Below are positions 1 to 64,000 of a DNA stretch of 64,000 nt, one piece after another. A program made the position numbers and the translations under genes. The notes beneath the pieces were generated by a model. That model had not been told where the DNA came from and made no database searches. It saw nothing but the letters and a program-made list of their open reading frames with translations. How positions within the stretch are numbered: the first letter of the stretch is position 1; each line of letters starts with the position of its first letter. The DNA is from Candidatus Auribacter fodinae (GTDB taxonomy: Bacteria; Auribacterota; Auribacteria; Auribacterales; Auribacteraceae), in the NCBI GenBank assembly GCA_003599815.1, contig QZJZ01000005.1, forward strand, positions 33,410 through 97,409. The letters run 5' to 3'.

Positions 1-1254
1 TGCTCCCGCCTGTGTGTCGTAGGCGTCAACATTGATAAGCAGGATATCCAGCTTCGAGTCGATGAGTTGCTTCATCAGAAACTCACTGAGTTGGGTTCCG
101 TTGGTTTCAAGGCATACCCGTGCCGCACGGTTATCTTTGGCGTATCGTATAAAGTCGATCAGTTCAGAATGCAATGTCGGTTCGCCGTACCCTGACAACA
201 CGAACAGCGGCGTGTACGCGCCGAAATCGTCGATAATGCCCTGAAACACTGCTTTATCCATATCTTTCGCAGGGCGTTGTAAGACAGTTTGCGGGCATGA
301 ATCGCATTTCAGACTGCATCTGCTGGTCAGTTCGATTTCCACCATAGACGGGAAAAGATAATTTGATTTCAGATCTATTTCCCTCGCTCTATCGTCATAA
401 TTCTCCGCAGTGAGCGATTGCAGTTTCCGGCACAACTCTTTTATTACGGCGATATCTTTCTGATAATGAACAGGGTAGAAATTGTGCATATCGGAAGAGT
501 TGACATTGATACCGAAATTTTCCGCGGTTTCCCTGAGAATATCGTCCAGATGGGTTTTCCTGCTGTAATAATCGGTGATAAAACGGATTTTATCCTTTGC
601 GACAGATTCTGTATCGCTTTGCGGATTAATCGCCTTTAACTGCGCGACAGCGTCTTTTATACGGGCAGTCTCGCTTTTGATGTCATCATTGTTCTTGTAA
701 GTGCAGACCGTCAACTTGCTCTGGATGTCAGGGACAGGAACAAGGTATATGTCGGAGCCGTTGTGCATGTGGCTGGTATACATCACGCCTTTGGCATTGG
801 AATTTTTTATTATTTTATCAATAAAATCAGGTTCAAGAAGGGGCACATCATCAGCGGTAAGTACAACTGCCAATTCAAGTTTTGTTTGTATCGCGTATCT
901 CAGCAGGCATGCGGGCGAATAAAACCCGTACCGCGGTTTTATATAGATAAAATCATCGTTTATCATACGGTTCGAGTCGTTGAACGCATAGGGCTCGTCA
1001 TTACTTATCCTGATGAGGCTTATGGTAACCGGCGAATTGTTTTTCTGAACAGAACAGACACACTCCGCAATGGGGTTATCGGCAGGTTTGTCGGAGGTCA
1101 CCACGTTGATAATGCTCAGTGCAGTGGACTGCTGGAGCCTGAGCAGAATATTTTCCAGAATCGATTTTCCGTTCAGTTTTTCCAGAACCAGCGACGGCAA
1201 ATCCAGCTTATTTTTGACATAAACAGACGCATGGATAAACATATGGCTTATCAT
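1..1254 (-). CDS. Radical SAM protein with N-terminal nucleotidyltransferase-like domain. 3' end truncated by the window edge; the gene is absent from the ORF track because it has no in-window stop.
   Basis: Reverse-strand translation from ATG at 1254..1252 (RBS AGGAGA about 10 nt upstream) is open through position 1. It reads MISHMFIHASVYVKNKLDLPSLVLEKLNGKSIL...VEIELTSRCSLKCDSCPQTVLQRP...LSGYGEPTLH. CxxxCxxC (CSLKCDSC) is the canonical radical SAM 4Fe-4S motif. The N-terminal ~300 aa is loosely nucleotidyl/cytidylyltransferase-like (KNKL..L..L.GKS.L..I; ADDVPLLEPDFIDKII). Confidence 0.6.
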   Translation of the reverse strand, partial: MISHMFIHASVYVKNKLDLPSLVLEKLNGKSILENILLRLQQSTALSIINVVTSDKPADNPIAECVCSVQKNNSPVTISLIRISNDEPYAFNDSNRMINDDFIYIKPRYGFYSPACLLRYAIQTKLELAVVLTADDVPLLEPDFIDKIIKNSNAKGVMYTSHMHNGSDIYLVPVPDIQSKLTVCTYKNNDDIKSETARIKDAVAQLKAINPQSDTESVAKDKIRFITDYYSRKTHLDDILRETAENFGINVNSSDMHNFYPVHYQKDIAVIKELCRKLQSLTAENYDDRAREIDLKSNYLFPSMVEIELTSRCSLKCDSCPQTVLQRPAKDMDKAVFQGIIDDFGAYTPLFVLSGYGEPTLHSELIDFIRYAKDNRAARVCLETNGTQLSEFLMKQLIDSKLDILLINVDAYDTQAGA

Positions 1255-1527
1255 TCTACAACTATCTCCTATGCGTAAATGTAAATCCGTGAGAACCTAT
1301 TATACCTGTTTCAGCGGGTAATCGTAAACCTCATTTAATCACAAACCGGCATAAATTTATATGATATTATGCGACTTTTTTTGTTGCAGGGAATAGTACT
1401 TGCTTTTATCAGTATCAACCGGATGTGCGTAATGAAGTGTTTTTTTATTAGACATAGTGGTTTCCAGTTATTTCAGTTTGAAATTAAAATGTACCTGTTC
1501 TGAACTTGCAGTTAGGAGAAGTACCTG

Positions 1528-3387
1528 ATGTGTGGAATCGGCGTTTACATATCCAAAGATACGATCAGCGAGCAGAAACTTGCTGATAAGTTAAACACAA
1601 TGAACGCCAGTCAGGAGCATCGAGGCCCTGACTTTTCAGCAAGTTACTGTCACGGACACGTAGGATTATGCCATACGCGGTTATCCATTATCGACCTGTC
1701 CGCGCAGGCAAACCAGCCGTTTTATTCGCCGGAAAGAAAGTATGTGCTTTCCTACAACGGAGAACTGTACAATTTCAGAGAACTTCGTGAAAAACTCATA
1801 AGCCTCGGTCATGTTTTCACTACTCATTCCGATACGGAAGTTGTTCTCCACTCGTATATGGAATGGGGAACCGGTGCGTTCGTCAAATTCAACGGAATGT
1901 TCGGGCTTGCCATTTATGATTCCGTGGAGAACAAAGTGATTCTCGCCCGTGACCGGATGGGCATGAAGTTTATCCATTATTACGCTGATGAAAAACAGAT
2001 CGTGTTTGCGTCGGAAATAAAAGCCATACTGAATGTTGTGGGCATACCCGAGTACCGTACAGAAGCAGTAAACGATTTTCTCGTGCTTGGGCAGATAGAC
2101 AAAACCCGGAGCTTCTTTCAGGGTGTGCAAACGTTACTGCCGGGTAAGTTCTGTGTCGTGAACCTGTCGGATTACTCCGTTACGCCTGTCGGGTATTATA
2201 ACCTTCAGGCAAACATCGACCCTGACAGGTATATCTGCAACAAGAGCATATCCATGGAAGAACACGTAGATACGCTCGACAAACTGCTCCGCAAATCGAT
2301 AGAAAAGCATCTTATTGCCGATATCCCCGTAGGCACATTATGCAGCGGCGGGCTGGACTCTAGCCTCGTTACCGCAATAGCGAAACAGATCAACCCTGAC
2401 GTCAGAATATATCACGGCGGAGTGGAAGAAGGCGGAGGCGAAGAGGAATATGCTGTCCTTGCGGCAAAACATCTGAATGTGGATATCAACTTTATTTATA
2501 TGTCACGAGACAAGTACCTCAATGATCTCGTTGATACGGTGTACCAGATGGAAACGCCATGTTTTCATCAGAATGACATCTCGCTCTATCATATATGCAA
2601 ACTAGCACGCACACACGGGGTAAAAGTGCTGTTGTCCGGTGAAAGCAGTGACGAACTGTTCGCCGGGTATCCGTGGTATCCCAGATTGATGAAAAAAACC
2701 GCTTTTGCCGATCCGAACGGCACAGGCTGGACAAACGATTACCTGCCCACAGCAGGGTTGTTTTATCGTTTTCCCGATTATTACGAAACGCCGCGTCTCG
2801 CCAACGCGTATTCGCTGTTTGCGCATCAGGGCGAAAAACTGCTCAGGTGGAACTGGATACTCGATACGTTCGGGTTTCTGCAGGATATCAGCGAAAAGAC
2901 AGGCAACGCCATCCTGATCGACAACTTGCTCACCTTTTTGAATACATTGTTGTACACCGCTGACAGGATGGGCATGCTGTCGTCCATAGAAAACAGGTTC
3001 CCGTTCATAGAGAACGACATAGTCGATTTCACGCTCAACCTTCCGTTGGAATTTAAAGTCGATTTCCGCGCTGGGAAAAAGGTGTTAAAACTGGTTGCAG
3101 AACGGTATCTTCCGAAGGAAATAATCTATCGCAGGAAACAGGGGTTCCCGACACCGGTGGAATCGTACATATCGTTTAATGAAGCGTTTTTCAAAGACGG
3201 TTTTTTAGAACAGCATTTATCTCTGCCCGCGTCAATATTCGGTAAGACCGGAGTGGATAAACGATTGATGTACCGCCTTACCACAGCAGAAGTCTGGGGG
3301 CGCATATTTGTGCTGAAACAAAATCTCGACGAGATTAAAAATCATATTTCAGCGACGCTCAACAGGAAATATCAGTATATATCGTAA
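1528..3387 (+). CDS. asnB: Asparagine synthase (glutamine-hydrolysing), AsnB/WbpS-like amidotransferase
   Basis: N-terminal MCGI (Cys2 class-II glutamine amidotransferase) and the SGGLDSS PP-loop motif. 619 aa. RBS AGGAGA. Confidence 0.88.
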   Translation: MCGIGVYISKDTISEQKLADKLNTMNASQEHRGPDFSASYCHGHVGLCHTRLSIIDLSAQANQPFYSPERKYVLSYNGELYNFRELREKLISLGHVFTTHSDTEVVLHSYMEWGTGAFVKFNGMFGLAIYDSVENKVILARDRMGMKFIHYYADEKQIVFASEIKAILNVVGIPEYRTEAVNDFLVLGQIDKTRSFFQGVQTLLPGKFCVVNLSDYSVTPVGYYNLQANIDPDRYICNKSISMEEHVDTLDKLLRKSIEKHLIADIPVGTLCSGGLDSSLVTAIAKQINPDVRIYHGGVEEGGGEEEYAVLAAKHLNVDINFIYMSRDKYLNDLVDTVYQMETPCFHQNDISLYHICKLARTHGVKVLLSGESSDELFAGYPWYPRLMKKTAFADPNGTGWTNDYLPTAGLFYRFPDYYETPRLANAYSLFAHQGEKLLRWNWILDTFGFLQDISEKTGNAILIDNLLTFLNTLLYTADRMGMLSSIENRFPFIENDIVDFTLNLPLEFKVDFRAGKKVLKLVAERYLPKEIIYRRKQGFPTPVESYISFNEAFFKDGFLEQHLSLPASIFGKTGVDKRLMYRLTTAEVWGRIFVLKQNLDEIKNHISATLNRKYQYIS

Positions 3388-4259
3388 ACGATGGGGCTGT
3401 TGCTTTCTCTGACGCACACAAGCAGATGGTTTTTGTTTACTGAGAGAAAAACCGGCGTGTAATGCGTTTCGCTGAAATCGAAATCCTTGGTAAAGATAAG
3501 GTTCCCCTCAGCGTCATATTTTTTGATCGTATTTTCCAGCATTCCGGAACCGACAAAAAAGCAGTCCAGTTCTTTGCTGTATGCTATGGATTCCCCGGTC
3601 AATTCCGTTTGTTGAAACGCGCCGTTTCTGAAGGTAAAGATGTTGCATGTTTTTCTCAGATTTGCGGTTTGGAAAAAGTCGATGATGTACAGCGTATCAT
3701 TGAAATACGCCAGTTGAATCGGGTATATGAAATTTCCCTGATAAGACGATATGTTGCCGTTCGGGTTAAGGTAATGCAGGATGCCCGACATTGCTTCACA
3801 GAAGTATATTCCGCCTTTATCGTCGGTGATGACAGACATAATCGCTTTATCTTTGAAAAACGGAATTTCGTCTTCCATGGCGCCGATAAGCTTGAAATCC
3901 TGTGAGAAGAGTTTAGCGGAGAATAATACTATATTGACAGTAGTCAATCCACTTACAATGTACATTTCCCTGTATGAGGTAATGGTGGACAGTTCCCATG
4001 GGTAGTGAGAACTCATCGCATATTTGTTGAGTATATTAAAATTAGTATCGGCTGAAATGATCTCTTTTGCTTTTCGATCGGACGAACTATTGTTAAATAA
4101 TATCTTTTCATTCACGCACGAGATTGTTCTGAAGTTCAGCACTGAGACGTCTGAGAGTAATGCCGTAGCTTTTTTATTATATCTGAGATAATAATCTTTT
4201 TGGAATTTTTCAGCGGTCAAAGTAATTTTCTTACTATCATTATTATCCATTTTATCCAC
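3372..4259 (-). CDS. Hypothetical protein, no recognisable motif
   Basis: 295-aa ORF convergent with and overlapping the asnB 3' end by 16 nt. No signal peptide. Confidence 0.4.
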   Translation of the reverse strand: MDKMDNNDSKKITLTAEKFQKDYYLRYNKKATALLSDVSVLNFRTISCVNEKILFNNSSSDRKAKEIISADTNFNILNKYAMSSHYPWELSTITSYREMYIVSGLTTVNIVLFSAKLFSQDFKLIGAMEDEIPFFKDKAIMSVITDDKGGIYFCEAMSGILHYLNPNGNISSYQGNFIYPIQLAYFNDTLYIIDFFQTANLRKTCNIFTFRNGAFQQTELTGESIAYSKELDCFFVGSGMLENTIKKYDAEGNLIFTKDFDFSETHYTPVFLSVNKNHLLVCVRESNSPIVYDIY

Positions 4260-4521
4260 GATATCTGGCTGTTTGGTTTGGCAATATTATAAATATTATT
4301 CCTTTGATATCAAATTACAGCGGAAGAAGCGAGCAAATTTTAATAAAAGATGACGAGGTTAGTATAAAACATCATCATATCAGAGAATATTTCAACAGTT
4401 AAATTTCGTTTCAGAAGAACATGATCCTGATTAACATTGTGGCATAATAAATGCTTTAAATTCTTTGAGTACCTCTGTCTTGCATTTTTATCATATTTAA
4501 TCATAAATAAAGGAGCATGGA

Positions 4522-6366
4522 ATGAATCCGGTATTGCAGGAAATAAAACAAGACAAAGCAGTAAAATTAAAGGCATACAAGGACAAGTTCGAAATGAGTT
4601 TGAATGACTGGATGCAATATCATCATTCCGAAATAGTTATGGATCAATGTTTCTATATGGGAGTTAAAACGCTAAAGAATCCAATGGATCTTTGGGTTTA
4701 TCAGGAGATCATATACTCTGTAAAGCCCGACGTGATTCTTGAAATTGGTAGTATGCACGGAGGTAGTACTCTTTATTTTGCAAACCTTCTTGATTCAATA
4801 GGGCGTGGACAAGTAATTTCTGTGGATATACAGCGCGATTATTACCAGATTGAACATGAAAGGGTGATAGAAATTACTGGTGACAGCGCATCACCGGAAG
4901 TAGTGAATAAAGTATATGACCTATGCAAGGATAAAACTGTCTTTATCATTCACGATGGAGAACATTCAAAAGTACAGGTGCTTAAAGATCTGAGAGCCTA
5001 TGCAGATTTAGTTAGCCTGAACAGTTACTTTATTGTTGAGGATACCACAAGCGAATTTTTAACCAAAAATGAACTATACGAGGGTCCGTTTGAAGCGGTT
5101 GAGGAGTTTTTAAGGGAATCATCGGATTTTATTGTAGACAATACTCGTGAACGATATCTGCTTACATATGCTATGAACGGTTTTTTAAAACGGATTCAGG
5201 TTAATAATAAAACTGCTGAAACACCAGCGTGCGTTATGAATAAATCAGTTGTATCCGGTAACGATCTTGCGCCATATCTTGCGGTGAGATACAGAATGAT
5301 TGTCTTATCAAACTATGTTAAATCCAATATGAATAGGCTTGATTACGAGAGTCAGGAAATACTCTGCGATCTCGGTCTCAATATGTATACGTTATTCAAG
5401 GATGTGCTGGATTTATCCTTTGGATCCATATCCTTACAAGGAAATACAGCTATATATGGATCTGGCGCATTTTGTGAAGTACTGGTTTCTACTTTGAACA
5501 GGTATCAAGATATCTTCCTCACTGCGATTGTGGAAAAAAACGAGGCTAAGCACGGTTCAACAATGCTTGGGTTGCCTGTTATATCGATAAATGATTTGGA
5601 AAGATATGAAATACGAAATATTCTTATTGCCTCATTGGCACACGGTCGCGAAATAGCGAAGCGTCTTGAGTATCTACGAAAGGAAAAGAATATTAGGGTT
5701 ATCCAACTTCCTCTTCAGCTATTATCTATTATGAATCCTAACATTGAATATGCGGATGAATTATTGAATACTTATCCCATCATAGCATCGGAGATGATGA
5801 GCCAAGAGCAGTTGTGTGTCATTATAAGAATGTTGGGAAAGGTTCTGATCGACAATGTGGATGGAGATATTGTTGAATTAGGTTGTAATTCCGGTTCCAC
5901 ATCGTTATTTATTCGTCGGATGCTGGATCATTACCAGAGTGATAAGAAGTATCATGTGTATGATTCGTTTGAAGGTTTGCCGGATCATACAGATTATGAT
6001 GTTCCCCAAAGCGGAATTCAGCGTTTTAAAGGGGAATGTTATACTACCAGAGATATATTTATCCAGAAATTCAACGAGGCTGGTCTTGTTTTGCCCGAAA
6101 TTAATGAAGGCTGGTTTAAAGATATCCCTGATGAGAAGTATCCCGATAAAATATCTTTTGCATTTTTTGATGGTGATTTCTATTCATCAATTATAGATAG
6201 TTTTGAGAAAGTGTATCATAAGTTATCGAGTAATGCGATTGTATGCATCCACGATTATCGAAACAGGAATTTACCGGGAGCCCGTAAAGCATGTGATGAT
6301 TTTCTGCATGATAAACCAGAAACTGTCTTTGAAATTGATGGTATAGGGTACATGGTAAAGATCTGA
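4522..6366 (+). CDS. Two-domain SAM-dependent O-methyltransferase fusion: N-terminal CmcI / rhamnosyl-O-methyltransferase-like, C-terminal TylF / macrocin-O-MT-like
   Basis: N-terminal KNPMDLWVYQEIIYSVKPDVILEIGSMHGGSTLYFA resembles the CmcI (cephalosporin-hydroxylase) family. C-terminal FAFFDGDFYSSIIDSF and IHDY resemble the TylF family DxDxYES core. RBS AAAGGAG. Confidence 0.55.
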   Translation: MNPVLQEIKQDKAVKLKAYKDKFEMSLNDWMQYHHSEIVMDQCFYMGVKTLKNPMDLWVYQEIIYSVKPDVILEIGSMHGGSTLYFANLLDSIGRGQVISVDIQRDYYQIEHERVIEITGDSASPEVVNKVYDLCKDKTVFIIHDGEHSKVQVLKDLRAYADLVSLNSYFIVEDTTSEFLTKNELYEGPFEAVEEFLRESSDFIVDNTRERYLLTYAMNGFLKRIQVNNKTAETPACVMNKSVVSGNDLAPYLAVRYRMIVLSNYVKSNMNRLDYESQEILCDLGLNMYTLFKDVLDLSFGSISLQGNTAIYGSGAFCEVLVSTLNRYQDIFLTAIVEKNEAKHGSTMLGLPVISINDLERYEIRNILIASLAHGREIAKRLEYLRKEKNIRVIQLPLQLLSIMNPNIEYADELLNTYPIIASEMMSQEQLCVIIRMLGKVLIDNVDGDIVELGCNSGSTSLFIRRMLDHYQSDKKYHVYDSFEGLPDHTDYDVPQSGIQRFKGECYTTRDIFIQKFNEAGLVLPEINEGWFKDIPDEKYPDKISFAFFDGDFYSSIIDSFEKVYHKLSSNAIVCIHDYRNRNLPGARKACDDFLHDKPETVFEIDGIGYMVKI

Positions 6367-6502
6367 TCGACAAGTCATCAGGAATACTCAAATATTCTTA
6401 ACTCTTTGGTATCGTCTCATCACTTTTGTAAAGTTAGAAATCTCTTAGTATACTAGTTGGTCTGTAATGCTGAACATATAATGTACATAAAAGTGGCAAA
6501 TA

Positions 6503-8719
6503 ATGGATATAGCTGTTATTTTTTCATTGTATGAGGATTCGTATCTTTTCAAGAGGTTTTTCGCGTGGGCAGAAGAAGTCAGCAAAGATAACTGTTCTTT
6601 TCATTTTATCCACCATTCTCAAAAAACTTTAAACAATACTATAGATTTTCCTGGAAAATATATTCATCTTGTTGACTACAAGGATGTTGTGCTTTATCTT
6701 GAGGAGAATGAAATTGATATTGTGCATTCGTATATCGGAGATAAAGTAACCTTCTTGGCGCGGGCGGCTGGAGTAAAACGGATAATTCAGCATCCTATAT
6801 CCAGTTATACTGAACTGGGAGTGGATTCTTACCCGGCAGACTGTATTTGTTGTTCCGATGAAAGTATGATTGGCCAGCTGAAAAAACAGTGTCCGCAAAA
6901 ACATATAGTTTCCATCAAAGACAGCATTAATATCGAGCCGGATCATAAGCCTCAGGATCTGCGGGATAAACTAGGTTTTAAATCCGGTGAAATCGTAATC
7001 GGTTTTGTCGGGAAATTATGGCGTCAGAAATATTTCGATAAGTTCATTTCAATGTTTTTGGAGTTATGCAAAAAAAATAAGAAATTGAAACTAGTACTCG
7101 ACGGGAGGACTTATAATAAACAATTTGAAGACTACCTTAATAGTAGGGTTGAATCAATATATTTTCATGATGATCCTGATGAACTGATCGCTAACTCGGA
7201 TATTTTGGTAATCAAGTCGGAAACATATTTTAATCCATATGGCGAAATTATTACTGAAAATGATCAAGAATATAACTGGTGGTTAATGCATGCAATGGCA
7301 TATGCTATCCCATTTATAACGATTTATAATAAGACTCAGAAACAAAGAAAGGAACTTATTAACGACAAAGAAAACTGTTTTGTCGTTGGCTTGGATGATA
7401 TGGCAGCTTATCAGGCAGCGCTCGCAGAACTAATCGATAATAAAAGAATCCGTGATACGTTTGGGCAAAACGGTAGAAAGATTCTGACAGAGGGTTACGG
7501 TGTAAATCTTGTAGCACAGCAATATAAAAAGCTTTATAACTATCTCTTGTCCGAACAGTTTGTGTCTGATTATCCATCAGCATCAAAAGATGCGGAGACC
7601 CATTTTCTGGGTAATATGATCGAACTGAAATCTCTTAAACTTGATCACAGAAAAGTGCTTGTTGTCCGTTCGGGAAGTCAAGTAAAAACAGAGGAATTGA
7701 TTACAAATATGACGAGAGCGTTTCCATCCGTGGAGTTGTCTCTTTGTTGTCATAAACGGAATTTGTCTGAAATGCGAAAATACGCAAATATCCATGAAAT
7801 TATTACCTATCAAAAATCCGATAGTTTTGATCAGGCAAGAATGAAAGCAGCCATTAAAAAGATTAATCGAAAAAAATATGATTATGTCTTTTTTGTCTTT
7901 AATAGTATTTTCCAGGAAATGACCCATCAGAATCTGTTGGATATTATCGTACAGTTACGTCCTGAATCAGGTATTGTAATATCGACGGGGAAACTCAACT
8001 TCCTTTATCCTTTTGTGCGGAAAGATGATATTGAGAGAAACCATCTTATAAATAAATATAAAAAAGCGCTGGACCCTGAGCAAGAATATGTGATTACTTC
8101 TCCATGGGAAAAGAATATTGCACATCTGCCGAAATGGGATCGATTTAAAATCGAGAAATACAGGGAAGTTATTAACTCCAGCAAAAAAATTCTTTGTTGC
8201 GGAGACCCCACTAATCCTATGTTCGGATTGTTTGAGGATGAACTAAAGGGTAAAGAACTCATTTCTGTTGATATCGTTGAAAAATGCAATCGTGATATAA
8301 TTGCAGATATTTGTGATTTACACATGATTGAGGATAACTCTATAGACGGTATTATATGTTATGCTATTTTAGAACATGTATATAATCCTTTCAAAGCAGT
8401 TGATGAATTGCATAGAATTTTAAAATCTGGTGGAAAAATAATGATGTTTGTTCCATGGATGTGGCGCCATCACTCGAATAAAAAAACATGCTTTGATTTT
8501 TATCGCTTCTCATGCGAGGGTGCCCGGTATTTGTTAAAAGATTTTTCCTATGTGGAATTGTCTCCTATACAGGGTAAACTGGAAGCGGTTTTTGTCTACG
8601 TCCTTCAGTTTATAAAATACCGGTCATTACTACACAAGCCGCTAGTCAAACTTATAAGAAGATTTGACAAGTGTACAGAAGAGGATCCTTCCGGATTTAA
8701 TATTTTTGCTGTTAAATAG
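6503..8719 (+). CDS. Glycosyltransferase (GT1/GT4-like) fused to a C-terminal class-I SAM methyltransferase domain
   Basis: Middle region GFVGKLWRQKYFDKFISMF...LVLDG is GT4-like. C-terminal ILCCGDP...DGIICYAILEHVYNP...LKSGGKIMM is Methyltransf_11-like. 738 aa. Confidence 0.5.
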   Translation: MDIAVIFSLYEDSYLFKRFFAWAEEVSKDNCSFHFIHHSQKTLNNTIDFPGKYIHLVDYKDVVLYLEENEIDIVHSYIGDKVTFLARAAGVKRIIQHPISSYTELGVDSYPADCICCSDESMIGQLKKQCPQKHIVSIKDSINIEPDHKPQDLRDKLGFKSGEIVIGFVGKLWRQKYFDKFISMFLELCKKNKKLKLVLDGRTYNKQFEDYLNSRVESIYFHDDPDELIANSDILVIKSETYFNPYGEIITENDQEYNWWLMHAMAYAIPFITIYNKTQKQRKELINDKENCFVVGLDDMAAYQAALAELIDNKRIRDTFGQNGRKILTEGYGVNLVAQQYKKLYNYLLSEQFVSDYPSASKDAETHFLGNMIELKSLKLDHRKVLVVRSGSQVKTEELITNMTRAFPSVELSLCCHKRNLSEMRKYANIHEIITYQKSDSFDQARMKAAIKKINRKKYDYVFFVFNSIFQEMTHQNLLDIIVQLRPESGIVISTGKLNFLYPFVRKDDIERNHLINKYKKALDPEQEYVITSPWEKNIAHLPKWDRFKIEKYREVINSSKKILCCGDPTNPMFGLFEDELKGKELISVDIVEKCNRDIIADICDLHMIEDNSIDGIICYAILEHVYNPFKAVDELHRILKSGGKIMMFVPWMWRHHSNKKTCFDFYRFSCEGARYLLKDFSYVELSPIQGKLEAVFVYVLQFIKYRSLLHKPLVKLIRRFDKCTEEDPSGFNIFAVK

Positions 8720-8797
8720 GCACCATATCGCTGATGAAGTGTGGTATCAGCCTTCCTCCGCAATCCACTGCGAATAAAAATCTTTTCAGCCCGCGAT

Positions 8798-8826
8798 TTG
8801 CAAAGATGGTTTTTATCGGCTATAAT
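8798..8826 (+). promoter_or_regulatory. Sigma-70-type promoter: -35 TTGCAA, 17-bp spacer, -10 TATAAT
   Basis: TTGCAA 8798-8803 and TATAAT 8821-8826 sit about 42 nt upstream of the PEP-CTERM gene ATG. An RBS AAAGGAAA follows. The same TTGCAA-17-TATA[TA]A architecture recurs at 49422-49450. Confidence 0.5.
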
Positions 8827-8867
8827 TTATATAGAAAAAATAATCAACCCGATAAAGGAAAACCTCG

Positions 8868-9569
8868 ATGCGCAACGTCTTCTCGCTGTCGTGTATATGC
8901 GTACTGCTTATATATGCGGCAGGCGTCTCTGCCTATGAACTGACATGGGATTACCTTGCTCGCACCACATGGGGCGACGGCTTCCGCCCTGACGGCGACA
9001 GTTACGGCAACACCGCTGTCTGGGACTACAAGTATACGCCGTTAAATTCCACAAGTTACGCGCTGTATCAGGCGCTTTCCAACTGGTATGAACCCTATGG
9101 GATGTGGTCGTACCTTCCTGTTCCCGGTGTTGCGGCTGATAACAACTGGCTGGTCGTCGCGGTTAATACTGCTCATCCCGGCAACCTGAATGACCTCGCG
9201 ATACAGTTCATCGCTCCGATGGACGGTGTGTATGACGTCTCTGTCCAGCTGTACAATTGGAACGGAGAAAATCTCAACGGCGCTGACGGGCAGGATTTCT
9301 ACCTGCAGAAAATGTCGTCCATTCTTGACACCGAAACCAATCCGGTGCATGGCACATCGGTTTTATCCGCGCAGGACGTATCACTGCTGGCGGGGGAGTC
9401 GCTCTTTCTGCGTATCAATATGAAAGCGAATTCACATTATGACAGCATATCGGTTCAGCAGTTTGTCGTCACCGGAACGTTTCCTGACCCGGTAGTCGTG
9501 CCTGAACCTGCGTCTGTCCTCCTGATGTTAGCCGGGTTAAGCGTCCTTATCCGCCGCCTGCGGCGATAA
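8868..9569 (+). CDS. PEP-CTERM sorting-domain secreted protein
   Basis: N-terminal signal peptide. C-terminal VPEPASVLLMLAGLSVLIRRLRR (PEP motif, TM helix, basic tail). Paralog of the partial gene at 63307-63981 (YELTWDYLARTTWG vs YDITWDYLERTGWG). Confidence 0.75.
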   Translation: MRNVFSLSCICVLLIYAAGVSAYELTWDYLARTTWGDGFRPDGDSYGNTAVWDYKYTPLNSTSYALYQALSNWYEPYGMWSYLPVPGVAADNNWLVVAVNTAHPGNLNDLAIQFIAPMDGVYDVSVQLYNWNGENLNGADGQDFYLQKMSSILDTETNPVHGTSVLSAQDVSLLAGESLFLRINMKANSHYDSISVQQFVVTGTFPDPVVVPEPASVLLMLAGLSVLIRRLRR

Positions 9570-9770
9570 TCCGGAAACGATGAATAAGTCACAAAATAAT
9601 GTTATTGTTAAGCTTCGCAAAGTCTACGTCAATATCTTCAGCAGGAAAACGTTACACGTATAAGATCACTCCACGTCGACATTCCTCGTGATTGTAAAAG
9701 AGGGCGCAGAACCTTTTTTCAGAATTCCCAACATCCTGATGAGAAAAAAATGTGATGAACAATGTAATAT

Positions 9771-12700
9771 TTACAGCGATGTGTCGATAGCGGGCGATGC
9801 GGACCGCAGGCGAAGAATCTTTCTGCCTATCGTTGTGCCGGATAGCGTGAACGCCCCAAGCTGGTGCGAATCGGTATATTCGTTGAACGGCTGAGAGTTG
9901 ACAGTTAGCTCCTCAATCTGTTCAGCGGCAAGGTCGCTGAACAGGAAAAGAGCAAATGCCAGTGTTTTGATGCCTGATACGCTGACTACGCCAGCGAGCC
10001 CTGCTTCCTGAAGAAGTTCGGTATTGTTGGACGCGAGTTTCAGCTGGGGCGACGAAATGTCATAGGTGCGAATAATGTCCGCCATGATGTCTCTGTTCGG
10101 TGTCTGTGAGCTCATTGCAAACCAGTCGAAAGCCTCTTTGTCGACTACACGCCCCCCGTGGGATATGAGCGTATCGTACAGCGATTTGCCGAGCATGCCT
10201 GTTATTTGGCGCTGGGTGTAGTTTCTGGAAAAGAGGACAAACCGCAGTGTTTTATTCTTTTCTGTGTACGTATCCATGAGTGCAAACAGTGATATGAACA
10301 GGTATTTCCTCATGTTCATGTTTTCTTCAGGTGTATTGGGAAGCATGCCGGTGCTGTCGAGGTCGAGCATAAGCACATCCATATCTAATGAATCGGGAAC
10401 GGGAATTTCAGCGCCGTCGCCCGATGGTATTGATTTATGTATAATATACTGTAAAACAGCGAATTGCGATGGAGCCATGTTCAGCTTGTCCGCAACAGTA
10501 AATGACTGAATGAACCTTTCTGACGGAGTCAGGCTTGGAGAAACCAGAACGGCGAAAATCGCGTTTTTGTTTAACATCGCAGGGTCAGGCAGTACTGATA
10601 AGCCGCCTGACAGGTATTTGTTGAGCAGTGCGGCTGATGACGGTACATTAAAGCTGAAACTGAGGAACAGTGAGTTTACTTCCTGCTGGGTAAACTCCGG
10701 TTTGGTGTTTGCCATTGAGCTGAGCAGTCTGCCGGTCAGCTCAGCGGAAAGCCGTTCGATGCGTTTATGAGCAACAGACCTGCTGATCCCCAGCAGGTTG
10801 CCGATGTCTTCATGGATAACGCCGCGCTTATATTTTAAATAGAGCATAACCTGTTCGTCTTCAGGCAGTGACCGGAAAAAGCCGTCGAGCGTTTTATTTG
10901 CAGATACCGATAGCGGAGCGGTGAACACTCCCGGCTCGATTATATTTAACAAAAAGGTGAAATCTCTGACCGTCGCCAGCTCTGAAACCGTTTCTTTTTT
11001 AGAACTATACGCCGCTCCGGTATCTTCACGGAAAATCAGGGGGAACCGTTTCGATTTCCGGTACGCCATTTCGTTCATGGCCCGCGCGATAGAGGCGCTG
11101 TCGTGTGATTCGTCTTCCCATGCGATGTTTAACGCCATAAGGGCATTTGCCGATGCGGACTCCACATATTTTTTCGCGTTCGTGTCGTTGGTTGTGAGGA
11201 TGTTAGATATCCCTTTCCCACCAAAAGGCATATTCTCATGAAACTTTAGGAACAGGAAGAACTGGTCTTCAAGGGAAAGAGCGTAAAAAGCACGTTTGTA
11301 CACGCTGTTGTCAAACGGTAGTTCATGGAGTTCAGGGATCCGGGTCATGAATTCGAACGAGTCTAACCCCGCAATTTTATCAGAATATTCTGACATCAGC
11401 GACTGAGCTGTATACTGGGGGTAGAGGCGTTTACGGAGTTGATCGGTGAACAGCGACATGTATGGCGCAAGTTCAGCGCTCGTATGGAATAATGCCTCTA
11501 TCTCTTTTGCCGGCATCTGTTTTTTCAGGCGCAGGTAGAGTATTTTCCTGTCCTGAATGTTCAGGTTTTTTGTGAATATGTCGCGGAGAATTGACTGCGT
11601 CTGATCGTTGAGCGGGAACGTGTACATTCCTCCTTCAATAAGGTTGAGGAGGAATGTATAGTCGTCCAGCTCGCGCGTTTCTTCGTATATCCGTTTTTGT
11701 GAAACAGGTGTGCCGGATTCCATGGCGTCATCCTTGAAGAGCAGGATAAAGGGATCGGCGCCTCTGTATATCCGCCTGTTGACTGCGAGCATCATATCGT
11801 CTGTGGAGTCGAACTTTTCTGAGAGAATGACGTTGATCGTTTCCATCAAGCGTGATTCCGCGTTTTGTGTTTCTTTTTGCCATCCTGATGAGGCGATCCT
11901 GATAAGATTGAAGACCCCGTCTCCGCCGGATACGGGCCGTTTCTCATAATGTTTCATAAAGAGTATGACCTGATCCTGATAACTCAATAGTTTAAACGCC
12001 AATTCCAGCATGGTGTCGGTGAATTCTTTTTCCGCTACTGCCGGGACGGCGCGTAGAAAGCTGAAATCCGTGATGCCGGATATCTGTTCAGTGAAGTATT
12101 CAGACGTACTCTGCCGTTGTGATGTCCCATTTTCTATCCATTGCCGTACGAGCCGTGTTACTTTGCTTTGTAAGTAAGGTGTAGTGAGTATTTTGCCTGT
12201 TAAACTCCGAACTGATTTCAGTGTAGCGCCTTGTTTGTTCCTGAGATACATTTGTAACTGTTCTTCCGGCGTGAATTCATTGAAAAACAGGTCTTTGAGC
12301 ATCGATTGAAACTCGTCTGATAACGGAAATGTATACAGCCCGCCTTCAAGCGAATTGAGCATAAAAGTGAAGTCATCAAGGTCATTGATTTCCTGCTGGA
12401 TTGTATCCTTGCCGACAGGTTCCATATCTGTCCGCATATCGTCACGGAAAACGATGGGGAATACCGGTACGCCGGTATAAAAATGTTCATTGAGCCGGGC
12501 GGGTAATCGTGCCGGGTCAGGGTATTGCGCAAACAGGAAGAGCGCATCGACAAACCGTTGGCGTGCCGCTTCATTGAACGGCAGTTCCGCGTTGTCCGAC
12601 GTGAAAAGGGTGTCCCACACTCCTTTTCCGCCGCCGTTCGGCATATTGAGGTATACGCGCATATACAATATAATCTGATCGGCGAAACTCATCGATCTGA

Positions 12701-15700
12701 AAACGGGTTCCAGCATTTCAGGGTCCACTTCGTCCGGTTTTGGAGCGAGCGCCGCCAGCCAGTTGAAATCCGATAACTGCGTTATGCTGTCCCTGTACTG
12801 CTCGAAAACTGATACGGATTGTTCCCTGCCTGCCTGCCGTTGCTGTACAAGGCGGTTAATCTTTTGGGTGACAAACAGGATGGTTTTTTTCCATCCGGTG
12901 ACAGCGGATATCCGCGCGATCGGCATCTGGTAATGGTAATGCAGGTAGAGTATGACTTGCTCGTTATAGGTCAGTTCTTTAGTGAACACGTCGCCCAGCA
13001 TTGCCTGCTGTACAGCGTCGAGAGGGAACCTGTACAATCCTCCTTCTATCGCGTTCAGCAGGAATGAGAAATCGGTTATGCCCGCTATTTCATCCCTGAG
13101 AGCCTGCGGGTCAAGTGAATGTTCCTCAGCTGGGATATCCACCTTAAATACCATAGGCGGTTGGTCTATACCTGCGTATATCTTGCTGTGCAGGAGTGCG
13201 GAAAAGGCGCTGGGATTATCATCATACTCCTGTGTGTACAGGCTGATCGCCTGTTGCAGGTGTTCTTTTGCGGCATCGATGCGTGCGGTTAAAGTCTGGA
13301 AACGTCCGGCGATCTGCCGTTCTATGCCGTTGAGCCATCCTCGAAGTGGCAGTTTCTGGTAATAGCGCATGTACAGTATGATTTGATCGCTGAAACTGAG
13401 CGCCCTGAACGCCGCTTCGTTTTCTTCCGGGCTGTGTGCCCCTTCAGCGAGCAGGTTGTCAATAAACGAGAAGTCGGATAGGACTGCGATCTTTTCGGAG
13501 TACTCGTTCAGTCCGGGAAAATAGCCTGATGACGTTTCGCCCATCATGAAATCCAGCATTTGTTCCCTGAGGTCGCTGAACGCTTTGTTAATTTTACTCA
13601 GGTGTAAGGGGTGGATATCCTGTATCTCTTTGTATGTCATGCGTTTTGCGAAAAAGATATATGCCAGTTTCTGCATTTCGGCCGGCAGTTGATTGAAGAA
13701 AGACTTCAGTTGATCGTTATCAGGTAAGTACGGCGCTCCTGCGGGGAGCAGGTTCAGCAAAAATGTGTAATCATTTATTCCTTCAAGGCTGATTGACTCA
13801 AAATTTGTGACGGGAGCGCTGATTACGGAAACAGGTGCGGTCATTTTGAATGTGAACGGGTAAGTGCCGTTATATGCCTGTCTTTTGACCGTATCGGCGT
13901 ACTCGAACGGGTCATATTCCTTATCGGGCTGAAACAATACCATCGCTTTGTTGAACGTGCTGATCGCGATGCGCATTCGTTGCCGTATGCTAACCTCCGC
14001 AAAGGGAAGTATATTCGACAATGCGATCGGTTTTAGTCCCTGATCGTAGGCGCTGAACAGGAGAAATTTATCTTCAAACATGAGAGAATCGAACACCTGT
14101 TTAAGCTGTTCGTCTGTCAGGCCTTGCGGTATTTTTTCGGTGTAGTCCGGCAAAATGAATGCGCGCAGGAACCCGAAATCCTCATTCGCGCGCAGGCGTT
14201 CGAGCAGATCGAAATAATGAAATTTAAACACAATATTTTTGAGATACAGCGCGGCGTCCTCTTCAGTTACGCTCATTGCGCCAGCAAGTTGAGCGGCGGT
14301 GATTTTGCCGTTTTTAAAGAGCCCGAACACGTCCTGTTCCTGTTTGTCGAGAAACGGCAGATAGCGCTGAAAACGATCATAGTTCAGGAACACCTCATTT
14401 GCTTTGGCGAGTGTGTTTATGAGATGTGTTATTTCACCAGTTTCAATATGGAACGCTTCTTTTACAGCATTGATTCCATCGCGGTGCGTATCTGCGTTGC
14501 GGTACACCCGGAGCATATCGCGCTGTTCCGTCGAAAGGAGATTGGAGAGAATCCCGTCGAAAAAGGCTTGCTGGTGAGTGAGGTTTATGTCTTCTGTATC
14601 CTCGCGTTCCATACGCAGTTCCATATCTTCCAGCTCATCATTGGCGAGCGGGTCGAGATCGCGCATGACGATGTTTTCTTTTGACTTGCCCGAATCGTCG
14701 TATGTTCCGTCAAGATCGGTAAGGCGTGAACCGGTATAATGCAGGTTTGATTTCAGAGTATCATCAGCGTAAAAGCGCGCTATGCCGATTCGAACTTCTT
14801 CTTCCACAAACGCAGGGAACGAGCCGAACTCAGAGAGTATGCGGTCGAGCTCCTCTTCAGTACGCTGTGTGTGAATGCTGGTGAGCAGGGCAAGATAGCC
14901 TTCCTGATCAATGTCTCCGGTAGTTATATAGCGTGCGCGCCATGCCCGTGAAAGGCTGTGGCGTGACCGTGCAGTTTCCAAAGCCAGAGCGTGGTACTGG
15001 TTGACCAGTTGTTCTATGGCTTCGGTATCGCCGTTGCCCGCGGCGATCCATGTTTGTTTTTCTTTTTGTGCCTGTGTTTGTTCCGGTGTAACTCTCTGCT
15101 GAGGAACACGCACCGGAGCGGTTGATACTGCCGGTGAAATGCGCACGGCAAGCTCCTTATCGTCAGCGCTTCGCAGGACATGAACGTTACGCACTTTTGA
15201 CAGTTCCATTTGCAGTACAGCTATGGAGCCGCGGTCATCTCCTATGTTTTCATACAGTATGCGAATTACTGATGATAAAGCGTGATGTATATCTTTCAGG
15301 TCAAGTGAGAAGTCGATTGATATATGGTTGAGCCGGGGGTTGAAATGGTCTGTCAGCAATCGTAAATCTGTTGGTAATCCTTTCGGACGCAAAGCAATCG
15401 GCGCATTGTTCTTGTGCGCATTGACCAGCAGATAGGTGGTATAGCGGGGTACAAGGCTGTTCGCGAGGCTGTACGTCCCGTGTATGTCACGGCTAGCAAG
15501 CCCGGTTTCAGCAAGGCTGTCAAGCAGGGCTGATATGTCCTGCGATGTCAGGTCGAGCTGGTACATATCGTATTCGAGTTCAGGGAGTAATCCTTCCACT
15601 GAATACGGATGGGTTGACAGCAGTCCAAGTATCGACATTTGTATCTGGTTGATTTTTCGGATGTACTGCGAGTAGCCTCGGTAATTGATAAATTCCTGAA

Positions 15701-17630
15701 CTGAGCCGTCAATTAGGCGCACGACTTCCAGAACCGTGCCTGTAGACGCGCTGTCCGAGTCGAAATTATCGGCTGATGTAGTGTAATCGACGAAAACGGT
15801 TTCTTTGATTTTCGAGTGCGGGTCGGTGATTACCAGCTCTGCTATGATCCTGTTTCCCACAAAGCTCACGGAATCAACGGATATCAATGTATCATACTCA
15901 GCTGTTCTCAGCGCGGTGTTTATGGCGGAACGTATGGTTTCCTGAATATGGTCGCGCAAAGCGAGCCTGAGCGACAGGGGGTACTTCTGCAATTCGTTCT
16001 GTATGTAACTGTTTAAGAGCGTAGAGGTGAACAGGAGTTTCATCTTTTGCGACAGGGCTGTCTTGACCGCCGGATCAGCCAGCGATTCCGTTGCCAGCCA
16101 TGATGCGATTTTCAGACTGCTGACCTGAGGAGCCATAACCTGTTCCAGAGGGGTCATGTAGTTGGACAACAGAGAAAAATACGGGATCGGTTTTTCGTTA
16201 TGCGCGGCATTCGGGGTAATCACCACATACGATATATTTTTCTCTGCCAGCATTTTTGTTATTCCGTCGGAATGATACCCTCCCGCTATCAGAACAGCGG
16301 CGTCCTGTTTGTTTTGTTCCATCACTCTGAAGGTGTTGCGCACCAGATCGTTTTCCCGCGCGCTTGCGGATGAGTAAAAGAGCTCGTAGTTTTCGAGTTC
16401 CGCAATAATAATTGGTAGATCTATATTCAGATCGGGCATCAGCGCTGATATTGATTTCAGGATTGACTCATGGTTCACTGTTTTGAGGGCTGCTATTTCT
16501 TCCTGCGATATGGTAATAGCCGCAAGATGTTGTATAAGAGTGATATATCGTGCTATATCGTAAATTTGCCGTTCTTTCTCGTTAGATATCAGGGCGGCAT
16601 ACACTTTTGAGCGAAGCTCTTCTTCTTCACGCAGAATTGCGGTGTTGTCGAATGAATCGTATGCCTGAAGGTACGCGCAGAACTTGTTGAAATGCGCGTA
16701 TACGGAGGTATCCATGCTGTTTTCGTTCATCAAACCAGAAAGGATCGTGTGGTATTCGAGAGGCGCGATGGTGTTTGTTTTGAAGCGTAGTTCTTGTTTG
16801 AAAAGATGTTCGCTCTGTTCGGGATCAAGGCGCTCAATAAGTTTGTTAAGTATTTCTGCACGTTCTGTATCTGCCTTTTGAAAATCGAGTTCCGATTCCA
16901 TTTGTGACAATGACATCAGTATAGAGAAGTTCGTCAGGTTCGCATATTCCACGAGGTTTTCATCAGCGGCGCGTGCGAGTTTGCGGCAGTAATCGAGAAA
17001 AATGTCCTGATTCGCAAGAAACTGGCTGACCAGTGAGTCGAACTGCTTTAGTTTCTTTGAATAGATGTTGTCTTTCAGCTCCTCGAGACGGATACTGACC
17101 GCACTGAGCAGGTTTTCCAGCTGGCTGTGCCCCTGTTCAGCACGTTGGTATGAAATGATGTTGGCGTTATACAATGCAGGGGTCTCGATGCCATGTAAAG
17201 AAAATAACTGCTCATTTTCGTTGCCGGAGTTGCGGATAATTGAAATGTATTCAGATCCGTCGATTTTGCCGTTCCTGAGAAAATAATCAGACACGGTTTC
17301 CTTCGTTTTCGTGTTTGGAAAACGGGAAAATTCACTGGTGTCTATTAGTCCGGCGGCGCCTTCCACGCAGACCAGATTGATGTTGTATTGCGTGTTGAGG
17401 TGTTCCAGTATGCGGGCGAGATTTTTTTGCGCGCCGTAGTTGGTATGGTTATCCTGAATATGAATAATGAGTTTGTTATCCGCCTGATGCTGTCCGTTTA
17501 CCGACCCGTACTGGTGCGGTATTTTTATATCGCCGGCAGATACCCGTGCGTTATTTTGATCCGCCAGAACCGGGGCACAAAAAATAAATTCCGCCACGAT
17601 CAGGCAGAGAATAAAAGGCCGTCTGAGCAT
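9771..17630 (-). CDS. Giant (2619 aa) secreted protein: TraB/GumN-like N-terminal domain plus at least five tandem ~234-aa A/B repeat pairs with sigma-70 region-4-like HTH segments
   Basis: Signal peptide MLRRPFILCLIVAEFIFCAPVLADQ. AAVLIAGGYHSDGITKMLAEKNISYVVI matches the TraB/GumN C-terminal GxxH motif. Type-A repeats (D[FY]TFLLN.IEGG.Y.FPL ... LPEDEQVMLYLKYKRGVIHEDIGNLLGISRSVAHKRIERL) start at aa ~1285, 1517, 1750, 1987 and 2221. Type-B repeats (DFSFL...DQIILYMR.Y...P.GGGKG) alternate at aa ~1384, 1619, 1852 and 2089. Confidence 0.8.
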   Translation of the reverse strand: MLRRPFILCLIVAEFIFCAPVLADQNNARVSAGDIKIPHQYGSVNGQHQADNKLIIHIQDNHTNYGAQKNLARILEHLNTQYNINLVCVEGAAGLIDTSEFSRFPNTKTKETVSDYFLRNGKIDGSEYISIIRNSGNENEQLFSLHGIETPALYNANIISYQRAEQGHSQLENLLSAVSIRLEELKDNIYSKKLKQFDSLVSQFLANQDIFLDYCRKLARAADENLVEYANLTNFSILMSLSQMESELDFQKADTERAEILNKLIERLDPEQSEHLFKQELRFKTNTIAPLEYHTILSGLMNENSMDTSVYAHFNKFCAYLQAYDSFDNTAILREEEELRSKVYAALISNEKERQIYDIARYITLIQHLAAITISQEEIAALKTVNHESILKSISALMPDLNIDLPIIIAELENYELFYSSASARENDLVRNTFRVMEQNKQDAAVLIAGGYHSDGITKMLAEKNISYVVITPNAAHNEKPIPYFSLLSNYMTPLEQVMAPQVSSLKIASWLATESLADPAVKTALSQKMKLLFTSTLLNSYIQNELQKYPLSLRLALRDHIQETIRSAINTALRTAEYDTLISVDSVSFVGNRIIAELVITDPHSKIKETVFVDYTTSADNFDSDSASTGTVLEVVRLIDGSVQEFINYRGYSQYIRKINQIQMSILGLLSTHPYSVEGLLPELEYDMYQLDLTSQDISALLDSLAETGLASRDIHGTYSLANSLVPRYTTYLLVNAHKNNAPIALRPKGLPTDLRLLTDHFNPRLNHISIDFSLDLKDIHHALSSVIRILYENIGDDRGSIAVLQMELSKVRNVHVLRSADDKELAVRISPAVSTAPVRVPQQRVTPEQTQAQKEKQTWIAAGNGDTEAIEQLVNQYHALALETARSRHSLSRAWRARYITTGDIDQEGYLALLTSIHTQRTEEELDRILSEFGSFPAFVEEEVRIGIARFYADDTLKSNLHYTGSRLTDLDGTYDDSGKSKENIVMRDLDPLANDELEDMELRMEREDTEDINLTHQQAFFDGILSNLLSTEQRDMLRVYRNADTHRDGINAVKEAFHIETGEITHLINTLAKANEVFLNYDRFQRYLPFLDKQEQDVFGLFKNGKITAAQLAGAMSVTEEDAALYLKNIVFKFHYFDLLERLRANEDFGFLRAFILPDYTEKIPQGLTDEQLKQVFDSLMFEDKFLLFSAYDQGLKPIALSNILPFAEVSIRQRMRIAISTFNKAMVLFQPDKEYDPFEYADTVKRQAYNGTYPFTFKMTAPVSVISAPVTNFESISLEGINDYTFLLNLLPAGAPYLPDNDQLKSFFNQLPAEMQKLAYIFFAKRMTYKEIQDIHPLHLSKINKAFSDLREQMLDFMMGETSSGYFPGLNEYSEKIAVLSDFSFIDNLLAEGAHSPEENEAAFRALSFSDQIILYMRYYQKLPLRGWLNGIERQIAGRFQTLTARIDAAKEHLQQAISLYTQEYDDNPSAFSALLHSKIYAGIDQPPMVFKVDIPAEEHSLDPQALRDEIAGITDFSFLLNAIEGGLYRFPLDAVQQAMLGDVFTKELTYNEQVILYLHYHYQMPIARISAVTGWKKTILFVTQKINRLVQQRQAGREQSVSVFEQYRDSITQLSDFNWLAALAPKPDEVDPEMLEPVFRSMSFADQIILYMRVYLNMPNGGGKGVWDTLFTSDNAELPFNEAARQRFVDALFLFAQYPDPARLPARLNEHFYTGVPVFPIVFRDDMRTDMEPVGKDTIQQEINDLDDFTFMLNSLEGGLYTFPLSDEFQSMLKDLFFNEFTPEEQLQMYLRNKQGATLKSVRSLTGKILTTPYLQSKVTRLVRQWIENGTSQRQSTSEYFTEQISGITDFSFLRAVPAVAEKEFTDTMLELAFKLLSYQDQVILFMKHYEKRPVSGGDGVFNLIRIASSGWQKETQNAESRLMETINVILSEKFDSTDDMMLAVNRRIYRGADPFILLFKDDAMESGTPVSQKRIYEETRELDDYTFLLNLIEGGMYTFPLNDQTQSILRDIFTKNLNIQDRKILYLRLKKQMPAKEIEALFHTSAELAPYMSLFTDQLRKRLYPQYTAQSLMSEYSDKIAGLDSFEFMTRIPELHELPFDNSVYKRAFYALSLEDQFFLFLKFHENMPFGGKGISNILTTNDTNAKKYVESASANALMALNIAWEDESHDSASIARAMNEMAYRKSKRFPLIFREDTGAAYSSKKETVSELATVRDFTFLLNIIEPGVFTAPLSVSANKTLDGFFRSLPEDEQVMLYLKYKRGVIHEDIGNLLGISRSVAHKRIERLSAELTGRLLSSMANTKPEFTQQEVNSLFLSFSFNVPSSAALLNKYLSGGLSVLPDPAMLNKNAIFAVLVSPSLTPSERFIQSFTVADKLNMAPSQFAVLQYIIHKSIPSGDGAEIPVPDSLDMDVLMLDLDSTGMLPNTPEENMNMRKYLFISLFALMDTYTEKNKTLRFVLFSRNYTQRQITGMLGKSLYDTLISHGGRVVDKEAFDWFAMSSQTPNRDIMADIIRTYDISSPQLKLASNNTELLQEAGLAGVVSVSGIKTLAFALFLFSDLAAEQIEELTVNSQPFNEYTDSHQLGAFTLSGTTIGRKILRLRSASPAIDTSL
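10730..14480 (-). repeat. Tandem protein-coding repeat array inside the giant gene, about 700-bp period (A+B units) with at least five copies
   Basis: Amino-acid periodicity 1517->1750->1987->2221 (233-237 aa). Copies have diverged and are not identical at the DNA level. Confidence 0.6.
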
Positions 17631-17849
17631 GTATCACCTTGCTTAAAGTTAATATTCCGAAAATGTTACCTCTATTATACCACACTAAACTCAAAAAAGA
17701 CAGGTTACAAAGAAAATCGGGTGCATTGTTGCTTATTTCAGCTAACCAATACAGCTTGATTGCCGAAAAAATGTGTTGAATAAAATACCCGAATACTGTT
17801 TATTGTATGATAGTATGATAATTATAAAACAAACCGGGAGGCATCAGGC

Positions 17850-18482
17850 ATGACCACTTTTGCATATAAAATATCCGGCATGAACCGTAAACGCAAATTC
17901 GACGAGTTTCTTTCCATTTGCGCTCCAGCGGCGTCAACCACTATTCTGGACGTCGGTTTCTCCGATGAGGAATACTCCGCAACGGACAATTATCTGGAAA
18001 AGAACTACGCGCATCCTGAGAACATCACCGCTCTGGGCATAAACAAGCCGGTGAAGTTTCCCCAACGCTACCCGATGGTTAAAGTTGTGCAGTACGACGG
18101 AAAAACGTTTCCGTTCAAGGATAATGCCTTCGATATTGTCTGGTCGAACGCGGTGATCGAACATGTCGGCCCGGAACCGAGGCAGGTTCAGTTCCTGAAA
18201 GAGATCAACCGGGTGGCAAAGCAGAAGGTGTTCATCACTACACCCAACAAACTGTTTCCTGTGGAAGTGCATACCCGCACGCCGTTTTTACACTGGCTCC
18301 CGAAAAAGGCGTTTGACCGCTACCTGCATCTCATTGGAAAACAATGGGCCGCCGGTGATTATATGTACCTGATAACCATCAGCCGCATGAAACGGATGCT
18401 CGCTGAGGCGGGGATCACGGATTACACGATCATCAAAAATCGGCTCTGCGGTTTGGTGCTTGATTATGTGGTTACGTGGTAA
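17850..18482 (+). CDS. Class-I SAM-dependent methyltransferase
   Basis: ILDVGFSD (motif I) and FDIVWSNAVIEHV. RBS GGGAGG. Divergent from the giant gene. Confidence 0.7.
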   Translation: MTTFAYKISGMNRKRKFDEFLSICAPAASTTILDVGFSDEEYSATDNYLEKNYAHPENITALGINKPVKFPQRYPMVKVVQYDGKTFPFKDNAFDIVWSNAVIEHVGPEPRQVQFLKEINRVAKQKVFITTPNKLFPVEVHTRTPFLHWLPKKAFDRYLHLIGKQWAAGDYMYLITISRMKRMLAEAGITDYTIIKNRLCGLVLDYVVTW

Positions 18483-18484
18483 GG

Positions 18485-21160
18485 TCAGACGCCGATAACT
18501 CTGGCTACTTCTTCCGATAACTGGTTTATCATGTAAGGTTTCTGAACGTATCCGCTGGCGCCGTTGTTGAGTATTTCCTGCGCTTTGCCGTCTTTGCCGT
18601 ATCCGGTGGATAGGATAGCCTTTACGCCCGGATTGATTTTTTTCATCGCGTCGAAACAGTCCTTGCCGTTTATTTCCGGCATAACCATGTCAAGGAGTAC
18701 GAGGTCGATTTCATCAGCGTGCTCTTGGTAATACTCCAGCGCTTCTTTTGCGTTGGAAAAGCTGACGACTGTATAGCCGATATACTGGAGCATCTCGCAG
18801 GCAACTTCACGCACGAACTTTTCGTCGTCGACGATAAGTATTGTGCCTGATCCCGATACGATACCTTCAGACGTGTTAGCCCGAGCTGTTTCCTTCGCCG
18901 CCGGGGCGACAGGGAAATAGAGTTTGAATACGGATCCTTCGCCGGGTTCGCTGTACACAGATATCGAACCGCCGTGGTTTCGTACGATACCGTATACCAT
19001 AGCCAGTCCCATGCCCGTGCCTTCACCTTGTTTTTTTGTGGTGAAGAACGGCTCGAAAATGCGTTGCTGGATTTCTTTGCTCATGCCGCATCCGGTATCT
19101 GATACGGATAGTACGAGAAAGTCGCCTTTTATCGCGCCGGGATGGCGTTTGCAGTATTCGCTGGTCAGGGTAACGTTTTCGGTTGAAAACACCAGTTCTC
19201 CGCCGTCCGGCATGGCGTGCTGTGCGTTGAGCGACAGATTGATGAGGATTTGCTGAATCTGGCCCGGGTCACCAAGTATTGCCGGCCGGGTTGCTCGAAG
19301 GTCGCTGGACATGACGACTTTTTTATCGACGGTGCGCGCCATAAGTGTCACCGCTTCCTTGATACTCTCGTTCATATCCACGGTTACGATCTGGAATTTG
19401 CCTTTGCGGGCGAATCCGAGAAGCTGTTGAGTCAGGTCGCGGGCCCGTTTCGCGGCATTCTCGATGGTCTGAGCGGAGCGGTAAACGGTTTCTTCCGGTT
19501 TTGTGGTCATGGTGATAAGGTTGGCGTATCCGAGTATTCCGGTCAGAATATTGTTGAAGTCGTGAGCGACGCCGCCGGCAAGCTGTCCGATGGCTTCCAG
19601 CTTTTGCGCCTGTGTGAGCTGTTCTTCAAGCGCTTTGAGCCGCGCAATGTCGGTAATTACATTTGCGAGGTATAGAGGTTCGTTCTGGTTGTTATAGATA
19701 ATGAAGCTGTTCTGAATGGTGGGTATGACTCTGCCGCTGATCGATTTGATATTCACTTCGCCAGTCCATTGCCCCTGTTCCAGTGTAACGGGTATGATTT
19801 CGTTTTCAAGAAGAGCGAGTTCGTTTTCATCGTAGAAACAGCGGATATTTTTGCCCATGAGTTCAGCGGTAACCACCGCGTCAAGCATTTCAACCATCGC
19901 GGGATTGCAGTAGGTGATAGTGCCGTTCAGTTCAGCCATCCTGAATCCGACAGTGGACAGTTCAGCGAACTTTTTGAATATGGCGAGCTGTTCTTCGGTT
20001 TTTGCCCGTTCGGTGATTTCCTGTTGCAGGTGTATATTGCTTGCATTCAGCTCCTGTGTCCGCTCGGCGACCAGTTCTTCAAGGTTATCCCTGTGCTGTT
20101 TCAGGCTGTTCTGTGATTCAGTGAGGTCTTCCAGCAGAGTGTTGAACGATCGTGCGAGTGTCTTGAACTCCTGATATTTTATGCGCGATTCATTGATTGA
20201 CGAGCATGAAGGATCCTGAGCGATAGCAGACGCCTGATCCGCCATAGCCCGCAGTGGTTCGCTCATTCGTGTAGCTATCAATGAGGCGACCAGCAGGCTC
20301 AGGATAATTACCACTGTGCCCAGCCCGGCGAATACCAACGTAAGGTGCCTTCGTTTCGCGTAGAGCGGTTCATTTGACGCGGCGTATACTACCCCGGGAA
20401 AATTACGTACCGGAATGAATACGGAATTGCGATTTGCCAGATGTGAATCTAACTCGTTGTCGTCAATACTGTTGAAATTTTTAAGCATTCGCCGGCTGAA
20501 AACGCTCTTGAGATGCGTATTTGTTTTGAGGTCGCGAATGGTATCGTTGTTTTTGTGAAGCAGTGACGCGTCATGTTTTTCTTCAAATTTTTGCCAGAAC
20601 TCCTGATCCTCCGCGATAACATATACGGCGAATGCCATGCCGAGGATGGAATCTTTCTGCATGATGGGTATGGAGTACAGGCTGATATACTTACCGTGGC
20701 ACTGGTGAAACTCTTTTTTAGACAAATTGTTATTGGATAGATTTTTTAAACACTTTGAAACGTTGCTTAAATGTTCCGGTATTTCCGGGATAAAGCGGTT
20801 GAAAGACGGTTCGTGGACAAAAAAGTAGATTCCATTGTGAGGATGGTACTGTTTTTCCAGTTGCTCTTCAACTTGCTGTTTCATGCCGAGCAGGAGGCTT
20901 ACCTTGATGGAGTTGTCAAACGCGAGGTTGCGAAGCTGGGTGTCGATCAGGTTGGTCTTTGTTTGGAGAACAATACTGATGTCGGATTCGTCAAGATGCA
21001 GTTTTTTATGGAAATCGCTGGATATGCTCTGGCTCAGTATTCCGTACAGAATGCCGAATATGAGGGCGAGAGTGATAGCGACGAACGTCACCATTACGCC
21101 TATCAGGTATGATGAGAATTTCTGGTTATGAGTGTTGTTAGGCATATCCGTATTCCGCAA
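18485..21160 (-). CDS. Hybrid sensor histidine kinase / response regulator with periplasmic sensor domain, HAMP, PAS, HisKA, HATPase and REC
   Basis: Two TM segments flank a ~230-aa periplasmic region. H-box GVAHDFNNILTGILGY, then N/G boxes. C-terminal ILIVDDEKFV...DLVLLDMVMP is a receiver domain. Confidence 0.9.
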   Translation of the reverse strand: MRNTDMPNNTHNQKFSSYLIGVMVTFVAITLALIFGILYGILSQSISSDFHKKLHLDESDISIVLQTKTNLIDTQLRNLAFDNSIKVSLLLGMKQQVEEQLEKQYHPHNGIYFFVHEPSFNRFIPEIPEHLSNVSKCLKNLSNNNLSKKEFHQCHGKYISLYSIPIMQKDSILGMAFAVYVIAEDQEFWQKFEEKHDASLLHKNNDTIRDLKTNTHLKSVFSRRMLKNFNSIDDNELDSHLANRNSVFIPVRNFPGVVYAASNEPLYAKRRHLTLVFAGLGTVVIILSLLVASLIATRMSEPLRAMADQASAIAQDPSCSSINESRIKYQEFKTLARSFNTLLEDLTESQNSLKQHRDNLEELVAERTQELNASNIHLQQEITERAKTEEQLAIFKKFAELSTVGFRMAELNGTITYCNPAMVEMLDAVVTAELMGKNIRCFYDENELALLENEIIPVTLEQGQWTGEVNIKSISGRVIPTIQNSFIIYNNQNEPLYLANVITDIARLKALEEQLTQAQKLEAIGQLAGGVAHDFNNILTGILGYANLITMTTKPEETVYRSAQTIENAAKRARDLTQQLLGFARKGKFQIVTVDMNESIKEAVTLMARTVDKKVVMSSDLRATRPAILGDPGQIQQILINLSLNAQHAMPDGGELVFSTENVTLTSEYCKRHPGAIKGDFLVLSVSDTGCGMSKEIQQRIFEPFFTTKKQGEGTGMGLAMVYGIVRNHGGSISVYSEPGEGSVFKLYFPVAPAAKETARANTSEGIVSGSGTILIVDDEKFVREVACEMLQYIGYTVVSFSNAKEALEYYQEHADEIDLVLLDMVMPEINGKDCFDAMKKINPGVKAILSTGYGKDGKAQEILNNGASGYVQKPYMINQLSEEVARVIGV

Positions 21161-22213
21161 TTATTGCGCTATTTCATCCGCGGCAAGAAGAATTGCCTGC
21201 GGGATGGTTATGTTGAGCGTTTTCGCGCGTGTTATGTTAAATGCCAGAGCGTACCGTTCAGCGTCTTCGATGGGGATGGATCCTGCCGAAGTGCCGCTCA
21301 GTATTTTTGCCGCCATGTTTCCTGCCTGTTCACCCATGGCGAAAAAGTCCACAGCCGCGCCTCCGAACAGGCCGAGCCGGGTAAACGCATAATTCAGAGC
21401 CATTTCCGGTTTTGTGGAATGTTTTGTGGTCCATTCAAATATCTGGGGTGCGGTATAGGTGTTCCCATCATTGTCTTTAAGCAACAGAGCAACAGGGTAT
21501 ATCACGCCTACGCTCGGGTCACTGTTGGCGCGGAATATTTCTTCCTGATACTCTTCGAATGATCTGACGATGACCATATCGTAATCGGATGTTACGGCTT
21601 CAGATGTCAGTTCAATCTCAATCTGTTTGGTTATTGCTTTGCCGGTAGGAGATTCGTCTACCAGAATCTTAACTGTTTTCAGTCCCGGAAGTATGCGGGA
21701 ATGGACTCGAATAGCGTCAGCGACGTGCAGTTTTTCATAGATACCTGTAATATTATGCCCGGGAACGGTGCGTGATTCAATACATGGTTTTTGCGCATGA
21801 TAATCCTCAGGCTGGGCGTTCATCCCGCAGAAAACCACGGCAATATCCGTGTCTGCAAGTTCCATGCCTACCGTCCTGAACGCGTTATCGTCGAGGGTTA
21901 CCAGCACATCCGGTTTGAAGGCGGCAATCAGTTCTATTGCCCTGTCCGCCTGCTGTTGTATCAGATCAGGTGTGTTGTTGGTAGTTTTCGTGTCCATGTA
22001 ATACGTTTGCAGTTCGAGGTTTTGCCCTTCGACAAAGCCTGCGCTCGCCAGCGCCTTGACAATGCCGTCGTGCTGGGGTTGACCGCATACGTGATTCTCT
22101 TCATAACTGTGGAGTATAAATATCTTATGCGATTCATCAGAAAAAGCCGCAACTGGAATAAGCAGTACAGATACAAGCGCGATGAGCGGTATGGTACGGA
22201 AACAGTTCTGCAT
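21161..22213 (-). CDS. Periplasmic substrate-binding protein, ABC-type 'uncharacterised transport system' SBP (PF04392-like)
   Basis: Signal peptide. The gene abuts the hybrid kinase start with no gap: stop at 21161, kinase start at 21160. Confidence 0.55.
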   Translation of the reverse strand: MQNCFRTIPLIALVSVLLIPVAAFSDESHKIFILHSYEENHVCGQPQHDGIVKALASAGFVEGQNLELQTYYMDTKTTNNTPDLIQQQADRAIELIAAFKPDVLVTLDDNAFRTVGMELADTDIAVVFCGMNAQPEDYHAQKPCIESRTVPGHNITGIYEKLHVADAIRVHSRILPGLKTVKILVDESPTGKAITKQIEIELTSEAVTSDYDMVIVRSFEEYQEEIFRANSDPSVGVIYPVALLLKDNDGNTYTAPQIFEWTTKHSTKPEMALNYAFTRLGLFGGAAVDFFAMGEQAGNMAAKILSGTSAGSIPIEDAERYALAFNITRAKTLNITIPQAILLAADEIAQ

Positions 22214-22660
22214 ACTTTACCTTTACATTGATTGGTATGAGGTTTAATACAAATGGTTACTATGATAAATATCGGCTTGAAATGGGGAATTTTTACTGAA
22301 AAAATCAAGCGGTTCTTTCAAAAGAGTGCCTGTTGTAACGATATTTAATGAGACCGTAAAAGTATATGGCGCGCCGTGTTTGCTTCAGGACTGGAGATCT
22401 ATTCATCAGCCGGAATAGATATTGCTCTGCAAGTGAGAGGAAAACAGGCTTGAATTTGATGAAAAATACTTTATTAAGTAGAGTTTCGATAAAAAATGGT
22501 TGTGTATGCAATATCTGGAATATGTCAAATTGATTTTTTACGGTTTTATGCTTGTTTCTGACCTGACTAAGGAGTACAAACCATTATTTTATTGACGATC
22601 CATCCCGGCATCAATAGAATAAACATTATTTTTTTCTTATTTATTCATTGGAGACACATT

Positions 22661-23530
22661 ATGCAAAGAACTGGAATGCCCAGAAGAAAAACATCTAACG
22701 TATCAATGCTGACAGTGGAACGTTACGAGAAAACACGCCAGATGCCGCAGTATGAGGAACTGGAAAAATATTCGCAGTCGTTTGTTGAGAACACCCGTGA
22801 GATAATGGCTGATTATGAGTGGAGCAAAGACCCATTTCATGCGTGGAGCAGGGGATTTGAATACACCTATGTATGGAACGAGATCAGCCGCCGGGCGCGG
22901 CAGAGATCCGCATACATAGCCGACCTTGGCGGCGGGGTTACGTTTTTCCCTTTTTTCCTCAATTCCAAAGGGCATAATGTTGACGTATACGACCTGAACA
23001 CTCATTACCTGAAAAAATATCACCAGATATCAGGCTTGCTGAAAGAAACCGTCCGGTTTTATCCGCGTTCGCTCGATTTTATGGATAAAACACGCCTATA
23101 TGATTACCTCGCATGCATCTCCGTGATCGAACACATCCCGATCAGCCAGTACCCTGACATAGTCCGCGGCATTTTTAATATGCTGAGGCCGGGAGGCGCG
23201 TTTTTCTTCACTCTTGACCTCTACCAGCACAAAGGTACGAATGGGGTAGAAGCCTTTCTTGACGAGCTGAACCATGTGTTCGGGTCACATATGTCGATCG
23301 AGTTTGTCCATTACGACGCGAATGAGCACGTCACGCCCCGGTATGTCAGTGACAAATACGGTTGCGCAGACCGGTTTTCGCTGAGCCTGAGAAAAATGCT
23401 CTTTTTCCTGAAAAACGGCCGTATGCCTGAGAAATACCCGAAAATCAACATCGTATACGGGTTCGTGGAGAAAAAGCCGAACCGAAGGCGTCAGCGACGG
23501 CGTCCGCCCCGGTCCCAGCAGGCTGAATGA
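22661..23530 (+). CDS. Class-I SAM-dependent methyltransferase with basic C-terminal tail
   Basis: DLGGGVTFFPFFL (motif I) and ISVIEHIP...LRPGGAFFF. RBS GGAGA 7 nt before ATG 22661. C-terminus NRRRQRRRPPRSQQAE. Confidence 0.6.
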   Translation: MQRTGMPRRKTSNVSMLTVERYEKTRQMPQYEELEKYSQSFVENTREIMADYEWSKDPFHAWSRGFEYTYVWNEISRRARQRSAYIADLGGGVTFFPFFLNSKGHNVDVYDLNTHYLKKYHQISGLLKETVRFYPRSLDFMDKTRLYDYLACISVIEHIPISQYPDIVRGIFNMLRPGGAFFFTLDLYQHKGTNGVEAFLDELNHVFGSHMSIEFVHYDANEHVTPRYVSDKYGCADRFSLSLRKMLFFLKNGRMPEKYPKINIVYGFVEKKPNRRRQRRRPPRSQQAE

Positions 23531-23645
23531 AACGGGTTTACAGTACTCGCAATCTGTTTTTTCAAAGCCGTGAATGTTGCGCCGCACCCGAATTCTGGGG
23601 CGCTGTAGCGGCTGATAACCATAACTGTTCAGCGCTAAGCTTCTT

Positions 23646-24950
23646 ATGGGATTGACTACCGGAGAGAAACATTTATTAAAAAAACGGCTGATAAACGATT
23701 CACTGTTTATGTATATAAGCAATGTTATCAGCCTCGGCAGTAAGTTCATACTGACTGTCCTGCTTGCCCGTTACATTGGGCCTGAAGAGTTTGGTGTCTT
23801 ACAGCTTGCCATTACCGCCGTATCGTTCATATCACTATTTCTCGACCTGAAAACCGATGACGCGGTCATCAAATTCGTATCGGAATACATCACGTCCGGC
23901 GACCGTCCCCGCGTCAAGGCTATTGCTGTGATCAGTTATGTGTCTAATGCCGTATTAGGTGTTGTCTGCATGGTTGTTATATATTTCCTCGCGCCAGTTG
24001 CGGCTGAACGGGTACTGCACCGGGGCGATTCAACCGATCTGATACTGATTTATACATTTGGTACAGTAGTTTCGTATATAGGCCGTACATCAGCCGCTAT
24101 TATCCAGGGAACCAAACGGTTCAAGCTGATTACCGCGCTGTCCATACCGTCTTCTGTCCTGAAATGTGCTATGCCGTGTGTTCTTATCCCGTTCGGAATG
24201 AAAGCGATAATGTGGGGCTACGCCATTCCTATGGCGGTGTATGCCGCCGCAAGTACCGCGATTGTATTCTGGATATTGCGGGGGACGTTTGCCAAGCGCG
24301 CAGGTTGGAACCTGATTAAAGAGGAAACGCGCAAAGGTGCGTATTATGTGTTTCACAGTTCGTTGTCCTCTACTTTTAAATCGTTTATCGTGTATATAGA
24401 CGTGCTGATACTCGGTTTTTTTCGCGGGCCTGAGGAAGTTGCCTACTATAAATTCGCGCTGGCGTTCACCTCGGTATTCGGGTTTATCAGCAGTCCCATA
24501 AACGCGGTGATTTACCCGAACCTCAACTCGCTATGGCTGAAAAATGACATCGATATGTTCCGAAAAATTATTGTGAAAGTCATGCGTTACAAGATGCTTA
24601 TCATTGTTCCCGCCGCGATAGCCGCTTCTGTGTTGTCTCCGGTTATCATCAGGCTGACCGTTAAGGAAGAATTCATGCCGTCTGCGTTCGCGATACTGGT
24701 TGTTATCTGGGCTGTGCTTCTGACCAACGTTTTTTCATGGATAAAACCGGTGCTGATTATCTGGCAGAAACCGCATATATCCACGGTCGGCAATTTCGTG
24801 ATTATGGCGGCAATGTCCGCGTTATCGTTTATTCTTGTGCCTGCCTATGGCTTTAAGGGGTCGGCGGTCACGTATCTTCTTTCCTATTCATTCGGCATCG
24901 GGCTGATGCTTTTTTATGTGTACAGGTACTACCGCCGATTCTATTCCTGA
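23646..24950 (+). CDS. wzx: Wzx-type polysaccharide flippase (MOP/PST family)
   Basis: 434 aa, about 12 TM segments. N-terminal LKKRLINDSLFMYISNVISLGSKFI is typical of Polysacc_synt. Confidence 0.75.
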   Translation: MGLTTGEKHLLKKRLINDSLFMYISNVISLGSKFILTVLLARYIGPEEFGVLQLAITAVSFISLFLDLKTDDAVIKFVSEYITSGDRPRVKAIAVISYVSNAVLGVVCMVVIYFLAPVAAERVLHRGDSTDLILIYTFGTVVSYIGRTSAAIIQGTKRFKLITALSIPSSVLKCAMPCVLIPFGMKAIMWGYAIPMAVYAAASTAIVFWILRGTFAKRAGWNLIKEETRKGAYYVFHSSLSSTFKSFIVYIDVLILGFFRGPEEVAYYKFALAFTSVFGFISSPINAVIYPNLNSLWLKNDIDMFRKIIVKVMRYKMLIIVPAAIAASVLSPVIIRLTVKEEFMPSAFAILVVIWAVLLTNVFSWIKPVLIIWQKPHISTVGNFVIMAAMSALSFILVPAYGFKGSAVTYLLSYSFGIGLMLFYVYRYYRRFYS

Positions 24951-25017
24951 GCAGATGCAAAAAAGGCTCAATCATCACTGAATGAGCCTCATTTGCGGTT
25001 ATATACAAGGTAGAATA

Positions 25018-25884
25018 TCAACCGAATCGCCCGGTAACGTAATCCGATGTTTCCTGGCAGTGAGGCGCCTGAAAGATGGTACCTGTCGGTCCGTATTCGA
25101 TGAGCCGTCCAAGATACATGAACGCCGTGTAATCGCTGGTGCGTGCCGCCTGCTGCATATTATGAGTTACCATGAGGATGGTGTACTCGCCTCGCATGGC
25201 GTCTATCAAATCTTCTATTTTGTTGGTAGCGATCGGGTCAAGAGCGGAACAGGGCTCGTCCATGAGGAGCACTTCCGGTTCCGCGGCTATGGCGCGGGCG
25301 ATGCATAATCGCTGCTGTTGTCCGCCGGAGATGGCAAGCGCGCTGTCGTTCAGGCGGTCTTTGACCTCTTCCCAGAGAGCCGCGCCTCTAAGGCTTTTTT
25401 CGCATACTTCAGCCAGCACATTTTTATTGCGTTCTCCGTCAATACGGAGCGGATACACGACATTTTCAAATATGGTCATGGGAAACGGGTTAGGTTTCTG
25501 AAACACCATGCCCATCCGTTTGCGCAGTTCGATGACGTCGACTGCGGGGTCGTAGATAGGGTCGTCGTTCAGGTACATATTTCCTTCAATCCGCACGATG
25601 CTGAGCAGGTCGTTAATACGGTTGACGGAGCGGAGCAGAGTGGATTTCCCACACCCTGAAGGGCCGATGAGCGACGTTACCTTTCCTTTTGGTATTTTAA
25701 TGTTTATATCGAAAAGAGCTTGTTTCGCGCCGTAGAAAAGATTGAACTCCTTCACATCGAGGGTGATATCCTCGTTGTTTATCTCGGCGTGGGTCTCTGT
25801 AACGATCCGTTCGCCTTTAGCTATCGACTCAAAAAAGTTGCCTTTTCTGAGCCCTGGTTTGTTCTTCATGATTGCCTCTGTCAT
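25018..25884 (-). CDS. pstB: Phosphate ABC transporter ATP-binding protein PstB
   Basis: Walker [10 protein letters not shown], signature SGGQQQRL, Walker B LLMDEP, and PstB-type C-terminus. Confidence 0.9.
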
Positions 25885-25903
25885 TATGGTATACTCTCTC
25901 CAC

Positions 25904-27670
25904 TTAAAACTTTGCTGATACAAACTTTTTGCGCAGTTTTCTACGTAACTTGACCGCGAGCATATTCAGTATAAAAACGATGGTTATAAGCAGTAATGTA
26001 GTGGTAAACACCATTGGTTTTGCCGCCTCGCTGTTCTGGCTCTGGAATCCCAGGTCATATATATGAAACCCCAGATGCATAAAGCTTCGTTCAAGATGAA
26101 CAAACGGGAACATTCCGTCTACTGGAAGTTCCGGCGCGAGTTTTACCGCTCCGACAAGCATCAGCGGCGCCACTTCGCCCGCTCCGCGCGCCATGGCAAG
26201 GATCATGCCGGTCATGATGCCGGGCATAGCTCTTGGCAGAACAATCCGCCAGATGGTCTGCCATTTGCCTGCGCCGCATGCGTATGACCCTTCGCGCATA
26301 GAGTTCGGTACTGCGGATAACGCTTCTTCGGTCGCCACAATTACCACAGGCAGTGTCATCAGCGCCAGTGTCATCGATGCCCACAGGATGCCTCCTTTAC
26401 CAAAAGTAGGGTTAGGCAGGCGTGCGGCAAAAAAGATATCATCAATCGATGCGCCGACCATATAACAGAAAAAACCGAGCCCGAACACACCGAACACAAT
26501 GCTCGGCACTCCGGCAAGGTTGTTGATAGAAATACGAATCGTGCTGACTACAAGCCCACCTTTGGCGTATTCGCGTAAATATAACGCCGCCATAACACCG
26601 AACGGCACGACAGCCAACGACATGATAACAGTCATGACCACCGTTCCGAATATGGCGGGAAAGACACCGCCTTCGCTGTTTGCCTCGCGGGGCTCATCAA
26701 AAAGGAACTCGTGCCATCGCGAAAGATATATGTTCATGCGGTCGAAAAAAGTCAGTGAGTTGGCCGGGTACATGCGGACAATATCTGCCAGTGGAATGAT
26801 TTTTTCTTTATTGTCAGCGGTTGTGAACCTGATCTTATATTTATCATTTTCTTCTTTCAGTGAGTTTATTTCTGTGCGTATATCCTCGTACGCGCTTTGT
26901 GATCTGGCATGAAAGGATTTAAAGTGATCGTTCTGTGTGTTCCACTGCTCGGATTCGATACCGAATTTCAGTTCCTTTTCGCGCAGTTTCAGGCGCTCTT
27001 TTTCCTCATAAAAATTTATTTTGCCGATTTCATGGGTTTCCAGTTTGCGCTGTGTACGCCATCTCTTGCGGACTTCTTTGTGGTGTTTGTTGAATGTTTC
27101 CCAGATCTGGTTGTCGTCCTGAGCGATAACTTCGCCGTTATAAAGAAATGCTGAGGGGAATCCGTAAAACCGTCCCCATGATGTACGTTCAACAACACAT
27201 GCCTGCTCTGGCGTGGTATGCTCTCGGACATCATACTCATTTACCCAATTATAATGTTCGCCGGAAAGGTCGAAATTGCCGGTACGCACCAGCATTCGTT
27301 TGGCGATGCCGTTGTGCTTCTCAAAGTAGGCGACTGCGTCGGAATTGACTTTTTCCTGGTGCTGGTGCAGTTCTGATTTTGCCGGGTTGAAATGTTCTAC
27401 GCGGGTAATTTCGCCCATATATGGTTTGTTGTCGTATGTGACAAACAAATCTACCGGTTTTGGCCAAAGTGTATTGATACCGTTGATAACAATCAGCGTC
27501 ATCAGCCCGGCGATCATCATTAAAGATACCACAAGCCCGCCGCCGGTAAGCCATATCATCGGTTCTCCCTGCGCGAAGAGCGATGCTTTTGCTCGTTGAC
27601 GGCTTGACCGTTTAAAGGAATTTTTCTTTTTTGATTCTGTTGATTTCTGGACAGCGGCATCTGTTTTCAT
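25904..27670 (-). CDS. pstA: Phosphate ABC transporter permease PstA, long form (588 aa)
   Basis: C-terminal permease core with the EAA-like loop ([16 protein letters not shown]). N-terminal ~300-aa extension. Confidence 0.85.
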
Positions 27671-30315
27671 AATTCGACTGCTTTTTTCCTGAATCGTATT
27701 CGTACCAGTTCTGCTATTGTATTTAAAATAAACGTGATTATAAACAGTGTCAGCGCGGCGAGAAACAAGGTGCGGTAATGGGTACTGTTACGCACCGCTT
27801 CAGGAAGTTCCACTGCGATATTCGCTGACAGCGTGCGGAATCCGTTAAATATGTTCCATTCCATGACAGGGGTATTTCCTGCCGCCATGAGCACGATCAT
27901 CGTTTCCCCGACAGCCCTTCCCAAGCCGATCATGATGGCTGAAAAAAGCCCGCTCATCGCAGTGGGGATTATAATGCGGACTGCTGTCTGCCATTTGGTC
28001 GCTCCCGCGGCAAGCGATGCTGAACGGAGATGATCGGGCACTGCATTCAGCGCGTCTTCGGCGATAGTGTATATGATCGGGATGATGGCGAACCCCATAA
28101 TAAACCCTACTACCAGTGCGTTGCGCTGTTCGTACGTATCAAAAATATGGCCGCGCGGGTCGAATCCGGTCGCGGTGAGGATATGGGCTCCGAGATAAGA
28201 TCCGAGCAGTGTAACCAGTATGGCGGTTAAAAATTTGGCGATATCGAGAACGGCGCATTGCTGATGCGTGTAGCCCGCGGATACACGGCGGAGCGCCGGG
28301 TTCAGTATAACCGTAAATATCCATGCGCAACATACTGCGGCAAGAGGGATCAGCAGAAAAAACCAGCCGCCGCTTCCGTTTCCAACCTGTCCGTCAAGCC
28401 AGAGAATGATATTGTCCGCAAAACAGATTCGTTCGATAACGGGCGCGAGGAGATACGCGAACATAAATCCCGCAGGGACAGAGAGAAACATTACCGAAAA
28501 CTTATATTTTTGAACACGCAGTCCGAAGCGGTACGGCATCAACTGCCATAAATACGCGCCGAGCAGAAAACTTATCGGAATAGTAATAAAGATGGTCAGG
28601 AACAAAGCCAGATTATCCGCTACTACCGGAGCGAACACCAGAGCCGCGAGGAAACCGAGCACCACGCTCGGTAAACTCGCCATGAGCTCAACCATTGGTT
28701 TTATATGGCTTTTTAGTTTCGGGTTCAGGAACTCGCTGGTGAATATCGCCGCGAGCAGAGCGATCGGCACACCGAAAATCAGTGAGAAAATGGTTGCTTT
28801 TAACGTGCCGAACACGAGGGGGATTAACCCGTATTTCGGTTCGAAATCGTCTGTTGATGAAGAAGACTGCCACACGTGCATCGGTTCGGGGGATCCTTCG
28901 TACCAGACCGGCGTGAACAGTGACGACAGGGTTATCTCAGGATAGCGGGGGTCAAATTTCCATAAACTGAGCCCGTTGGCAGTCATGACCAGCAGAGCGT
29001 CATCTTTTGGTGCGAAAACCACATCATACACTTCTCCGCTGTCCGATGACGGCTTTATAGAACCTAATTTTTTTTCACTGGTTACATGAAAAAGTTCAAC
29101 GGTACCGTCATTATGCCCAACCCCGATAATGCGTGAGCGCTGTGACGTGCTTATAGCGGAAACTTCTTTGTTCTCAGATTTGAATCTATGCGCCGCAACA
29201 AGATTTGTTACGGTTTTATCAATGCTTTTCTCCTCATCTATAATAGGAAACAAGATTTGTACGGTTCCTGATGAGTCGCCTGCCAGCAGTGATGTACCGC
29301 CGAGCAGGTACCTGCATGCGGTTATTTTTGACGAGCCGTCAGGTACAAGATTTTTTTCCTCTGCGACGACGATATTTTTGAAATCGCGAGTGTCGTACCT
29401 GAGGAGCAGTCCGTCAGTCCATACAAGCTGAAGCGAATCGCCGAGTCCTGACAGCAGGAGGAATTTCGGCGCGGGCTGGTTATCTCTCTGTGTATAGTCT
29501 ATATTAGATCCTGATCTTTTATATGATACTTTACCTGTCAGGATATTTTTTCGTTTGGAAATATTGTTTATTCGTAAAGTATTGTCTTCATAAAGAGCAG
29601 TATAGAACAACCCGCGCGATGAATTTACATGGTGCAGTAACAGGACGGGAGAGGATGATTCTGTAGTAAACGGGTCATCGAAGTCCGTCTTCATTGTCCT
29701 CATCCTGTACTGGTCTTTGGATATGCGCTGTATCATGCCTGATTCGTATGGTACAGCGTCGCCTTCTTTGATGGACTGAACCGATTCGGGAAGGTCATGG
29801 ATATCGATAAAAGTTGTCTTGAACCCGAGTTCACCGATGGAGATGGAACCGTCTGAAAAACCTAAAAAAAGGGAATTGTCTTCAAATGAATATGATGAAG
29901 CGGAAATGGATTTATCGGGAAACAGTGTTTTTGTGTCTATTATGGAACCGTTATCGAGCCGGTAACAGAGGACGGAGCCGTTTTTGTATATATTGAGTGC
30001 GAGCAATTGATATTCGTCCAGAACTATATGAAGGGGTTTAGCCTGTAATTCCTGCACCTGAGGAATAGTTTGTGTGCCGGATATATCCGCCTGTTTCAGT
30101 AAAGGGAACACTACCCACAACAGGAACACGCATACGGTCGACACGGCAATGATGGTGCCGATTCCGCCGATAGTAATAACGTGTTTGGAAATAACATCAG
30201 CCGCCTTGACAGATAGGCTGGTTTTCTTTTTTCGTGTCCTGCCGGTGAATTGTTTTTGCATAATCGGTTTTAATGTTCCATATTTCCGGTTGAGTTCTGG
30301 TCTTATCCTGCGCAA
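27667..30315 (-). CDS. pstC: Phosphate ABC transporter permease PstC, long form (882 aa) with ~480-aa N-terminal periplasmic domain
   Basis: C-terminal PstC core (GLIPLVFGTLKATIFSLIFGVPIALLAAIF). N-terminal domain follows a signal-anchor and is rich in WD/beta-propeller-like strands. Confidence 0.85.
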   Translation of the reverse strand: MRRIRPELNRKYGTLKPIMQKQFTGRTRKKKTSLSVKAADVISKHVITIGGIGTIIAVSTVCVFLLWVVFPLLKQADISGTQTIPQVQELQAKPLHIVLDEYQLLALNIYKNGSVLCYRLDNGSIIDTKTLFPDKSISASSYSFEDNSLFLGFSDGSISIGELGFKTTFIDIHDLPESVQSIKEGDAVPYESGMIQRISKDQYRMRTMKTDFDDPFTTESSSPVLLLHHVNSSRGLFYTALYEDNTLRINNISKRKNILTGKVSYKRSGSNIDYTQRDNQPAPKFLLLSGLGDSLQLVWTDGLLLRYDTRDFKNIVVAEEKNLVPDGSSKITACRYLLGGTSLLAGDSSGTVQILFPIIDEEKSIDKTVTNLVAAHRFKSENKEVSAISTSQRSRIIGVGHNDGTVELFHVTSEKKLGSIKPSSDSGEVYDVVFAPKDDALLVMTANGLSLWKFDPRYPEITLSSLFTPVWYEGSPEPMHVWQSSSSTDDFEPKYGLIPLVFGTLKATIFSLIFGVPIALLAAIFTSEFLNPKLKSHIKPMVELMASLPSVVLGFLAALVFAPVVADNLALFLTIFITIPISFLLGAYLWQLMPYRFGLRVQKYKFSVMFLSVPAGFMFAYLLAPVIERICFADNIILWLDGQVGNGSGGWFFLLIPLAAVCCAWIFTVILNPALRRVSAGYTHQQCAVLDIAKFLTAILVTLLGSYLGAHILTATGFDPRGHIFDTYEQRNALVVGFIMGFAIIPIIYTIAEDALNAVPDHLRSASLAAGATKWQTAVRIIIPTAMSGLFSAIMIGLGRAVGETMIVLMAAGNTPVMEWNIFNGFRTLSANIAVELPEAVRNSTHYRTLFLAALTLFIITFILNTIAELVRIRFRKKAVEL

Positions 30316-30415
30316 TATTTTGCGCTAAAAACTGAAAATTCTCTGTGGTTTCACAGGGGCAGAACCGTATCACAATCCTGCCCCTGCGAGAAACCATTAT
30401 CAGAGCTAAATTATA

Positions 30416-31402
30416 TTAGAATTCAGGAGTGATGCCAACTGATTCCAAAGCCTGCCTCGCCATATCGGCCGGTACCGGAAAGTAACCGTCTTTTACTACG
30501 TCAGACTGGCCCTGCTGGCTGAATATATATTTGATGAATTCCCTGCGCAAAGGATCAATTTCCGAACCCGGTTTGTAGTTCACATAAATGTAGAGGAACC
30601 GGGAAAGCGGATAGTCGCCGCTGTATGCGTATTCTGGAGTAGCCGGAATCATTTCGGAATTTTCATCAAGAGCAAGGGCGATCGCTTTAACGTCAGCGGT
30701 TTTGTAACCGATACCGCTGTAACCGATACCGCCAAGGTCGGAAGCAACACCCTGAACCACGGCTGAACTGCCCGGCTGTTCCTTAACTGAATCCTTGTAG
30801 TCGCCTTTGCCGAGGGTGTGTTCTTTAAAATAACCGTATGTACCTGAAGCGGCGTTACGTCCGTACATGCTGATCGGCAGGTTGGCGAACTGCTCAGCAA
30901 GTCCGAGCTGTCCCCAGTTGGTGATATCCTGAGCATATCCGAGTTTGCGTGACTTGGAGAAAATCGCGTCAACCTGCGGCATGGTCATTCCGTCGATCGG
31001 GTTATCTTTGTTGACATACACAGCAAGCATGTCGATGCTTGTCGGCAGTGATGTCGGTTTGTACCCGAACTTCTGTTCGAATTCGTCGATTTCCTTGTCT
31101 TTCATTTTGCGGCTCATAGGCCCGAGGTTTGATGTTCCCTCGATCAACGCCGGAGGCGCGGTGGATGAACCTTTGCCTTCAATTTCGATCTGGACATTCG
31201 GATAGATTTTCTTGAAACCTTCCGACCACAATGTCATAAGATTGTTCAGCGTGTCGGATCCGACACTCTTCAACGTACCTGACACACCGCTTACCGGTTT
31301 GTATTCAGGTAATTCTGGGTCAACCTTAACTTGCGCGGTTGCCATGGTGGCGGCAACAGTCATTGCCATTCCGAAACTCAGTACTGCATACAATTTTTTC
31401 AT
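30416..31402 (-). CDS. pstS: Phosphate-binding protein PstS
   Basis: Signal peptide and TLKSVGSDTLNNLMTLWSEGF...GSSTAP PBP family motifs. First gene of the pstSCAB operon. Confidence 0.9.
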   Translation of the reverse strand: MKKLYAVLSFGMAMTVAATMATAQVKVDPELPEYKPVSGVSGTLKSVGSDTLNNLMTLWSEGFKKIYPNVQIEIEGKGSSTAPPALIEGTSNLGPMSRKMKDKEIDEFEQKFGYKPTSLPTSIDMLAVYVNKDNPIDGMTMPQVDAIFSKSRKLGYAQDITNWGQLGLAEQFANLPISMYGRNAASGTYGYFKEHTLGKGDYKDSVKEQPGSSAVVQGVASDLGGIGYSGIGYKTADVKAIALALDENSEMIPATPEYAYSGDYPLSRFLYIYVNYKPGSEIDPLRREFIKYIFSQQGQSDVVKDGYFPVPADMARQALESVGITPEF

Positions 31403-31929
31403 GTTTCCTCCTTATTCACCATTTTCGGCTTGTTTGACACAACTGCGTTTTGTAAGTGTCTGGGCGTAGAATACGTCTTAATTACGGGAGATTTATTACG
31501 GAATTGTTAGGAAACTGTTAAATCGACAGGCGCTTTTTTTGAAAGATCAGGTTTGTTCTGAATCTGATTTATTTAAAAATATACTAGAACCGCTTATTTT
31601 TTAAAGCTATTTCTCCCGCGCAGTGCCGATTGTTCGGACATCAGGAATAGTCCTTTTATTCGATCGTTATCGTTTGCCCTGATAACAGGTGTCGGATGTA
31701 TCCGGCGGTGCGCGAAGCTGTTTGGTTATTGTACAACGCGGGGAATTAGACAACTTTAACCTTTAAAGGCGAAGGAATTGTGTTTACGGAGACGTATGGG
31801 CATTAGCTGTTATTATCAGGCAGGTAATGGATGAAGAATCGCTTTTTTTGAAAGTATCCTTGCCTTAAGAATTTCATTATGGCATTTTATTTGCTTTGTT
31901 CTTCCATGAACCGTTAATCACAATATGTT

Positions 31930-32721
31930 ATGGAGAACGCAATGCATTCAACATTGGTTGTCCGTGGCGACGATCGCAGTTTGTATCGAACCGCGGACGG
32001 GTACCTGTTCTGGTTAGATGAAAATAAGCCTCTTGACCGGAGCATAATACAGACAGGAATATATGACCTGTCTGGTACCCGTGTAATTGCCAGCCTTGTT
32101 AAGCAGGGAGACATTGTGATCGATATAGGCGCGAACATCGGGTATTACACGGTTCTGATGCAAAGTTTGGCGGGAGAGACGGGCAGAGTGCTTGCTTTCG
32201 AGCCGGCCGCCTGCATCAGCGATGTGCTTCGCCGGAACGTATCGACGAATAAGATGGGGAACTGTGATGTGTTTCAGGTGGGGTTGTCGGATCATAGCGG
32301 GTCAGGGACACTGTATATCAGCGCAGAGTGCGTTTCACTGCACCGGGTAATGGATACGGTACCGGCAAGCAGTGAAACGGTCAGCTTGATCAGCCTTGAC
32401 GAGTTTGTGCATACCTTTGGCGCGCCTGAAAAGATAGATTTTATCAAAATGGATGTAGATGGGCACGAGCCTTATGTCCTCAACGGCGCATGGCAGACAC
32501 TGGAACGGTTTGACCCGGTTTTAATGATAAATATCAGCCATGAGTATTATCTTGCGGCTGGAATGACGGCGTGGGATTTTTATTATCTGCTAAAAGATAA
32601 AGGTTATTTCATTTATTACGATGATAATCTTGATGAAATAATGACAAAACACCAGTTTCTGGTGAAATGCGCTAATTTCGACAGAAACGTCAACATTATT
32701 ATATCGCGCCATAAACTTTAA
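31930..32721 (+). CDS. FkbM-family methyltransferase
   Basis: IDIGANIGYYT...FEP...IDFIKMDVDGHE matches the FkbM signature. The more likely start is ATG 31942 (RBS GGAGA). Confidence 0.75.
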   Translation: MENAMHSTLVVRGDDRSLYRTADGYLFWLDENKPLDRSIIQTGIYDLSGTRVIASLVKQGDIVIDIGANIGYYTVLMQSLAGETGRVLAFEPAACISDVLRRNVSTNKMGNCDVFQVGLSDHSGSGTLYISAECVSLHRVMDTVPASSETVSLISLDEFVHTFGAPEKIDFIKMDVDGHEPYVLNGAWQTLERFDPVLMINISHEYYLAAGMTAWDFYYLLKDKGYFIYYDDNLDEIMTKHQFLVKCANFDRNVNIIISRHKL

Positions 32722-32823
32722 TCGGATTAATGAGTCTAAATTAATGGCTCAATGTCTATAAATGAAAGAGATATGCAGAAATAGCCATACAGTTTGAGGT
32801 TTAACAGAGCAAAGGGAGTTATT

Positions 32824-32994
32824 ATGGAGTACCATTCGTACTTTGACAAGCCGAACAAAAAAGTGAAGGAAAAGAAGGCACAGGCGTTTAAACGCGGTGA
32901 GTCTGATCAGGATCATGACAATGATTTAGAACGGATCGACAATTTCACCATGCGGCATTTTCGCGGTTCATCGGAAGATGCTGAACATGAATAA
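32824..32994 (+). CDS. Small acidic hypothetical protein (~56 aa)
   Basis: ORF with GGGAG RBS before ATG 32824. No similarity recognised. Confidence 0.2.
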   Translation: MEYHSYFDKPNKKVKEKKAQAFKRGESDQDHDNDLERIDNFTMRHFRGSSEDAEHE

Positions 32995-33243
32995 AAAACG
33001 CTTTGTTTTCTCATTGTTGGAATCGTACCGCAAAAATTCTTCTTCGGGCCAGCCTTAGAGGCTTGCGTCTATCAGGCGGCTGCCGCCCTGCAGGGGAGAG
33101 CGCCGTTTCGGATATAATTTACTGATCTGATAACATTGTATCAAGCATAACATAAAATTTCGCATAGAAGCAGGCATGCTTGCTGGATCCATGAGGGAGA
33201 GATGCCTCATCTTTTCGGGTGTGTTTTTGCCCTGTCTTGGCGG

Positions 33244-35979
33244 TTATTTTGTTTTTGCCGGTAACGTAAAATAAAAGGTGCACCCCAGATTAGGCCCGTC
33301 GGATTCTACCCATACAGTCCTTCCGTGCAGTTCGATAATGCGTTTGACTATGGACAGCCCTATTCCTGATCCTTCTGAGGCTGGGTCGAGTTTATCGAAC
33401 AGCCCGAATATTTTTTCGTGGTATTCCGGGTTGAGCCCGATACCGTTATCGCGAACGTAAAACACATTTTCTCCGTTGAGCTCGGTTACCCCGATGCGGA
33501 TTTCAGGCTGTTTGAGGTGAGCAGTAAACTTAGCGGCGTTTTCAATCAGGTTGGTCATGACTTCAACGATGCGTTTGCGGTCGACATAAACAATGGGGAA
33601 CGGTGTTTCCATAATAACCGTTGCGCCAGTGTTGTGAAGCCTGCCTGAAACTAATTCCAAAGCCTCATGGAGAATATCTTTAAAATCGACATTTTCCGGC
33701 TCATTAACCACCCTGCCGATGCGAGAAAGTTCGAGCAGTTCGTCAAGGAGCTGGCGCATTTTTGTTGTGGCGTTCAGTATGCGGGATGTGTGGTGGGTTA
33801 GTTCCTTACTGTTTTTAACCAGGTCGGTTCGAACTGCGAGCTGTGTGAACCCTTCGATAGTGATGAGCGGGCTTTTCAGGTCGTGTGAGACAGTGTAGGC
33901 GTACTGTTCCAGTTCGGCGTTTTGCATTTCAAGGCGGGCGATCAGTTTTTCCCTTTCATGTTTTGCTTTCTTCTGCTCAGTTATATTCACCACAGAAAAG
34001 ATAATGCCAGCGGATTTATCCTCATTATCGACGCAAGCAAGGCAGAGGAGAGTGTCTATTAAACTTCCGTCTTTATGGCGCAGTTGCGCTTCGGTTGATC
34101 CTACGCCCTGCACAAAAACCTGTTGCGTAATGCAATCGCCGACTTTGTTATATGTTGCGTCATCTTTATAGAGCATGCGTGTTGATTTACCAAGCATTTC
34201 TTCAGGCGTGTAACCGATCATGTTGCTGAACCCTGTATTAATCCATTGAATAATACGGTTAATTGCCTTGCCCAGCCCGATGGGCGTGGCGTGGAGCACT
34301 GAACTGAGGATGCGCTCGCTTTTTTGCAGGGCGAGTTGTTCCTTTTTGCGTTCGCTTATATCCCTGACCAGCCCCTGAAGAATAATGGTGTTGTCCACGC
34401 TGAGCATGCCGAGCGACACTTCCGCGTCAAAGATGGTTCCATCGCCGCGTGTGTGCTGCCATTCAAATATCTGGGGTTCGCCATTGAGCACTTTTGAGAC
34501 GATGGCAAATCCCTTTTCAAAAGTATTTTGTCCGTCGGGCTGTGTTTCCGGCGATAATTTGAGCGGTGAGGAGCCGATAATCTGGTCGCGGGTACGCCCA
34601 AATATTTCCAGAGTTTTGTTGTTGCAGTCAATTATTGTAAGATCTTCGTTATGCAGAAATATGCAGTCACTGGCAGATTCAAAAAGCAAGCGGTATTTCG
34701 CCTCGCTCTGGCGAAGCGCTGATTCCGTTTTCTTCCGATCAGTGACGTCCCTTATCACTGCCTGAAGCATAGTTTCATTCCCTATTTTAATCGTACTGAG
34801 AGATACCTCCGTATTAATTAAACTGCCGTCTCCTCTGACATGCTGCCATTCAAAAAATTGAGGAACGCCATCACTAATATGCTGATGAATGATAGATACT
34901 TTTTCGTCCGATCGCTGCCCGTCGGGCTGGTATTCGGGTGAAAGCTGGATGGGGTTTGAACCAATAATCTGTTCGCGTGTCCGCCCGTAAATATCCAGTG
35001 TTTTTGTGTTGCAATCGATTATGCTAATATCTTCATTGAGCAGTAATATCCCGTCGTTAGCAGATTCAAAAAGTAATCGATATTTCGCCTCGCTCTGGCG
35101 AAGCGCGGATTCAGTTTGTTTGCGTCCTGTGATGTCACGGTCGACACCGCGGTACCCGATAAAATCGCCGTTTTGTGCGATGATAGGTACTCCGCTGGTC
35201 TCAATGACAACAAGCGACCCGTCTTTACAGCGGTTAATGTTTTCCATTTCAGAAAAAGCCCGGTGGTTCCGTGCTAGTTCGCTGAACTCGCCCGCAATGC
35301 GTTCTGCTTCATACTCAGGCATAAAATCAAACGGCTTTTTGCCGATCATTTCTTCCGGTTCGTACCCGAGCACCATTTTGCTGACAGGAGAAACATAGGT
35401 ATAATACCCGTTTGCATCAACTTCCCAGATCATTTCGTTCAGCGTTTCGACCAGTGCCCTGAATTTCTCCTCACTTTCCCTCAGTTTATATTCAAGCTGT
35501 ATATGCTGGCTGATATCGCGGGCGATAAAAATAGCGGTTTCCCTGTTTTCCAGTTTGCGGAACCCGATATGAATCTCTGCGTGGATGCAGTCGGAATCAG
35601 GAGAGCAAAGCGTTGTGATAAACTCCGCAAAACTCTGGTCTTCCGACCGGGATTCGGAGTAATGTTTAAATATGATGCTCCAGCATTCCTGTCCCGCAAC
35701 ATCTTTGAGAAACAGAGAGTTTGGAGCATAATCCGTGATGTTCCAGAAGTCTCTGGATGCCTGATTCATATCTATGATATCGCCTGCCGGCATGTCGATG
35801 AGAATATAGAGATCCTGACTGTTGTCCAGCATGGTGCGGAACAGTTCTATTTCTGTAAGATGAAACTTCAGTTTTGGATAATAACTTTTCCTGAATGACC
35901 GTTCTCCCAGCCCGAGGAGCTTTTTGAGGTCTTCAGGGTTCGGGTTATATGGCGAATGCTTTTCCATACAGTGCTTCAA
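33244..35979 (-). CDS. Cytoplasmic multi-PAS sensor histidine kinase, no receiver domain
   Basis: At least four PAS units, including two near-identical tandem units. H-box VSHDLKSPLITIEGF and a C-terminal HATPase. Confidence 0.85.
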   Translation of the reverse strand: MKHCMEKHSPYNPNPEDLKKLLGLGERSFRKSYYPKLKFHLTEIELFRTMLDNSQDLYILIDMPAGDIIDMNQASRDFWNITDYAPNSLFLKDVAGQECWSIIFKHYSESRSEDQSFAEFITTLCSPDSDCIHAEIHIGFRKLENRETAIFIARDISQHIQLEYKLRESEEKFRALVETLNEMIWEVDANGYYTYVSPVSKMVLGYEPEEMIGKKPFDFMPEYEAERIAGEFSELARNHRAFSEMENINRCKDGSLVVIETSGVPIIAQNGDFIGYRGVDRDITGRKQTESALRQSEAKYRLLFESANDGILLLNEDISIIDCNTKTLDIYGRTREQIIGSNPIQLSPEYQPDGQRSDEKVSIIHQHISDGVPQFFEWQHVRGDGSLINTEVSLSTIKIGNETMLQAVIRDVTDRKKTESALRQSEAKYRLLFESASDCIFLHNEDLTIIDCNNKTLEIFGRTRDQIIGSSPLKLSPETQPDGQNTFEKGFAIVSKVLNGEPQIFEWQHTRGDGTIFDAEVSLGMLSVDNTIILQGLVRDISERKKEQLALQKSERILSSVLHATPIGLGKAINRIIQWINTGFSNMIGYTPEEMLGKSTRMLYKDDATYNKVGDCITQQVFVQGVGSTEAQLRHKDGSLIDTLLCLACVDNEDKSAGIIFSVVNITEQKKAKHEREKLIARLEMQNAELEQYAYTVSHDLKSPLITIEGFTQLAVRTDLVKNSKELTHHTSRILNATTKMRQLLDELLELSRIGRVVNEPENVDFKDILHEALELVSGRLHNTGATVIMETPFPIVYVDRKRIVEVMTNLIENAAKFTAHLKQPEIRIGVTELNGENVFYVRDNGIGLNPEYHEKIFGLFDKLDPASEGSGIGLSIVKRIIELHGRTVWVESDGPNLGCTFYFTLPAKTK

Positions 35980-37108
35980 TGTCCTCTTTTGAAGGCATGA
36001 CAGGGTTTGTCAGTATGCAGGGATCCTTCAGCGTTTTCTCCGCGAGGGCAGGTATCTCTTCAGGCGTGATAATACCCGCATCGAAATTCGGTTTGATACC
36101 AAGATTCTGCATAAAACAAAGTATCATTTCACACACATCTTTCCGTGAAGGATGCGAACTTTCGCATCCCAGCGCCTTGCCAATTGTTTCATAACGTAAC
36201 GGCGCGCTATCATAATTATACTCTATCACATACCGCAGGAGAATTGCATTACATTCTCCATGAGGCAGATCTTTTGTTCCGCCGAGTACGTGTGCCATAG
36301 CGTGGACAAGCCCGAGGCTGGCATTGGAGAACGCGAGCCCCGCATGGAGGCTGGCGAGCATCATTTGTTCGCGAAGAAGCGGGTCTGAGAGGTTGTGAAC
36401 GACACGCGGCAGGGTTTTGACTATGATTTCTATTGCTCTGATCGCGTGCAGGTCTGTTATCGGCGAACTGAATTTTGAGGCGTACGCCTCGATGGCGTGA
36501 ACCAGCGCGTCGCTACCGGTATGCGAGGTCAACGCTTTGTCCATGGTGTATGTCACTTCCGGGTCGATTAATGATATATCGGGCACAACCGCTTTACTTA
36601 TGATAGCGAACTTCCGTTTTTCCTGAACATCCGTAATTATGGCGAATTGCGAGACGTCGGCAGATGTTCCCGCTGTGGACGGTATACAGATAATGGGCGG
36701 AATCGGAGTGTAAATCTGATCAATCCCTTCATAATCTTTGATATTTCCCCCGTTGGCGGCAACAATCCCAATACCTTTGGCGCAATCAATAACACTGCCT
36801 CCGCCGACTGCTATTATGATATCGCATTTTTCAGAAACGTATATTTCCGCTCCGTGCATAACCTCTTCGCACTTTGGATTCGGTGTCAGATCCTTGAAAA
36901 GAACGCCTGCGGCGCCTGCCTGCTCTGTGATACGAATTATGGACGGGGACCATCCGGCATTTATAAGCCCGTCATCCGTAACGATAAAAACTTTTCTGCC
37001 GCAGAAGTTGCGGACATACTGGTCGATGAACAGGCGGGCCTTGTTGCCGAAAATGAACTCAGGGGCGATGAATTTACGGAGTCTTGAAACATACGATGTG
37101 TTGTTCAT
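35945..37108 (-). CDS. Iron-containing (group III) alcohol dehydrogenase
   Basis: GGGSVIDCAKGIG and HAMAHVLGG Fe-ADH motifs. RBS AGGAGG before ATG 37108. Confidence 0.85.
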   Translation of the reverse strand: MNNTSYVSRLRKFIAPEFIFGNKARLFIDQYVRNFCGRKVFIVTDDGLINAGWSPSIIRITEQAGAAGVLFKDLTPNPKCEEVMHGAEIYVSEKCDIIIAVGGGSVIDCAKGIGIVAANGGNIKDYEGIDQIYTPIPPIICIPSTAGTSADVSQFAIITDVQEKRKFAIISKAVVPDISLIDPEVTYTMDKALTSHTGSDALVHAIEAYASKFSSPITDLHAIRAIEIIVKTLPRVVHNLSDPLLREQMMLASLHAGLAFSNASLGLVHAMAHVLGGTKDLPHGECNAILLRYVIEYNYDSAPLRYETIGKALGCESSHPSRKDVCEMILCFMQNLGIKPNFDAGIITPEEIPALAEKTLKDPCILTNPVMPSKEDIEALYGKAFAI

Positions 37109-37471
37109 GATGTACCTCCTGAGCGTCAATGCTGATGTTGTTTATATAACAATAGTACTGTTTTGTCTCCCTAATAGAAAGATTAAAGTTTGCGAGAATA
37201 GTTAAATATAATGCACGTATATTGTATGTTTAATATAATCTCTTGTATTGTAGTATGATGTGATTTTGATCCCATGTTACCCTTTTGCGAATGTTATGAA
37301 ATAATTGCTATTTCGCCTGAAGGTAATTGCCGTATATATAAGAGATATGCTTTCCGGCAAAGTATGATAAAAAACAGCGCGCCGCCGGTGCGCAATAGTC
37401 TGGACAGTATTGCGCCGTGTATGTAGAATATAAATCATTCGGACAGGTGTCATTTTTTCAGAAGGGGAAAT

Positions 37472-38350
37472 ATGAGCGTTGTTAATTCATCGAACCGTGA
37501 ACCTGAGGTTATTTATTCTATCAGGGGCGCGCAATTCAGGGGAATACGGGGAAGGCTTTTGACCACACGTCTTATGGCTCGCGAACTGATCTCCTCTCGA
37601 GAACTTATTTTCAGGCTCTACGCACGGGATTTCAGTACGAAGTACCGCCAGTCGGCGCTGGGTGTTTTATGGGCGCTGTTAGTGCCTCTGGCGACTGTTG
37701 CCATATTCGCAGGAATGAATTCCGCCGGAGTGTTTACAATAGAGGAGATGTCTGTGCCGTATGTGGTGTATGCTCTGCTCGGCATAAGCATATTTAATCT
37801 TTTTAACGGGGTGTTGATAGCGAGTACGCCGTCAGTGGTGTTCGCTCAGAATATGGTCAGCAAGATTAATTTTCCAAAAACCGCGTTGGTCTTTTCCGCA
37901 TCGATACACGGGCTGGTTGACTTTGCCGTGCGCGGTGTGCTTTTGTGCGGCGTTTTCCTGCTTTTAAAACAGTCTCCGCATCCGGCAGGATCTGTGCTGG
38001 GTGTAGTTGCGTTACTTCCGCTGTATCTTTTTTCTGTCGGGGTGGCTTTTTTTTCAACTATGCTTAATGCGATACTCCGCGACATAACCAATGTGGTCAA
38101 TTTCGGGTGCATGGGGATCATGATGCTTTCACCGGTTCTGTATCCTATTTCAGGCGATAGCCTTGTCGCTCGCTTTAATGTATGGAATCCTTTCAATTAT
38201 TTTATCAATGTGCCGCGCGACCTGATATTGTTCGGATCCAGTAAACAGATGGTTGGGTATGGCATATGGTCGATGATATCACTGGCGGTTTTTTATGTGG
38301 GCTGGCGGTTTTTCTTTATAGCACAAAACAGGATTGTCGAACGGATATAA
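37472..38350 (+). CDS. wzm: ABC-2 type polysaccharide/O-antigen export permease (Wzm/KpsM/TagG)
   Basis: ELIFRLYARDFSTKYRQSALGVLWALLVPL is the ABC-2 signature. Six TM segments. Confidence 0.85.
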   Translation: MSVVNSSNREPEVIYSIRGAQFRGIRGRLLTTRLMARELISSRELIFRLYARDFSTKYRQSALGVLWALLVPLATVAIFAGMNSAGVFTIEEMSVPYVVYALLGISIFNLFNGVLIASTPSVVFAQNMVSKINFPKTALVFSASIHGLVDFAVRGVLLCGVFLLLKQSPHPAGSVLGVVALLPLYLFSVGVAFFSTMLNAILRDITNVVNFGCMGIMMLSPVLYPISGDSLVARFNVWNPFNYFINVPRDLILFGSSKQMVGYGIWSMISLAVFYVGWRFFFIAQNRIVERI

Positions 38351-39650
38351 TATGGATATCGCTATTCGGGTAGACTCAGTATCGAAGAAGTTCTGCATGC
38401 GTACACATCATATTATGTTGTACGGAACCATAGATTTATGGCGCAGTTTCTGTGGATACCAGAAAGACAATTCCAGTTTGCGTTCCGGCGAATTCTGGGC
38501 TTTGGACGATATCAGCTTTGAGGTGAAGCAAGGCGAAGCGGTAGGGCTGATCGGCCCGAACGGCGCCGGCAAGTCAACCATGCTCAAATTGCTGAACGGC
38601 ATTTATTTGCCTGATTCGGGGCGAATAGAGATGTATGGCAGGGTCGGCGCTCTTATTGAGGTCGGAGCAGGGTTTCATCCGATGCTGACAGGCAGGGAAA
38701 ACATATACCTGAACGGCGGCATACTGGGTATGAGCAAAGCTGAAATACGTCGTCATTTCGATGAAATTGTCGATTTCTCCGGTATCGAACCGTTTCTTGA
38801 CACGCCTGTCCGGCATTATTCGAGCGGTATGTATGTGCGGCTCGGTTTTTCCATCGCTGTCCATTCAAATCCTGAAATACTGCTGGTGGATGAAGTGCTT
38901 GCCGTGGGCGATGCCGTGTTCAGGCGCAAATGCCTGCAATACATGAAGAACCTGCATAAAAAAGGTGTTACGTTCATTATTGTCAGCCACAATATGATGA
39001 CCATAGAAGGCATAACCGCCCAATGCCTGTATTTTGATAAAGGCAAACTCGCGGGCGACGGCGCGCCGGGCGATGTGATCAGTTTATACGAGATGTCGCT
39101 GGCTCAGAAGGAAGCAGACTCCGGCAACAGGATAAAACCGGATCATGAGCAGTATCCCGATTCGCTTGATTTGGTTGAATACTGGGATTACGGCACAGCG
39201 GAAGTGCATGTACGCGCAGTGCGGTTATATGATATGAACGGTGAGAAAAAGGGACGGTTTGACTCCGATGAGGGAATATGTGTTGAGGCTGTGCTGGACA
39301 GTGCAATAGAAGGTAACGTTTTGTTCTGGCTAACGTTAGCCAATTCTGACAATGTTGCCTGCATGGGAAGCCTGAATATACCGTATACCATGAAAAAAGG
39401 TGTTCAGAACGTGCGGTTTACCTTCAATCCGCTTCGGTTGTCGACAGGGGCATATAAAATCGTGTTTGTCATCAATGATGAGACCGGAACGAATCCATAC
39501 AGTAACGGGCATTACGGTTTTTTTGAAGTGCTGAAAAAGTCTGCCGTAGTGAATCCCGGTTTTGTTGCGCCGATATGCTGGGTTGAACCCGAAGTGGAAT
39601 CATCCGTTATTATACGGGATAATTCCAGCGGCGGAACAAAAGGCGTATAG
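38334..39650 (+). CDS. wzt: ABC polysaccharide exporter ATPase (Wzt/KpsT/TagH) with C-terminal substrate-binding extension
   Basis: Walker A GPNGAGKST, signature SSGMYVRL, Walker B LLVDEV. An extra ~180-aa C-terminal domain is present. The start overlaps the wzm stop. Confidence 0.85.
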   Translation: MSNGYNMDIAIRVDSVSKKFCMRTHHIMLYGTIDLWRSFCGYQKDNSSLRSGEFWALDDISFEVKQGEAVGLIGPNGAGKSTMLKLLNGIYLPDSGRIEMYGRVGALIEVGAGFHPMLTGRENIYLNGGILGMSKAEIRRHFDEIVDFSGIEPFLDTPVRHYSSGMYVRLGFSIAVHSNPEILLVDEVLAVGDAVFRRKCLQYMKNLHKKGVTFIIVSHNMMTIEGITAQCLYFDKGKLAGDGAPGDVISLYEMSLAQKEADSGNRIKPDHEQYPDSLDLVEYWDYGTAEVHVRAVRLYDMNGEKKGRFDSDEGICVEAVLDSAIEGNVLFWLTLANSDNVACMGSLNIPYTMKKGVQNVRFTFNPLRLSTGAYKIVFVINDETGTNPYSNGHYGFFEVLKKSAVVNPGFVAPICWVEPEVESSVIIRDNSSGGTKGV

Positions 39651-39768
39651 ATTTTATGTCATGCCGTAAGAACGGGTTAATATAGTTTGGGATTTGTAGG
39701 AAAGTTTTAACGTTTTATAAAGGTGTCTAATTAAGGTGCTTCAGCGGCGTGGTGAGCTCAAAATGAAT

Positions 39769-39828
39769 AGAGCGAGATTGCCGTAGCCTCTGAGGGCTTT
39801 GCTCTGACATTCTTTTGTGTTTTTTTTG
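39769..39828 (+). terminator. Putative intrinsic terminator after wzt
   Basis: AGAGC...GCTCT stem with inner CCTC-t-GAGG, followed by TTCTTTTGTGTTTTTTTT. Confidence 0.3.
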
Positions 39829-39931
39829 TTGCCCCCAGTGTTAAGAAGACAGGGGAAATTGAGAAATGCTATTTGATTTTGCACCTTGGTAATTTGCTAT
39901 GCTGTAAGTAATCTATCCATATGGAGTTGCT

Positions 39932-41026
39932 ATGCAGGGCAAATCGCATCGGCTGGACGTTTTGTTTGTTCCTGACTGGACACTGTATAACGCGTATCAG
40001 AACCTGCTTGCTGAATCGCTGATCTCGGCGGGAAATGATGTGCGGTTTGGTGCGTTCGCACGCCGGTGGTCTGTCCTGCGTAAAGTGCATGCTACCCGCC
40101 TGCCGGACGTCCTGCATGTTCATTGGCCTGATCCGTACATATTCGGGCAGGAAGTGCTGAGCGGCCGTAAGGAACTGATTATGAACGGTATCAGTTTCCT
40201 GATCGAAATACTGTGGCTGAAAATGCGCGGGGTAAAAGTGGTGTGGACGGTTCATGACCTGTGCAGTCATGATTCCCGGTATTGTGATTACGAACGGTTC
40301 TTTTTGAAGATGCTTGTGCGGGTAAGTGACCGTATCGTAGTGCATAGTAATCACGCTAAAAAGCTGGTGATTGAACGGTATTCCATATCTTCATCACAGG
40401 CGAAAAAGATGAGCGTTATTCCGCTCGGGCACTATATGCACCGGTATAAGAATACTGTCAGCAGGGAACAGGCGCGTGCGCGGCTGGACATTCCCCCGGA
40501 TGAGACGGTATTTTTATATTTCGGCTTGGTGCGGTGTTATAAAGGTGTGGAAGACCTGCTTGACGCGTTTCAGGAACTGAACCCTGCAAAAAGCATTTTG
40601 CTGATTGTAGGGCTGGCATTGGAAGAATCATACAGGGATTTTCTGAAGCAGAAGTACGGTGCTGACCCGCGAATCAGATTTGTACTGGAATTCGTGCCTG
40701 ATGACGACATCCAGCTTTATTTTAATGCGTCTGATTGTGTTGTTCTGCCGTACAGGCGAATTCTGACGTCCAGCACGCTGATGCTGGTTTTGTCTTTTGC
40801 CCGTCCGGTGGTTGTTCCTGCGTTTGAATGTATTGCGGAGGTATTGAATGGGGAGGGGAACATTATGTATAACCCTGATTCGCAGAATGCGCTTCGCACT
40901 GCTCTGCGGGAAGCTTTGAAAATGGACTACAAAGAGGTTGGGAACATGAATCTTGCTTTGGCGCAGTCTGAGCCGTACCAGTGGTCAACTATAGCCGATC
41001 AATATACGTCCGTATACCGAACATAA
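39932..41026 (+). CDS. Glycosyltransferase family 1 (GT4-type)
   Basis: FLYFGLVRCYKGVEDLL...LLIVG...DCVVLPYR is a GT1 C-terminal domain. Confidence 0.8.
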   Translation: MQGKSHRLDVLFVPDWTLYNAYQNLLAESLISAGNDVRFGAFARRWSVLRKVHATRLPDVLHVHWPDPYIFGQEVLSGRKELIMNGISFLIEILWLKMRGVKVVWTVHDLCSHDSRYCDYERFFLKMLVRVSDRIVVHSNHAKKLVIERYSISSSQAKKMSVIPLGHYMHRYKNTVSREQARARLDIPPDETVFLYFGLVRCYKGVEDLLDAFQELNPAKSILLIVGLALEESYRDFLKQKYGADPRIRFVLEFVPDDDIQLYFNASDCVVLPYRRILTSSTLMLVLSFARPVVVPAFECIAEVLNGEGNIMYNPDSQNALRTALREALKMDYKEVGNMNLALAQSEPYQWSTIADQYTSVYRT

Positions 41027-41035
41027 GGATAGAAT

Positions 41036-42016
41036 ATGTCGAAACCGAATATCAGTGTTGTCGTCCCTGCATATAATGCTGAGAAAACCATAGGGTTGTG
41101 TCTGGACAGCATTCTGCGGCAGAATTATCCGCAGGATAAAATGGAAGTCCTCGTTGTGGATAACAACTCCATGGATTCCACAGCTGAGATTATCAAATCA
41201 TATCCGGTTACGTATCTTTTTGAAGACAAAATACAGTCACCGTCAGGGGCTCGGAATAAAGGTATTGTCAACGCGCGGCATGGACTTATCGCGTTTATCG
41301 ACAGTGACTGCATCGCAGATGAACATTGGCTTGCGAATGGAATTACCTCGCTGGATGATGAATCTGTAGGTGCGGTAGGCGGTAAAATACTGGCATATAA
41401 ACCTGAAACATACATTGAAGAGTATCAGGACCGATCCGGTGTTCTGTGGCATGTGGTAAGCGATGAAGCGCACGCGAGGCGCGAGGCACGACTTGTTACT
41501 GCCAACGCTTTTTTCAGAAAAGATGTATTTGATACCCTCGGCTTATTCGACCTGCGGTACAAAGGGGCTGGCGAGGATACGGATATCTGTTACGCAATGT
41601 TGCGGCATACAAACTATAAATTGACGTATAACGAACATGCGCTCGTATGGCATAAGCACCGCACGAACCTCAGACAGTTTTGTAAGCAATACGTACGATA
41701 TGGCTATAACAATATGTTTTTGGATCAGAAATTCTATCCCGAAATAGTCAATGAGATGCACGAAAGCGCTGACAATCATGGAGTACTGCGCACCTTTTAC
41801 TGGCGTTTTTTGTACAGGGAAACATGCAGGGAGTGTTGTGCTGTATTCCCTGCGCTGGGTAGGTACCTTACATCGTTTAAACGGGCGGATAAAACTGCGT
41901 TGTTCGATTCTGTTTTATTCGCGTTAAGTAAAATTGCGTTTGTGCGCGGCGAAATAAGAGCTTTCAAAGAGATCCGCGCGGTACGGGAAAAGCTGACAGA
42001 GGACATCCGCCCATGA
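41036..42016 (+). CDS. Glycosyltransferase family 2
   Basis: ISVVVPAYNAEKTI...VLVVDNNSMDST...FIDSDC shows the GT2 DxD and associated motifs. Confidence 0.85.
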   Translation: MSKPNISVVVPAYNAEKTIGLCLDSILRQNYPQDKMEVLVVDNNSMDSTAEIIKSYPVTYLFEDKIQSPSGARNKGIVNARHGLIAFIDSDCIADEHWLANGITSLDDESVGAVGGKILAYKPETYIEEYQDRSGVLWHVVSDEAHARREARLVTANAFFRKDVFDTLGLFDLRYKGAGEDTDICYAMLRHTNYKLTYNEHALVWHKHRTNLRQFCKQYVRYGYNNMFLDQKFYPEIVNEMHESADNHGVLRTFYWRFLYRETCRECCAVFPALGRYLTSFKRADKTALFDSVLFALSKIAFVRGEIRAFKEIRAVREKLTEDIRP

Positions 42017-42975
42017 CAATGCCGTTTGTCAGTGTCGTCGTCCCCGCCTACAACGCCGCCGCCACCATAGGGCAGTGCATAGAAAGCCTTATCAGCCAGA
42101 CATATCCAAAAGAAAAACTGGAAATACTCATTATTGACAATAATTCGTCCGATGAAACTGCTGATATTATCCGTTCGTACCCGGTAACGTATTTAAGCGA
42201 ATCGAACCAGTCGCGGTCAGCCGCGCGGAACAAGGGAATCAGGCATGCCCGGGGCGATATAATCGCGTTTACGGACAGTGACTGCGCGGCACAGCACGAC
42301 TGGCTGGAAAAAGGCGTTCAGCCGTTCGAGGATGAATGGATCGGCGGTGTCGGCGGGCCGATTCTCGCTTATAACCCGTCAACATGGATCGAACGCGCAC
42401 AGGATATCCTGCGCATATTTAATCAGGAAGAAACCATTTCTCCTGAGCGGGTGGAGGCAGGAACTGCTGTCATAGCCACTCCGAACGCGCTGTACCGCAA
42501 AGACGCCCTTCTTGCCGCGGGGTTGTTTGACGAGCGCCTGAAGGGAGCTGAAGATTATGACCTGAGCTACAAAATCCAGCGCATAACAGATTACAGTTTC
42601 GCCTATCAGCCTGACGCGATCACCTATCACCGGCACGCTCAGACCTTTGAAAAAGTGGTAACTCAATATTTTCGTTACGGTTATGCCTACATGGAATGCG
42701 AAGAGCAGAAAGAGTGCCTTGTGAAGCTTGATGAGAGTATCCGCGCCCACGGCTTGGCGCGGGTGGTTTACTGGAAAATCCTGCAGTACCGTATTCCGGC
42801 AAACCTGAAGAGATGTGTGTCGTACGGTTTGAAATATCTGTTCTCCCTCAGGCAGGATACGAAACAGTATCTTGAGTTATCATTTTTGGATTGCGTTCAG
42901 CAGGCGGCGTTTCTGGCTGGAGAAATGCAGTCGTATATGGTTAATCGGGTTCGGCTCAGGGAAAACAAGAATTAA
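42013..42975 (+). CDS. Glycosyltransferase family 2, tandem paralog
   Basis: VSVVVPAYNAAATI...ILIIDNNSSDET...FTDSDC. The start overlaps the previous stop (ATGA). Confidence 0.85.
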   Translation: MTMPFVSVVVPAYNAAATIGQCIESLISQTYPKEKLEILIIDNNSSDETADIIRSYPVTYLSESNQSRSAARNKGIRHARGDIIAFTDSDCAAQHDWLEKGVQPFEDEWIGGVGGPILAYNPSTWIERAQDILRIFNQEETISPERVEAGTAVIATPNALYRKDALLAAGLFDERLKGAEDYDLSYKIQRITDYSFAYQPDAITYHRHAQTFEKVVTQYFRYGYAYMECEEQKECLVKLDESIRAHGLARVVYWKILQYRIPANLKRCVSYGLKYLFSLRQDTKQYLELSFLDCVQQAAFLAGEMQSYMVNRVRLRENKN

Positions 42976-45018
42976 TCAGTTATTTATGACGTTGTGGATC
43001 GTGGCGCTCAGGTCGTGTATGTCGAACGGTTTTACCACCATACCGCTGAATCCGTACGCTGTGTGGTCTGCCATGACCGGGTCGTTTGAGTAACCGCTGG
43101 ATACGATTGCCCGTGCCTGCGGGTATTCCCGTTTCAGGCGGGTTATGGTTTCCTTGCCTCCCATGCCGCCGGGTATAGTGAGATCCATGATAACCAGATC
43201 GAACGGTTGGGAATTGTCCCATGCGTTTTTGAATACCTCAAGAGCTTCCTTGCCGTCGCGCGTGGCGGTAACTTTATAACCTAAAGTTGTTAAAGCTGAT
43301 TCGAGCAGTTCGCGAACCATATCCTCATCATCCATTACCAGTATTTTTCCGGTGCCGTAATAGGTTTTTTTCTCCGCAGGCAGCGATTCGGGCTGATGTG
43401 CACAGGGTCTGGCGGCGCAGGGCAGATGGATAGTGAATATGGTGCCCGTACCAAGTTCGGATTTGACTGACATCGCCCCGCCGTGTTTTTTTACGATGGA
43501 GTATGTCGTGGACAATCCAAGTCCTGACCCGAACTCTTTTGTGGTAAAATACGGGTCGAATATTTTCGACAGGTTCTCGGGGTTGATGCCGATACCCGTG
43601 TCCTGAATGGAAATGTGCACATAGCTTCCCGGCTGGAGTCCGGAAGGATCATTATTGCTGATAGTTTCGTTCTTCAGGGTAACATAGATTATGCCGCCGT
43701 CCGGCATAGCCTGCATGGCGTTGAGGATGAGGTTATGTATCACCTGATTTATCTGTCCTTTATCTGCATTGACGGGCGATATGTTTTGTTCAATATCAAA
43801 CTCGCATTTTATGGCGGATCCTTTGAGCACGAACGTTGCGGAATCCCTGACTATTTCCTCCAGAGACACGGATTCCTTGATGGGGTTTCCTCCTTTGGCA
43901 AATGTCAGGAACTGGGAACTGAGTTTTTTTGCGTTGAGCGACGCTTTTTTAGCTCCCTGCAATATTTCGCGCATTTCTTCACTGGAGAGGTTCGCGTTGA
44001 GCGCAAGGTCTATGTTGCCCAGAATGGCGGTCAGCAGGTTGTTGAAGTCGTGCGCAATGCCTCCGGCGAGTACTCCTATTGATTCCAGCTGGCGGGCGCG
44101 CATCAGTTCTTCTTTCATCTTTTTATGTTCACGGATATCCATGAACGATTCAACGAGGTATCGCTCATGATTGATTTCTATCGGGATAACATTTTTCAAT
44201 ATTGGAATACTGTATCCGTCCGCGTGCTTTATCTCACGTTCCGCCGTATTTACTCGTTTCCCTTCGTCAAAAATGGGGCATCGGTGTGTAACATCCTCGC
44301 ACATAAGGACACTGCATTTCTGCCCGATAATATCGTCCCGTTTTTTGCTGACGAGTTCCAGTGCGGCGGAATTAATTTCCACTATTTCTTTGTTTCCGTT
44401 GACCAGAATAATGCCGACAGGCGATGAGTGGAGCAGTGTCTGAAACCATTTATTGCTCAGGTTTAGAGCGTCGATAGCGTTTTTGCGCTGTATAATAACC
44501 CCTGCCAGTCCGAGAAATGTATCTACCATATCTTTCATCTTGAGCGGTTTTCCTGAAGGACGGCGTATTATGGCGAACCCGGTTATATCTGTTTCTTTTT
44601 TCAGTGTCAGAGTATAGTACAGGCACTCGTTATTACTCTGAAAAGAGCAGTACCAGCATGAATTTGGCAATACGCTGATAAGGCTGTCTTTCACATCCAT
44701 TATTTTAGTTATAGTTTGTTCGGAGTAAAGTGCAAGCACTTTTTCGGGCAAGGGTATGCCGCGCAATTGCTGGTTTTTTGACGGAGGTGCGCCTGTGCTT
44801 CCTTCCACTGACACCGCTTCAAGGGAAATAGCGCGGGCGGCTTTATCGAACGAGAAAAGGAGGGCCGCATCAGCGTCACATATCAGGCGCAGGTTGCCGC
44901 ACAGGATGGAGTATACCTGCTCATCAGGCGAGCTGTTCACCTGAATGACGGTATCGTATAGAACGCGGAACGCCCGGTTCCTGCGCTCAAGTATTTCCTG
45001 TGATAATATTTTATTCAT
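42976..45018 (-). CDS. Hybrid sensor histidine kinase / response regulator (GAF/PAS, HisKA, HATPase, REC), cytoplasmic
   Basis: H-box GGIAHDFNNLLTAILGN and a C-terminal KILVMDDEDMVREL...DLVIMDLTIPGGMGG receiver. Confidence 0.85.
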   Translation of the reverse strand: MNKILSQEILERRNRAFRVLYDTVIQVNSSPDEQVYSILCGNLRLICDADAALLFSFDKAARAISLEAVSVEGSTGAPPSKNQQLRGIPLPEKVLALYSEQTITKIMDVKDSLISVLPNSCWYCSFQSNNECLYYTLTLKKETDITGFAIIRRPSGKPLKMKDMVDTFLGLAGVIIQRKNAIDALNLSNKWFQTLLHSSPVGIILVNGNKEIVEINSAALELVSKKRDDIIGQKCSVLMCEDVTHRCPIFDEGKRVNTAEREIKHADGYSIPILKNVIPIEINHERYLVESFMDIREHKKMKEELMRARQLESIGVLAGGIAHDFNNLLTAILGNIDLALNANLSSEEMREILQGAKKASLNAKKLSSQFLTFAKGGNPIKESVSLEEIVRDSATFVLKGSAIKCEFDIEQNISPVNADKGQINQVIHNLILNAMQAMPDGGIIYVTLKNETISNNDPSGLQPGSYVHISIQDTGIGINPENLSKIFDPYFTTKEFGSGLGLSTTYSIVKKHGGAMSVKSELGTGTIFTIHLPCAARPCAHQPESLPAEKKTYYGTGKILVMDDEDMVRELLESALTTLGYKVTATRDGKEALEVFKNAWDNSQPFDLVIMDLTIPGGMGGKETITRLKREYPQARAIVSSGYSNDPVMADHTAYGFSGMVVKPFDIHDLSATIHNVINN

Positions 45019-45033
45019 TGCCTCTGGTTCTCT

Positions 45034-45576
45034 TTATTTCTTTTTCGGCCTGCTGAGCATAACCAGCCAGAACAGAGCCAGTATTACCACACTGCCTACC
45101 ACGTAGGGCTGGGGCACAGCCAGCAGTTCGGGCAACAGTATGTTCTGAACCTGATATCCCTGTTTCAGTATCGGGTCGATGACATACACTATAAGAGCCA
45201 TGCCCGGGATAAACGAGAGAAAGACCACAAAAAACAGCAGGTTCCCTTCTCCCATCTGGCGCAGTGTGCCGAGAATGCACCCGCCGTTCAGAAGAATTCC
45301 CGCTCCGAAGATCATACCTGAAATAATGTTATAAAAACCGTACCCGCGCAGTTGCCCGATCGGTTTAAGGCCAAGTTCCGGCGCGATGAATTTCGAAAGA
45401 TAAAATCCGAGCGTTGATATGATAAATATCACCAGAAAAATGCGCAGAATGCGTTTTCCTTTGCCCATATAAATTTCACCAAGCCCGTGCGCGAAACAGA
45501 TACCGGCTTTCTGGACAAAGAAACCGAATCCGATGCCGAACAGGAACCCGTATAGTAAAAGCAATTTAAAGTCCAT
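45034..45576 (-). CDS. YeeE/YedE-family sulfur-compound transporter half, second
   Basis: Four TM segments and a GGCILG motif. Pairs with the upstream half. Confidence 0.6.
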   Translation of the reverse strand: MDFKLLLLYGFLFGIGFGFFVQKAGICFAHGLGEIYMGKGKRILRIFLVIFIISTLGFYLSKFIAPELGLKPIGQLRGYGFYNIISGMIFGAGILLNGGCILGTLRQMGEGNLLFFVVFLSFIPGMALIVYVIDPILKQGYQVQNILLPELLAVPQPYVVGSVVILALFWLVMLSRPKKK

Positions 45577-45589
45577 GATAGTGATCTCC

Positions 45590-46027
45590 TTATGACTGAG
45601 ACTTTATTGTCAGGCGGTACACGATAAACCCGCCAGCGAACATGCCGGCTATTGACAGCATGGACGATATTGATAACATCGGCAATCCTATAACGAATGA
45701 TGTTGTACAGGTACCCGGGGCAAGGGTAACGCCGATTCCGATAAGGAACCCGCCAAGTATAGCGCGCGGCAGTACTTTTGCTGCCGGCATGCGCAGGGTG
45801 AATTCACGATTTGTGGCGGAACTTACCAACGCGCCGACAATAACGCCCATATTCACTATAAACGAGAAGAGAAATGTTTTGTTCGGCCCAAGTTTCCCCA
45901 CCATCGGGAGAAAACTGCTTCCGCCTATCCAGAATTTATGTATGACGAAGTACATGATGACATTCAGAACCGCGAATGCCCCCGCATACATCAGTGTCGG
46001 GTTAAAGAATCCTTTTTTTTCTGCCAT
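45590..46027 (-). CDS. YeeE/YedE-family sulfur-compound transporter half, first
   Basis: TM protein with PGTCTTSF. Sits directly downstream of tusA. Confidence 0.6.
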   Translation of the reverse strand: MAEKKGFFNPTLMYAGAFAVLNVIMYFVIHKFWIGGSSFLPMVGKLGPNKTFLFSFIVNMGVIVGALVSSATNREFTLRMPAAKVLPRAILGGFLIGIGVTLAPGTCTTSFVIGLPMLSISSMLSIAGMFAGGFIVYRLTIKSQS

Positions 46028-46032
46028 GTTGA

Positions 46033-46257
46033 TTATCCTTCTGTGTTTGTTATTATTACTTCCCAGTAATCATTGTTCTTTTTTATGTTGATATCCAGAT
46101 ACTCGAATTCTTCAAGTTCTTCAGGAATTGACCTGATAGCGAGAGGGTCGTCAACAAGGAACACCTTGCATTCTCCGGATTCCATGACCTCTACACGCTG
46201 GACAACCTCAATAATGGGGAACGGGCAGAATTTGCCCCGAAGGTCTGTGCTTTCCAT
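46033..46257 (-). CDS. tusA: TusA-like sulfurtransferase
   Basis: 74 aa with the CPFP (CPxP) active-site motif near the N-terminus. Confidence 0.7.
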   Translation of the reverse strand: MESTDLRGKFCPFPIIEVVQRVEVMESGECKVFLVDDPLAIRSIPEELEEFEYLDINIKKNNDYWEVIITNTEG

Positions 46258-46723
46258 TTTGTACCTCTTTACGCAAATTAGGTTGTTTAAAATCAGATAT
46301 TTAATATATCGAACATTGTCGTTTAAAATTTACATAAAAATGGCATTTGCCTTGATGAGGTGTATATAAATCGCACTGCTGAGGCCGTTATCTCTGATGT
46401 TGGGTAACCTTCAGAAATGCAAAGAGATATTTATAGCGGACTCAATTCAGCGAATGCGATAAAATTACCGGACAGATTGACACATAATAAAACACCAACG
46501 CATGAGCGTACTGCACATAGCATAACAGTGGTTGCCGCCGAGCATGACACTGTCCATGCATCTACTTGTACTTTTTATGCCTAATTTATGCGAAAGCCAG
46601 CCATTAAATTGATTTTTATACAACGTTCTGTTGTTAAATTCTAACTATGACAATAATATACTAAAGTGTTTATGGTTTTGTGTCGCTCAATGGTGTAACG
46701 CATCATCGAAAGGAGATATACGT

Positions 46724-47266
46724 ATGGATTGCCCTAAATGTGTCGGAACACTGGAAAAACAGGAACTTGTCGGTATAGCTATTGATGAATGTTGCATGTG
46801 CGAAGGCATCTGATTTGACGCAGGCGAACTTGAAGATGTGATAAAGCGCGATTCCGAAAATTTCGAGTACATAGATGTTGGACGTGAACAGTTTGACGGC
46901 AAGGAGTTCTCTGACCTTGCCGGGCAATTGAACGAAAAACTGGGAAAATGCCCCCGGTGCGGTGACTGTACAGTATTGCTTAAAAGTGAGTATAAGAATG
47001 ATAAATGCCCTGTTATTATTGATATATGCCCTCATGGGCACGGAGTATGGCTTGACGGCGGAGAAATCCTTCAGCTTCGTAAGCGGGGGTTGGTTAATGC
47101 GTGTGACAAAGCGGAATTTTATATGGATTTCATTGGTTATATATTTTCCAAAGACGGGTTTAACGATGCTGTAAGAGGCACAGCCCGCATAATACGCAAT
47201 CTCATCGAGAAGCTCAAATACAACGACGGCCTCACCAAAGAAACCGCCATGGAAAAAGAAGAGTAA
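46724..47266 (+). pseudogene. Double zf-TFIIB-type zinc-ribbon protein interrupted by an in-frame TGA (46811-46813) at the conserved Trp of the first zinc ribbon
   Basis: RBS AAAGGAG before ATG 46724. MDCPKCVGTLEKQELVGIAIDECCMCEGI-TGA-FDAGELEDV continues in frame to 47266. It then contains an intact second ribbon CPRCGDC...CPHGHGVWLDGGEIL, in which W occupies the position of the TGA. Confidence 0.5.
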
Positions 47267-47376
47267 AAAAAGTCTTTAGAGTACGAATGAATGTTTTTTA
47301 CTGAGGATAAAAGAAAAGCAGGGCCAACGAATTCGGCCCTGCTTTTTGTATATATAAAACCCAGAGGAGGAGAGGA

Positions 47377-47931
47377 CTATTCCATATCGCCCGGTTCCGG
47401 CGCTTCAGGCGCGTCCGGTTCTTCGTCAGGAGGTGCCATGTGGCGTCGCCGTTCGTGTCTCATCTTGCGTAATTCCTTGCGCGCTTCATGTTTTACATCC
47501 ATCTTATATTTCAGGGCGGCGTACTGTTCCGGAGTGAGGACTTTTTTCATCTCAAGCACGCTGTTAATGCGGTCTGTGATCAATTGTTTCTGCACGGATG
47601 CGAGTTCGTCAGCCAGCGTATTAAGCGCAGTCTGATCTGATTCCGGTTTATCAAGTTCGTTTTTGATTTGTTTATGGAGTTCGCGTTTTTTCTCGTAAAG
47701 CGCCTGTTTCTGTTCCTGTCCCTGTTTGCGCATTTCGGCGAGCCGTGCTGTTTGTTCGTCGCTCAGATCGAGTTCACGCATAATTTCTTCGATGTCGTCT
47801 TTCATTTTACCGTGCCGTTTTCCGTATCCGCCCGGCCCTTTCTCGTCGCAGAAATCCTGTGCCGGGGCAAATTCTGCCGCTGATAATAACAGGGCTGATA
47901 TCATCCATATTGATAAGGTTCGCAGTTTCAT
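47377..47931 (-). CDS. Periplasmic Spy/CpxP-family (LTXXQ) protein
   Basis: Signal peptide. LSDEQTARLAEM and LTPEQYAAL are LTXXQ motifs. Coiled-coil, with a P/E-rich C-terminus. Confidence 0.7.
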   Translation of the reverse strand: MKLRTLSIWMISALLLSAAEFAPAQDFCDEKGPGGYGKRHGKMKDDIEEIMRELDLSDEQTARLAEMRKQGQEQKQALYEKKRELHKQIKNELDKPESDQTALNTLADELASVQKQLITDRINSVLEMKKVLTPEQYAALKYKMDVKHEARKELRKMRHERRRHMAPPDEEPDAPEAPEPGDME

Positions 47932-48016
47932 GTTTGTGTCTCCTTAATACTATAATTAATCTTTCAGTGTGGCGCCATTCACTAGTAATAACAAATCCCG
48001 CATCGCAAAAGTTCCG

Positions 48017-48517
48017 TTACATGAAAAAAACTTCAATGACAGAATCAAACTCGTCATCCGCTTCTGTTTCTGATTCGGACTGCTGTACGCCATTATCGGA
48101 AAATAGATAACTGGTTTGCTCGCTGATGTAATCGCCTGCTTCTTTGCTGTATTCAGGTGACGATGTCATCATAAAAAATACAAGAGATGCCGCTATGGCT
48201 GAAGCTATCGCTGTGTATGCCGGACGAGGTATATGCGTAATGAATGCCAGCCTGCCCAGCAAGCCGGTTGGTGTCTGCTGTTTATTTTCCTGCTCGATAC
48301 GATCCCTGATCGAGTTCCAGAGGCTTTCCGGCGGTTCGGCTTGCGGCAGTTTGTGTTCTGCTAAAGGCTCTACGGCGTATCGTTGAAAATCAGCGGCAAA
48401 TTCGCGGCATACTGCGCATTGTTTGAGGTGTGACTTAACCTGTTTCCTGATGTCCTCGGATGCGTGCCCGTCATGGTAATCTGTTAATATAAGATCTTGT
48501 ATGTCATTACATTTCAT
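48017..48517 (-). CDS. Anti-sigma factor (zf-HC2 type) with one TM segment
   Basis: HLKQCAVCREF is a zinc-finger anti-sigma motif. One central TM helix. Overlaps the sigma gene stop. Confidence 0.6.
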   Translation of the reverse strand: MKCNDIQDLILTDYHDGHASEDIRKQVKSHLKQCAVCREFAADFQRYAVEPLAEHKLPQAEPPESLWNSIRDRIEQENKQQTPTGLLGRLAFITHIPRPAYTAIASAIAASLVFFMMTSSPEYSKEAGDYISEQTSYLFSDNGVQQSESETEADDEFDSVIEVFFM

Positions 48518-49076
48518 GGCTCAAACCCTCATGTAATTGTTTTCCGGCAGTCATCATCTGCTCGCGCGCCCGTTTGAGGCGTGAGCGAACGGTGTTGATG
48601 TTTATGTCAAGAATCGAGGCGATTTCGTCGTACTGGAACCCGTGTATTTCTCTGAGCACGATACATTCTTTCTGGTGCGGGGAGAGTGAGTCCAGTATTT
48701 TTCCGAGTACCGTCTGGTGATGCTCCAGCTCGATTACGTTGTCGAGTTCAGGAGCGATGCGCATTGTGTCGAGTGGTACTGAATTATCCTCGCGCTGTTG
48801 TATCCGTGCTCTTTTTTTGACGAAATTGATCGATTCGTTGTTAATTATCCGGTACAGCCATGCTTTAAACGATGTGCCCGGCTGGTAGGCGCTGAGGTTC
48901 CTGTAAACTTTAAGGAACACGTTTTGCGATGCCTCTTCTGCATCGTGAGCGGATCGGGTAATACCGAGCGCAACGTTATACACAAATCCTGCGGTTGCCC
49001 TGTAAATAGCCTCAAACGAGGCGATGTCGCCCTGCGCGGCTTGTGTTATGGTCGATTCGTCGATCATTAGTTCCAT
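48507..49076 (-). CDS. ECF (sigma-24/RpoE-like) RNA polymerase sigma factor
   Basis: Region 2 (FLKVYRNLSAYQ...WLYRIINNESINF) and region 4 (LSPHQKECIVLREIHGFQYDEIASILDININTVRSRLKRAREQM). Confidence 0.85.
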   Translation of the reverse strand: MELMIDESTITQAAQGDIASFEAIYRATAGFVYNVALGITRSAHDAEEASQNVFLKVYRNLSAYQPGTSFKAWLYRIINNESINFVKKRARIQQREDNSVPLDTMRIAPELDNVIELEHHQTVLGKILDSLSPHQKECIVLREIHGFQYDEIASILDININTVRSRLKRAREQMMTAGKQLHEGLSHEM

Positions 49077-49140
49077 AGTGTTTTTCCTGTGCGGCTTTTC
49101 CGTGTTGTTTCATACAATAAAACAAGAATATACAGCAAAA

Positions 49141-49148
49141 AGTTCCCT
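49141..49148 (-). promoter_or_regulatory. GGAACTT-like -35 element of a possible autoregulated ECF promoter
   Basis: The reverse strand reads GGGAACTT about 70 nt upstream of the sigma gene ATG. The -10 element is unclear. Confidence 0.3.
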
Positions 49149-49280
49149 GAAGTGTATTTTTTTGTTATAATATATGGCGATGAACAATTTTGAAGACAGT
49201 GAATAAGTTAATTTGTTTATAAAATAATTTATTAACTTAATAACTTATATATAAAAATATAGATTAAATAGTTTATTGAT

Positions 49281-49333
49281 TTAATTAGGGACACATCCCA
49301 ATTTTTTAATAATTGGGATGTGTCCCTAATTAA
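49281..49333. repeat. Perfect 23-bp inverted repeat with a 7-nt loop (53-bp palindrome)
   Basis: TTAATTAGGGACACATCCCAATT-ttttaat-AATTGGGATGTGTCCCTAATTAA. Located in the AT-rich divergent region between the ECF sigma gene and the PEP-CTERM gene. Confidence 0.9.
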
Positions 49334-49421
49334 AATACACTCTCCGTCGCTTGCATTAAAAAATGCTGTTCCGATTTCCTGCTAAAACGATAATGCATCT
49401 AAAGCAATCCTTAATAAATAA

Positions 49422-49450
49422 TTTGCAAAAATCAGCTGTACATGGTATAT
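49422..49450 (+). promoter_or_regulatory. Sigma-70-type promoter: TTGCAA, 17-bp spacer, TATATA
   Basis: TTGCAA 49422-49427 and TATATA 49445-49450, about 50 nt upstream of ATG 49502. Same architecture as the promoter at 8798-8826. Confidence 0.45.
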
Positions 49451-49501
49451 AACTTTATATATCGCAAATAATTAAACGTTAAGTATATAAAGGATAAAAT
49501 C

Positions 49502-50188
49502 ATGAAACAGCGCGGATTTATGTTAATCGCTATGTGCCTGCTGGGTATCTACTGTTCGACTGCCGATGCAGAGTCAGTCATTTTACAGCCTGAAGCGGCG
49601 GATGGTAAAAACAGTTATGTGCATTCCAATGTCGCCTCATACCCCATGGGACCCGGGCCAACGATCTATTCTTCAAGAGGTTATGCCGGTTATACCTCAT
49701 ATTCTTTGATCGAATTTGATTTATCCTCAATAGTAATCCCGACAACCGCCACTATAGAATCCGCGGTCATGGGAGTGTATGTCAGCGAAAAGTACGGAAG
49801 TGTATCCAGCGGAGTCAATGCGTACAGAATCACGTCAGCATGGACAGAATCAGGTGTTACATGGAACAATCAGCCTTCAGTGGATACCTCAGTCGCGATT
49901 CTGAATTCCGGCGGATTAGTATCGTCTGTCGGCTGGGTAGAATGGGATATAAAAAGTTTTGTGGAAGGATGGCTTGATACCCCGTCAACCAACTTCGGTG
50001 TTGAGTTAAGAAATATTGTGTCTGGATCGCAATTCGCGTATCATTCGTCAAATCAATCCAACTATCCGGCATACCGCCCGACACTGACAATAACGTATAC
50101 TGAGCAAGTCGTTGTACCTGAACCGCTGTCCATGATACTGCTGGGGTGCGGGCTGACTGCTTTGTATTGTAGAAGAAGCAAAAAATAA
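49502..50188 (+). CDS. PEP-CTERM sorting-domain protein with DNRLRE-like beta-sandwich domain
   Basis: Signal peptide. YSLIEFDLSS...YRITSAWTESGVTWNNQP matches the DNRLRE/CBM96-like pattern. C-terminal VPEPLSMILLGCGLTALYCRRSKK. Confidence 0.75.
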   Translation: MKQRGFMLIAMCLLGIYCSTADAESVILQPEAADGKNSYVHSNVASYPMGPGPTIYSSRGYAGYTSYSLIEFDLSSIVIPTTATIESAVMGVYVSEKYGSVSSGVNAYRITSAWTESGVTWNNQPSVDTSVAILNSGGLVSSVGWVEWDIKSFVEGWLDTPSTNFGVELRNIVSGSQFAYHSSNQSNYPAYRPTLTITYTEQVVVPEPLSMILLGCGLTALYCRRSKK

Positions 50189-50422
50189 CCCGATAATTCT
50201 TCAATCGTATTCCTTGATGGGCCGCTTTTTTAAAGGTGGTTCCAGCCGAAGCTGTCAATTGCGAACGAACGCAGGTTGTTCAGCGCTTTCATACGATGTC
50301 CGCGCATTGATCTTTTCGGCGCTTCGTTCTATGCTGAACTTGCGATAATCATTGACACGTCTTACACACTGGTTGATAATTTATCTTTTTCATGAGCGTA
50401 AAATTATCATAAAGGGAAAGCT

Positions 50423-51748
50423 ATGAAATTGCATCATACCTATGACTGCTTAAAACGTATGAATCCGGTACGCTTAGTAGCGTTGGGTTATATGTCATAT
50501 ATTTTTGTAGGGTTTGCTCTGTTATGCCTGCCGTTTATGCACCGGAACGCTGTCTGTGCTCTTGATAACCTTTTCATTGCCGCCTCCGCAGTATCAACGA
50601 CCGGGTTAACAACGGTTGCTGTAAATGAGGCTTATAATTTCTGGGGACAGTTGGTTATCCTTATTTTAATTCAATTAGGAGGTATAGGATATATGACCTT
50701 CAGTTCTTTTGTGATTTTATCCAGCAAAAAATATCTGGACGACAGGAAAAAAGATGTTGCCCATGTCGTGTTTAGTATACCAAGAAATTTTAAGATCGAA
50801 AAATTCATTTTAAGTGTTATTCTGTTTTCTATTGTAGTTGAGGCTGTTGGGGCGATAGGCTTATTTTTTGTATTCCTGCGTGAAGGTATACAACATCCTC
50901 TCTGGAATGCGATATTTCACAGTATCTCAGCGTTTTGTACGGCAGGTTTCAGTCTTTTTCCAAACAGTTTCGAGGGAATGTCCGCTAACTTCGGGCTTAA
51001 TGCAATTATTTCCGTATTGAGTATACTGGGCGCCATGGGGTTTATTGTATGTGTGGACGTGTGGCGCCTTATACGCGGGAAAGAGAAACATGTGACATTA
51101 ACTACGAAAGTCATTATTTCCATGACGCTCTGGTTGTTATGTATAGGCGGGGTTTTGATGTTTCTGACAGAATCCTATGGCGAGGGCGTTACTCCGGCGA
51201 ATAAACTGTTGTTCTCATTTTTTCAATCGATGACAGCGCTCACCACAGTGGGGTTCAACACGGTTACTGTCAGCACGTTGTCAAAATCGGCAATAATGCT
51301 GATCTGCATATTGATGATTATCGGCGCATCGCCTTCAGGTACGGGCGGCGGGTTGAAAACGACTACATTTTCAGCTATCTGGGGGTTGATGAAAAGTACT
51401 ATTAAAGGTGATAATGATGTCCGTATTTTCGGCGGGAAAGTGCCTGACGACCGGGTAAAGACCGCTGTGGCGACGCTCAGTTTATATATCTCGATGCTTC
51501 TTTTTGGAACGTATCTGCTTACACTGACAGAAAACGGGCAATTTCTGGATATTTTTTTCGAGTCGGCATCCGCTTTGGGAACTGTCGGGCTCAGCATGGG
51601 GCTTACTGCAGCGTTGACCTCGTTAGGAAAGATTGTAATAATCCTGATGATGTACATTGGGCGTGTCGGCCCGTTGACCTTCGGTATGGCTTTATATGTG
51701 AAACCGGAACTAATTTTTGACGACGCCAAAACCGATCTTGCCGTTTGA
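50423..51748 (+). CDS. TrkH/KtrB-family K+ transporter
   Basis: Repeated GxG selectivity-like loops (GTGGGLKTTTF) and 441 aa typical of the TrkH fold. Confidence 0.85.
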   Translation: MKLHHTYDCLKRMNPVRLVALGYMSYIFVGFALLCLPFMHRNAVCALDNLFIAASAVSTTGLTTVAVNEAYNFWGQLVILILIQLGGIGYMTFSSFVILSSKKYLDDRKKDVAHVVFSIPRNFKIEKFILSVILFSIVVEAVGAIGLFFVFLREGIQHPLWNAIFHSISAFCTAGFSLFPNSFEGMSANFGLNAIISVLSILGAMGFIVCVDVWRLIRGKEKHVTLTTKVIISMTLWLLCIGGVLMFLTESYGEGVTPANKLLFSFFQSMTALTTVGFNTVTVSTLSKSAIMLICILMIIGASPSGTGGGLKTTTFSAIWGLMKSTIKGDNDVRIFGGKVPDDRVKTAVATLSLYISMLLFGTYLLTLTENGQFLDIFFESASALGTVGLSMGLTAALTSLGKIVIILMMYIGRVGPLTFGMALYVKPELIFDDAKTDLAV

Positions 51749-51786
51749 TTTCATAAGGAGAGCGCTGGTATCTTTCCTGTCCCTGC

Positions 51787-53124
51787 TCAGATAATTTCTT
51801 CTTCCGGTTCGGTTGCAAAATCCTGAAGAACCTGATCCTCCACCTGATCAAAACGGATGTTCCATTTAGAAATTATATATTTTACCAAAGTCGGCACAGG
51901 TATGGTGGTGAGTATTGAAAGGCATACGATAGAGTTGAAAAATTCAGGTCTTATCATTTTGAGATGCAGAGCCACATTAGCCGCCGCGAGAGTCGCGGAC
52001 AGTTGCGGTACGGTCATCAATCCTGCACAAATACCTTTTGCGTTATTGAATCCTGATAGCCGCATGGCAACCCAACCCGATACTATTTTACTTGCGGTGA
52101 GCCCTACAAATGTCAGGACGACCATGGCGATATTTTCCCACGCGTTGAATAAAATTTTTAAATCCGTATTCATACCTATGGTCAGGAAAAGGAATGGAAC
52201 CAGAAAACCGTATCCCATTCCTTCGATTTTCCGGTGGAGGATCCGGTCGTTGTCATGAAATCCGGGCGCACGGACAATTGCCATACCAGCGACAAAAGCG
52301 CCAACAATGACACTAACGCCAATGAATTCGCCCACCAGAACAACTGCGAGTACGCCCACCAGAAAGAATGTCAGCCTCGAATCGTCGCTGTGATGTATCC
52401 GGGAAAAAACTTTCTGGGCAATAACGGGAATCAGCCACATGGATAACACGATGTAACCAACAATCGCTATAATAAATAACACAAAAAACCATGAACCCAG
52501 TGCAGACGGGTCAATATGGTCAAAAATGGAAACGCTTCCGGGAATGCTTAGCGATGTTGAATGACGGCTCATTTGAATACAAACTGCCAGTAACACAAGG
52601 CTGGCGAGATCCGTTATGACAGTCGATGCCAGCACGGCAATGCCGAAACGCGTCCGGGTTACTTTCAATTCCCTGATTACGGGAAAAACAATGCCGACAG
52701 AATGAGACGCGAACAAAGAAGCGTACACCAGTTTGCCGATCGTATGCCCGGGCTCAAAGAAAGCATAAACAAAATAACCTGCAAGTGCAGGTATCGCAAA
52801 GGTTAAAACACTCAGCCATGCAACGGCCTTCCGTTCAAGGCGCAGGACAGAGAGATGAACTTCCATGCCTGCCAGCACCATAAGAAATATAAGCCCCAGA
52901 AGGCCAAGTACGTTTAAAACAAGATAAATATCGGCGGTCGGGTATCCTCGTCCCAGAAAATAATTGAGCTTTCGGATAACATCAAGCATATTCGGGCCAA
53001 TAACTATCCCAACCATCATCATTGAAACAACGGAAGGGATGTGAAACCGCCGCAACAGCGCCGGTACTATGGCGGTCAGCGCCATGAGAAACATAAACAT
53101 AATCAAAAAGGTCAAACCGCTCAT
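51787..53124 (-). CDS. CPA2-family cation:proton antiporter (Na+/H+ exchanger-type) lacking a C-terminal RCK domain
   Basis: 445 aa, about 12 TM segments. N-terminal FHIPSVVSMMMVGIVIGPNML is typical of the Na_H_Exchanger fold. Confidence 0.75.
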   Translation of the reverse strand: MSGLTFLIMFMFLMALTAIVPALLRRFHIPSVVSMMMVGIVIGPNMLDVIRKLNYFLGRGYPTADIYLVLNVLGLLGLIFLMVLAGMEVHLSVLRLERKAVAWLSVLTFAIPALAGYFVYAFFEPGHTIGKLVYASLFASHSVGIVFPVIRELKVTRTRFGIAVLASTVITDLASLVLLAVCIQMSRHSTSLSIPGSVSIFDHIDPSALGSWFFVLFIIAIVGYIVLSMWLIPVIAQKVFSRIHHSDDSRLTFFLVGVLAVVLVGEFIGVSVIVGAFVAGMAIVRAPGFHDNDRILHRKIEGMGYGFLVPFLFLTIGMNTDLKILFNAWENIAMVVLTFVGLTASKIVSGWVAMRLSGFNNAKGICAGLMTVPQLSATLAAANVALHLKMIRPEFFNSIVCLSILTTIPVPTLVKYIISKWNIRFDQVEDQVLQDFATEPEEEII

Positions 53125-53339
53125 CGAAAACTCCAGCTTAAAGTGGTAAAAAGACTTGTAAATAGTTGTTTATTAAAATATTCCGCTGTTAAAAGGTAAT
53201 TGTCGGAATTATAACGAATGACTGAGTATCGCCCAGCTTGTTTCGCCGGAATAATCAAAAACCGTGAGTGTCATTATATGACAACCTCCGTAAACCGCAT
53301 ATTAAAAAAATATTAAAAGACTCATAATATTGTGTGATA

Positions 53340-53867
53340 CTAAAAAACAATAGCGCCTATAACGCCGCATGCAAGAATGACTATCACAGGATGCAATTTG
53401 CCCTCGAAAACAGCAAGAACCAGAAACGCGGCGGCCGCGATTGCCAGATCCAACCAGCCCTTAATCGCCGCCTTACCGTACGACCACACTGCGAAGAGGA
53501 TTAAGCCCAGGACGCCTATCTTGATGCCTTGCATGAAATCGCGCAAATTCCACTTGTTCTTGAATCGTTCTATGCATGGAACCAACAACGCGAGAATTAC
53601 GATGGACGGCACTATTACCGCTACTGTTGCGAGAATCGCACCGGGTATGCCGCTCAGGCGAAATCCGGTAAACGTAGCCGCGTTCACCGCGATAGGCCCG
53701 GGAGTCATCTGCGAAACGACTAATATCCGCGCCATTTCGCTGAATTCCAGCCAGTGCCTGCTGTCAACGAGCTCGTGCTGAATAAGGGGAATGGTCACCA
53801 TGCCGCCTCCATAAGCGCCAAGCCCGATCAGCATAAAACTGATAACCAGTTTAAGCAGTAGGGGCAT
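53340..53867 (-). CDS. chrA: Chromate transporter, short ChrA half
   Basis: IGLGAYGGGMVTIPLIQHELV...SQMTPGPIAVNAATF matches the CHR family motifs. Probable start at MPLLLK. Confidence 0.7.
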   Translation of the reverse strand: MPLLLKLVISFMLIGLGAYGGGMVTIPLIQHELVDSRHWLEFSEMARILVVSQMTPGPIAVNAATFTGFRLSGIPGAILATVAVIVPSIVILALLVPCIERFKNKWNLRDFMQGIKIGVLGLILFAVWSYGKAAIKGWLDLAIAAAAFLVLAVFEGKLHPVIVILACGVIGAIVF

Positions 53868-54459
53868 TGCCGCCAGCTCCTTCCGGTTTCTTTTTCGGTA
53901 ACAACCAGTAACCGAGCACACCTGCCGTGATTATCCCAAAGATAGGGTGTATTCCAAATACGCAGGCAGGTATCATTCCTGCCGCGCATACGGCACACTG
54001 TTTCCAGTTCCGCAACAGTGTCCTGCCGAAAATAAAGCCCGTAAAAGCCAGCTGGCTGACGATGGCGATTGCACAGCCCCGGAAAAAAGCGGTCACTTTC
54101 GGATTGCTGATAAACGGCAGAAACACCCCGGCTACAATCAGGATAACGAAAAAAGAGGGGAGAATTGTACCGAGCACCGCCATGACTGCCCCTATGTGAC
54201 TGCGCATGCGCCTGCCCAGAAGATATGCGATGTTTACGGCAATAGCCCCGGGCACGACGGTAGCCAGCGACATCAGAGACATAAAATCGGCATCCTTTAC
54301 CCATCGGCGTTTGATGGCCAGCTCATGCCGCATAACCAGTGACATAGCCATCCCTCCGCCCAGAGTGAACAGTCCGATTCGAAAAAACGTCCAGAAGATG
54401 CTGATGAGCGAAACTGGCATCGAGTCGTTTTCTTCATTCTGGCGGATTGAATGGCTCAT
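53851..54459 (-). CDS. chrA: Chromate transporter, short ChrA half
   Basis: FRIGLFTLGGGMAMSLVMRHEL...LATVVPGAIAVNIAY. Start uncertain among Met1, Met38 and Met51; Met38 was chosen. Confidence 0.65.
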   Translation of the reverse strand: MSHSIRQNEENDSMPVSLISIFWTFFRIGLFTLGGGMAMSLVMRHELAIKRRWVKDADFMSLMSLATVVPGAIAVNIAYLLGRRMRSHIGAVMAVLGTILPSFFVILIVAGVFLPFISNPKVTAFFRGCAIAIVSQLAFTGFIFGRTLLRNWKQCAVCAAGMIPACVFGIHPIFGIITAGVLGYWLLPKKKPEGAGGNAPTA

Positions 54460-54839
54460 GTTGTGTATGTATCTCCATCGAATTGGTGTCGGATTGTTTC
54501 GGATACTATAGTATGAAGCACTCTGCCCGTCAAGGCATAACCGTTTTCGCAAGGGCGATGGAATCGTCATGCATGGGGCGGCGTGAAATAGTAATATCGC
54601 ACAATATCGAAATACTTTTTTTAATATGCAGGTATAGTCAGGCTGAAGACAGTAATGTTAATGTCATTGGAATAAATTGTTGTATTTATATTAATTCTGT
54701 ATTAAAATCTTTGAATGTGTAATAAATATTTAATTATCGGCATTATAAATATAATTGTACCGTTTTTTATAACTTCTAAATTATTATAAATGTAACTATT
54801 GATGTAAAGCCAAAACTTTATGCCGGAAGGAGATACAGC

Positions 54840-55569
54840 AATGCAAAAGAGGTTGTTACGTATGGTTCCCGTGATGTGTATGATTTTGTTCGTGTCCGGA
54901 GTGAGTATTGCTAACGCGGGTGTACTCCCTGACCGGGCGACACTGGAAAGTATTCTTGGAGCTAACGCCGTAACCGAAGATTTCGAGACATTGGCGGTAC
55001 CTTCCAACACTGCTTATGGCATCGCTAATGTCGATACCCTTGATTCGTCAACGATTCTCACAATCAATACCATGCTTTTCGGACCGGGCCTGGTTATCCC
55101 CGGTGTGTCGTTTACCGAGCTGGACAACCTGAATTGGAACGGTGAAAATATCTGGGGCCAGACATCAAGAGCAATTTTAGGGTTTAATTATGACGGGATA
55201 CCCGGACACAGCATAGTAATCGATTTTCATAACCCGACGCCTGCCTGCGGGCTTGACCTGTCTATTCTTTCTGTTACCCCCTTTCATCCTGATGTTTTCA
55301 ATGTGGCAGTCTATGGCGCGGATGATTCGTCGCTATTGTACACGTCAGGGGATATAAACATTGACTTTTTCACGCGGATTTTCTGGGGATACACCGATGA
55401 TGCAGGTATCGGGAAAATAGCGGTATCGTCGACCACGCAGGATTGGTCTGCGATTGTGGATAATGTCACGTTCGACGGAAGCGCTGTTCCTGAGCCGGTC
55501 AGCAGTGCACTCTTCGTGTTTGGCGCAGGCTTTTTAGTGTCGTATTATCGTAAGAAGAGAAGCAAATAG
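54840..55569 (+). CDS. PEP-CTERM sorting-domain protein
   Basis: RBS GGAAGGAGA before ATG 54840 (MQKRLL...). Signal peptide. C-terminal VPEPVSSALFVFGAGFLVSYYRKKRSK. Confidence 0.7.
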
Positions 55570-55760
55570 TAAAAGAGTTTTGTCCTGCTATTTCAACACC
55601 ACTTCGATCAGAACCAGCAGTCCCAGAACTATGAGCGATAATATCCCGATCACAACATACCCTGTGCGGATATTATCTTTCACCGGACAAATGCATTGCT
55701 TGTTTTCGCATTTTTTTGATTTTTGCACCACATAAACGTAGATGCCTGAAAAAAAGAAGG

Positions 55761-56475
55761 TTATTTCAACCCAACGCTTTTTTTAACCAATACGGCAACC
55801 GCACTGCCAAGCAGGAACACCGATAGGGGTTCGGGCACAGCATTCATTTCGTCATCAGTATACATTTCGATTTCATTTATTACGTAGTAATCAGGTATAT
55901 CATGCGATGGGTTGTAGGACGGTTGGTAATCAATTGCGAAGACATAATCATTGATATAAATATCAACATAGTCTGTAAAATGCGGATTAGCGTCAATTTC
56001 AATAGCGGCTTTTTCCACAAAGGTTGAACCATCATCGGAAATAAAAAGTTTGCTTTCAGACCACCGATCTTTATAAATTCCACTATTTATATCGACAACA
56101 TTGTATGTCCGAATTTTAGTGATATAAACCGAATGAGGAAATATAACCCGCAAGGGAGCGATATTTGTTCCGGGCTGAGAACCGTCATTGTTTCCTGCAG
56201 GAAGCCAATAATTGTCATAGGTACCGGAAGCAAGCTGATTATCAATTATATGCTGCATGAAATAACGCGTATCTCCGCTATAAGGAGGTTTTGTAGATAT
56301 CCAATATACATCGCCTGCGATGCCTGATGCTGTAGTGATCATTGAACTGTCATTGTAACTGCCGCCAGAAACAAGCAGAAAATTTATTTTTGTCTCATCT
56401 GCAATTGAGGATGCACCGCATAACAAAAATCCGCATAGTGATATGAAAAATAATGTAAGCCTCAGTTCACGCATC
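55761..56475 (-). CDS. PEP-CTERM-like sorting-domain protein with lysine-rich tail
   Basis: RBS AAGGAGA before ATG 56475 (MRELRL...). Signal peptide. C-terminal VPEPLSVFLLGSAVAVLVKKSVGLK. Confidence 0.65.
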
Positions 56476-56658
56476 GCTATCTCCTTGTCTAAATTTAGAT
56501 TTTTTCGCATCATATATAGAGATATACCACATAAATTGAGGTTTTACCAACCGAGCCAAGATTTTATTCTAAAAAAAGTAATTCGAGCAATATTTTGATT
56601 TTGAGGTAGTAAACTATATCCAATAGCAGGATACACGCAGACTTAGCGTTTTACACTT

Positions 56659-57354
56659 TTATTGCCCTTGCTGGATGATCCATTCGAGTATGATGTGCGT
56701 CCATATGAAATAGCCGCCTATTACGATGAACAGTATGCCCGTAATCTTTCGGGTATACGCTTCTACCATCCTGACTTTATTGAACCAGTGCGAAATTGAT
56801 GTCATTCCCAGGGCGATGCCCAGAGCGAATAGCATAACAGGCAATCCCGTTCCGATACCATACAAGAAGGGAAAAACCATACCGAATTTATTATTCAGTG
56901 CAAGAGGTATCAGACTGCCAAAAAACAATGCGGCTGAAACCGGGCAGAATGAAAGAGCGAATAGTATCCCTAAAAGCCCTGATCCGAACAAACCCGATTC
57001 AGCTATTGAATGTTGTTTGTGATGCGAAAGCGTGAAACCGGACAGATTGATTTTAATGACGTTGCTCAGAACCAGCCCGGCAATCACAAGCACTGGTCCA
57101 AGAAGTTTGTTCATATAGGTTTGAAGAAACATCGCCACTACCGGAATTTTAATCAACGATGTGACAATCAAAGTGCCTATGAGCGCATACGTGATCATTC
57201 TTCCGACGGTATATGCAATACCGGACAACAGGACAGCCCTCGGATGAATTATTTTTTTTGACAGAAAAGTTATCGCCGCTATATTTGTCGCTAAAGGGCA
57301 CGGGCTTATGGATGTGAGGATACCGAGCCATATTGCGGATAAAAGAGCTAACAT
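56659..57354 (-). CDS. DsbD/CcdA-family transmembrane thiol-disulfide electron transporter-like protein
   Basis: Six TM segments with TM-embedded cysteines (ISPCPL; LSFCPVSAALFFG). Confidence 0.45.
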   Translation of the reverse strand: MLALLSAIWLGILTSISPCPLATNIAAITFLSKKIIHPRAVLLSGIAYTVGRMITYALIGTLIVTSLIKIPVVAMFLQTYMNKLLGPVLVIAGLVLSNVIKINLSGFTLSHHKQHSIAESGLFGSGLLGILFALSFCPVSAALFFGSLIPLALNNKFGMVFPFLYGIGTGLPVMLFALGIALGMTSISHWFNKVRMVEAYTRKITGILFIVIGGYFIWTHIILEWIIQQGQ

Positions 57355-57370
57355 TATGTATCTCCCACGG

Positions 57371-57790
57371 TTATTGGAGTTCTTTTAAAAACGACTCAGT
57401 TTCCGTTTTCACATAATCCGTAAATTTACCTTTGTTGCCCAAGTACTGCCATACTTTCTCCAGATTTTTGCTTTTTATTTCCTTGCCGTCTTTTACAAGG
57501 GATAACACGACTGCTTTTGTATATAGCTGGTAGTCTTTGATATAATGTTCATTGCCGTTCTCTTCAACGTTTATAACCTTATATTGCAGGTTTCCAGAGT
57601 TAATTGCGTCAGCAAACGTACCATTCATTGTTTCTCCGGTATACTCTTCGATTTTATGGCAGGACGCGCATCGAAAAGTAGTATGGAAATAATACGCATC
57701 AACACGGTTGCCCTGATCGGCAAATGTGTTACAGTTCATAAAAAATAAAAGTAAAGGGACAAAAACAATTTGTCTAATCATATTAAACAC
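57371..57790 (-). CDS. Secreted thioredoxin-like CxxC protein, possibly ArsF-family (ars-operon associated)
   Basis: Signal peptide and a single CASC motif. The small-protein family call is from memory only. Confidence 0.4.
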   Translation of the reverse strand: MFNMIRQIVFVPLLLFFMNCNTFADQGNRVDAYYFHTTFRCASCHKIEEYTGETMNGTFADAINSGNLQYKVINVEENGNEHYIKDYQLYTKAVVLSLVKDGKEIKSKNLEKVWQYLGNKGKFTDYVKTETESFLKELQ

Positions 57791-58145
57791 CTATTTCCTT
57801 AATCAATTGTTCAATGTCGATATCATTCAAAATTACTTCGCCTTTTTGAAATCCATAATCTTTGAGATTAATATACTCAACATGCAATTCAATCGACAGA
57901 TGGTCCATTGTTTTTTTTGCGCATGCTACAGGACATCCGTCTATAGCAATAATTCTGTCAGCGCATTTTGCTGATTCAATCATGCCGGATATATGACCGC
58001 CAAATCCTGCAAGGCAAAAAGGTTTTGCTTTGCCTGTACGTGCAATTTGCCGCGCAAGTTTATCTGCAAGTTCACCAACGTCTGCTCCTCCAGAGCACGC
58101 CACAACAAGTGACCCAATTCCACCACATGAGCATTTTTCACTCAT
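57783..58145 (-). CDS. DGC-domain putative zinc-binding protein
   Basis: AIDGCPVACA (DGC motif) together with N-terminal CSCGG and VACSGG cysteines. Confidence 0.6.
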   Translation of the reverse strand: MSEKCSCGGIGSLVVACSGGADVGELADKLARQIARTGKAKPFCLAGFGGHISGMIESAKCADRIIAIDGCPVACAKKTMDHLSIELHVEYINLKDYGFQKGEVILNDIDIEQLIKEIGV

Positions 58146-58156
58146 ATAAAAACTCC

Positions 58157-58387
58157 TTAATTTAAGAAAGCCTGTATCTGTTCAGGTGACAATACTTTCC
58201 CCGCTGATTTCACAACCCCGTCTATGACAAGCGCGGGTGTCATCATTACCCCGTATTCAGTTATTTTCATAATATCCTCAACCTTAACGACTTCAGCTTG
58301 TATGCCTGATGTTGCCACCGCTTCCTTGGCGCTCTCATACAATTTTTTGCACTTCGGACAGCCTGTCCCCAGTATTTCTATTTTCAT
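58157..58387 (-). CDS. Small thioredoxin-family protein (redox-active disulfide protein 2 / MTH895-ArsE-like)
   Basis: MKIEILGTGCPKCKKL. RBS AGGAGG before ATG 58387. 76 aa. Confidence 0.7.
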   Translation of the reverse strand: MKIEILGTGCPKCKKLYESAKEAVATSGIQAEVVKVEDIMKITEYGVMMTPALVIDGVVKSAGKVLSPEQIQAFLN

Positions 58388-58412
58388 AACACATTCCTCC
58401 TGTTTTTCTAAA

Positions 58413-59888
58413 TTACTGAACGAACGTTCCAAAAATTATTCCACTGATCGTTGCCATAGCGATTACCAGCGATACAAACACAACCGTTTTCTGAGTGCCC
58501 ATAACACTGCGGATTACCAGCATATTCGGAAGGCTGAGCGCAGGCCCTGCAAGAAGCAATGCCAGCGCAGGCCCCTTGCCCATTCCCGCGCCGAGAAGGC
58601 CCTGCAAAATAGGTACTTCTGTAAGAGTCGCAAAGTACATGAACGCTCCGGCAACCGACGCGAACAGGTTAGCCCACAGGGAATTGCCGCCAACAGCTTT
58701 CGCTACCCATTCGGACGGAATGAGCCCTTCATGACCCGGCCTGCCCAGCAATGCTCCGGCAATGACAACACCGAAAAACAAAAGCGGTAAAATTTGTTTG
58801 GCGAACGTCCATGTTGAGCTGAACCACTCTTCAGATTCACCTTTTGTTGTGCTTGTTGCCCACGAAAGTGCAATTACTCCGGCAGTGAACGGTATCATTA
58901 TCATCATGCCTTCCATCGGTAAAGCAATAGCAAGAATACCTGCCGGAACCGCTCCCGCCAGAATTTTCCAGATCGGTATGGCGAACCATATTATCAATAT
59001 CATCGCCAGCGCAACGCTAAACACAGCTGTTATTATCCATTTATTACTCCAGATGGTTGTCCAGAGCCCCGGAACGGGCTGTTTGCTCGCAATATCACCG
59101 GATGGTATCTCTAGTTGAGTTCCCGCCTGATCGCCATCTGTCAGCTTGACAGTATAGAATCCTGTATCTCCGGTTCCGTGTTCCGGCGACGTCACCACAG
59201 CCGCCCTAAGAGTATTCCCCTCGGTTGTTTCAAAATAAAAATCGTTTGGAGCTCCCCAGTTAGCGAATACCAGCACTCCGATCATCACAGCGAAGAACAC
59301 GGCGTTCTGCCAGAGCGGGCGGGCAACTTCAGGTTCAGGCATATGCATCTGTCCGTTCGCTTTTTCCAGTTCTTCCTTTCGATATATAAGATGCATAATC
59401 AGTCCGATGATGACGCTGAATCCAACAGCTCCAACGGCACGGGCAATACCCAGCTCAATACCGAGTATTCTGGCGGTCAGAATGATCGCGAGGATGTTGA
59501 TTGCCGGGCCGGAATATAAAAACGCAGTGGCAGGGCCAAGCCCGGCTCCTCTGCGGTATATACCTGAGAACAAAGGCAGTATCGTACAGGAACAGACGGC
59601 AAGAACGGTACCCGAAACCGCCGCTACTCCATAAGCCAGTATTTTATTTGCCTTTGCACCGAGGTATTTCATTACCGCCGCATGACTTACAAATACCGAT
59701 ATTGCCCCTGCGATAAAAAACGCGGGTACAAGGCATAACAGGACATGTTCCTGTGCGTACCACTTAACAAGGTACAAAGATTCCATTACCGCGTTGTCAA
59801 AACGAGCCCATCCTAATGGAAGATAAAAACATGCCAGAAAAACGATCCCTATTGTCGCCAGTTTTTTCCATTCTTCTTTCCACTCCAC
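58413..59888 (-). CDS. ArsP-family (DUF318) permease, long form with ~100-aa inserted soluble loop
   Basis: VLAVCSCTILPLF matches the conserved ArsP TM CxC motif. 491 aa versus ~350 typical. A hydrophilic insert sits around ETTEGNTLRAAVVTSPEHGTGDTGFYTVKLTDGDQAGTQL. Confidence 0.6.
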   Translation of the reverse strand: MEWKEEWKKLATIGIVFLACFYLPLGWARFDNAVMESLYLVKWYAQEHVLLCLVPAFFIAGAISVFVSHAAVMKYLGAKANKILAYGVAAVSGTVLAVCSCTILPLFSGIYRRGAGLGPATAFLYSGPAINILAIILTARILGIELGIARAVGAVGFSVIIGLIMHLIYRKEELEKANGQMHMPEPEVARPLWQNAVFFAVMIGVLVFANWGAPNDFYFETTEGNTLRAAVVTSPEHGTGDTGFYTVKLTDGDQAGTQLEIPSGDIASKQPVPGLWTTIWSNKWIITAVFSVALAMILIIWFAIPIWKILAGAVPAGILAIALPMEGMMIMIPFTAGVIALSWATSTTKGESEEWFSSTWTFAKQILPLLFFGVVIAGALLGRPGHEGLIPSEWVAKAVGGNSLWANLFASVAGAFMYFATLTEVPILQGLLGAGMGKGPALALLLAGPALSLPNMLVIRSVMGTQKTVVFVSLVIAMATISGIIFGTFVQ

Positions 59889-59993
59889 GTCTTTGCTCCT
59901 TGTTGGTGTTTCGATGTTTCCGGTACGACAGTGATTAATCGAACTGTTCGTATTTAATTAGCTGTTTTGCTATTTGGATTTTGCAAAAAAATT

Positions 59994-60332
59994 TTAGCCG
60001 CAGATCCTTGTCCTGTCTGCTTTGCCTGCCTCGGTTTTATCTTTCATGATAATAGCGTCATCATTAAGCCATTCCCGAATATTGCTCAATAGGATTCTTC
60101 CATATGCGGTATCTGCGGTTATTACATAATAATTAGTCCAGAAACCATCCTGTTCAGAGTTGATTAATCCCGCGGATTTGAGTTTGTTCAGGTGTCGAGA
60201 CACGCTTGGCTGAGTAATCCCGATCACCTGCGCAAGTTCACAAACACACATTTTTCTATCTTGCAGGAGTTTAACGATTCTCAACCTGTTTTTGTCCGCC
60301 AGCGCTTTCAGGCATTTTTCCAGTTCTTTCAT
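59994..60332 (-). CDS. arsR: ArsR/SmtB-family metalloregulator
   Basis: Winged HTH with CVCELAQVIGITQPSVSRHL, the ArsR-type C-V-C metalloid site. Confidence 0.85.
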   Translation of the reverse strand: MKELEKCLKALADKNRLRIVKLLQDRKMCVCELAQVIGITQPSVSRHLNKLKSAGLINSEQDGFWTNYYVITADTAYGRILLSNIREWLNDDAIIMKDKTEAGKADRTRICG

Positions 60333-60350
60333 TCATCCCTCTTTTTTAAA

Positions 60351-60364
60351 TAGCATTTTTGCTA
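60351..60364. promoter_or_regulatory. Candidate ArsR operator: TAGCA-tttt-TGCTA inverted repeat
   Basis: Perfect 5-bp arms about 19 nt upstream of the arsR ATG. Confidence 0.3.
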
Positions 60365-60522
60365 TATAGTCTCTTATATAAGACGTCAAAGTCAACAAAA
60401 AGTTTAAGAAATTGATGTTATGATGGATCAGTTGAGATTAGGGAAAATAGGTTTTATTTGTTAGATATGAGGCTGTTATCAAGTCGCGCTGAAAATTTTA
60501 TTCTGGAAACGAGGGAGAAGTT

Positions 60523-61023
60523 TCAGGTGGCAGTATTCTTATCTGTAAACCGATCGTCGGCGCAGTGATGAGTCACGCCCTGTGTTTTGTCGGCAAGCCA
60601 TCCGTCTTTTGTTGTTGCGTACCAGTCAAATGTACGGGCATAGGGTTTGATATCAAGTAACGGGGTTCCGTCGACAATATCTATGTTTTTTATATGGAGC
60701 ACATTTTTCTCAATTCGCATCAATTCTACCACAGAAATTCCGATGCCGTTCGGACGCTTCGGCGCTCTGGTCGCGAATACGCCATGCGAGGCGGCATCCA
60801 GAAACGGTTTGACAGTTAATGAATAGCCCTTTGATAAATGGAAATAATAAATCAGATATATATGCGAAAACCTGTCGAGTGAAGCGAGCCCTTCCATATA
60901 TTCAGGATATACTTCTACTGTTCCCAACGCACCTTGAGATAACGACGGCTGAATCGGTACGCCAACGGTTCCTCTGAACAGCGAATGAATGATTCCAATA
61001 GGTGAGAAAGCTATCGTATCCAT
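60523..61023 (-). CDS. TsaA/TrmO-family SAM-dependent methyltransferase (YaeB-like)
   Basis: PIGIIHSLF...GVPIQP...VEVYPEYMEGL...FSHIYLIYYFH matches TrmO N-terminal domain motifs. Confidence 0.7.
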   Translation of the reverse strand: MDTIAFSPIGIIHSLFRGTVGVPIQPSLSQGALGTVEVYPEYMEGLASLDRFSHIYLIYYFHLSKGYSLTVKPFLDAASHGVFATRAPKRPNGIGISVVELMRIEKNVLHIKNIDIVDGTPLLDIKPYARTFDWYATTKDGWLADKTQGVTHHCADDRFTDKNTAT

Positions 61024-61032
61024 AAAAATGCC

Positions 61033-61353
61033 TCAAAAGGTGACAACCCTGTCGCTTTCCTTTACGATATCATACATGTCTTTCATAGTAGAGATCGGGC
61101 ACATTTCGGAGTTTTCCTGTTCCCTGCTTTTGATGCATGTTCCGCAGGCATAAACTTTACCGCCGGCGTTCATAAACTTTTCAGCTTGCTCAACAGTATT
61201 GAATTTAGTGGTGCTGATTTTCTGGTATTCAACGCCTTTGCCCATAAAAAATACTTTAACCGCATCGCCTTGTCCAAGCGCGAAATTCCCGTAACGCAAC
61301 GCATTCCAGCATGTCTCCGCATCGTTGTTGGCAATGATAATCCCTAGTTTCAT
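61033..61353 (-). CDS. DsrE/DsrF-like family protein
   Basis: 106 aa: MKLGIIIANND...VKVFFMGKGV...VYACGTCIK. Confidence 0.55.
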   Translation of the reverse strand: MKLGIIIANNDAETCWNALRYGNFALGQGDAVKVFFMGKGVEYQKISTTKFNTVEQAEKFMNAGGKVYACGTCIKSREQENSEMCPISTMKDMYDIVKESDRVVTF

Positions 61354-61925
61354 TTGCTATCTCCTTTTTTTAAAACAATTCCGTAGTGATACGGTTTTAA
61401 ATCATGCAGTTCCTGTTTAACAAACCCTGCTTTTTTCGCCCATTGAATGCACATTTCCGGTGTCGGCCTTATATTCATGGAAGGGCCTCGCGGCGTCGCA
61501 GGGTCGTGATTCCAGTGAATTATGCCAAGCTTTCCGTTGTGCCTGAGTATCCGAAACGATTCATTGAGCATAATTTCAGGGCGTTCAATATGAAGAATAT
61601 TAAAGAGCATGACATAATCAACACTGTCATTCGATAACCCTGTGCCTTCCAACATGAAATCGCGGAGCAGTGTTTTTATATTATGCAGTCCGCGCACTGC
61701 GGCTTCATTGGCGGCCTGCTCAATCATTTCTTTTTCAATGTCTATGGCGTATACCGTTCCTCGAATTAGTTGTGCCGCAGGTATTGTAAACGTACCGTAC
61801 CCGCATCCGAATTCTACAACGTCCTGTACACGGTTGTCTATACCCATTGTTTTCAGTAACGCTTTCGGATCGAAGAAGGTTTCCCACATTTCTTTCTGCG
61901 GCATACCGCTTTCTCTGCCTTTCAC
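61350..61925 (-). CDS. Class-I SAM-dependent methyltransferase
   Basis: VVEFGCGYGTFT (motif I) and VMLFNILH. Overlaps the upstream gene by 4 nt. Confidence 0.7.
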   Translation of the reverse strand: MKGRESGMPQKEMWETFFDPKALLKTMGIDNRVQDVVEFGCGYGTFTIPAAQLIRGTVYAIDIEKEMIEQAANEAAVRGLHNIKTLLRDFMLEGTGLSNDSVDYVMLFNILHIERPEIMLNESFRILRHNGKLGIIHWNHDPATPRGPSMNIRPTPEMCIQWAKKAGFVKQELHDLKPYHYGIVLKKGDSK

Positions 61926-61973
61926 GCCTGATCTCCCTCTTAAGAAGTTCTTTGCGAGAATGTTCTCATTATG

Positions 61974-63197
61974 CTAAAACAGCTGAAGGACGTATCCAAG
62001 CAGAGATCCTCCGACGACGAGCCAGATGGCGCTGATCTTGCTGTATCGTATCGCGATAGCGGCGCTCAAACCCGCTATAAGAGCTGTTTTCCAATTTGTT
62101 ACCGCCGCAATCGACAGTTGCATCACGACTGCCGCCATAATGCCGACTGCGCTGATATTTACGGCATCCAGAAATTTTGAAGCCCATTGCGACTGCCGTA
62201 ATTTCGGGATAAGCGGATTAAGAAGGACAACGAACAAAAATGACGGCAAGAAAATGCCGACCGTAGCGGCAACAGCTCCCTGAATTCCGTTAATCTGATA
62301 CCCGATGAAGGTCGATGTGGATAAAACAGGCCCCGGCGTGAACTGCCCAACCGCGACGGCATCGAGCAATTGAGCCTGCGTCAGCCAGCCCAGCCGCTCA
62401 ACAAGCTCTCCTTCGAGATAGGCTATCAGCACATAACCGCTTCCAAAAAGGATGCATCCTATTTTCAGAAATGACAAAAATAACTGTGACACGGAAAAAG
62501 CCGCGCCAGCCGCAGAAGCTGTAATAACTGCCAGCGGTGAAAGCTGTGTTAAAGGAAGAGGGAAAAGGCTGAAGTTTCCTTTTTTGGAAGGTGATACTCT
62601 CAGATTCAGCCACACCATACCGATCAGCCCGCCACCGAGAATAGCGGTAAACTCATTTATTCCGAACAGGACGCAAGCCATTACAGCAGAGCCGATAATC
62701 CCCAGTTCCCATCCCTTCAGCGCTTTTTGGCCGAGTTTTAGGACTGCGCCGATGATAACCGCTATAACTGCGGGTCGGATACCGTAGAAAAACGGTTCAA
62801 CCGCAGGTAAATGTCCATATTTAACGTACGCGTACGCCAGAATGCCTGTTAATGTTACCGCCGGAAAAATAAAACAGGCTCCCGCAATAATCAGCCCCAA
62901 AAAACCTGCACGGTGAAACCCGCAATGGATTGCCATTTCCGTTGAATTGGGACCGGGGATCAGGTTTGTCGCGCCGACAAGGTCAAGGAAATGTTCCCGT
63001 GTCATCCATTGCCGTTTCGCGACAACTTCATCTTCCATCATGGCAATATGAGCGGCAGGACCGCCGAACGCGATAAATCCGAGCTTTAGAAAAAGAAGCG
63101 CGACCTCTTTTAATGTATCCAGTTTAAAATTTGACATATGCTGAACTCCTTTAGGATACGGCGAATTGGTGAATGCGTATATAGTACGACCAAACAA
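61974..63197 (-). CDS. chrA: Full-length chromate transporter ChrA (two CHR repeats)
   Basis: 407 aa. IAFGGPAAHIAMMEDEVV...LIPGPNSTEMA in the first half and a repeated motif in the second half. Confidence 0.8.
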   Translation of the reverse strand: MFGRTIYAFTNSPYPKGVQHMSNFKLDTLKEVALLFLKLGFIAFGGPAAHIAMMEDEVVAKRQWMTREHFLDLVGATNLIPGPNSTEMAIHCGFHRAGFLGLIIAGACFIFPAVTLTGILAYAYVKYGHLPAVEPFFYGIRPAVIAVIIGAVLKLGQKALKGWELGIIGSAVMACVLFGINEFTAILGGGLIGMVWLNLRVSPSKKGNFSLFPLPLTQLSPLAVITASAAGAAFSVSQLFLSFLKIGCILFGSGYVLIAYLEGELVERLGWLTQAQLLDAVAVGQFTPGPVLSTSTFIGYQINGIQGAVAATVGIFLPSFLFVVLLNPLIPKLRQSQWASKFLDAVNISAVGIMAAVVMQLSIAAVTNWKTALIAGLSAAIAIRYSKISAIWLVVGGSLLGYVLQLF

Positions 63198-63306
63198 ATA
63201 TGATGCGAGTTCTATTATCGTGATATATGGAGATACAGCAAGCAGATAATCCCGTCTCTAATGAGACAGAACAAGAGGAGCATACGCATTTCATTAAGAG
63301 CGGGGA

Positions 63307-63981
63307 TTATATCCTGCTTCGTTTTCTGAACAATAGCCCCGTTATGGCGGCAATAATCAGCCCGGCGGACGCGGGTTCAGGTACCGCAGGCGGCTCAACC
63401 GGCGGTTCAGGATCAGTAAAATGACCGGTAATGATAAAATTCTGTATTGTAACTATATCGTATCCTTCGTAATCATTAGCATTAACGCGCAGGTATACCA
63501 CATCGCCTTCATTGAGCGACACGTTTGTTTTGGTCAATGTTGATGTTGCCTGTTTCGCGTTGTATTTGCTGACAAGAACCGTAGAAAATTTCTGCAGATA
63601 AAAATACTGCCCGTTGCCGTACTGCGCGGCTTCAGGTGTTGTGTTTGAGTTCCATAAGGTAACTGAAAAGTCGTATACGCCGGTTTCCGGGGCGTAGAAC
63701 GCGATTGTGGGATCGCTTGCCAGCCCGGGGTGCAGGTAGCTGTAATCGATCATGAACCAACCGTCGTTTCCTGAGCCCGGATAGGTGGTTCCGGTAATCC
63801 ATCGGGTTGAGGATGCATACCAGTTCAGACTGCCGGAATATGTTGTATGGGTCGTGGATCCTTCCGGCGCTTTGAAATAGTCCCATACGCCTATATTACC
63901 ATGCTCGTCATTATCCGATTTCGCGCCGACACCCCATCCGGTGCGTTCAAGGTAGTCCCATGTGATATCATAGGCATGCAC
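63307..63981 (-). CDS. PEP-CTERM sorting-domain protein, N-terminus cut by the window edge; paralog of 8868-9569
   Basis: The reverse frame is open to the window end. C-terminal PEPPVEPPAVPEPASAGLIIAAITGLLFRKRSRI. Shares the WDY...TWG, FYLQK and Q.F..TG.F.DP blocks with the gene at 8868. Confidence 0.7.
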   Translation of the reverse strand: MHAYDITWDYLERTGWGVGAKSDNDEHGNIGVWDYFKAPEGSTTHTTYSGSLNWYASSTRWITGTTYPGSGNDGWFMIDYSYLHPGLASDPTIAFYAPETGVYDFSVTLWNSNTTPEAAQYGNGQYFYLQKFSTVLVSKYNAKQATSTLTKTNVSLNEGDVVYLRVNANDYEGYDIVTIQNFIITGHFTDPEPPVEPPAVPEPASAGLIIAAITGLLFRKRSRI

Positions 63982-64000
63982 AGTACCACAAAAAACGAGT

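Follow-up and report, generated by a model that had tools for sequence, protein, structure and literature searches.

A signal-peptide-bearing giant protein of Candidatus Auribacter fodinae combines a predicted hydrolase-like head with a tandem array of sigma-70 region-4-like units

We analysed a 64,000-nt stretch of DNA from the uncultured bacterium Candidatus Auribacter fodinae (contig QZJZ01000005.1, positions 33,410 to 97,409; hereafter the window), which encodes a 2619-aa protein whose modules appear to follow one another in the order Sec signal peptide, hydrolase-like head, neck, sigma-70-derived body and lineage-specific C-terminal domain. The body would stem from a sigma-70-family factor and comprise a faint region-2-like segment, two loose helix-turn-helix (HTH) segments and ten region-4-derived four-helix units. 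The reading that we prefer, held tentatively and as possible rather than probable, is that this is a Sec-exported, modular pre-protein headed by a hydrolase, in which the sigma-derived array serves as a binding platform in the envelope or matrix.

Results

The giant gene is intact and under purifying selection

The gene and its start region lie at the following positions:

9771..17630, minus strand: giant gene, 2619 aa plus stop, Candidatus Auribacter fodinae
17631..17690, minus strand: start region of the giant gene, with Shine-Dalgarno sequence, upstream stop and TATAAT read from the sequence

The product is 100% identical to RJP62053.1 / UniRef100_A0A3A4RH67, annotated as 'hypothetical protein'. 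A GGTGA Shine-Dalgarno sequence stands 5 nt before the ATG and a putative promoter element, TATAAT, about 45 nt before it. The ATG is the earliest possible start, with an in-frame stop two codons 5' of it, and the hydrophobic segment described below is therefore the true N-terminus of the protein; the concern of the first-pass annotation that this segment might be an internal transmembrane (TM) helix of a longer ORF is thereby refuted. Three further assemblies carry a colinear 2619-aa ORF, two at 96% identity and one at 61%. When compared with a 96%-identical ortholog, the gene as a whole has a dN/dS of 0.22 (head 0.115, array 0.25), and no nucleotide-level repeats were found in it despite the repeats in its protein. 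It is an intact, genuine gene on which purifying selection acts.

The N-terminus and amino acid composition point to export

17562..17630, minus strand: signal-peptide-like N-terminus, aa 1-23, MLRR / PFILCLIVAEFIFCAPVLA / predicted cut after VLA

The protein begins with MLRR followed by PFILCLIVAEFIFCAPVLA and DQ, which provides a basic n-region, an h-region with a Kyte-Doolittle value of 2.39 and V-L-A at positions -3/-1. On a heuristic reading of these three elements (n-region, h-region and small residues at -3/-1) this is a Sec (SPase I) signal peptide. The h-region contains a Glu that is conserved in the subfamily, and basic, hydrophobic and AxA-like N-termini are present in nearly all 95 homologs. 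Cysteine is absent from aa 501-2619 (0 of 2119 residues, compared with 1.24% in the other ORFs of the window, P = 3e-12), and the median content across the family is 0.21%; we regard the exclusion of Cys from the body as an independent hint of export. Exclusion of this kind fits substrates that are exported in an unfolded state. No TM segment was found between aa 23 and approximately aa 2545. The giant protein is thus likely to be exported across the inner membrane, and the earlier description of a secreted protein with a cleavable signal peptide stands to the extent that the N-terminus reads as Sec-type and the cysteine exclusion hints the same way.

Two other export signals were considered and rejected: Tat export, suggested by RRPF, because the 61% ortholog is without twin arginines, and a lipoprotein signal, because neither Cys of the signal peptide is preceded by a lipobox. 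No outer-membrane crossing route was identified near the gene, no translocation domain is recognisable in the protein, and its C-terminal end (...RLRSASPAIDTSL) is without the PEP motif, TM helix and basic tail of a PEP-CTERM tag.

The head resembles hydrolases of the TIKI/Ere/ChaN/TraB superfamily

16131..17561, minus strand: head, aa 24-500, with a ~290-aa helical insertion in an alpha/beta core of the TIKI/Ere/ChaN/TraB type

TIKI and PrgY are extracytoplasmic members of this superfamily. The AF2 model of the head (pLDDT 90.9) has a predicted alpha/beta core with a central parallel sheet like that of the solved members, and its best structural matches include the lipoprotein ChaN and the effectors HopBA1 and RRSP. 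Judged by this model, the head folds as a hydrolase of the TIKI/erythromycin-esterase/ChaN/TraB superfamily, from whose members it differs by the long helical insertion between the two halves of the core. Its putative catalytic residues are D60, H62, E90 and H453; across 25 diverse heads the last three are invariant and D60 is kept in at least 90%. They map onto the catalytic set of RRSP, E3900/H3902/E3930/H4030 (PMC6254334), with a His-to-Glu spacing of 28 residues in both proteins, such that the head carries the 2His/2Glu set described there with Asp in place of the first Glu and is putatively active. We infer the hydrolase activity, and any substrate, from these conserved residues only.

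The first-pass annotation had assigned the N-terminal ~490 aa to the TraB/GumN/PrgY family. The superfamily is the same, but the Pfam TraB/PrgY/GumN model (PF01963) did not match the query at E <= 1 and matched 1 of the 25 homologous heads (E 0.083), and none of the Pfam families of the TIKI/Ere/ChaN/TraB clan matched the query. Nothing beyond the superfamily fold supports the suggested link to GumN and xanthan clusters. Heads of ~500 aa also exist on their own (six short proteins in a head-profile search among preselected candidates), though within giant proteins the head is always N-terminal.

Ten region-4-like units form the array

13926..14183, minus strand: unit 0, aa 1150-1235, opens pair 1 and keeps an HTH-like C-terminal half
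13542..13781, minus strand: unit A1, aa 1284-1363, found by the unit HMM
13230..13481, minus strand: unit B1, aa 1384-1467, found by the unit HMM
12828..13082, minus strand: unit A2, aa 1517-1601, net charge of +6 on the recognition-helix equivalent, Sigma70_r4_2 E 0.17
12525..12779, minus strand: unit B2, aa 1618-1702, P-N-G-G-G-K-G loop
12132..12380, minus strand: unit A3, aa 1751-1833, found by the unit HMM
11826..12077, minus strand: unit B3, aa 1852-1935, found by the unit HMM
11400..11672, minus strand: unit A4, aa 1987-2077, found by the unit HMM
11115..11369, minus strand: unit B4, aa 2088-2172, modelled, helix order as in A5 with a short third helix
10731..10970, minus strand: unit A5, aa 2221-2300, Pfam Sigma70_r4 match at aa 2253-2290 (window 10761-10874)

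Self-comparison of the protein gives offsets of 233-238, 470, 705 and 935 aa, a period of ~234 aa, and a unit HMM detects exactly these ten units, which make up five pairs over aa 1150-2300 (for unit 0, iE 3e-7 and 2.6e-26 after iteration). The five A/B pairs and the period that had been described from the sequence are confirmed, with the correction that the regular array begins at aa 1150 and not at ~1050.

Pfam Sigma70_r4 scores 29.5 bits against the whole protein (cut-off 24.1) and 19.1 bits, below that cut-off, against A5 alone (E 9.5e-4). A5 is the one unit in ten that is recognisable as sigma region 4 by sequence; apart from A5 and A2, no tested unit matched Sigma70_r4 or Sigma70_r4_2 (PF04545 / PF08281). 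All eight PDB matches of the A-unit profile are sigma region 4 (E 0.11-1.5), while the B-unit profile returned chance matches only, to a potassium channel; the A and B profiles are homologous to each other (hhalign 96%, E 2e-9). The predicted structure of B4+A5 shows the compact helical HTH fold of region 4 and matches sigma region 4 almost exclusively, with Foldseek TM values of 0.74-0.86 to isolated region-4 domains. This model was built on a non-overlapping B+A period alignment of eight rows (the internal repeats and one ortholog), and the other four AF2 models score 75-79. The earlier equation of type-A repeats with sigma region 4 thus holds for the predicted fold, and for a single unit by sequence. 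From these profile comparisons we read the B units as region-4-derived, like the A units.

A helix of the form L-x-x-x-E/D-Q-x-x-L-x-L precedes the HTH in all units. The A units keep the helix-turn-helix, while in the B units a P-x-G-G-x-G loop replaces the turn, which is lost in B1-B4 (4/10 units). The conserved type-B core noted previously was borne out as DQ..L.M+.Y...P.GG.G. A search of 1.84 billion representative proteins did not find the A/B unit of the query elsewhere.

Segments flanking the array

15081..16130, minus strand: neck, aa 501-850, no recognisable family, common to the closest relatives P0002-P0007 only
14751..15068, minus strand: weak sigma region-2-like segment, aa ~855-960, GDTEAIEQLVNQY ... 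DIDQEGYLALL ... FVEEEVRIGIARF
14196..14579, minus strand: two HTH-like segments, aa ~1018-1145, from reading the sequence, missed by the unit HMM
9774..10682, minus strand: C-terminal domain, aa 2317-2619, no family, common to P0006 and P0007 only

Residues ~855-925 give weak matches in the N-terminal register to ShbA (E 0.0016), sigma70-ECF (TIGR02937, E 0.0059) and SigH (E 0.034); all NCBIfam matches of the region-2-like segment are sigma models, and all lie far below cut-offs. Pfam HTH_16 matches it weakly as well (E 0.037). The region-2 assignment stays weak because comparisons of aa 840-1290 with the ECF sigma factor of the window and with the relatives P0007 and P0064 (phmmer, hhalign) were not significant. 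A single-sequence search of aa 841-1280 against the PDB returned nothing useful. The second HTH-like segment aligns weakly, in register, with the LuxR-type HTH of RhlR (E 0.61). At the C-terminus, aa 2545-2563 are weakly hydrophobic and not conserved in P0002, and a homolog search with the C-terminal domain yielded only a fragment, from a third relative.

The head defines a family of giant proteins

At least 95 giant proteins of 1.5-4.5 kaa have the same head directly after a signal peptide; by the source names of the homologous sequences they come from Omnitrophota (the majority), Auribacterota and Elusimicrobiota. Their cargo is variable and cytoplasm-type, and includes sigma-70 modules, phosphoglucomutase, CsrA, kinases, receiver domains and glutamine synthetase. 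Two relatives carry sigma modules that pass curated thresholds. P0007 (2726 aa) shares the head, neck and C-terminal domain of the query; its sigma-70 r2-r3-r4 module is bona fide, the protein scoring 154.6 bits on sigma70-ECF (in 8 stretches) and 107 bits on RpoD_Cterm, and it also has extra region-4-like stretches. In P0064 (Elusimicrobiota, 1818 aa), r2 and r3 are accompanied by five tandem r4 copies of ~62 aa at a 68-aa period, flanked by TM clusters with the CPBP-like intramembrane-protease motifs EExxxR, FxxxH and HxxxN. Since the frame of head, neck and C-terminal domain in P0007 encloses a true sigma-70 module, the Auribacter array is best read, from sequence, as an expanded and degenerated sigma module. 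Jackhmmer searches from region 4 of P0064 or P0007 did not reach the units of the query, and the matches of the unit HMM in P0007 were only weak (E 0.01-0.1). On a 105-kb ENA contig, a further relative has the gene only as short ORFs, P0096 (343 aa) and P0104 (271 aa).

Genomic neighbourhood

18485-21160, minus strand: hybrid PAS histidine kinase/receiver, just upstream of the start of the giant gene
21161-22213, minus strand: ABC-type substrate-binding protein, upstream on the same strand

The kinase and ABC protein are kept beside the orthologs at 96% and 61% protein identity; in a related locus (L001) the orientation of this pair to the giant gene differs. The window contains five PEP-CTERM-tagged ORFs as well as polysaccharide genes, in agreement with the earlier view of the locus as one of PEP-CTERM cargo and EPS genes. 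Downstream, the polysaccharide context is not conserved in the 61% ortholog.

Discussion

Candidate functions of the probably exported array

In the reading that we prefer, Sec would carry the giant protein across the inner membrane, for which the signal peptide and an almost complete lack of Cys speak, and the head would act as a hydrolase in its processing, anchoring or trafficking, a role that may be common to all family members and separate from the function of the cargo itself. The acidic, rigid helical array would then act, within the envelope or matrix of a cell surface rich in polysaccharide and PEP-CTERM proteins, as a platform for multivalent binding. Most units appear to be without the features of sequence-specific DNA binding, and nucleic acid might still be bound by unit 0, A2, A3 and A5, whose recognition helix has stayed basic. 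The cytoplasm-type cargo of the relatives counts against this reading, as it points to a protein that either is located in the cytoplasm or acts within a different cell.

A broader claim, which we consider doubtful, is that the whole family is Sec-exported, has an active TIKI-like head and takes entire cytoplasmic modules, complete sigma-70 factors among them, beyond the cytoplasm of the producing cell, and that the Auribacter ten-unit array works extracytoplasmically. If this were true, either the array would find its ligands, nucleic acid or partner proteins, within the polysaccharide/PEP-CTERM matrix, or it would target the transcription machinery of a different cell; the head would be a new trafficking or processing module for giant-protein cargo. 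Such an array, derived from a sigma factor and functioning outside the cytoplasm, would to our knowledge be without precedent.

The N-terminal segment might instead be an uncleaved anchor that leaves the body in the cytoplasm, where the array, possibly once freed by proteolysis, would interact with promoters, anti-sigma factors or RNA polymerase and act as a giant sigma factor or sigma decoy in the manner of PhyR-type sigma mimicry. The bona fide sigma-70 modules of P0007 and P0064 would need RNA polymerase, the position of the latter between TM clusters with CPBP-like motifs is suggestive of regulated release, and the conserved hybrid histidine kinase, the cytoplasm-type cargo of the family and the faint region-2-like segment ahead of the array all fit such a regulator. 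We nevertheless think this proposal unlikely: the arginines before the hydrophobic segment, the neutral residues after it and the V-L-A site predict N-in/C-out topology or cleavage, and this predicted export signal argues against the array reaching the cell's own RNA polymerase. There is also no further TM segment to bring the chain back into the cytoplasm, and so extreme a lack of Cys is unusual in this genome for a protein of the cytoplasm. Structurally, the head has the lipoprotein ChaN and the secreted effectors HopBA1 and RRSP among its relatives, and nine of the ten units no longer match sigma models.

It is rather improbable that the exported HTH array cross-links extracellular DNA into the polysaccharide/PEP-CTERM matrix. 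The signal peptide and Cys exclusion, the predicted region-4 HTH fold, the polysaccharide and PEP-CTERM genes around the gene and the basic recognition-helix equivalents of A2, A3 and A5 (+6, +3 and +3) and of unit 0 (~+3, counted from the sequence) are what such a matrix protein would be expected to have. The idea is weakened because the array is acidic (net charge -42, pI 5.1), because the B units are without the HTH turn, with neutral or acidic recognition-helix equivalents in 3/4 of them, and because 9/10 units fail sequence models of DNA-binding HTHs, A5 alone approaching one. The polysaccharide context that is lost downstream in the 61% ortholog and the missing PEP-CTERM tag also count against it, and we favour a binding scaffold over a DNA-binding matrix.

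Delivery of the protein into a target cell is in our view quite improbable. There the sigma-4 array would titrate activators, anti-sigma factors or RNA polymerase of the target, and cleavage of host proteins or release of the cargo would fall to the head, analogously to modular MARTX-type toxins. The effectors among the structural matches of the head, the unfolded export that Cys exclusion fits and the cytoplasm-type cargo, which would make sense inside a target cell, are consistent with such delivery. So is the predominance of Omnitrophota in the family, a group with reports of predation or dependence on hosts and of multi-enzyme giant proteins that bear signal peptides (PMC10066038; bioRxiv 10.1101/2023.11.21.568195; 10.64898/2026.06.07.730766). 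Against it, a free-living, fermentative way of life has been inferred for Auribacterota, and Ca. A. fodinae has genes for flagella (PMC9324843); no machinery for secretion or injection adjoins the gene in any locus examined, and no translocation domain is recognisable.

An artefact, whether a chimeric ORF out of misassembled repeats, as the first-pass annotation had cautioned, or a pseudogene in decay, is a negligible explanation: the ORF is long, repeat-containing and metagenome-derived, and one relative has only the short ORFs P0096 and P0104, but the idea is already contradicted by the uninterrupted ORF of equal length in four independent assemblies (including that at 61% identity), the dN/dS, the absence of DNA-level repeats and the confident structure models of the head and repeat pair.

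Relation to known systems

Few modules that bind DNA and proteins in bacterial transcription are as well understood as sigma region 4, and ten tandem derivatives that follow an export signal would put this fold to a new use. A5 matches region 4 of ECF and FliA-type factors by sequence. Whereas sigma factors have one copy, the query has ten, its units add a conserved N-terminal D-F-x-F-L motif, and about half of them are without the HTH turn; the array is acidic, sits in a signal-peptide-bearing 2619-aa protein and has a region-2 partner that is barely recognisable. P0007 and P0064 are like the query in their signal peptide, TIKI-like head and several region-4 copies, theirs following r2-r3, and P0064 differs in the TM/CPBP-like modules around its sigma part. 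With the TIKI/Ere/ChaN/TraB-PrgY-GumN superfamily, including RRSP and HopBA1, the head shares the predicted core and the His-Glu/His arrangement. PhyR uses a sigma-like domain for protein binding and not for transcription; it is a small response regulator of the cytoplasm and contains a single sigma2-sigma4 unit, and the query, unlike PhyR, has no evident receiver domain, NepR-like partner or cytoplasmic location.

The family context outweighs the single gene, as a catalytically intact-looking head and a signal peptide recur in ~100 Cys-poor giant proteins. As far as the available portions of the reports on Omnitrophota giant proteins go (West-Roberts et al. 2023; Nielsen & Lui 2026 preprints; Seymour et al. 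2023), those proteins come from the same clade neighbourhood and, like the query, combine an export signal with cytoplasm-type domains, are modular and repeat-rich, and have old protein-level repeats without DNA-level tandems; no sigma-derived module, common TIKI-like head or cysteine exclusion was found in those portions. The head family offers a handle on a question from recent work on Omnitrophota, namely why domains for metabolism and regulation occur in signal-peptide giant proteins and where they act. The Omnitrophota proteins are described there as at least 10-20 kaa long, a length that the query, from an Auribacterota fermenter, does not reach; at 2.6 kaa and with separable domains, it is small enough for laboratory study of topology, head activity and unit binding.

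An intact gene for the giant protein

The giant protein is the 2619-aa product of an ORF on the minus strand (9771..17630) and matches RJP62053.1 (UniRef100_A0A3A4RH67), annotated as a 'hypothetical protein' of the MAG Candidatus Auribacter fodinae, at 100% identity. A signal-peptide-like N-terminus is followed by a head (aa 24-500), a neck, a repeat array and a C-terminal domain. The first-pass annotation had raised the concern that the signal peptide might lie inside a longer protein; the ATG, preceded by a TATAAT (~45 nt 5′) and a GGTGA Shine-Dalgarno sequence (5 nt 5′), has an in-frame stop two codons 5′, which makes the hydrophobic segment the true N-terminus. Nor is repeat collapse or chimerism through misassembly an issue, since no tandem or dispersed repeats were found at the nucleotide level within the gene; three further assemblies carry colinear, uninterrupted 2619-aa orthologs, at 96% identity (GCA_040756935.1 and a Logan assembly) and at 61% (an ENA contig). 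The gene is under purifying selection: against a 96% ortholog, dN/dS is 0.22 for the whole protein, 0.115 for the head, 0.39 for the neck and 0.25 for both the array and the C-terminal domain. In a third relative, at 58-59% identity, the gene is seen on one 105,549-bp ENA contig only as short ORFs (P0096, 343 aa; P0104, 271 aa), reflecting either a decaying copy or assembly frameshift errors.

An array of predicted sigma-region-4-like units

When the protein is compared with itself, offsets of 233-238 aa and their multiples appear, together with half-period offsets of ~100 and 134 aa, and a unit HMM finds exactly ten units in five pairs (starts at aa 1150, 1284, 1384, 1517, 1618, 1751, 1852, 1987, 2088 and 2221). 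Both repeat types open with an (I/L)-x-D-F/Y-x-F-L motif and are homologous across their first ~65 columns (hhalign 96%, E 2e-9); in B units a P-x-G-G-x-G loop takes the place of the first HTH helix. There is little sequence support for sigma region 4: the Sigma70_r4 model gives 29.5 bits over the whole protein and 19.1 bits with A5 alone, reaches E 0.17 with A2 and matches no other unit. The A profile retrieves only sigma region 4 chains from the PDB (E 0.11-1.5), and its alignment with the region 4 of the window's own ECF sigma factor is in register (E 1e-4, probability 57%). In a structure model of B4+A5 (pLDDT 86, pTM 0.82), Foldseek gives TM-scores of 0.74-0.86 to isolated region 4 of SigF and SigR, and the predicted B4 helices follow the order of those in A5, the third being short. 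We consider the sigma-region-4-like fold of the units settled as far as a prediction can settle it. The earlier description of a signal-peptide-bearing giant protein with a sigma-4 repeat array is confirmed with small corrections, and the interpretation given with it is supported in part.

Bulk DNA binding, as in the matrix protein first proposed, is unlikely given that the array is acidic (net charge -42, pI 5.1) and the B units have lost the HTH turn. Some nucleic-acid binding is possible, judging from the basic recognition helices kept in A2 (+6), A3 (+3), A5 (+3) and the first unit, unit 0 (about +3 by manual count). The array may serve as a binding platform. When 1.84 billion representative proteins were searched with a profile of the A/B period, it was recovered, beyond the protein's own cluster, only in P0096, the fragment of the third relative.

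Upstream of the array, the only family matches of aa ~855-960 are sigma models in the region-2 register, all far below their cut-offs (ShbA, E 0.0016; SigH, E 0.034; sigma70-ECF, E 0.0059 over model positions 1-148). We read DIDQEGYLALL within this region as resembling the DLIQEG signature of region 2.2, and aa 1083-1138 give a weak alignment to a LuxR-type HTH; the sigma/HTH likeness of the region before the array is suggestive only.

A shared head in front of variable cargo

The sole stretch common to the 95 homologs found is aa ~30-500. This head is always N-terminal, after a signal-peptide-like segment, in proteins of 1.5-4.5 kaa. Most of these belong to Omnitrophota MAGs; Auribacterota and Elusimicrobiota are also represented. 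The bodies behind it are of cytoplasmic type (phosphoglucomutase, nucleotidyl transferase, CsrA, glycogen synthase, kinases, receiver domains, enolase, glutamine synthetase), and two carry true sigma modules. P0007 (2726 aa) has the head, neck and C-terminal domain in common with the Auribacter protein and matches sigma70-ECF with 154.6 bits over eight stretches and RpoD_Cterm with 107 bits. P0064, from Elusimicrobiota, contains r2, r3 and then five canonical r4 copies in tandem, repeating every 68 aa. As these relatives have true sigma modules, and P0007 also shares the frame, we interpret the Auribacter array as descended, through expansion and degeneration, from a sigma-70 module that the giant-protein frame already contained. 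The P0064 module lies between two TM clusters (aa 616-740 and 1509-1590) with CPBP/CAAX-protease-like motifs (EExxxR, FxxxH, HxxxN), a hint of regulated intramembrane proteolysis.

The head was initially described as TraB/GumN/PrgY-like, which fits the superfamily and not the family. The query has no Pfam match in aa 24-500, and among 25 aligned heads one matches TraB_PrgY_gumN (E 0.083) and eight match Cofac_haem_bdg (ChaN, Tiki superfamily; best E 1.3e-4). Invariant in all 25, numbered along the full-length protein, are H62, Q68, E90, G91, G147, Y154, F418, R425, G450, G451, H453 and P473. The AlphaFold model is confident (pLDDT 90.9, pTM 0.79), and an insertion of ~290 helical residues separates the core's two halves. 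D60-x-H62, E90 28 residues on and then H453 form the same set as E3900-x-H3902, E3930 and H4030 of the effector RRSP, a structural relative of the head; these residues are essential in RRSP and the set is common to active TIKI-superfamily enzymes (PMC6254334). Stand-alone heads of 491-545 aa also exist (P0098-P0101; contigs of 28 kb and 186 kb carry examples), making the head an autonomous module. Because it is the constant part preceding variable cargo, it may have a generic role in processing, anchoring or trafficking.

Probable export and its alternatives

On a heuristic reading, the N-terminus (MLRR-PFILCLIVAEFIFCAPVLA-DQ) is built like a Sec/SPase I signal peptide, with all three parts present. 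A Tat signal was ruled out, as the ortholog lacks the RR, and a lipoprotein signal was rejected. The next segment of transmembrane hydrophobicity is at aa 2545-2563 and is not conserved in the ortholog. Cysteine exclusion is, in general, a mark of exported proteins. The mature protein has three cysteines and aa 501-2619 have none; the background, from 33 other ORFs in the window, is 1.24% (P = 3e-12), and the median of the 95 homologs is 0.21%. This provides an independent compositional hint of export, and we infer that the protein is exported through Sec.

The main tension is that the sigma modules and other cargo of the relatives belong in a cytoplasm, which keeps two alternatives alive. The protein could be an effector, its cargo working in the cytoplasm of another cell, a role at odds with the free-living, fermentative lifestyle inferred for Auribacterota (PMC9324843). 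It could instead be a tethered regulator facing its own cytoplasm, where such cargo would be at home; the N-terminal charge distribution, the lack of a TM segment returning the chain and the cysteine exclusion all argue against this. An exported protein with a binding-platform array is the reading we tentatively prefer.

The protein falls within a recognised, poorly understood kind, the modular and apparently exported giant proteins known from Omnitrophota and their relatives. The searched text of the Omnitrophota studies (PMC10066038; bioRxiv 10.1101/2023.11.21.568195; 10.64898/2026.06.07.730766) describes giant proteins with signal peptides and metabolic or regulatory domains and discusses their localisation paradox; those proteins have at least 10-20 kaa, whereas ours has 2619 aa and its homologs 1.5-4.5 kaa. 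The same text mentions no sigma-derived modules, common TIKI-like head or cysteine exclusion, and a full-text literature search combining Sigma70_r4, repeats and signal peptide returned nothing relevant. A sigma-4 array in an exported-looking giant protein is an unusual and testable arrangement, whose localisation and function we infer.

Two further features of the N-termini were observed. In the query's subfamily (window 17562-17630, P0002-P0006), the middle of the h-region carries a conserved Glu (AEF, TEI, IES, VES, VEA), which plain Sec signals do not usually have. In one subfamily (P0027, P0029, P0031, P0033, P0035, P0049, P0050, P0057, P0063-P0065, P0069, P0071, P0077, P0079-P0081), the predicted cut is directly followed by (A/S)-(E/S)-(S/T)-x-F/L-W-x-E-R-R, which may mark the N-terminus of the mature protein for sorting or recognition. 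Basic residues follow the motif, atypically near the cut for Sec substrates, and internal TM clusters are often present.

Genomic surroundings

The window holds polysaccharide genes (asparagine synthase, methyltransferases, glycosyltransferases, a flippase, Wzm/Wzt-type ABC exporter components), several PAS histidine kinases and five ORFs ending in a canonical PEP-CTERM tag (VPEP, hydrophobic helix, basic tail), a tag absent from the giant protein.

PEP-CTERM ORFs in the window
8868-9569, plus strand, shares a 'TWDYL.RT.WG' N-terminal region with 63307-63981
49502-50188, plus strand, C-terminal tag
54820-55569, plus strand, C-terminal tag
55761-56513, minus strand, C-terminal tag
63307-63981, minus strand, C-terminal tag and 'TWDYL.RT.WG' N-terminal region

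The only neighbours conserved beside the orthologs are a hybrid PAS histidine kinase/receiver and an ABC-type substrate-binding protein, just upstream of the start of the giant gene in three species or strains.

Kinase and binding-protein pair
18485-22213, window
4995-8762, ortholog locus L001
5418-9146, ortholog locus L003

The L001 locus has two insertions between these genes, an IS200-type Y1 transposase and a small receiver protein. No secretion apparatus was found adjoining the giant gene, and the P0007 gene sits among housekeeping genes. A Thoeris-like pair (ThsB_TIR, ThsA_Macro; 3155-4558 of the P0007 locus, L002) lies ~3 kb upstream of the latter and is probably unrelated to it.

Window positions 4001-8000 have a GC content of 0.36, compared with about 0.46-0.49 elsewhere, and hold a double methyltransferase (CmcI + TylF) and a glycosyltransferase-methyltransferase fusion; this stretch may be a horizontally acquired polysaccharide-modification cassette. 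An 882-aa ORF at 27667-30315 (minus strand), adjoining phosphate-transport-like genes, is an unusual fusion of WD40/beta-propeller matches (aa ~100-460) with an ABC permease, BPD_transp_1 (aa 700-874).

What the first reader, a model, noticed from the sequence alone, without database searches (positions are those of the whole stretch)
46724..47266. In-frame TGA exactly at the conserved tryptophan of a zf-TFIIB zinc ribbon
A well-positioned RBS and ATG at 46724 start a frame reading …CPKCVGTLEKQELVGIAIDECCMCEGI, then TGA, then FDAGELEDV…. It continues uninterrupted to 47266 through a second, intact zinc ribbon (…CPHGHGVWLDGGEIL…). In the intact copy the residue aligned with the stop is Trp (GVWLD).

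TGA is used as a genuine stop elsewhere in the window, for example at the end of 4522-6366. Global UGA-to-Trp reassignment (codes 4 or 25) is therefore unlikely. The remaining explanations are: (a) a recent TGG-to-TGA nonsense mutation giving a pseudogene or split gene, (b) a sequencing or assembly error, or (c) low-level UGA readthrough by tRNA-Trp, the most common near-cognate suppressor.
Basis: seen in the sequence. Interest (0 to 1): 0.55.

Follow-up and report, generated by a model that had tools for sequence, protein, structure and literature searches.

The report
Recent nonsense mutation in zinc-ribbon gene
A small two-zinc-ribbon gene of the uncultured mine bacterium Candidatus Auribacter fodinae carries a single G-to-A change that turns an invariant tryptophan codon into a stop, while a 97%-identical sister strain still has the intact gene, so this is an ordinary recent knockout and not a recoding signal.

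Summary
ORF 46724-47266 (+) has a good RBS and ATG, an in-frame TGA at 46811-46813, and stays open to TAA at 47266. Both sides of the stop belong to one protein, a two-domain PF13453 (Zn_ribbon_TFIIB) protein.

The stop sits on Trp30, which is invariant in 78 homologues. In 80 species-representative genomes that codon is TGG (70) or TTY (14), never TGA.

[quoted passage not shown] The TGA is present in a second JGI assembly that is 100% identical over 6.4 kb. A sister strain with 97.4% nucleotide identity and the same gene order (GCA_040756935.1, plus a Logan contig) has TGG and an intact 180-aa gene.

TGA is a normal stop here. It ends 13 of 40 long ORFs, with domain-complete C-termini and ATGA gene overlaps. 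There is no SECIS-like hairpin, no Rfam hit and no other TGA-interrupted gene in the window.

Verdict: a real, recent, lineage-specific TGG-to-TGA nonsense mutation, giving a pseudogene or a strongly hypomorphic allele. Any residual full-length protein would come from ordinary near-cognate tRNA-Trp readthrough, and nothing suggests this is programmed. Low interest.

The parts
46647..46676 (+). Candidate sigma-70-like promoter (ATGACA, 18-nt spacer, TATGGT) upstream of the gene. This is only a weak consensus match.
   Evidence: 9 of 12 matches. Five such sites were found in the scanned region against 3.0 expected, so it is not significant on its own.
46710..46715 (+). Shine-Dalgarno sequence AAGGAG, 8 nt upstream of the ATG.
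   Evidence: Read directly.
46724..46810 (+). Codons 1-29. They hold the first zinc ribbon's four Cys ligands (C3, C6, C23, C26) and the first two beta strands. Termination at the TGA would release this 29-aa peptide.
   Evidence: The structure model of the 82%-identical orthologue places strands at residues 9-15 and 18-23.
46811..46813 (+). Premature stop codon TGA at the invariant Trp30 codon. The A at 46813 is derived; the sister strain and the outgroup have TGG.
46814..47266 (+). Still-open remainder of the gene (codons 31-180 plus TAA). It contains the rest of ribbon 1 (FDAGELEDV helix), a linker, the intact ribbon 2 (C76, C79, C102, H105/GVWLD) and C-terminal helices.
   Evidence: It has no further stop or frameshift relative to the sister strain.
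46838..47266 (+). The 142-aa ORF that JGI and NCBI annotate (GTG start; RJP62073.1 'hypothetical protein C4541_00640'). It is a gene-caller artefact of the truncation and at best a reinitiation product. No good SD precedes it, only AGG 13 nt upstream.
   Evidence: sequence read.
46967..46967 (+). Second derived non-synonymous change in the window copy: GGT to TGT (G82C), just after the CxxC of ribbon 2. Gly is present in 14 of 21 outgroup sequences.
47214..47214 (+). Third derived non-synonymous change: CGC to CTC (R164L) in the poorly conserved C-terminal tail.
47314..47346 (.). Bidirectional intrinsic-terminator hairpin (14 pairs, 7 of them G-C, T/A runs on both sides). It lies between the zinc-ribbon gene and the convergent LTXXQ gene.

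Best explanation
A single G-to-A transition at 46813 changed the invariant Trp30 codon TGG to the stop codon TGA. It occurred in the Ca. Auribacter fodinae SURF_26 population after that population split from a sister strain of about 97% identity.

RF2 terminates at this UGA and releases a 29-residue peptide. That peptide has the four Cys of ribbon 1 but lacks the third strand (IWFD) and the following helix, so the normal 180-aa two-ribbon protein is not made in normal amounts. The allele is therefore a young pseudogene or a severe hypomorph.

Any full-length protein that is still made would arise from the ordinary, unprogrammed competition of Trp-tRNA(CCA) with RF2 at UGA. That event would restore exactly the wild-type residue.

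Shown here: the mutation, its polarity, its uniqueness, its reproducibility in two assemblies, and normal use of TGA as a stop. Inferred: loss of function, and the low readthrough level.
For: Homology across the stop:
- The frame and stop are as described, and PF13453 matches across the stop.
- W30 is invariant in 25 and then 78 homologues.
- In 80 GTDB species loci the codon is TGG x70, TTY x14 and TGA x0.
- A degenerate CEGI-TGA-FDA pattern scan of metagenome contigs gave 11 hits, none in a family member.

Sister strain:
- L094 (GCA_040756935.1) and L095 (SRR29635779) are 97.4-97.7% identical over 12.6 kb and 5.3 kb, with the same gene order. They carry TGG and an intact 180-aa gene.
- The 12 codon differences are 9 synonymous and 3 non-synonymous. 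All 3 non-synonymous changes are derived in the window, judged against outgroup L002.

Reproducibility:
- The TGA is reproduced in the JGI 3300007352 contig (L001), 100% identical over 6429 bp, and in the 109,948-bp MAG contig held by JGI 3300038436 and NCBI.

TGA as a normal stop:
- It ends 13 of 40 long ORFs.
- Genes 4522-6366 and 18485-21160 end 5-6 residues after complete terminal domains.
- TGG makes up 1.02% of codons.

Timing:
- Omega for this gene is 0.08, against 0.13 for 13 neighbouring genes.
- A rough Poisson bound puts the neutral phase at less than about 0.33-0.47 of the time since the split. The mutation is therefore recent.
Against: - No reads were available, so the allele frequency in the population is unknown. 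The two assemblies may draw on overlapping read sets.
- The downstream 150 codons are fully intact and omega is low. That fits a very recent knockout, but it equally fits continued selection on a readthrough or reinitiated product.
- Loss of function is inferred from invariance of W30 and its position in a confidently modelled strand (pLDDT about 90). It has not been measured.
Confidence: 0.85

Rival explanations
1. The gene is still functional despite the TGA. One route is appreciable UGA-to-Trp readthrough by tRNA-Trp, which would restore the wild-type sequence and turn the mutation into a down-regulated allele. The other is reinitiation at GTG 46838, giving a 142-aa protein that keeps ribbon 2 and the C-terminal helices.
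For: - The 150 codons after the stop are intact, and omega (0.08) is no higher than in neighbouring genes.
- Trp-tRNA competes with RF2 at UGA, giving about 2-4% readthrough in an E. coli K-12 reporter (PMC10570021).
- tRNA-Trp(CCA) variants with a 4-bp anticodon stem raise UGA readthrough and occur in diverse bacteria (PMC13092985).
- Single-ribbon PF13453 proteins exist, for example ZifS (8YOZ), which is 32% identical over 47 residues.
Against: - The stop is unique to this lineage.
- The context TGAT is the commonest tetranucleotide among this window's genuine TGA stops, 5 of 13.
- No stimulatory structure lies downstream: fold z-scores are +1.07 and +0.70, and Rfam finds nothing.
- No convincing SD precedes GTG 46838.
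- All 78 aligned family members carry both ribbons, so a ribbon-2-only form is not a natural architecture of this family.
- Intactness and low omega are also what a very recent knockout would show.
Confidence: 0.1
2. The TGA is a sequencing or assembly artefact, and the real genome has TGG.
For: - It is a single-base difference from the sister strain.
- It comes from a metagenome-assembled genome, and reads were not inspected.
Against: - The same base appears in two separately deposited assemblies. The 32,143-bp contig of JGI 3300007352 cannot be the window's source, and the other is the 109,948-bp MAG contig. They are identical over 6429 bp.
- Consensus contigs average many reads.
- The rest of the 12.6 kb compared with the sister strain shows no other premature stop or frameshift, only a 2-codon shift of one gene's natural stop. 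The assembly is therefore not generally error-prone.
Confidence: 0.04
3. The UGA is programmed recoding: either selenocysteine insertion or a UGA sense codon under an altered genetic code (code 4 or 25).
For: - The neighbouring genes TusA and YeeE/YedE belong to families that have been linked to sulfur and selenium handling. That link is from my own knowledge and was not tested here.
- UGA-to-Trp reassignment is known in several bacterial lineages (PMC13092985).
Against: - Homologues have Trp or Phe at this position, never Cys, and the sister strain has TGG.
- There is no SECIS-like hairpin and no Rfam SECIS hit.
- TGA terminates 13 of 40 long ORFs at domain-complete ends, with ATGA overlaps at 42013 and 27670.
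- TGG is used at a normal 1.02%.
- No other gene in 64 kb is interrupted by TGA. The only other look-alike, 61353/61035/60523, is two unrelated adjacent genes.
Confidence: 0.01

Closest known systems
Ordinary premature-stop (nonsense) allele or young pseudogene that differs between closely related bacterial strains
   Same: - It is a single transition creating a stop at a conserved codon.
- An intact allele exists in a sister strain of about 97% identity with identical synteny.
- The rest of the ORF is undecayed.
- Gene callers annotate only the downstream fragment.
   Different: Nothing substantive. The only special feature is that UGA's usual near-cognate reader is tRNA-Trp, so any leak-through would restore the wild-type residue.
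PF13453 Zn_ribbon_TFIIB proteins; closest solved structure is ZifS (TTHA0897) of Thermus thermophilus, PDB 8YOZ
   Same: Each half of the protein has the CxxC-x16-CxxC-G-[IVL]-W-[FL]-D-x-G-E-[LI] ribbon-plus-helix unit. Matches to 8YOZ: E=4.6e-6 by sequence and Foldseek probability 0.96, rmsd about 2 A over 47 residues.
   Different: - ZifS has one ribbon and is 82 aa. This family has two ribbons joined by a low-confidence linker, plus C-terminal helices, in 150-180 aa.
- The family is found mainly in Omnitrophota and related PVC-group MAGs.
- Its function is unknown: there is no NCBIfam model, no conserved neighbours and no literature found.
UGA-to-Trp decoding (genetic code 4; tRNA-Trp UCA or 4-bp-anticodon-stem tRNA-Trp CCA)
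   Same: An in-frame UGA lies exactly where homologues have Trp.
   Different: There is one case in 64 kb rather than a genome-wide pattern. TGA is a normal stop in the same window, and the sister strain has TGG.

Membership tests
Two-ribbon PF13453 (Zn_ribbon_TFIIB) protein family | Pfam PF13453 match above the gathering score, in two copies | tested here: met
   E=1.8e-16, 59.7 bits against a cut-off of 22, two stretches, with W substituted for the stop.
Two-ribbon PF13453 (Zn_ribbon_TFIIB) protein family | Both sets of zinc ligands (C3, C6, C23, C26 and C76, C79, C102 plus a fourth ligand) and the G-x-W-[FL]-D-x-G-E motif after each ribbon | tested here: not met
   All Cys ligands and the second GVWLDGGE motif are present. 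The first motif's invariant Trp codon is TGA. By descent the gene is a family member, but it is a disrupted one.
Nonsense allele / young pseudogene | Premature stop relative to full-length orthologues, with an intact allele in a close relative at the same locus | tested here: met
   P0122 (180 aa) in L094 and L095 has TGG, at 97.4% nucleotide identity and with the same neighbours. P0001 is 82% identical and full length.
Nonsense allele / young pseudogene | The stop is reproducible and not an assembly artefact | tested here: met
   The sequence is identical in the JGI 3300007352 contig and in the 109,948-bp MAG contig. Read-level support could not be tested.
Nonsense allele / young pseudogene | Relaxed selection after the stop (raised dN/dS, further disruptions) | tested here: inconclusive
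   Omega is 0.08 against a background of 0.13 (Fisher p=1.0). All 3 non-synonymous changes fall on the window lineage, but p=0.125. There are no further stops or frameshifts. This is consistent with a very recent event.
Bacterial selenoprotein gene | UGA aligned with Cys or Sec in homologues | tested here: not met
   Homologues have W (70) or F (14) and never C. W is invariant in the close family.
Bacterial selenoprotein gene | SECIS hairpin immediately downstream of the UGA | tested here: not met
   Fold of 46811-46870: -7.8 kcal/mol, z=+0.70. Fold of 46800-46880: z=+1.07. No Rfam hit near the stop.
Bacterial selenoprotein gene | selA, selB, selD and tRNA-Sec present in the genome | not testable with these tools
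   Only 64 kb is available. There is no tRNA in the window.
UGA-to-Trp or UGA-to-Gly reassigned genetic code (4 or 25) | TGA is not used as a terminator, and in-frame TGAs are frequent in genes | tested here: not met
   - 13 of 40 long ORFs end in TGA.
- C-terminal domains are complete at those ends.
- There is only one TGA-interrupted gene in 64 kb.
- TGG makes up 1.02% of codons.
UGA-to-Trp or UGA-to-Gly reassigned genetic code (4 or 25) | tRNA with a UCA anticodon (or a 4-bp anticodon-stem tRNA-Trp) and loss or weakening of RF2 | not testable with these tools
   No tRNA or prfB gene lies in the window. The rest of the MAG could not be fetched.
Programmed stop-codon readthrough | The stop codon is conserved among relatives, with a leaky context or a stimulatory downstream structure | tested here: not met
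   - The stop is absent from the sister strain and from all other relatives.
- The TGAT context equals the commonest genuine TGA-stop context here.
- No downstream structure is present.

The most novel reading that the evidence does not exclude
The SURF_26 lineage tolerates this UGA because its tRNA-Trp reads UGA at an unusually high rate, for example through a 4-bp anticodon stem of the kind recently shown to promote UGA readthrough in bacteria. On this reading the gene is a functional, down-tuned allele and an early snapshot of ambiguous UGA/Trp decoding in a PVC-group phylum that still uses RF2.
Probability: 0.03. Interest if true: 0.5.

Novelty: already known. Interest (0 to 1): 0.1.

Why it matters
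It matters mainly as a clean negative. An in-frame TGA at a conserved Trp looks like a recoding signal, but here it is a strain-specific knockout of a small gene of unknown function.

Practical consequences:
- The public annotation of the type MAG of Ca. Auribacter fodinae (RJP62073.1, 142 aa, 'hypothetical protein') is a fragment of a disrupted two-ribbon PF13453 gene. It should be flagged as a pseudogene.
- The gene appears dispensable in that deep-subsurface population.

It does not bear on genetic-code evolution unless the full genome shows an unusual tRNA-Trp.

Tried and rejected
- **Selenocysteine.** Rejected: there is no SECIS-like fold, no Rfam hit, and homologues have W or F and never C.
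- **Code 4 or 25.** Rejected: TGA stops 13 of 40 long ORFs at domain-complete ends, and there is no tRNA in the window.
- **Recurrent TGA at this codon in other lineages.** A degenerate pattern scan of the JGI metagenome collection gave 11 hits, all out-of-context chance matches. That collection did not return the window's own contigs, so its coverage is incomplete. The 80 GTDB loci gave none.
- **Other TGA-interrupted genes in the window.** Eight stop-in-frame layouts with TGA exist by chance. The only other plausible one (61353/61035/60523, minus strand) is two distinct adjacent genes.
- **Naturally split orthologues, or a ribbon-2-only architecture.** None was found among 78 aligned homologues. 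Shorter database entries are fragments or lack only the C-terminal tail.
- **Relaxed selection as a dating tool.** This has too few substitutions to discriminate.
- **Function from gene context.** No neighbour is conserved across 18 family loci.
- **Function from the literature or curated models.** Nothing was found for PF13453, 8YOZ, ZifS or TTHA0897, and there is no NCBIfam model.
- **P0121 contig look-up.** Not on record.

Full report
**1. The observation**

AAGGAG lies at 46710-46715, followed by an 8-nt spacer and ATG at 46724. Twenty-nine codons read MDCPKCVGTLEKQELVGIAIDECCMCEGI. TGA follows at 46811-46813, and then 150 open codons run to TAA at 47264-47266.

With Trp in place of the stop, the product matches Pfam PF13453 (Zn_ribbon_TFIIB) at E=1.8e-16 in two stretches.

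The bare layout of a short ORF, one stop and a long open frame is not unusual. Nineteen such layouts occur in this window, eight of them with TGA. The case rests on homology that runs across the stop.

**2. Homology across the stop**

A search of 5.8 billion proteins found 215 relatives. Most are 150-180-aa proteins from Candidatus Omnitrophota and other PVC-group MAGs, and each has two ribbons in one chain.

- The Trp aligned with the stop is invariant in 25 sequences and in 78 sequences.
- In 80 species-representative genomes, the codon aligned to it is TGG 70 times, TTY 14 times and TGA never. The stops seen in those alignments are all natural C-termini.
- A degenerate DNA pattern for C-E-G-I-TGA-F-D-A returned 11 matches in the JGI metagenome collection. 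All were out of context and none was a family member. That collection did not return the window's own contigs, so it is not exhaustive.
- No natural split or ribbon-2-only form was seen.

**3. Whose genome it is, and whether the base is real**

The 142-aa ORF downstream of the stop (GTG 46838) is in the databases as RJP62073.1, 'hypothetical protein C4541_00640' of Candidatus Auribacter fodinae. This is MAG SURF_26 from deep mine fluid, the type of the phylum Auribacterota (PMC9324843).

The window is an exact part of a 109,948-bp contig held by JGI 3300038436 and NCBI. A second record, JGI 3300007352, carries the locus on a 32,143-bp contig. That contig is too short to be the window's source. 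It is 100% identical over 6429 bp, including the TGA.

An assembly artefact is therefore very unlikely. Read-level confirmation was not possible.

**4. The decisive comparison**

The same 90%-identity cluster contains a full-length 180-aa protein, MEW6536787.1 (P0122). Its contigs are L094 from GCA_040756935.1 and L095 from Logan SRR29635779. They are 97.4-97.7% identical to the window over 12.6 kb and 5.3 kb, and they have the same gene order: histidine kinase, two YeeE halves, TusA, the zinc-ribbon gene, LTXXQ, anti-sigma and ECF sigma.

In the zinc-ribbon gene the two strains differ at 12 codons, 9 synonymous and 3 not:

| Codon | Sister strain | Window | Change |
|---|---|---|---|
| 30 | TGG | TGA | W30 to stop |
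| 82 | GGT | TGT | G82C |
| 164 | CGC | CTC | R164L |

The 82%-identical outgroup (L002/P0001) agrees with the sister strain at all three. The changes, including the stop, are therefore derived in the window's lineage.

**5. How old it is**

Omega between the two strains is 0.08 for this gene, against 0.13 for 13 neighbouring genes (Fisher p=1.0). No further stops or frameshifts are present.

A rough Poisson argument limits any neutrally evolving phase to less than about 0.33-0.47 of the time since the two strains split. The family-wide relative-rate count, 5 window-derived against 2 P0001-derived changes, is not significant.

The knockout is therefore recent, or selection persists. The data cannot separate these two.

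**6. Recoding alternatives**

TGA is a normal stop in this genome.
- It ends 13 of 40 long ORFs, including ATGA overlaps at 42013 and 27670.
- Genes 4522-6366 and 18485-21160 end 5-6 residues after complete TylF and response-regulator domains.
- TGG makes up 1.02% of codons.
- No other gene in the 64 kb is interrupted by TGA. The one look-alike is two unrelated adjacent genes.

Nothing points to selenocysteine or a stimulated readthrough.
- The RNA downstream of the stop folds no better than shuffled sequence, with z=+1.07 and +0.70.
- Rfam finds nothing at gathering thresholds in the window, and nothing near the stop at permissive thresholds.
- Homologues never have Cys at this position.
- The tetranucleotide TGAT is the commonest context among this window's genuine TGA stops, 5 of 13.

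Selenocysteine, code 4/25 and programmed readthrough are rejected.

**7. Mechanism and consequence**

An AlphaFold model of the 82%-identical orthologue has mean pLDDT 75.8, with the ribbon regions at about 88-94. Residues 29-32 (IWFD) form the third strand of ribbon 1 and are followed by a helix at 35-45. Ribbon 2 repeats the pattern (strands 86-92, 95-101 and 107-110; helix 112-122), and C-terminal helices follow.

Termination at codon 30 would release a 29-residue peptide that has the four Cys but lacks the third strand and everything after it.

Reinitiation at GTG 46838 is possible in principle, but no convincing SD precedes it.

Background competition of Trp-tRNA with RF2 at UGA gives about 2-4% readthrough in an E. 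coli K-12 reporter (PMC10570021). Such an event would restore the wild-type residue, so the allele may be leaky rather than null. That is inference, not evidence of a programmed event.

tRNA-Trp variants with a 4-bp anticodon stem can raise UGA readthrough in bacteria (PMC13092985). The window contains no tRNA, so this could not be checked.

**8. What the gene does**

The function is unknown.
- The closest solved structure is the single-ribbon protein ZifS (TTHA0897, PDB 8YOZ), matched at E=4.6e-6 by sequence and Foldseek probability 0.96 over 47 residues.
- There is no NCBIfam model.
- No neighbour is conserved across 18 family loci.
- No literature was found.

**9. Verdict**

This is a real, recent, lineage-specific TGG-to-TGA nonsense mutation in a small two-zinc-ribbon gene of Ca. 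Auribacter fodinae. It is ordinary biology.

Interest is low. The residual novel reading, elevated UGA/Trp ambiguity in this lineage, has a probability of a few percent. It can be tested by inspecting tRNA-Trp and prfB and by scanning the full MAG for further in-frame TGAs.

Noticed in passing
window 9771-17630 (-): A giant 2619-aa ORF has almost no recognisable domains. The only hits are weak Sigma70_r4 / HTH matches around residues 2253-2294.
   Followed up: no
window 42013-42975 (+): This glycosyltransferase gene is far more diverged from the sister strain (92% nt identity, dS 0.30) than its 12 neighbours (dS 0.02-0.07). The JGI 3300007352 contigs break at this point. It looks like a strain-variable or recombined spot in a polysaccharide cluster (ABC-2/Wzt transporter plus glycosyltransferases).
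   Followed up: partly
window 45034-46257 (-): TusA (46033-46257) is followed by two half-size YeeE/YedE 'Sulf_transp' genes in the order C-half (profile positions 207-310) then N-half (2-151). This looks like a natural two-gene form and not a broken gene. The sister strain's first half-gene stops 2 codons earlier.
   Followed up: partly
window 50275-53336: The TrkH-like (50423-51748) and Na+/H+ exchanger (51787-53124) genes have no counterpart in the sister-strain contig L094. Its alignment jumps from window 50274 to 53337, and its last 127 bp repeat window 49836-49962. This is either a strain-specific indel or a contig-end artefact.
   Followed up: no
window 46258-46723: A long 466-bp intergenic region lies between the divergent TusA and zinc-ribbon genes. 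It is less conserved between strains (95.1%) than the coding sequence (97.8%) and has no Rfam match. Nothing suggests a structured RNA.
   Followed up: partly
window 47377-49076 (-): A convergent three-gene unit lies downstream: an ECF sigma factor (48507-49076), a zf-HC2 anti-sigma-like protein (48017-48517) and a periplasmic LTXXQ / Metal_resist (CpxP/Spy-like) protein (47377-47931). The last has the highest omega in the neighbourhood, 0.65, though on only 7 substitutions.
   Followed up: no
L024/L025 (JAZDHG010000010.1, Omnitrophota MAG): This contig carries at least two, and possibly three, copies of the two-ribbon family in tandem, at L025 2928-3524 and 4001-4444 and at L024 833-1279.
   Followed up: no
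window 46724-47266, codons 24, 82, 95, 127: The Auribacter proteins carry Cys at positions where relatives have F/Y, G, G/H and S/K. C82 is specific to the window copy, while C24, C95 and C127 are shared with the intact sister strain. No explanation was sought.
   Followed up: partly

What the first reader, a model, noticed from the sequence alone, without database searches (positions are those of the whole stretch)
49281..49333. 53-bp perfect palindrome (23-bp arms) in the divergent promoter region between the ECF sigma operon and a PEP-CTERM gene
TTAATTAGGGACACATCCCAATT-ttttaat-AATTGGGATGTGTCCCTAATTAA has no mismatches. It is not followed by a T-run, so it is not a typical intrinsic terminator. 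It sits where promoters for both divergent transcription units are expected. It could be a high-affinity operator for a dimeric regulator. It could equally be a cruciform-forming element or the remnant of a small mobile element.
Basis: seen in the sequence. Interest (0 to 1): 0.5.

Follow-up and report, generated by a model that had tools for sequence, protein, structure and literature searches.

The report
Inverted pair of tyrosine-transposase end repeats
The perfect 53-bp palindrome is real, but it is not a gene-specific operator: it is two head-to-head copies of a 22-23-nt repeat that flanks a family of small "RAYT/TIRYT" tyrosine-transposase genes in many bacterial phyla, so it is most likely a small mobile-element footprint sitting in the slack DNA between two promoters.

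Summary
Window 49281-49333 is a perfect inverted repeat with 23-bp arms (24 bp with 49280/49334) and a 7-nt loop. It is unique in the window and far beyond chance.

The operator interpretation is not supported. Each arm equals a conserved unit, WAATTRGGGACACATCCCAATT. This unit occurs in 69 loci of species-representative genomes from Omnitrophota, Nitrospirota, Thermodesulfobacteriota, NC10, Planctomycetota and other phyla.

- In all 10 complete cases found by motif, and in all 5 independent loci chosen by protein similarity alone, the unit flanks a ~223-aa HUH/Y1 transposase gene.
- That protein has the signature of TnpA-Y1 subclass 2.1 (group-1 RAYT, "TIRYT"). The published terminal repeats of that class share GGGGWSAS; ours read GGGGACAC or AGGGACAC.
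- Solitary pairs are almost always convergent: 20 convergent, 1 divergent, 5 tandem.
- One unrelated contig has the same 24-nt arms, with another 7-nt loop, at the stop codon of its Y1 gene.

The closest relative (97% identical DNA) keeps only one arm and lacks 79 bp, while both flanking promoter blocks are conserved.

Verdict: a new member of a known kind, a TIR/REP-like doublet. The source genome's copy number and its own Y1 gene could not be checked.

The parts
49281..49303 (+). Left repeat unit (TTAAT-TAGGGACACATCCCAATT), one copy of the family-wide 22-23-nt terminal repeat. It is itself a small bulged hairpin (AATT.GGGA/TCCCAATT).
   Evidence: The position-frequency table of 120 instances shows conservation from -4 to +17, which matches this arm exactly. 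The single unit folds at -3.9 kcal/mol, z -3.4. It is the only block kept in the relative's variable intergenic core, with 1 difference in 23, at the family-polymorphic R position 49287.
49304..49310 (.). 7-nt spacer/loop (ttttaat) between the two units.
   Evidence: The spacer is the variable part of the family. Spacers of 5-112 nt occur in other doublets (one further pair abuts with no spacer). L088 has identical 24-nt arms around a different 7-nt loop, aacgatt.
49311..49333 (-). Right repeat unit, the perfect reverse complement of the left unit. Its convergent (-> <-) orientation is the same as that of the two repeats that bracket Y1 transposase genes.
   Evidence: Orientation statistics are 20 convergent, 1 divergent and 5 tandem. 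This unit is absent from L001 and L074.
49280..49334 (.). Full hairpin-forming palindrome (24-bp arms plus 7-nt loop).
   Evidence: repeat I1. DNA fold -25.2 kcal/mol, z -10.4.
49304..49382 (.). 79-bp segment (loop + right unit + 49 nt of unique sequence) that is present in the window and L073 but missing in the sister lineage (L001, L074). The indel starts exactly at the 3' foot of the left unit.
   Evidence: Alignments A1 and A2. The 49-nt part has no significant match in any other fetched locus.
49178..49396 (.). Variable core of the intergenic region in which the element sits. It has 26 substitutions in about 140 alignable nt against the relative, compared with 2.7% over the surrounding 10.8 kb. 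It is bounded by well-conserved promoter-proximal blocks.

Best explanation
The palindrome is a convergent doublet of the terminal repeat of a "TIRtron"/REPtron-like family. Each 23-nt arm is one copy of WAATTRGGGACACATCCCAATT. In many anaerobic, mostly uncultivated phyla this unit brackets, in inverted orientation, a ~223-aa HUH/Y1 tyrosine transposase of TnpA-Y1 subclass 2.1 (group-1 RAYT, "TIRYT"). The same unit also occurs as solitary singlets and convergent doublets in intergenic DNA.

**Shown**
- Identity of the arm with the family unit.
- The fixed geometry of the unit around the Y1 genes.
- The orientation bias of doublets.
- The extragenic location of the units.
- The presence/absence polymorphism at this locus.

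**Inferred, by analogy with IS200/IS605 TnpA and E. coli TnpA-REP (established biochemistry of the superfamily)**
- The Y1 enzyme recognises the unit as a small bulged hairpin on single-stranded DNA.
- It cleaves and rejoins next to it.
- This creates, moves or deletes such units.

The doublet has the topology of a TIRtron that has lost its gene, or of a REPIN. At this locus it is most likely a passenger in the unconstrained middle of a divergent intergenic region. It lies about 90 nt upstream of both candidate promoters and is not part of the regulation of the ECF-sigma or PEP-CTERM genes.
For: **The motif is dispersed and taxonomically clustered.** The exact 18-mer TRGGGACACATCCCAATT was found in 69 loci of species-representative genomes. 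The taxa are not a random sample: Omnitrophota, Nitrospirota, Thermodesulfobacteriota/Deltaproteobacteria, NC10, Planctomycetia, Nitrospinota, Aminicenantes and Caldisericum. Up to 5 loci come from one genome, and many sit at contig ends.

**The adjacent gene is a Y1 transposase.** It matches PF01797 Y1_Tnp (E about 1e-16). Its best NCBIfam match is REP-associated tyrosine transposase (71 bits, below the cut-off of 80). NHVH, LWE, YIExNP and SS are invariant in 10 sequences. These are the signatures listed for subclass 2.1 in Table 1 of PMC6006769.

**The geometry around the gene is fixed.** In 9 of the 10 complete Y1 genes the unit starts exactly 56 nt before the ATG, in the gene's orientation (54 nt in L066; L034 carries a doublet upstream). 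A TTGACA-17-TAnAAT promoter follows directly. An inverted copy lies 63-95 nt past the end of the Y1 match.

**The association holds without motif-based selection.** All five independent Y1 loci chosen by protein similarity alone carry the core next to the gene (L087, L088, L089, L092-95, L096-97).

**Doublets are strongly oriented.** There are 20 convergent, 1 divergent and 5 tandem pairs. Compact hairpin doublets like the window's occur in L088 (identical 24-nt arms, overlapping the Y1 stop codon) and in L083 (5-nt loop).

**Instances are extragenic.** 76% lie outside ORFs of 120 aa or more, although only 18% of bases do.

**The published description fits.** TIRs of TIRYT genes share GGGGWSAS, lie at similar distances from the gene, are often self-complementary, and occur as singles, dimers or clusters in moderately abundant families (PMC3733652). 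Plasmid homologues from cultured bacteria are flanked by 26-38-nt TIRs containing GGGGACAG or GGGGTCAG.

**The locus is polymorphic.** It is a doublet in the window and L073, and a singlet minus 79 bp in L001 and L074, while the flanking promoter blocks are conserved.
Against: - No Y1 transposase gene is present in the 64-kb window or in L001. None named Auribacter appeared among the best 120 hits of two protein searches.
- There is no second copy of the motif in the 64 kb. The source genome (Candidatus Auribacter fodinae) is in neither scanned DNA collection, so neither copy number nor a cognate enzyme in this organism has been shown.
- Copy numbers seen elsewhere are low, at 7 or fewer exact 18-mer matches per genome. 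This is far from classical REPIN populations.
- No enzyme of subclass 2.1 has been shown biochemically to act on its TIRs (statement in PMC3733652). PMC6006769 found no REP-like structures next to subclass 2.1 genes.
- The direction of the singlet/doublet change (insertion or deletion) cannot be polarised without an outgroup.
- The 49 extra nt beside the right arm are unexplained.
Confidence: 0.82

Rival explanations
1. In-situ relic. A complete TIRtron (repeat - Y1 gene - inverted repeat) once sat at this very spot. An internal deletion then collapsed it to repeat - 7 nt - repeat. On this view the palindrome did not arrive as a doublet.
For: - The doublet has exactly the topology of the two gene-flanking repeats, with the AATT ends facing inward.
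- Degraded Y1 genes between repeats exist elsewhere, for example L056.
Against: - No trace of Y1 coding sequence or of the TTGACA promoter remains between or beside the arms.
- The same compact doublet design, with identical 24-nt arms and a 7-nt loop, occurs beside an intact Y1 gene in L088, so it exists as a unit of its own.
- The sister lineage has a singlet, not a gene.
Confidence: 0.12
2. Operator or activator site. The palindrome is a high-affinity binding site for a dimeric host regulator that controls the divergent ECF-sigma operon and/or the PEP-CTERM gene.
For: - It has perfect dyad symmetry and lies in a divergent intergenic region.
- Subclass 2.1 Y1 proteins carry a C-terminal HTH-like domain (PMC6006769). 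A double-strand-binding protein for this sequence is therefore conceivable.
Against: - The right half-site is absent in the 97%-identical sister lineage, which keeps both genes and both promoter-proximal blocks.
- The palindrome sits about 87-90 nt upstream of the candidate -35 boxes (and my reading).
- The same 22-nt unit occurs next to unrelated genes in at least 8 phyla, with no recurrent link to ECF sigma or PEP-CTERM genes.
- The spacer between half-sites varies from 5 to 112 nt in other doublets, which is incompatible with a fixed dimer geometry.
Confidence: 0.04
3. Domesticated site. The repeats are no longer mobile. They are binding or cleavage sites of a domesticated, single-copy Y1 protein with a host function, such as genome structuring or replication-associated single-strand DNA processing. 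The window's doublet would be one such functional site.
For: - The Y1 genes P0204 and P0171 sit in the same housekeeping neighbourhood in several independent assemblies (4 loci; 2 loci). This is RAYT-like stability.
- The 22-nt unit is invariant although the proteins are only 44-67% identical.
- Bertels et al. 2017 argue that RAYTs are domesticated (PMC5581495).
Against: - The site is dispensable between two near-identical lineages.
- Group 1 is the RAYT group that most resembles insertion sequences, with duplicates and plasmid copies.
- Pseudogenised Y1 copies and several copies on one contig occur in L056 and L017.
Confidence: 0.1
4. Chance palindrome or sequencing/assembly fold-back artefact.
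For: None, beyond the fact that the source is a metagenome-assembled genome.
Against: - The expected number by chance is about 2e-8 (my own arithmetic).
- Fold z-score is -10.4.
- The identical sequence occurs in a separately held JGI contig.
- The same arms occur in an unrelated contig, L088.
Confidence: 0.01

Closest known systems
[quoted passage not shown] 2013, PMC3733652). These equal TnpA-Y1 subclass 2.1 (Quentin et al. 2018, PMC6006769) and RAYT group 1 (Bertels et al. 2017, PMC5581495).
   Same: - The Y1/HUH protein is about 223 aa with NHVH, W-E, YIExNP and SS motifs (compared with Table 1).
- The gene is bracketed by inverted repeats at a near-fixed distance.
- The repeats contain GGGGWSAS (here GGGGACAC; the window's own arms read AGGGACAC).
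- The repeats are partly self-complementary and occur as singles, dimers and clusters, in low to moderate copy number and in many phyla.
   Different: - The described examples come from cultured Proteobacteria, Acidobacteria and similar groups, and share only the 8-nt motif.
- Here a 22-nt unit is essentially invariant across at least 8 mostly uncultivated phyla, although the proteins are only 44-67% identical.
- Quentin et al. reported no REP-like hairpins for subclass 2.1, whereas this unit is a small hairpin.
- The window holds only the solitary doublet, without a gene.
REPINs and REP sequences mobilised by RAYTs of groups 2 and 3 (Bertels & Rainey 2011, PMC3116915; E. coli TnpA-REP).
   Same: - Two short, individually palindromic units lie in inverted orientation with a short spacer and form one long hairpin.
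- They are extragenic.
- The same unit flanks a single Y1 gene in inverted orientation.
- Singlets occur at orthologous positions as presumed decay products.
   Different: - There is no GT[AG]G tetranucleotide at the 5' foot; the corresponding positions here read WT[AG]G.
- Copy numbers are units per genome rather than tens to hundreds.
- The same repeat sequence is shared across phyla, whereas REPINs are lineage-specific and vertically inherited.
- The protein scores below the NCBIfam REP_Tyr_transpos cut-off and has no sequence match to any solved structure.
IS200/IS605 insertion sequences and their palindrome-associated miniature derivatives.
   Same: - The transposase is of the HUH/Y1 type (PF01797).
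- There are hairpins at the element ends.
- Gene-less miniature derivatives are made of the two ends.
   Different: - The Y motif is Y---NP rather than Y---Q (compared).
- The ends here are true inverted repeats, which IS200/IS605 ends are not.
- No tnpB is adjacent.
- The Y1 gene is stably placed among housekeeping genes in several assemblies.

Membership tests
TIRtron / TIRYT terminal-repeat family (TnpA-Y1 subclass 2.1, RAYT group 1) | The repeat flanks, in inverted orientation, a gene for an HUH/Y1 transposase-like protein. | tested here: met
   This holds for the repeat family. Ten complete Y1 genes were found through the motif, and 5 independent loci chosen by protein only also carry it. 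It was not shown inside the source genome: there is no Y1 gene in the window.
TIRtron / TIRYT terminal-repeat family (TnpA-Y1 subclass 2.1, RAYT group 1) | Protein signature of subclass 2.1: HuH = NHVH, W[EQ], Y motif YIELNP-like (Y---NP), SS motif, length about 238 aa. | tested here: met
   NHVH, LWE, YIExNP and SS are invariant in alignment A3, with lengths of 222-234 aa, compared with Table 1 of PMC6006769. The Pfam match is Y1_Tnp.
TIRtron / TIRYT terminal-repeat family (TnpA-Y1 subclass 2.1, RAYT group 1) | The terminal repeat contains the consensus GGGGWSAS. | tested here: met
   The family unit reads T-R-GGGACAC. About 31% of instances, including the sister lineage, read GGGGACAC. The window's two arms read AGGGACAC, one mismatch at the polymorphic first G. 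Cultured plasmid homologues have GGGGACAG and GGGGTCAG.
TIRtron / TIRYT terminal-repeat family (TnpA-Y1 subclass 2.1, RAYT group 1) | Solitary copies of the repeat (single, dimeric, clustered) are dispersed in the same genome as the gene. | tested here: inconclusive
   This is seen in other genomes. Examples are the Planctomycetia MAG CAZXJX01 (5 loci, one of which, L023, holds only a weak partial Y1 match), the NC10 MAG (4 loci) and the Loosdrechtia contig with several copies plus Y1 genes. For Candidatus Auribacter fodinae only 64 kb plus about 5 kb could be read, and it holds this one locus.
TIRtron / TIRYT terminal-repeat family (TnpA-Y1 subclass 2.1, RAYT group 1) | The Y1 enzyme binds, cleaves or mobilises the repeat. 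| not testable with these tools
   This needs biochemistry or mobilome sequencing. It is also unproven in the literature for this subclass (PMC3733652).
REPIN (REP doublet forming a hairpin) | Two REP units in inverted orientation, separated by a short spacer and able to form one hairpin. | tested here: met
   Each unit is itself a small hairpin. Convergent orientation is the rule in the family.
REPIN (REP doublet forming a hairpin) | The unit is highly over-represented in the host genome (tens to hundreds of copies) and forms a replicating population. | tested here: not met
   There is one locus in 64 kb, and 7 or fewer exact matches per genome in the other hosts. The full source genome was not available, so for Auribacter itself this is only a lower bound.
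REPIN (REP doublet forming a hairpin) | Conserved GT[AG]G tetranucleotide at the 5' foot of the REP hairpin (canonical REPs of subclasses 2.2, 2.4, 2.5, 2.7 and 2.8). | tested here: not met
   The positions read W-T-[AG]-G. G at the first position occurs in 3% of 120 instances. The definition is from PMC6006769.
Operator of the divergent ECF-sigma / PEP-CTERM promoters | Conserved at the orthologous position in close relatives and overlapping, or adjacent to, the promoter elements. | tested here: not met
   The right half and 56 further nt are missing in L001 and L074, while the promoter blocks are conserved. The palindrome lies about 87-90 nt upstream of the candidate -35 boxes (my reading).

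The most novel reading that the evidence does not exclude
Group-1 RAYTs (TIRYTs) have so far been regarded as not associated with REPINs. In uncultivated anaerobic phyla they may nevertheless drive a genuine REPIN-like system. Its 22-nt hairpin unit is invariant across at least 8 phyla although the enzymes have diverged to about 45% identity, which implies either horizontal spread of enzyme plus repeat or extreme co-constraint. On this reading, the singlet/doublet difference between two 97%-identical Auribacter lineages would be a caught-in-the-act Y1-mediated event. It starts exactly at the 3' foot of the unit, and the two arms are perfectly identical.
Probability: 0.25. Interest if true: 0.55.

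Novelty: new member of a known kind. Interest (0 to 1): 0.3.

Why it matters
- **For annotation.** The result removes a tempting but wrong regulatory reading of a striking palindrome next to an ECF-sigma operon. It also supplies a simple recognisable tag (WAATTRGGGACACATCCCAATT, usually beside a ~223-aa Y1 gene) for a repeat family that breaks assemblies and is present in many candidate phyla.
- **For the RAYT/REPIN field.** It adds a case in which the least understood and largest RAYT group (group 1, subclass 2.1, TIRYT) is tied to a well-defined hairpin-forming repeat. That repeat has REPtron-like geometry, occurs as REPIN-like doublets, shows cross-phylum sequence identity, and is polymorphic between two close lineages. 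Together these give a concrete substrate for biochemical tests of an enzyme class that has none.
- **For the two flanking genes.** Nothing here suggests that the element matters to them.

Tried and rejected
- **Rfam.** A search of the whole window at gathering thresholds gave no match, so this is not a known RNA element.
- **Terminator reading.** Rejected: there is no T-run and the flanking genes are divergent.
- **Exact look-ups of window proteins.** The PEP-CTERM protein and a right-end protein are not on record. Walking off the left end of the window gained only about 4.7 kb, so I stopped.
- **Metagenome scan with the 23-mer arm.** It gave 11 loci, none from the source sample. The copy number in Auribacter therefore stayed untested.
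- **Viral-contig scan.** It gave two hits that lack the flanking WAATT-R context and look like chance matches in coding DNA.
- **Protein searches with two Y1 proteins, hoping for an Auribacter-named homologue.** None appeared in the best 120 of either search.
- **Solved structures.** No sequence-level match.
- **Literature search for the motif string.** Only irrelevant primer hits.
- **The 49 nt next to the right arm.** I looked for relatives elsewhere and found none. An 11-nt match to the promoter spacer of L012 is probably chance (my rough estimate is p about 0.07).
- **Short contigs of about 0.9 kb that carry only the Y1 gene.** I checked whether they end exactly at the repeats, which would indicate a collapsed multicopy element. 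They do not.
- **CRISPR repeat idea.** Rejected: there are no regularly spaced arrays.

Full report
**1. Observation.**
Window 49281-49333 reads TTAATTAGGGACACATCCCAATT-ttttaat-AATTGGGATGTGTCCCTAATTAA. The arms are perfect and extend by one more pair (49280/49334), which gives 24 bp.
- It is by far the longest inverted repeat in the window; the next are 19 nt at 84-89%.
- Neither the 16-mer (3 mismatches or fewer) nor the 11-mer core (1 mismatch or fewer) occurs anywhere else in the 64 kb.
- As single-stranded DNA it folds at -25.2 kcal/mol, against -5.2 +/- 1.9 for shuffles (z -10.4).
- A perfect 23-bp-arm repeat is expected about 2e-8 times in a window of this size (my arithmetic).
- There is no Rfam match in the window.

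**2. Source and orthologous loci.**
The sigma factor's 90% cluster names the organism Candidatus Auribacter fodinae / Candidatus Auribacterota. The next homologues are only 46-50% identical, so just one close lineage is available for comparison.
- A JGI contig (L073, sample 3300007352) has the identical 425-bp intergenic region, including the palindrome.
- An NCBI MAG (L001, GCA_040756935.1) and a Logan assembly (L074) have a 346-bp region with only the left arm (TTAATTGGGGACACATCCCAATT). They lack 79 bp of the window (49304-49382: loop, right arm and 49 further nt).

L001 is 97.3% identical to the window over 10.8 kb. Within the intergenic region the promoter-proximal blocks are 97.5-100% conserved. 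The middle (49178-49396) carries 26 substitutions in about 140 alignable nt. The left arm differs at only one position, 49287 (A/G).

A sigma-70-like site for the sigma operon lies at 49167-49194(-). I read TTGCAA-17-TATATA at 49423-49451(+) for the PEP-CTERM gene (inference). The palindrome lies about 87-90 nt upstream of both. It therefore sits in the unconstrained core between two conserved promoter blocks and is dispensable in a near-identical lineage.

**3. The arm is a widespread repeat.**
A scan of one genome per species for TRGGGACACATCCCAATT gave 69 loci.
- The hosts are taxonomically clustered rather than random: Omnitrophota, Nitrospirota/Thermodesulfovibrionia, Thermodesulfobacteriota/Deltaproteobacteria, NC10, Planctomycetia (including Candidatus Loosdrechtia), Nitrospinota, Aminicenantes and Caldisericum.
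- Up to five loci come from one genome, and many lie at contig ends.
- A few hits inside coding regions (Acetatifactor, Ardenticatenaceae) look like chance.
- A position-frequency table of 120 instances shows unselected conservation of the four bases 5' of the 18-mer. The unit is therefore W-A-A-W-T-R-GGGACACATCC-C-A-A-T-T, which is exactly the 23-nt arm of the window.
- 76% of instances lie outside ORFs of 120 aa or more, whereas only 18% of bases do.
- Each unit is itself a small hairpin: AATT(A)GGGA/TCCCAATT at -3.9 to -7.4 kcal/mol, z -3.4 to -4.4.

**4. Link to a Y1 transposase.**
In about ten loci the unit is followed by tcTTGACA-17-TAnAAT and an ORF that begins MPRIAR...PHH.
- The ~223-aa product matches PF01797 Y1_Tnp. 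It matches NCBIfam REP-associated tyrosine transposase below the cut-off (71 against 80 bits). It has no sequence match among solved structures.
- In 9 of the 10 complete genes the unit starts 56 nt before the ATG in the gene's orientation (54 nt in L066; L034 has a doublet upstream), and an inverted copy lies 63-95 nt past the end of the Y1 match.
- The association is not an artefact of searching with the motif. Five independent Y1 loci picked only by protein similarity all carry the core next to the gene (L087, L088, L089, L092-95, L096-97).
- L088 is decisive for the doublet as such. The stop codon of its Y1 gene overlaps TTTAATTAGGGACACATCCCAATT-aacgatt-AATTGGGATGTGTCCCTAATTAAAA. These are the window's 24-nt arms around a different 7-nt loop. 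L083 has a comparable compact doublet with a 5-nt loop.

**5. Doublets.**
Among instances with 3 mismatches or fewer, adjacent pairs are convergent (-> <-) 20 times, divergent once and tandem five times. The convergent count includes the window and its duplicate L073. Spacers range from 5 to 112 nt (one pair abuts), mostly 7-34. This is the orientation of the two gene-flanking repeats. A doublet therefore has the topology of an element without its gene, or of a REPIN. The variable spacing argues against a fixed-geometry dimer operator.

**6. Comparison with what is known.**
An alignment of ten proteins has NHVH, LWE, YIExNP and SS invariant. These are the signatures that Quentin et al. list for TnpA-Y1 subclass 2.1, which equals Bertels' group 1 (PMC6006769). 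That paper equates subclass 2.1 with the TIRYTs of Di Nocera et al.
- TIRYTs are Y1 genes flanked by terminal inverted repeats that share GGGGWSAS and lie at similar distances from the gene. The repeats are sometimes self-complementary and form moderately abundant families of single, dimeric or clustered repeats (PMC3733652).
- Our unit reads GGGGACAC in its G variant.
- Plasmid homologues from Pseudomonas aeruginosa and Iodobacter fluviatilis (36-37% identical, annotated "transposase") are bracketed by 26-38-nt inverted repeats containing GGGGACAG and GGGGTCAG.
- Bertels et al. report that group 1 has the widest host range, some duplicates and plasmid copies, and flanking 16-mers with about 12 occurrences per replicon (PMC5581495). 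This fits the low copy numbers seen here.

The feature is thus a member of a described kind. Three things go beyond the descriptions:
- The conserved repeat is 22 nt long and is invariant across phyla, although the proteins are 44-67% identical.
- The unit has hairpin character, whereas Quentin et al. found no REP-like structures for subclass 2.1.
- It occurs in candidate phyla.

**7. Mechanism.**
*Shown:* sequence identity of the arms with the family unit, the geometry around Y1 genes, the orientation bias, the extragenic location, and polymorphism at this locus.
*Inferred* from the established biochemistry of IS200/IS605 TnpA and E. coli TnpA-REP: the Y1 enzyme recognises the unit as a hairpin on single-stranded DNA and cuts and rejoins beside it, which generates, moves or removes units.

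Two details fit a repeat-directed event, but neither proves it:
- The 79-bp indel begins exactly at the 3' foot of the retained unit.
- The two arms are perfectly identical, although the surrounding core has diverged by about 18% between the lineages.

Whether the window gained the right arm or the sister lineage lost it cannot be decided without an outgroup. The 49 extra nt have no relatives in the fetched loci.

**8. What remains open.**
No Y1 gene lies in the window or in L001. The source genome is absent from both scanned DNA collections. No Auribacter-named Y1 protein surfaced. The copy number and the cognate enzyme in this organism are therefore untested. A regulatory side-effect of the hairpin on the neighbouring promoters is not excluded, but no evidence supports it.

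**9. Verdict.**
The operator reading is not supported, and the mobile-element-remnant reading is supported and made specific. Novelty: a new member of a known kind. Interest is modest (0.3). The main residual interest is the cross-phylum invariance of the repeat and the possible REPIN-like behaviour of group-1 RAYTs.

Noticed in passing
L007:6952, L019:2631, L048:1984, L056:5933; also L029, L036, L043, L052, L057, L059 and both ends of the element in L087: Short tandem duplications (period 9-12 nt) of the outermost bases of the repeat plus its A/T-rich flank abut the 5' (outer) end of many units. Examples are gaaattagg-gaaattagg-gaaatTAGGGACAC and ggggaataata x3. A strict test found them at 4 of 100 outer ends against 0 of 101 inner ends. 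In L087 they are mirrored at both ends of one element. They may be a footprint of repeated cleavage and rejoining, or of slippage at the cleavage site. This is unexplained.
   Followed up: partly
window 50275-53323 vs L001:114-884: The sister lineage (L001) appears to lack about 3 kb that in the window encode a TrkH-type cation transporter (50423-51748) and a Na+/H+ exchanger (51787-53124). L001:1-127 also repeats part of the PEP-CTERM gene at its contig end.
   Followed up: no
window 49178-49396: The middle of the intergenic region has about 18% substitutions against the sister lineage, compared with 2.7% over the surrounding 10.8 kb. The last 105 nt before the PEP-CTERM start codon are 100% identical. 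This pattern delimits the likely promoter and 5'-UTR blocks.
   Followed up: partly
window 47307-47353: There is an inverted repeat ATAAAAGAAAAGCAGGGCC / GGCCCTGCTTTTTGTATAT (19 nt, 84%, 9-nt loop) with A- and T-runs on either side. It lies between the convergent genes 46838-47266(+) and 47377-47931(-) and looks like a bidirectional intrinsic terminator.
   Followed up: no
window 4001-9000: A 5-kb stretch has markedly lower G+C (0.34-0.39 against about 0.46-0.50 elsewhere) and raised GC skew. It may be a horizontally acquired segment, and the neighbourhood holds glycosyltransferase and radical-SAM genes.
   Followed up: no
L092-L095 and L096-L097: Identical Y1 genes sit in the same housekeeping neighbourhood in several independent assemblies: between a phosphomutase gene and mnmG/gidA in one case, and after an NADH-dehydrogenase-like operon in the other. 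This is RAYT-like positional stability rather than insertion-sequence-like scatter. In contrast, the Loosdrechtia contig (L056, L017) holds several Y1 copies, some of them frameshifted.
   Followed up: partly
L005, L012, L017, L021, L040, L047, L056, L064, L071, L078, L079: The inner end of the upstream repeat is followed within 0-3 nt by a near-consensus TTGACA-17-TAnAAT promoter for the Y1 gene, and the ATG lies at a fixed 56 nt from the start of the unit. A protein bound to the repeat would occlude the -35 box, which suggests autoregulation.
   Followed up: no
protein hit lists: Many Y1 homologues (more than 2,300 at E <= 1e-30) sit on contigs of only 0.7-2 kb. This suggests that the gene plus its repeats often breaks metagenome assemblies. 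The three short contigs inspected do not end exactly at the repeats.
   Followed up: partly
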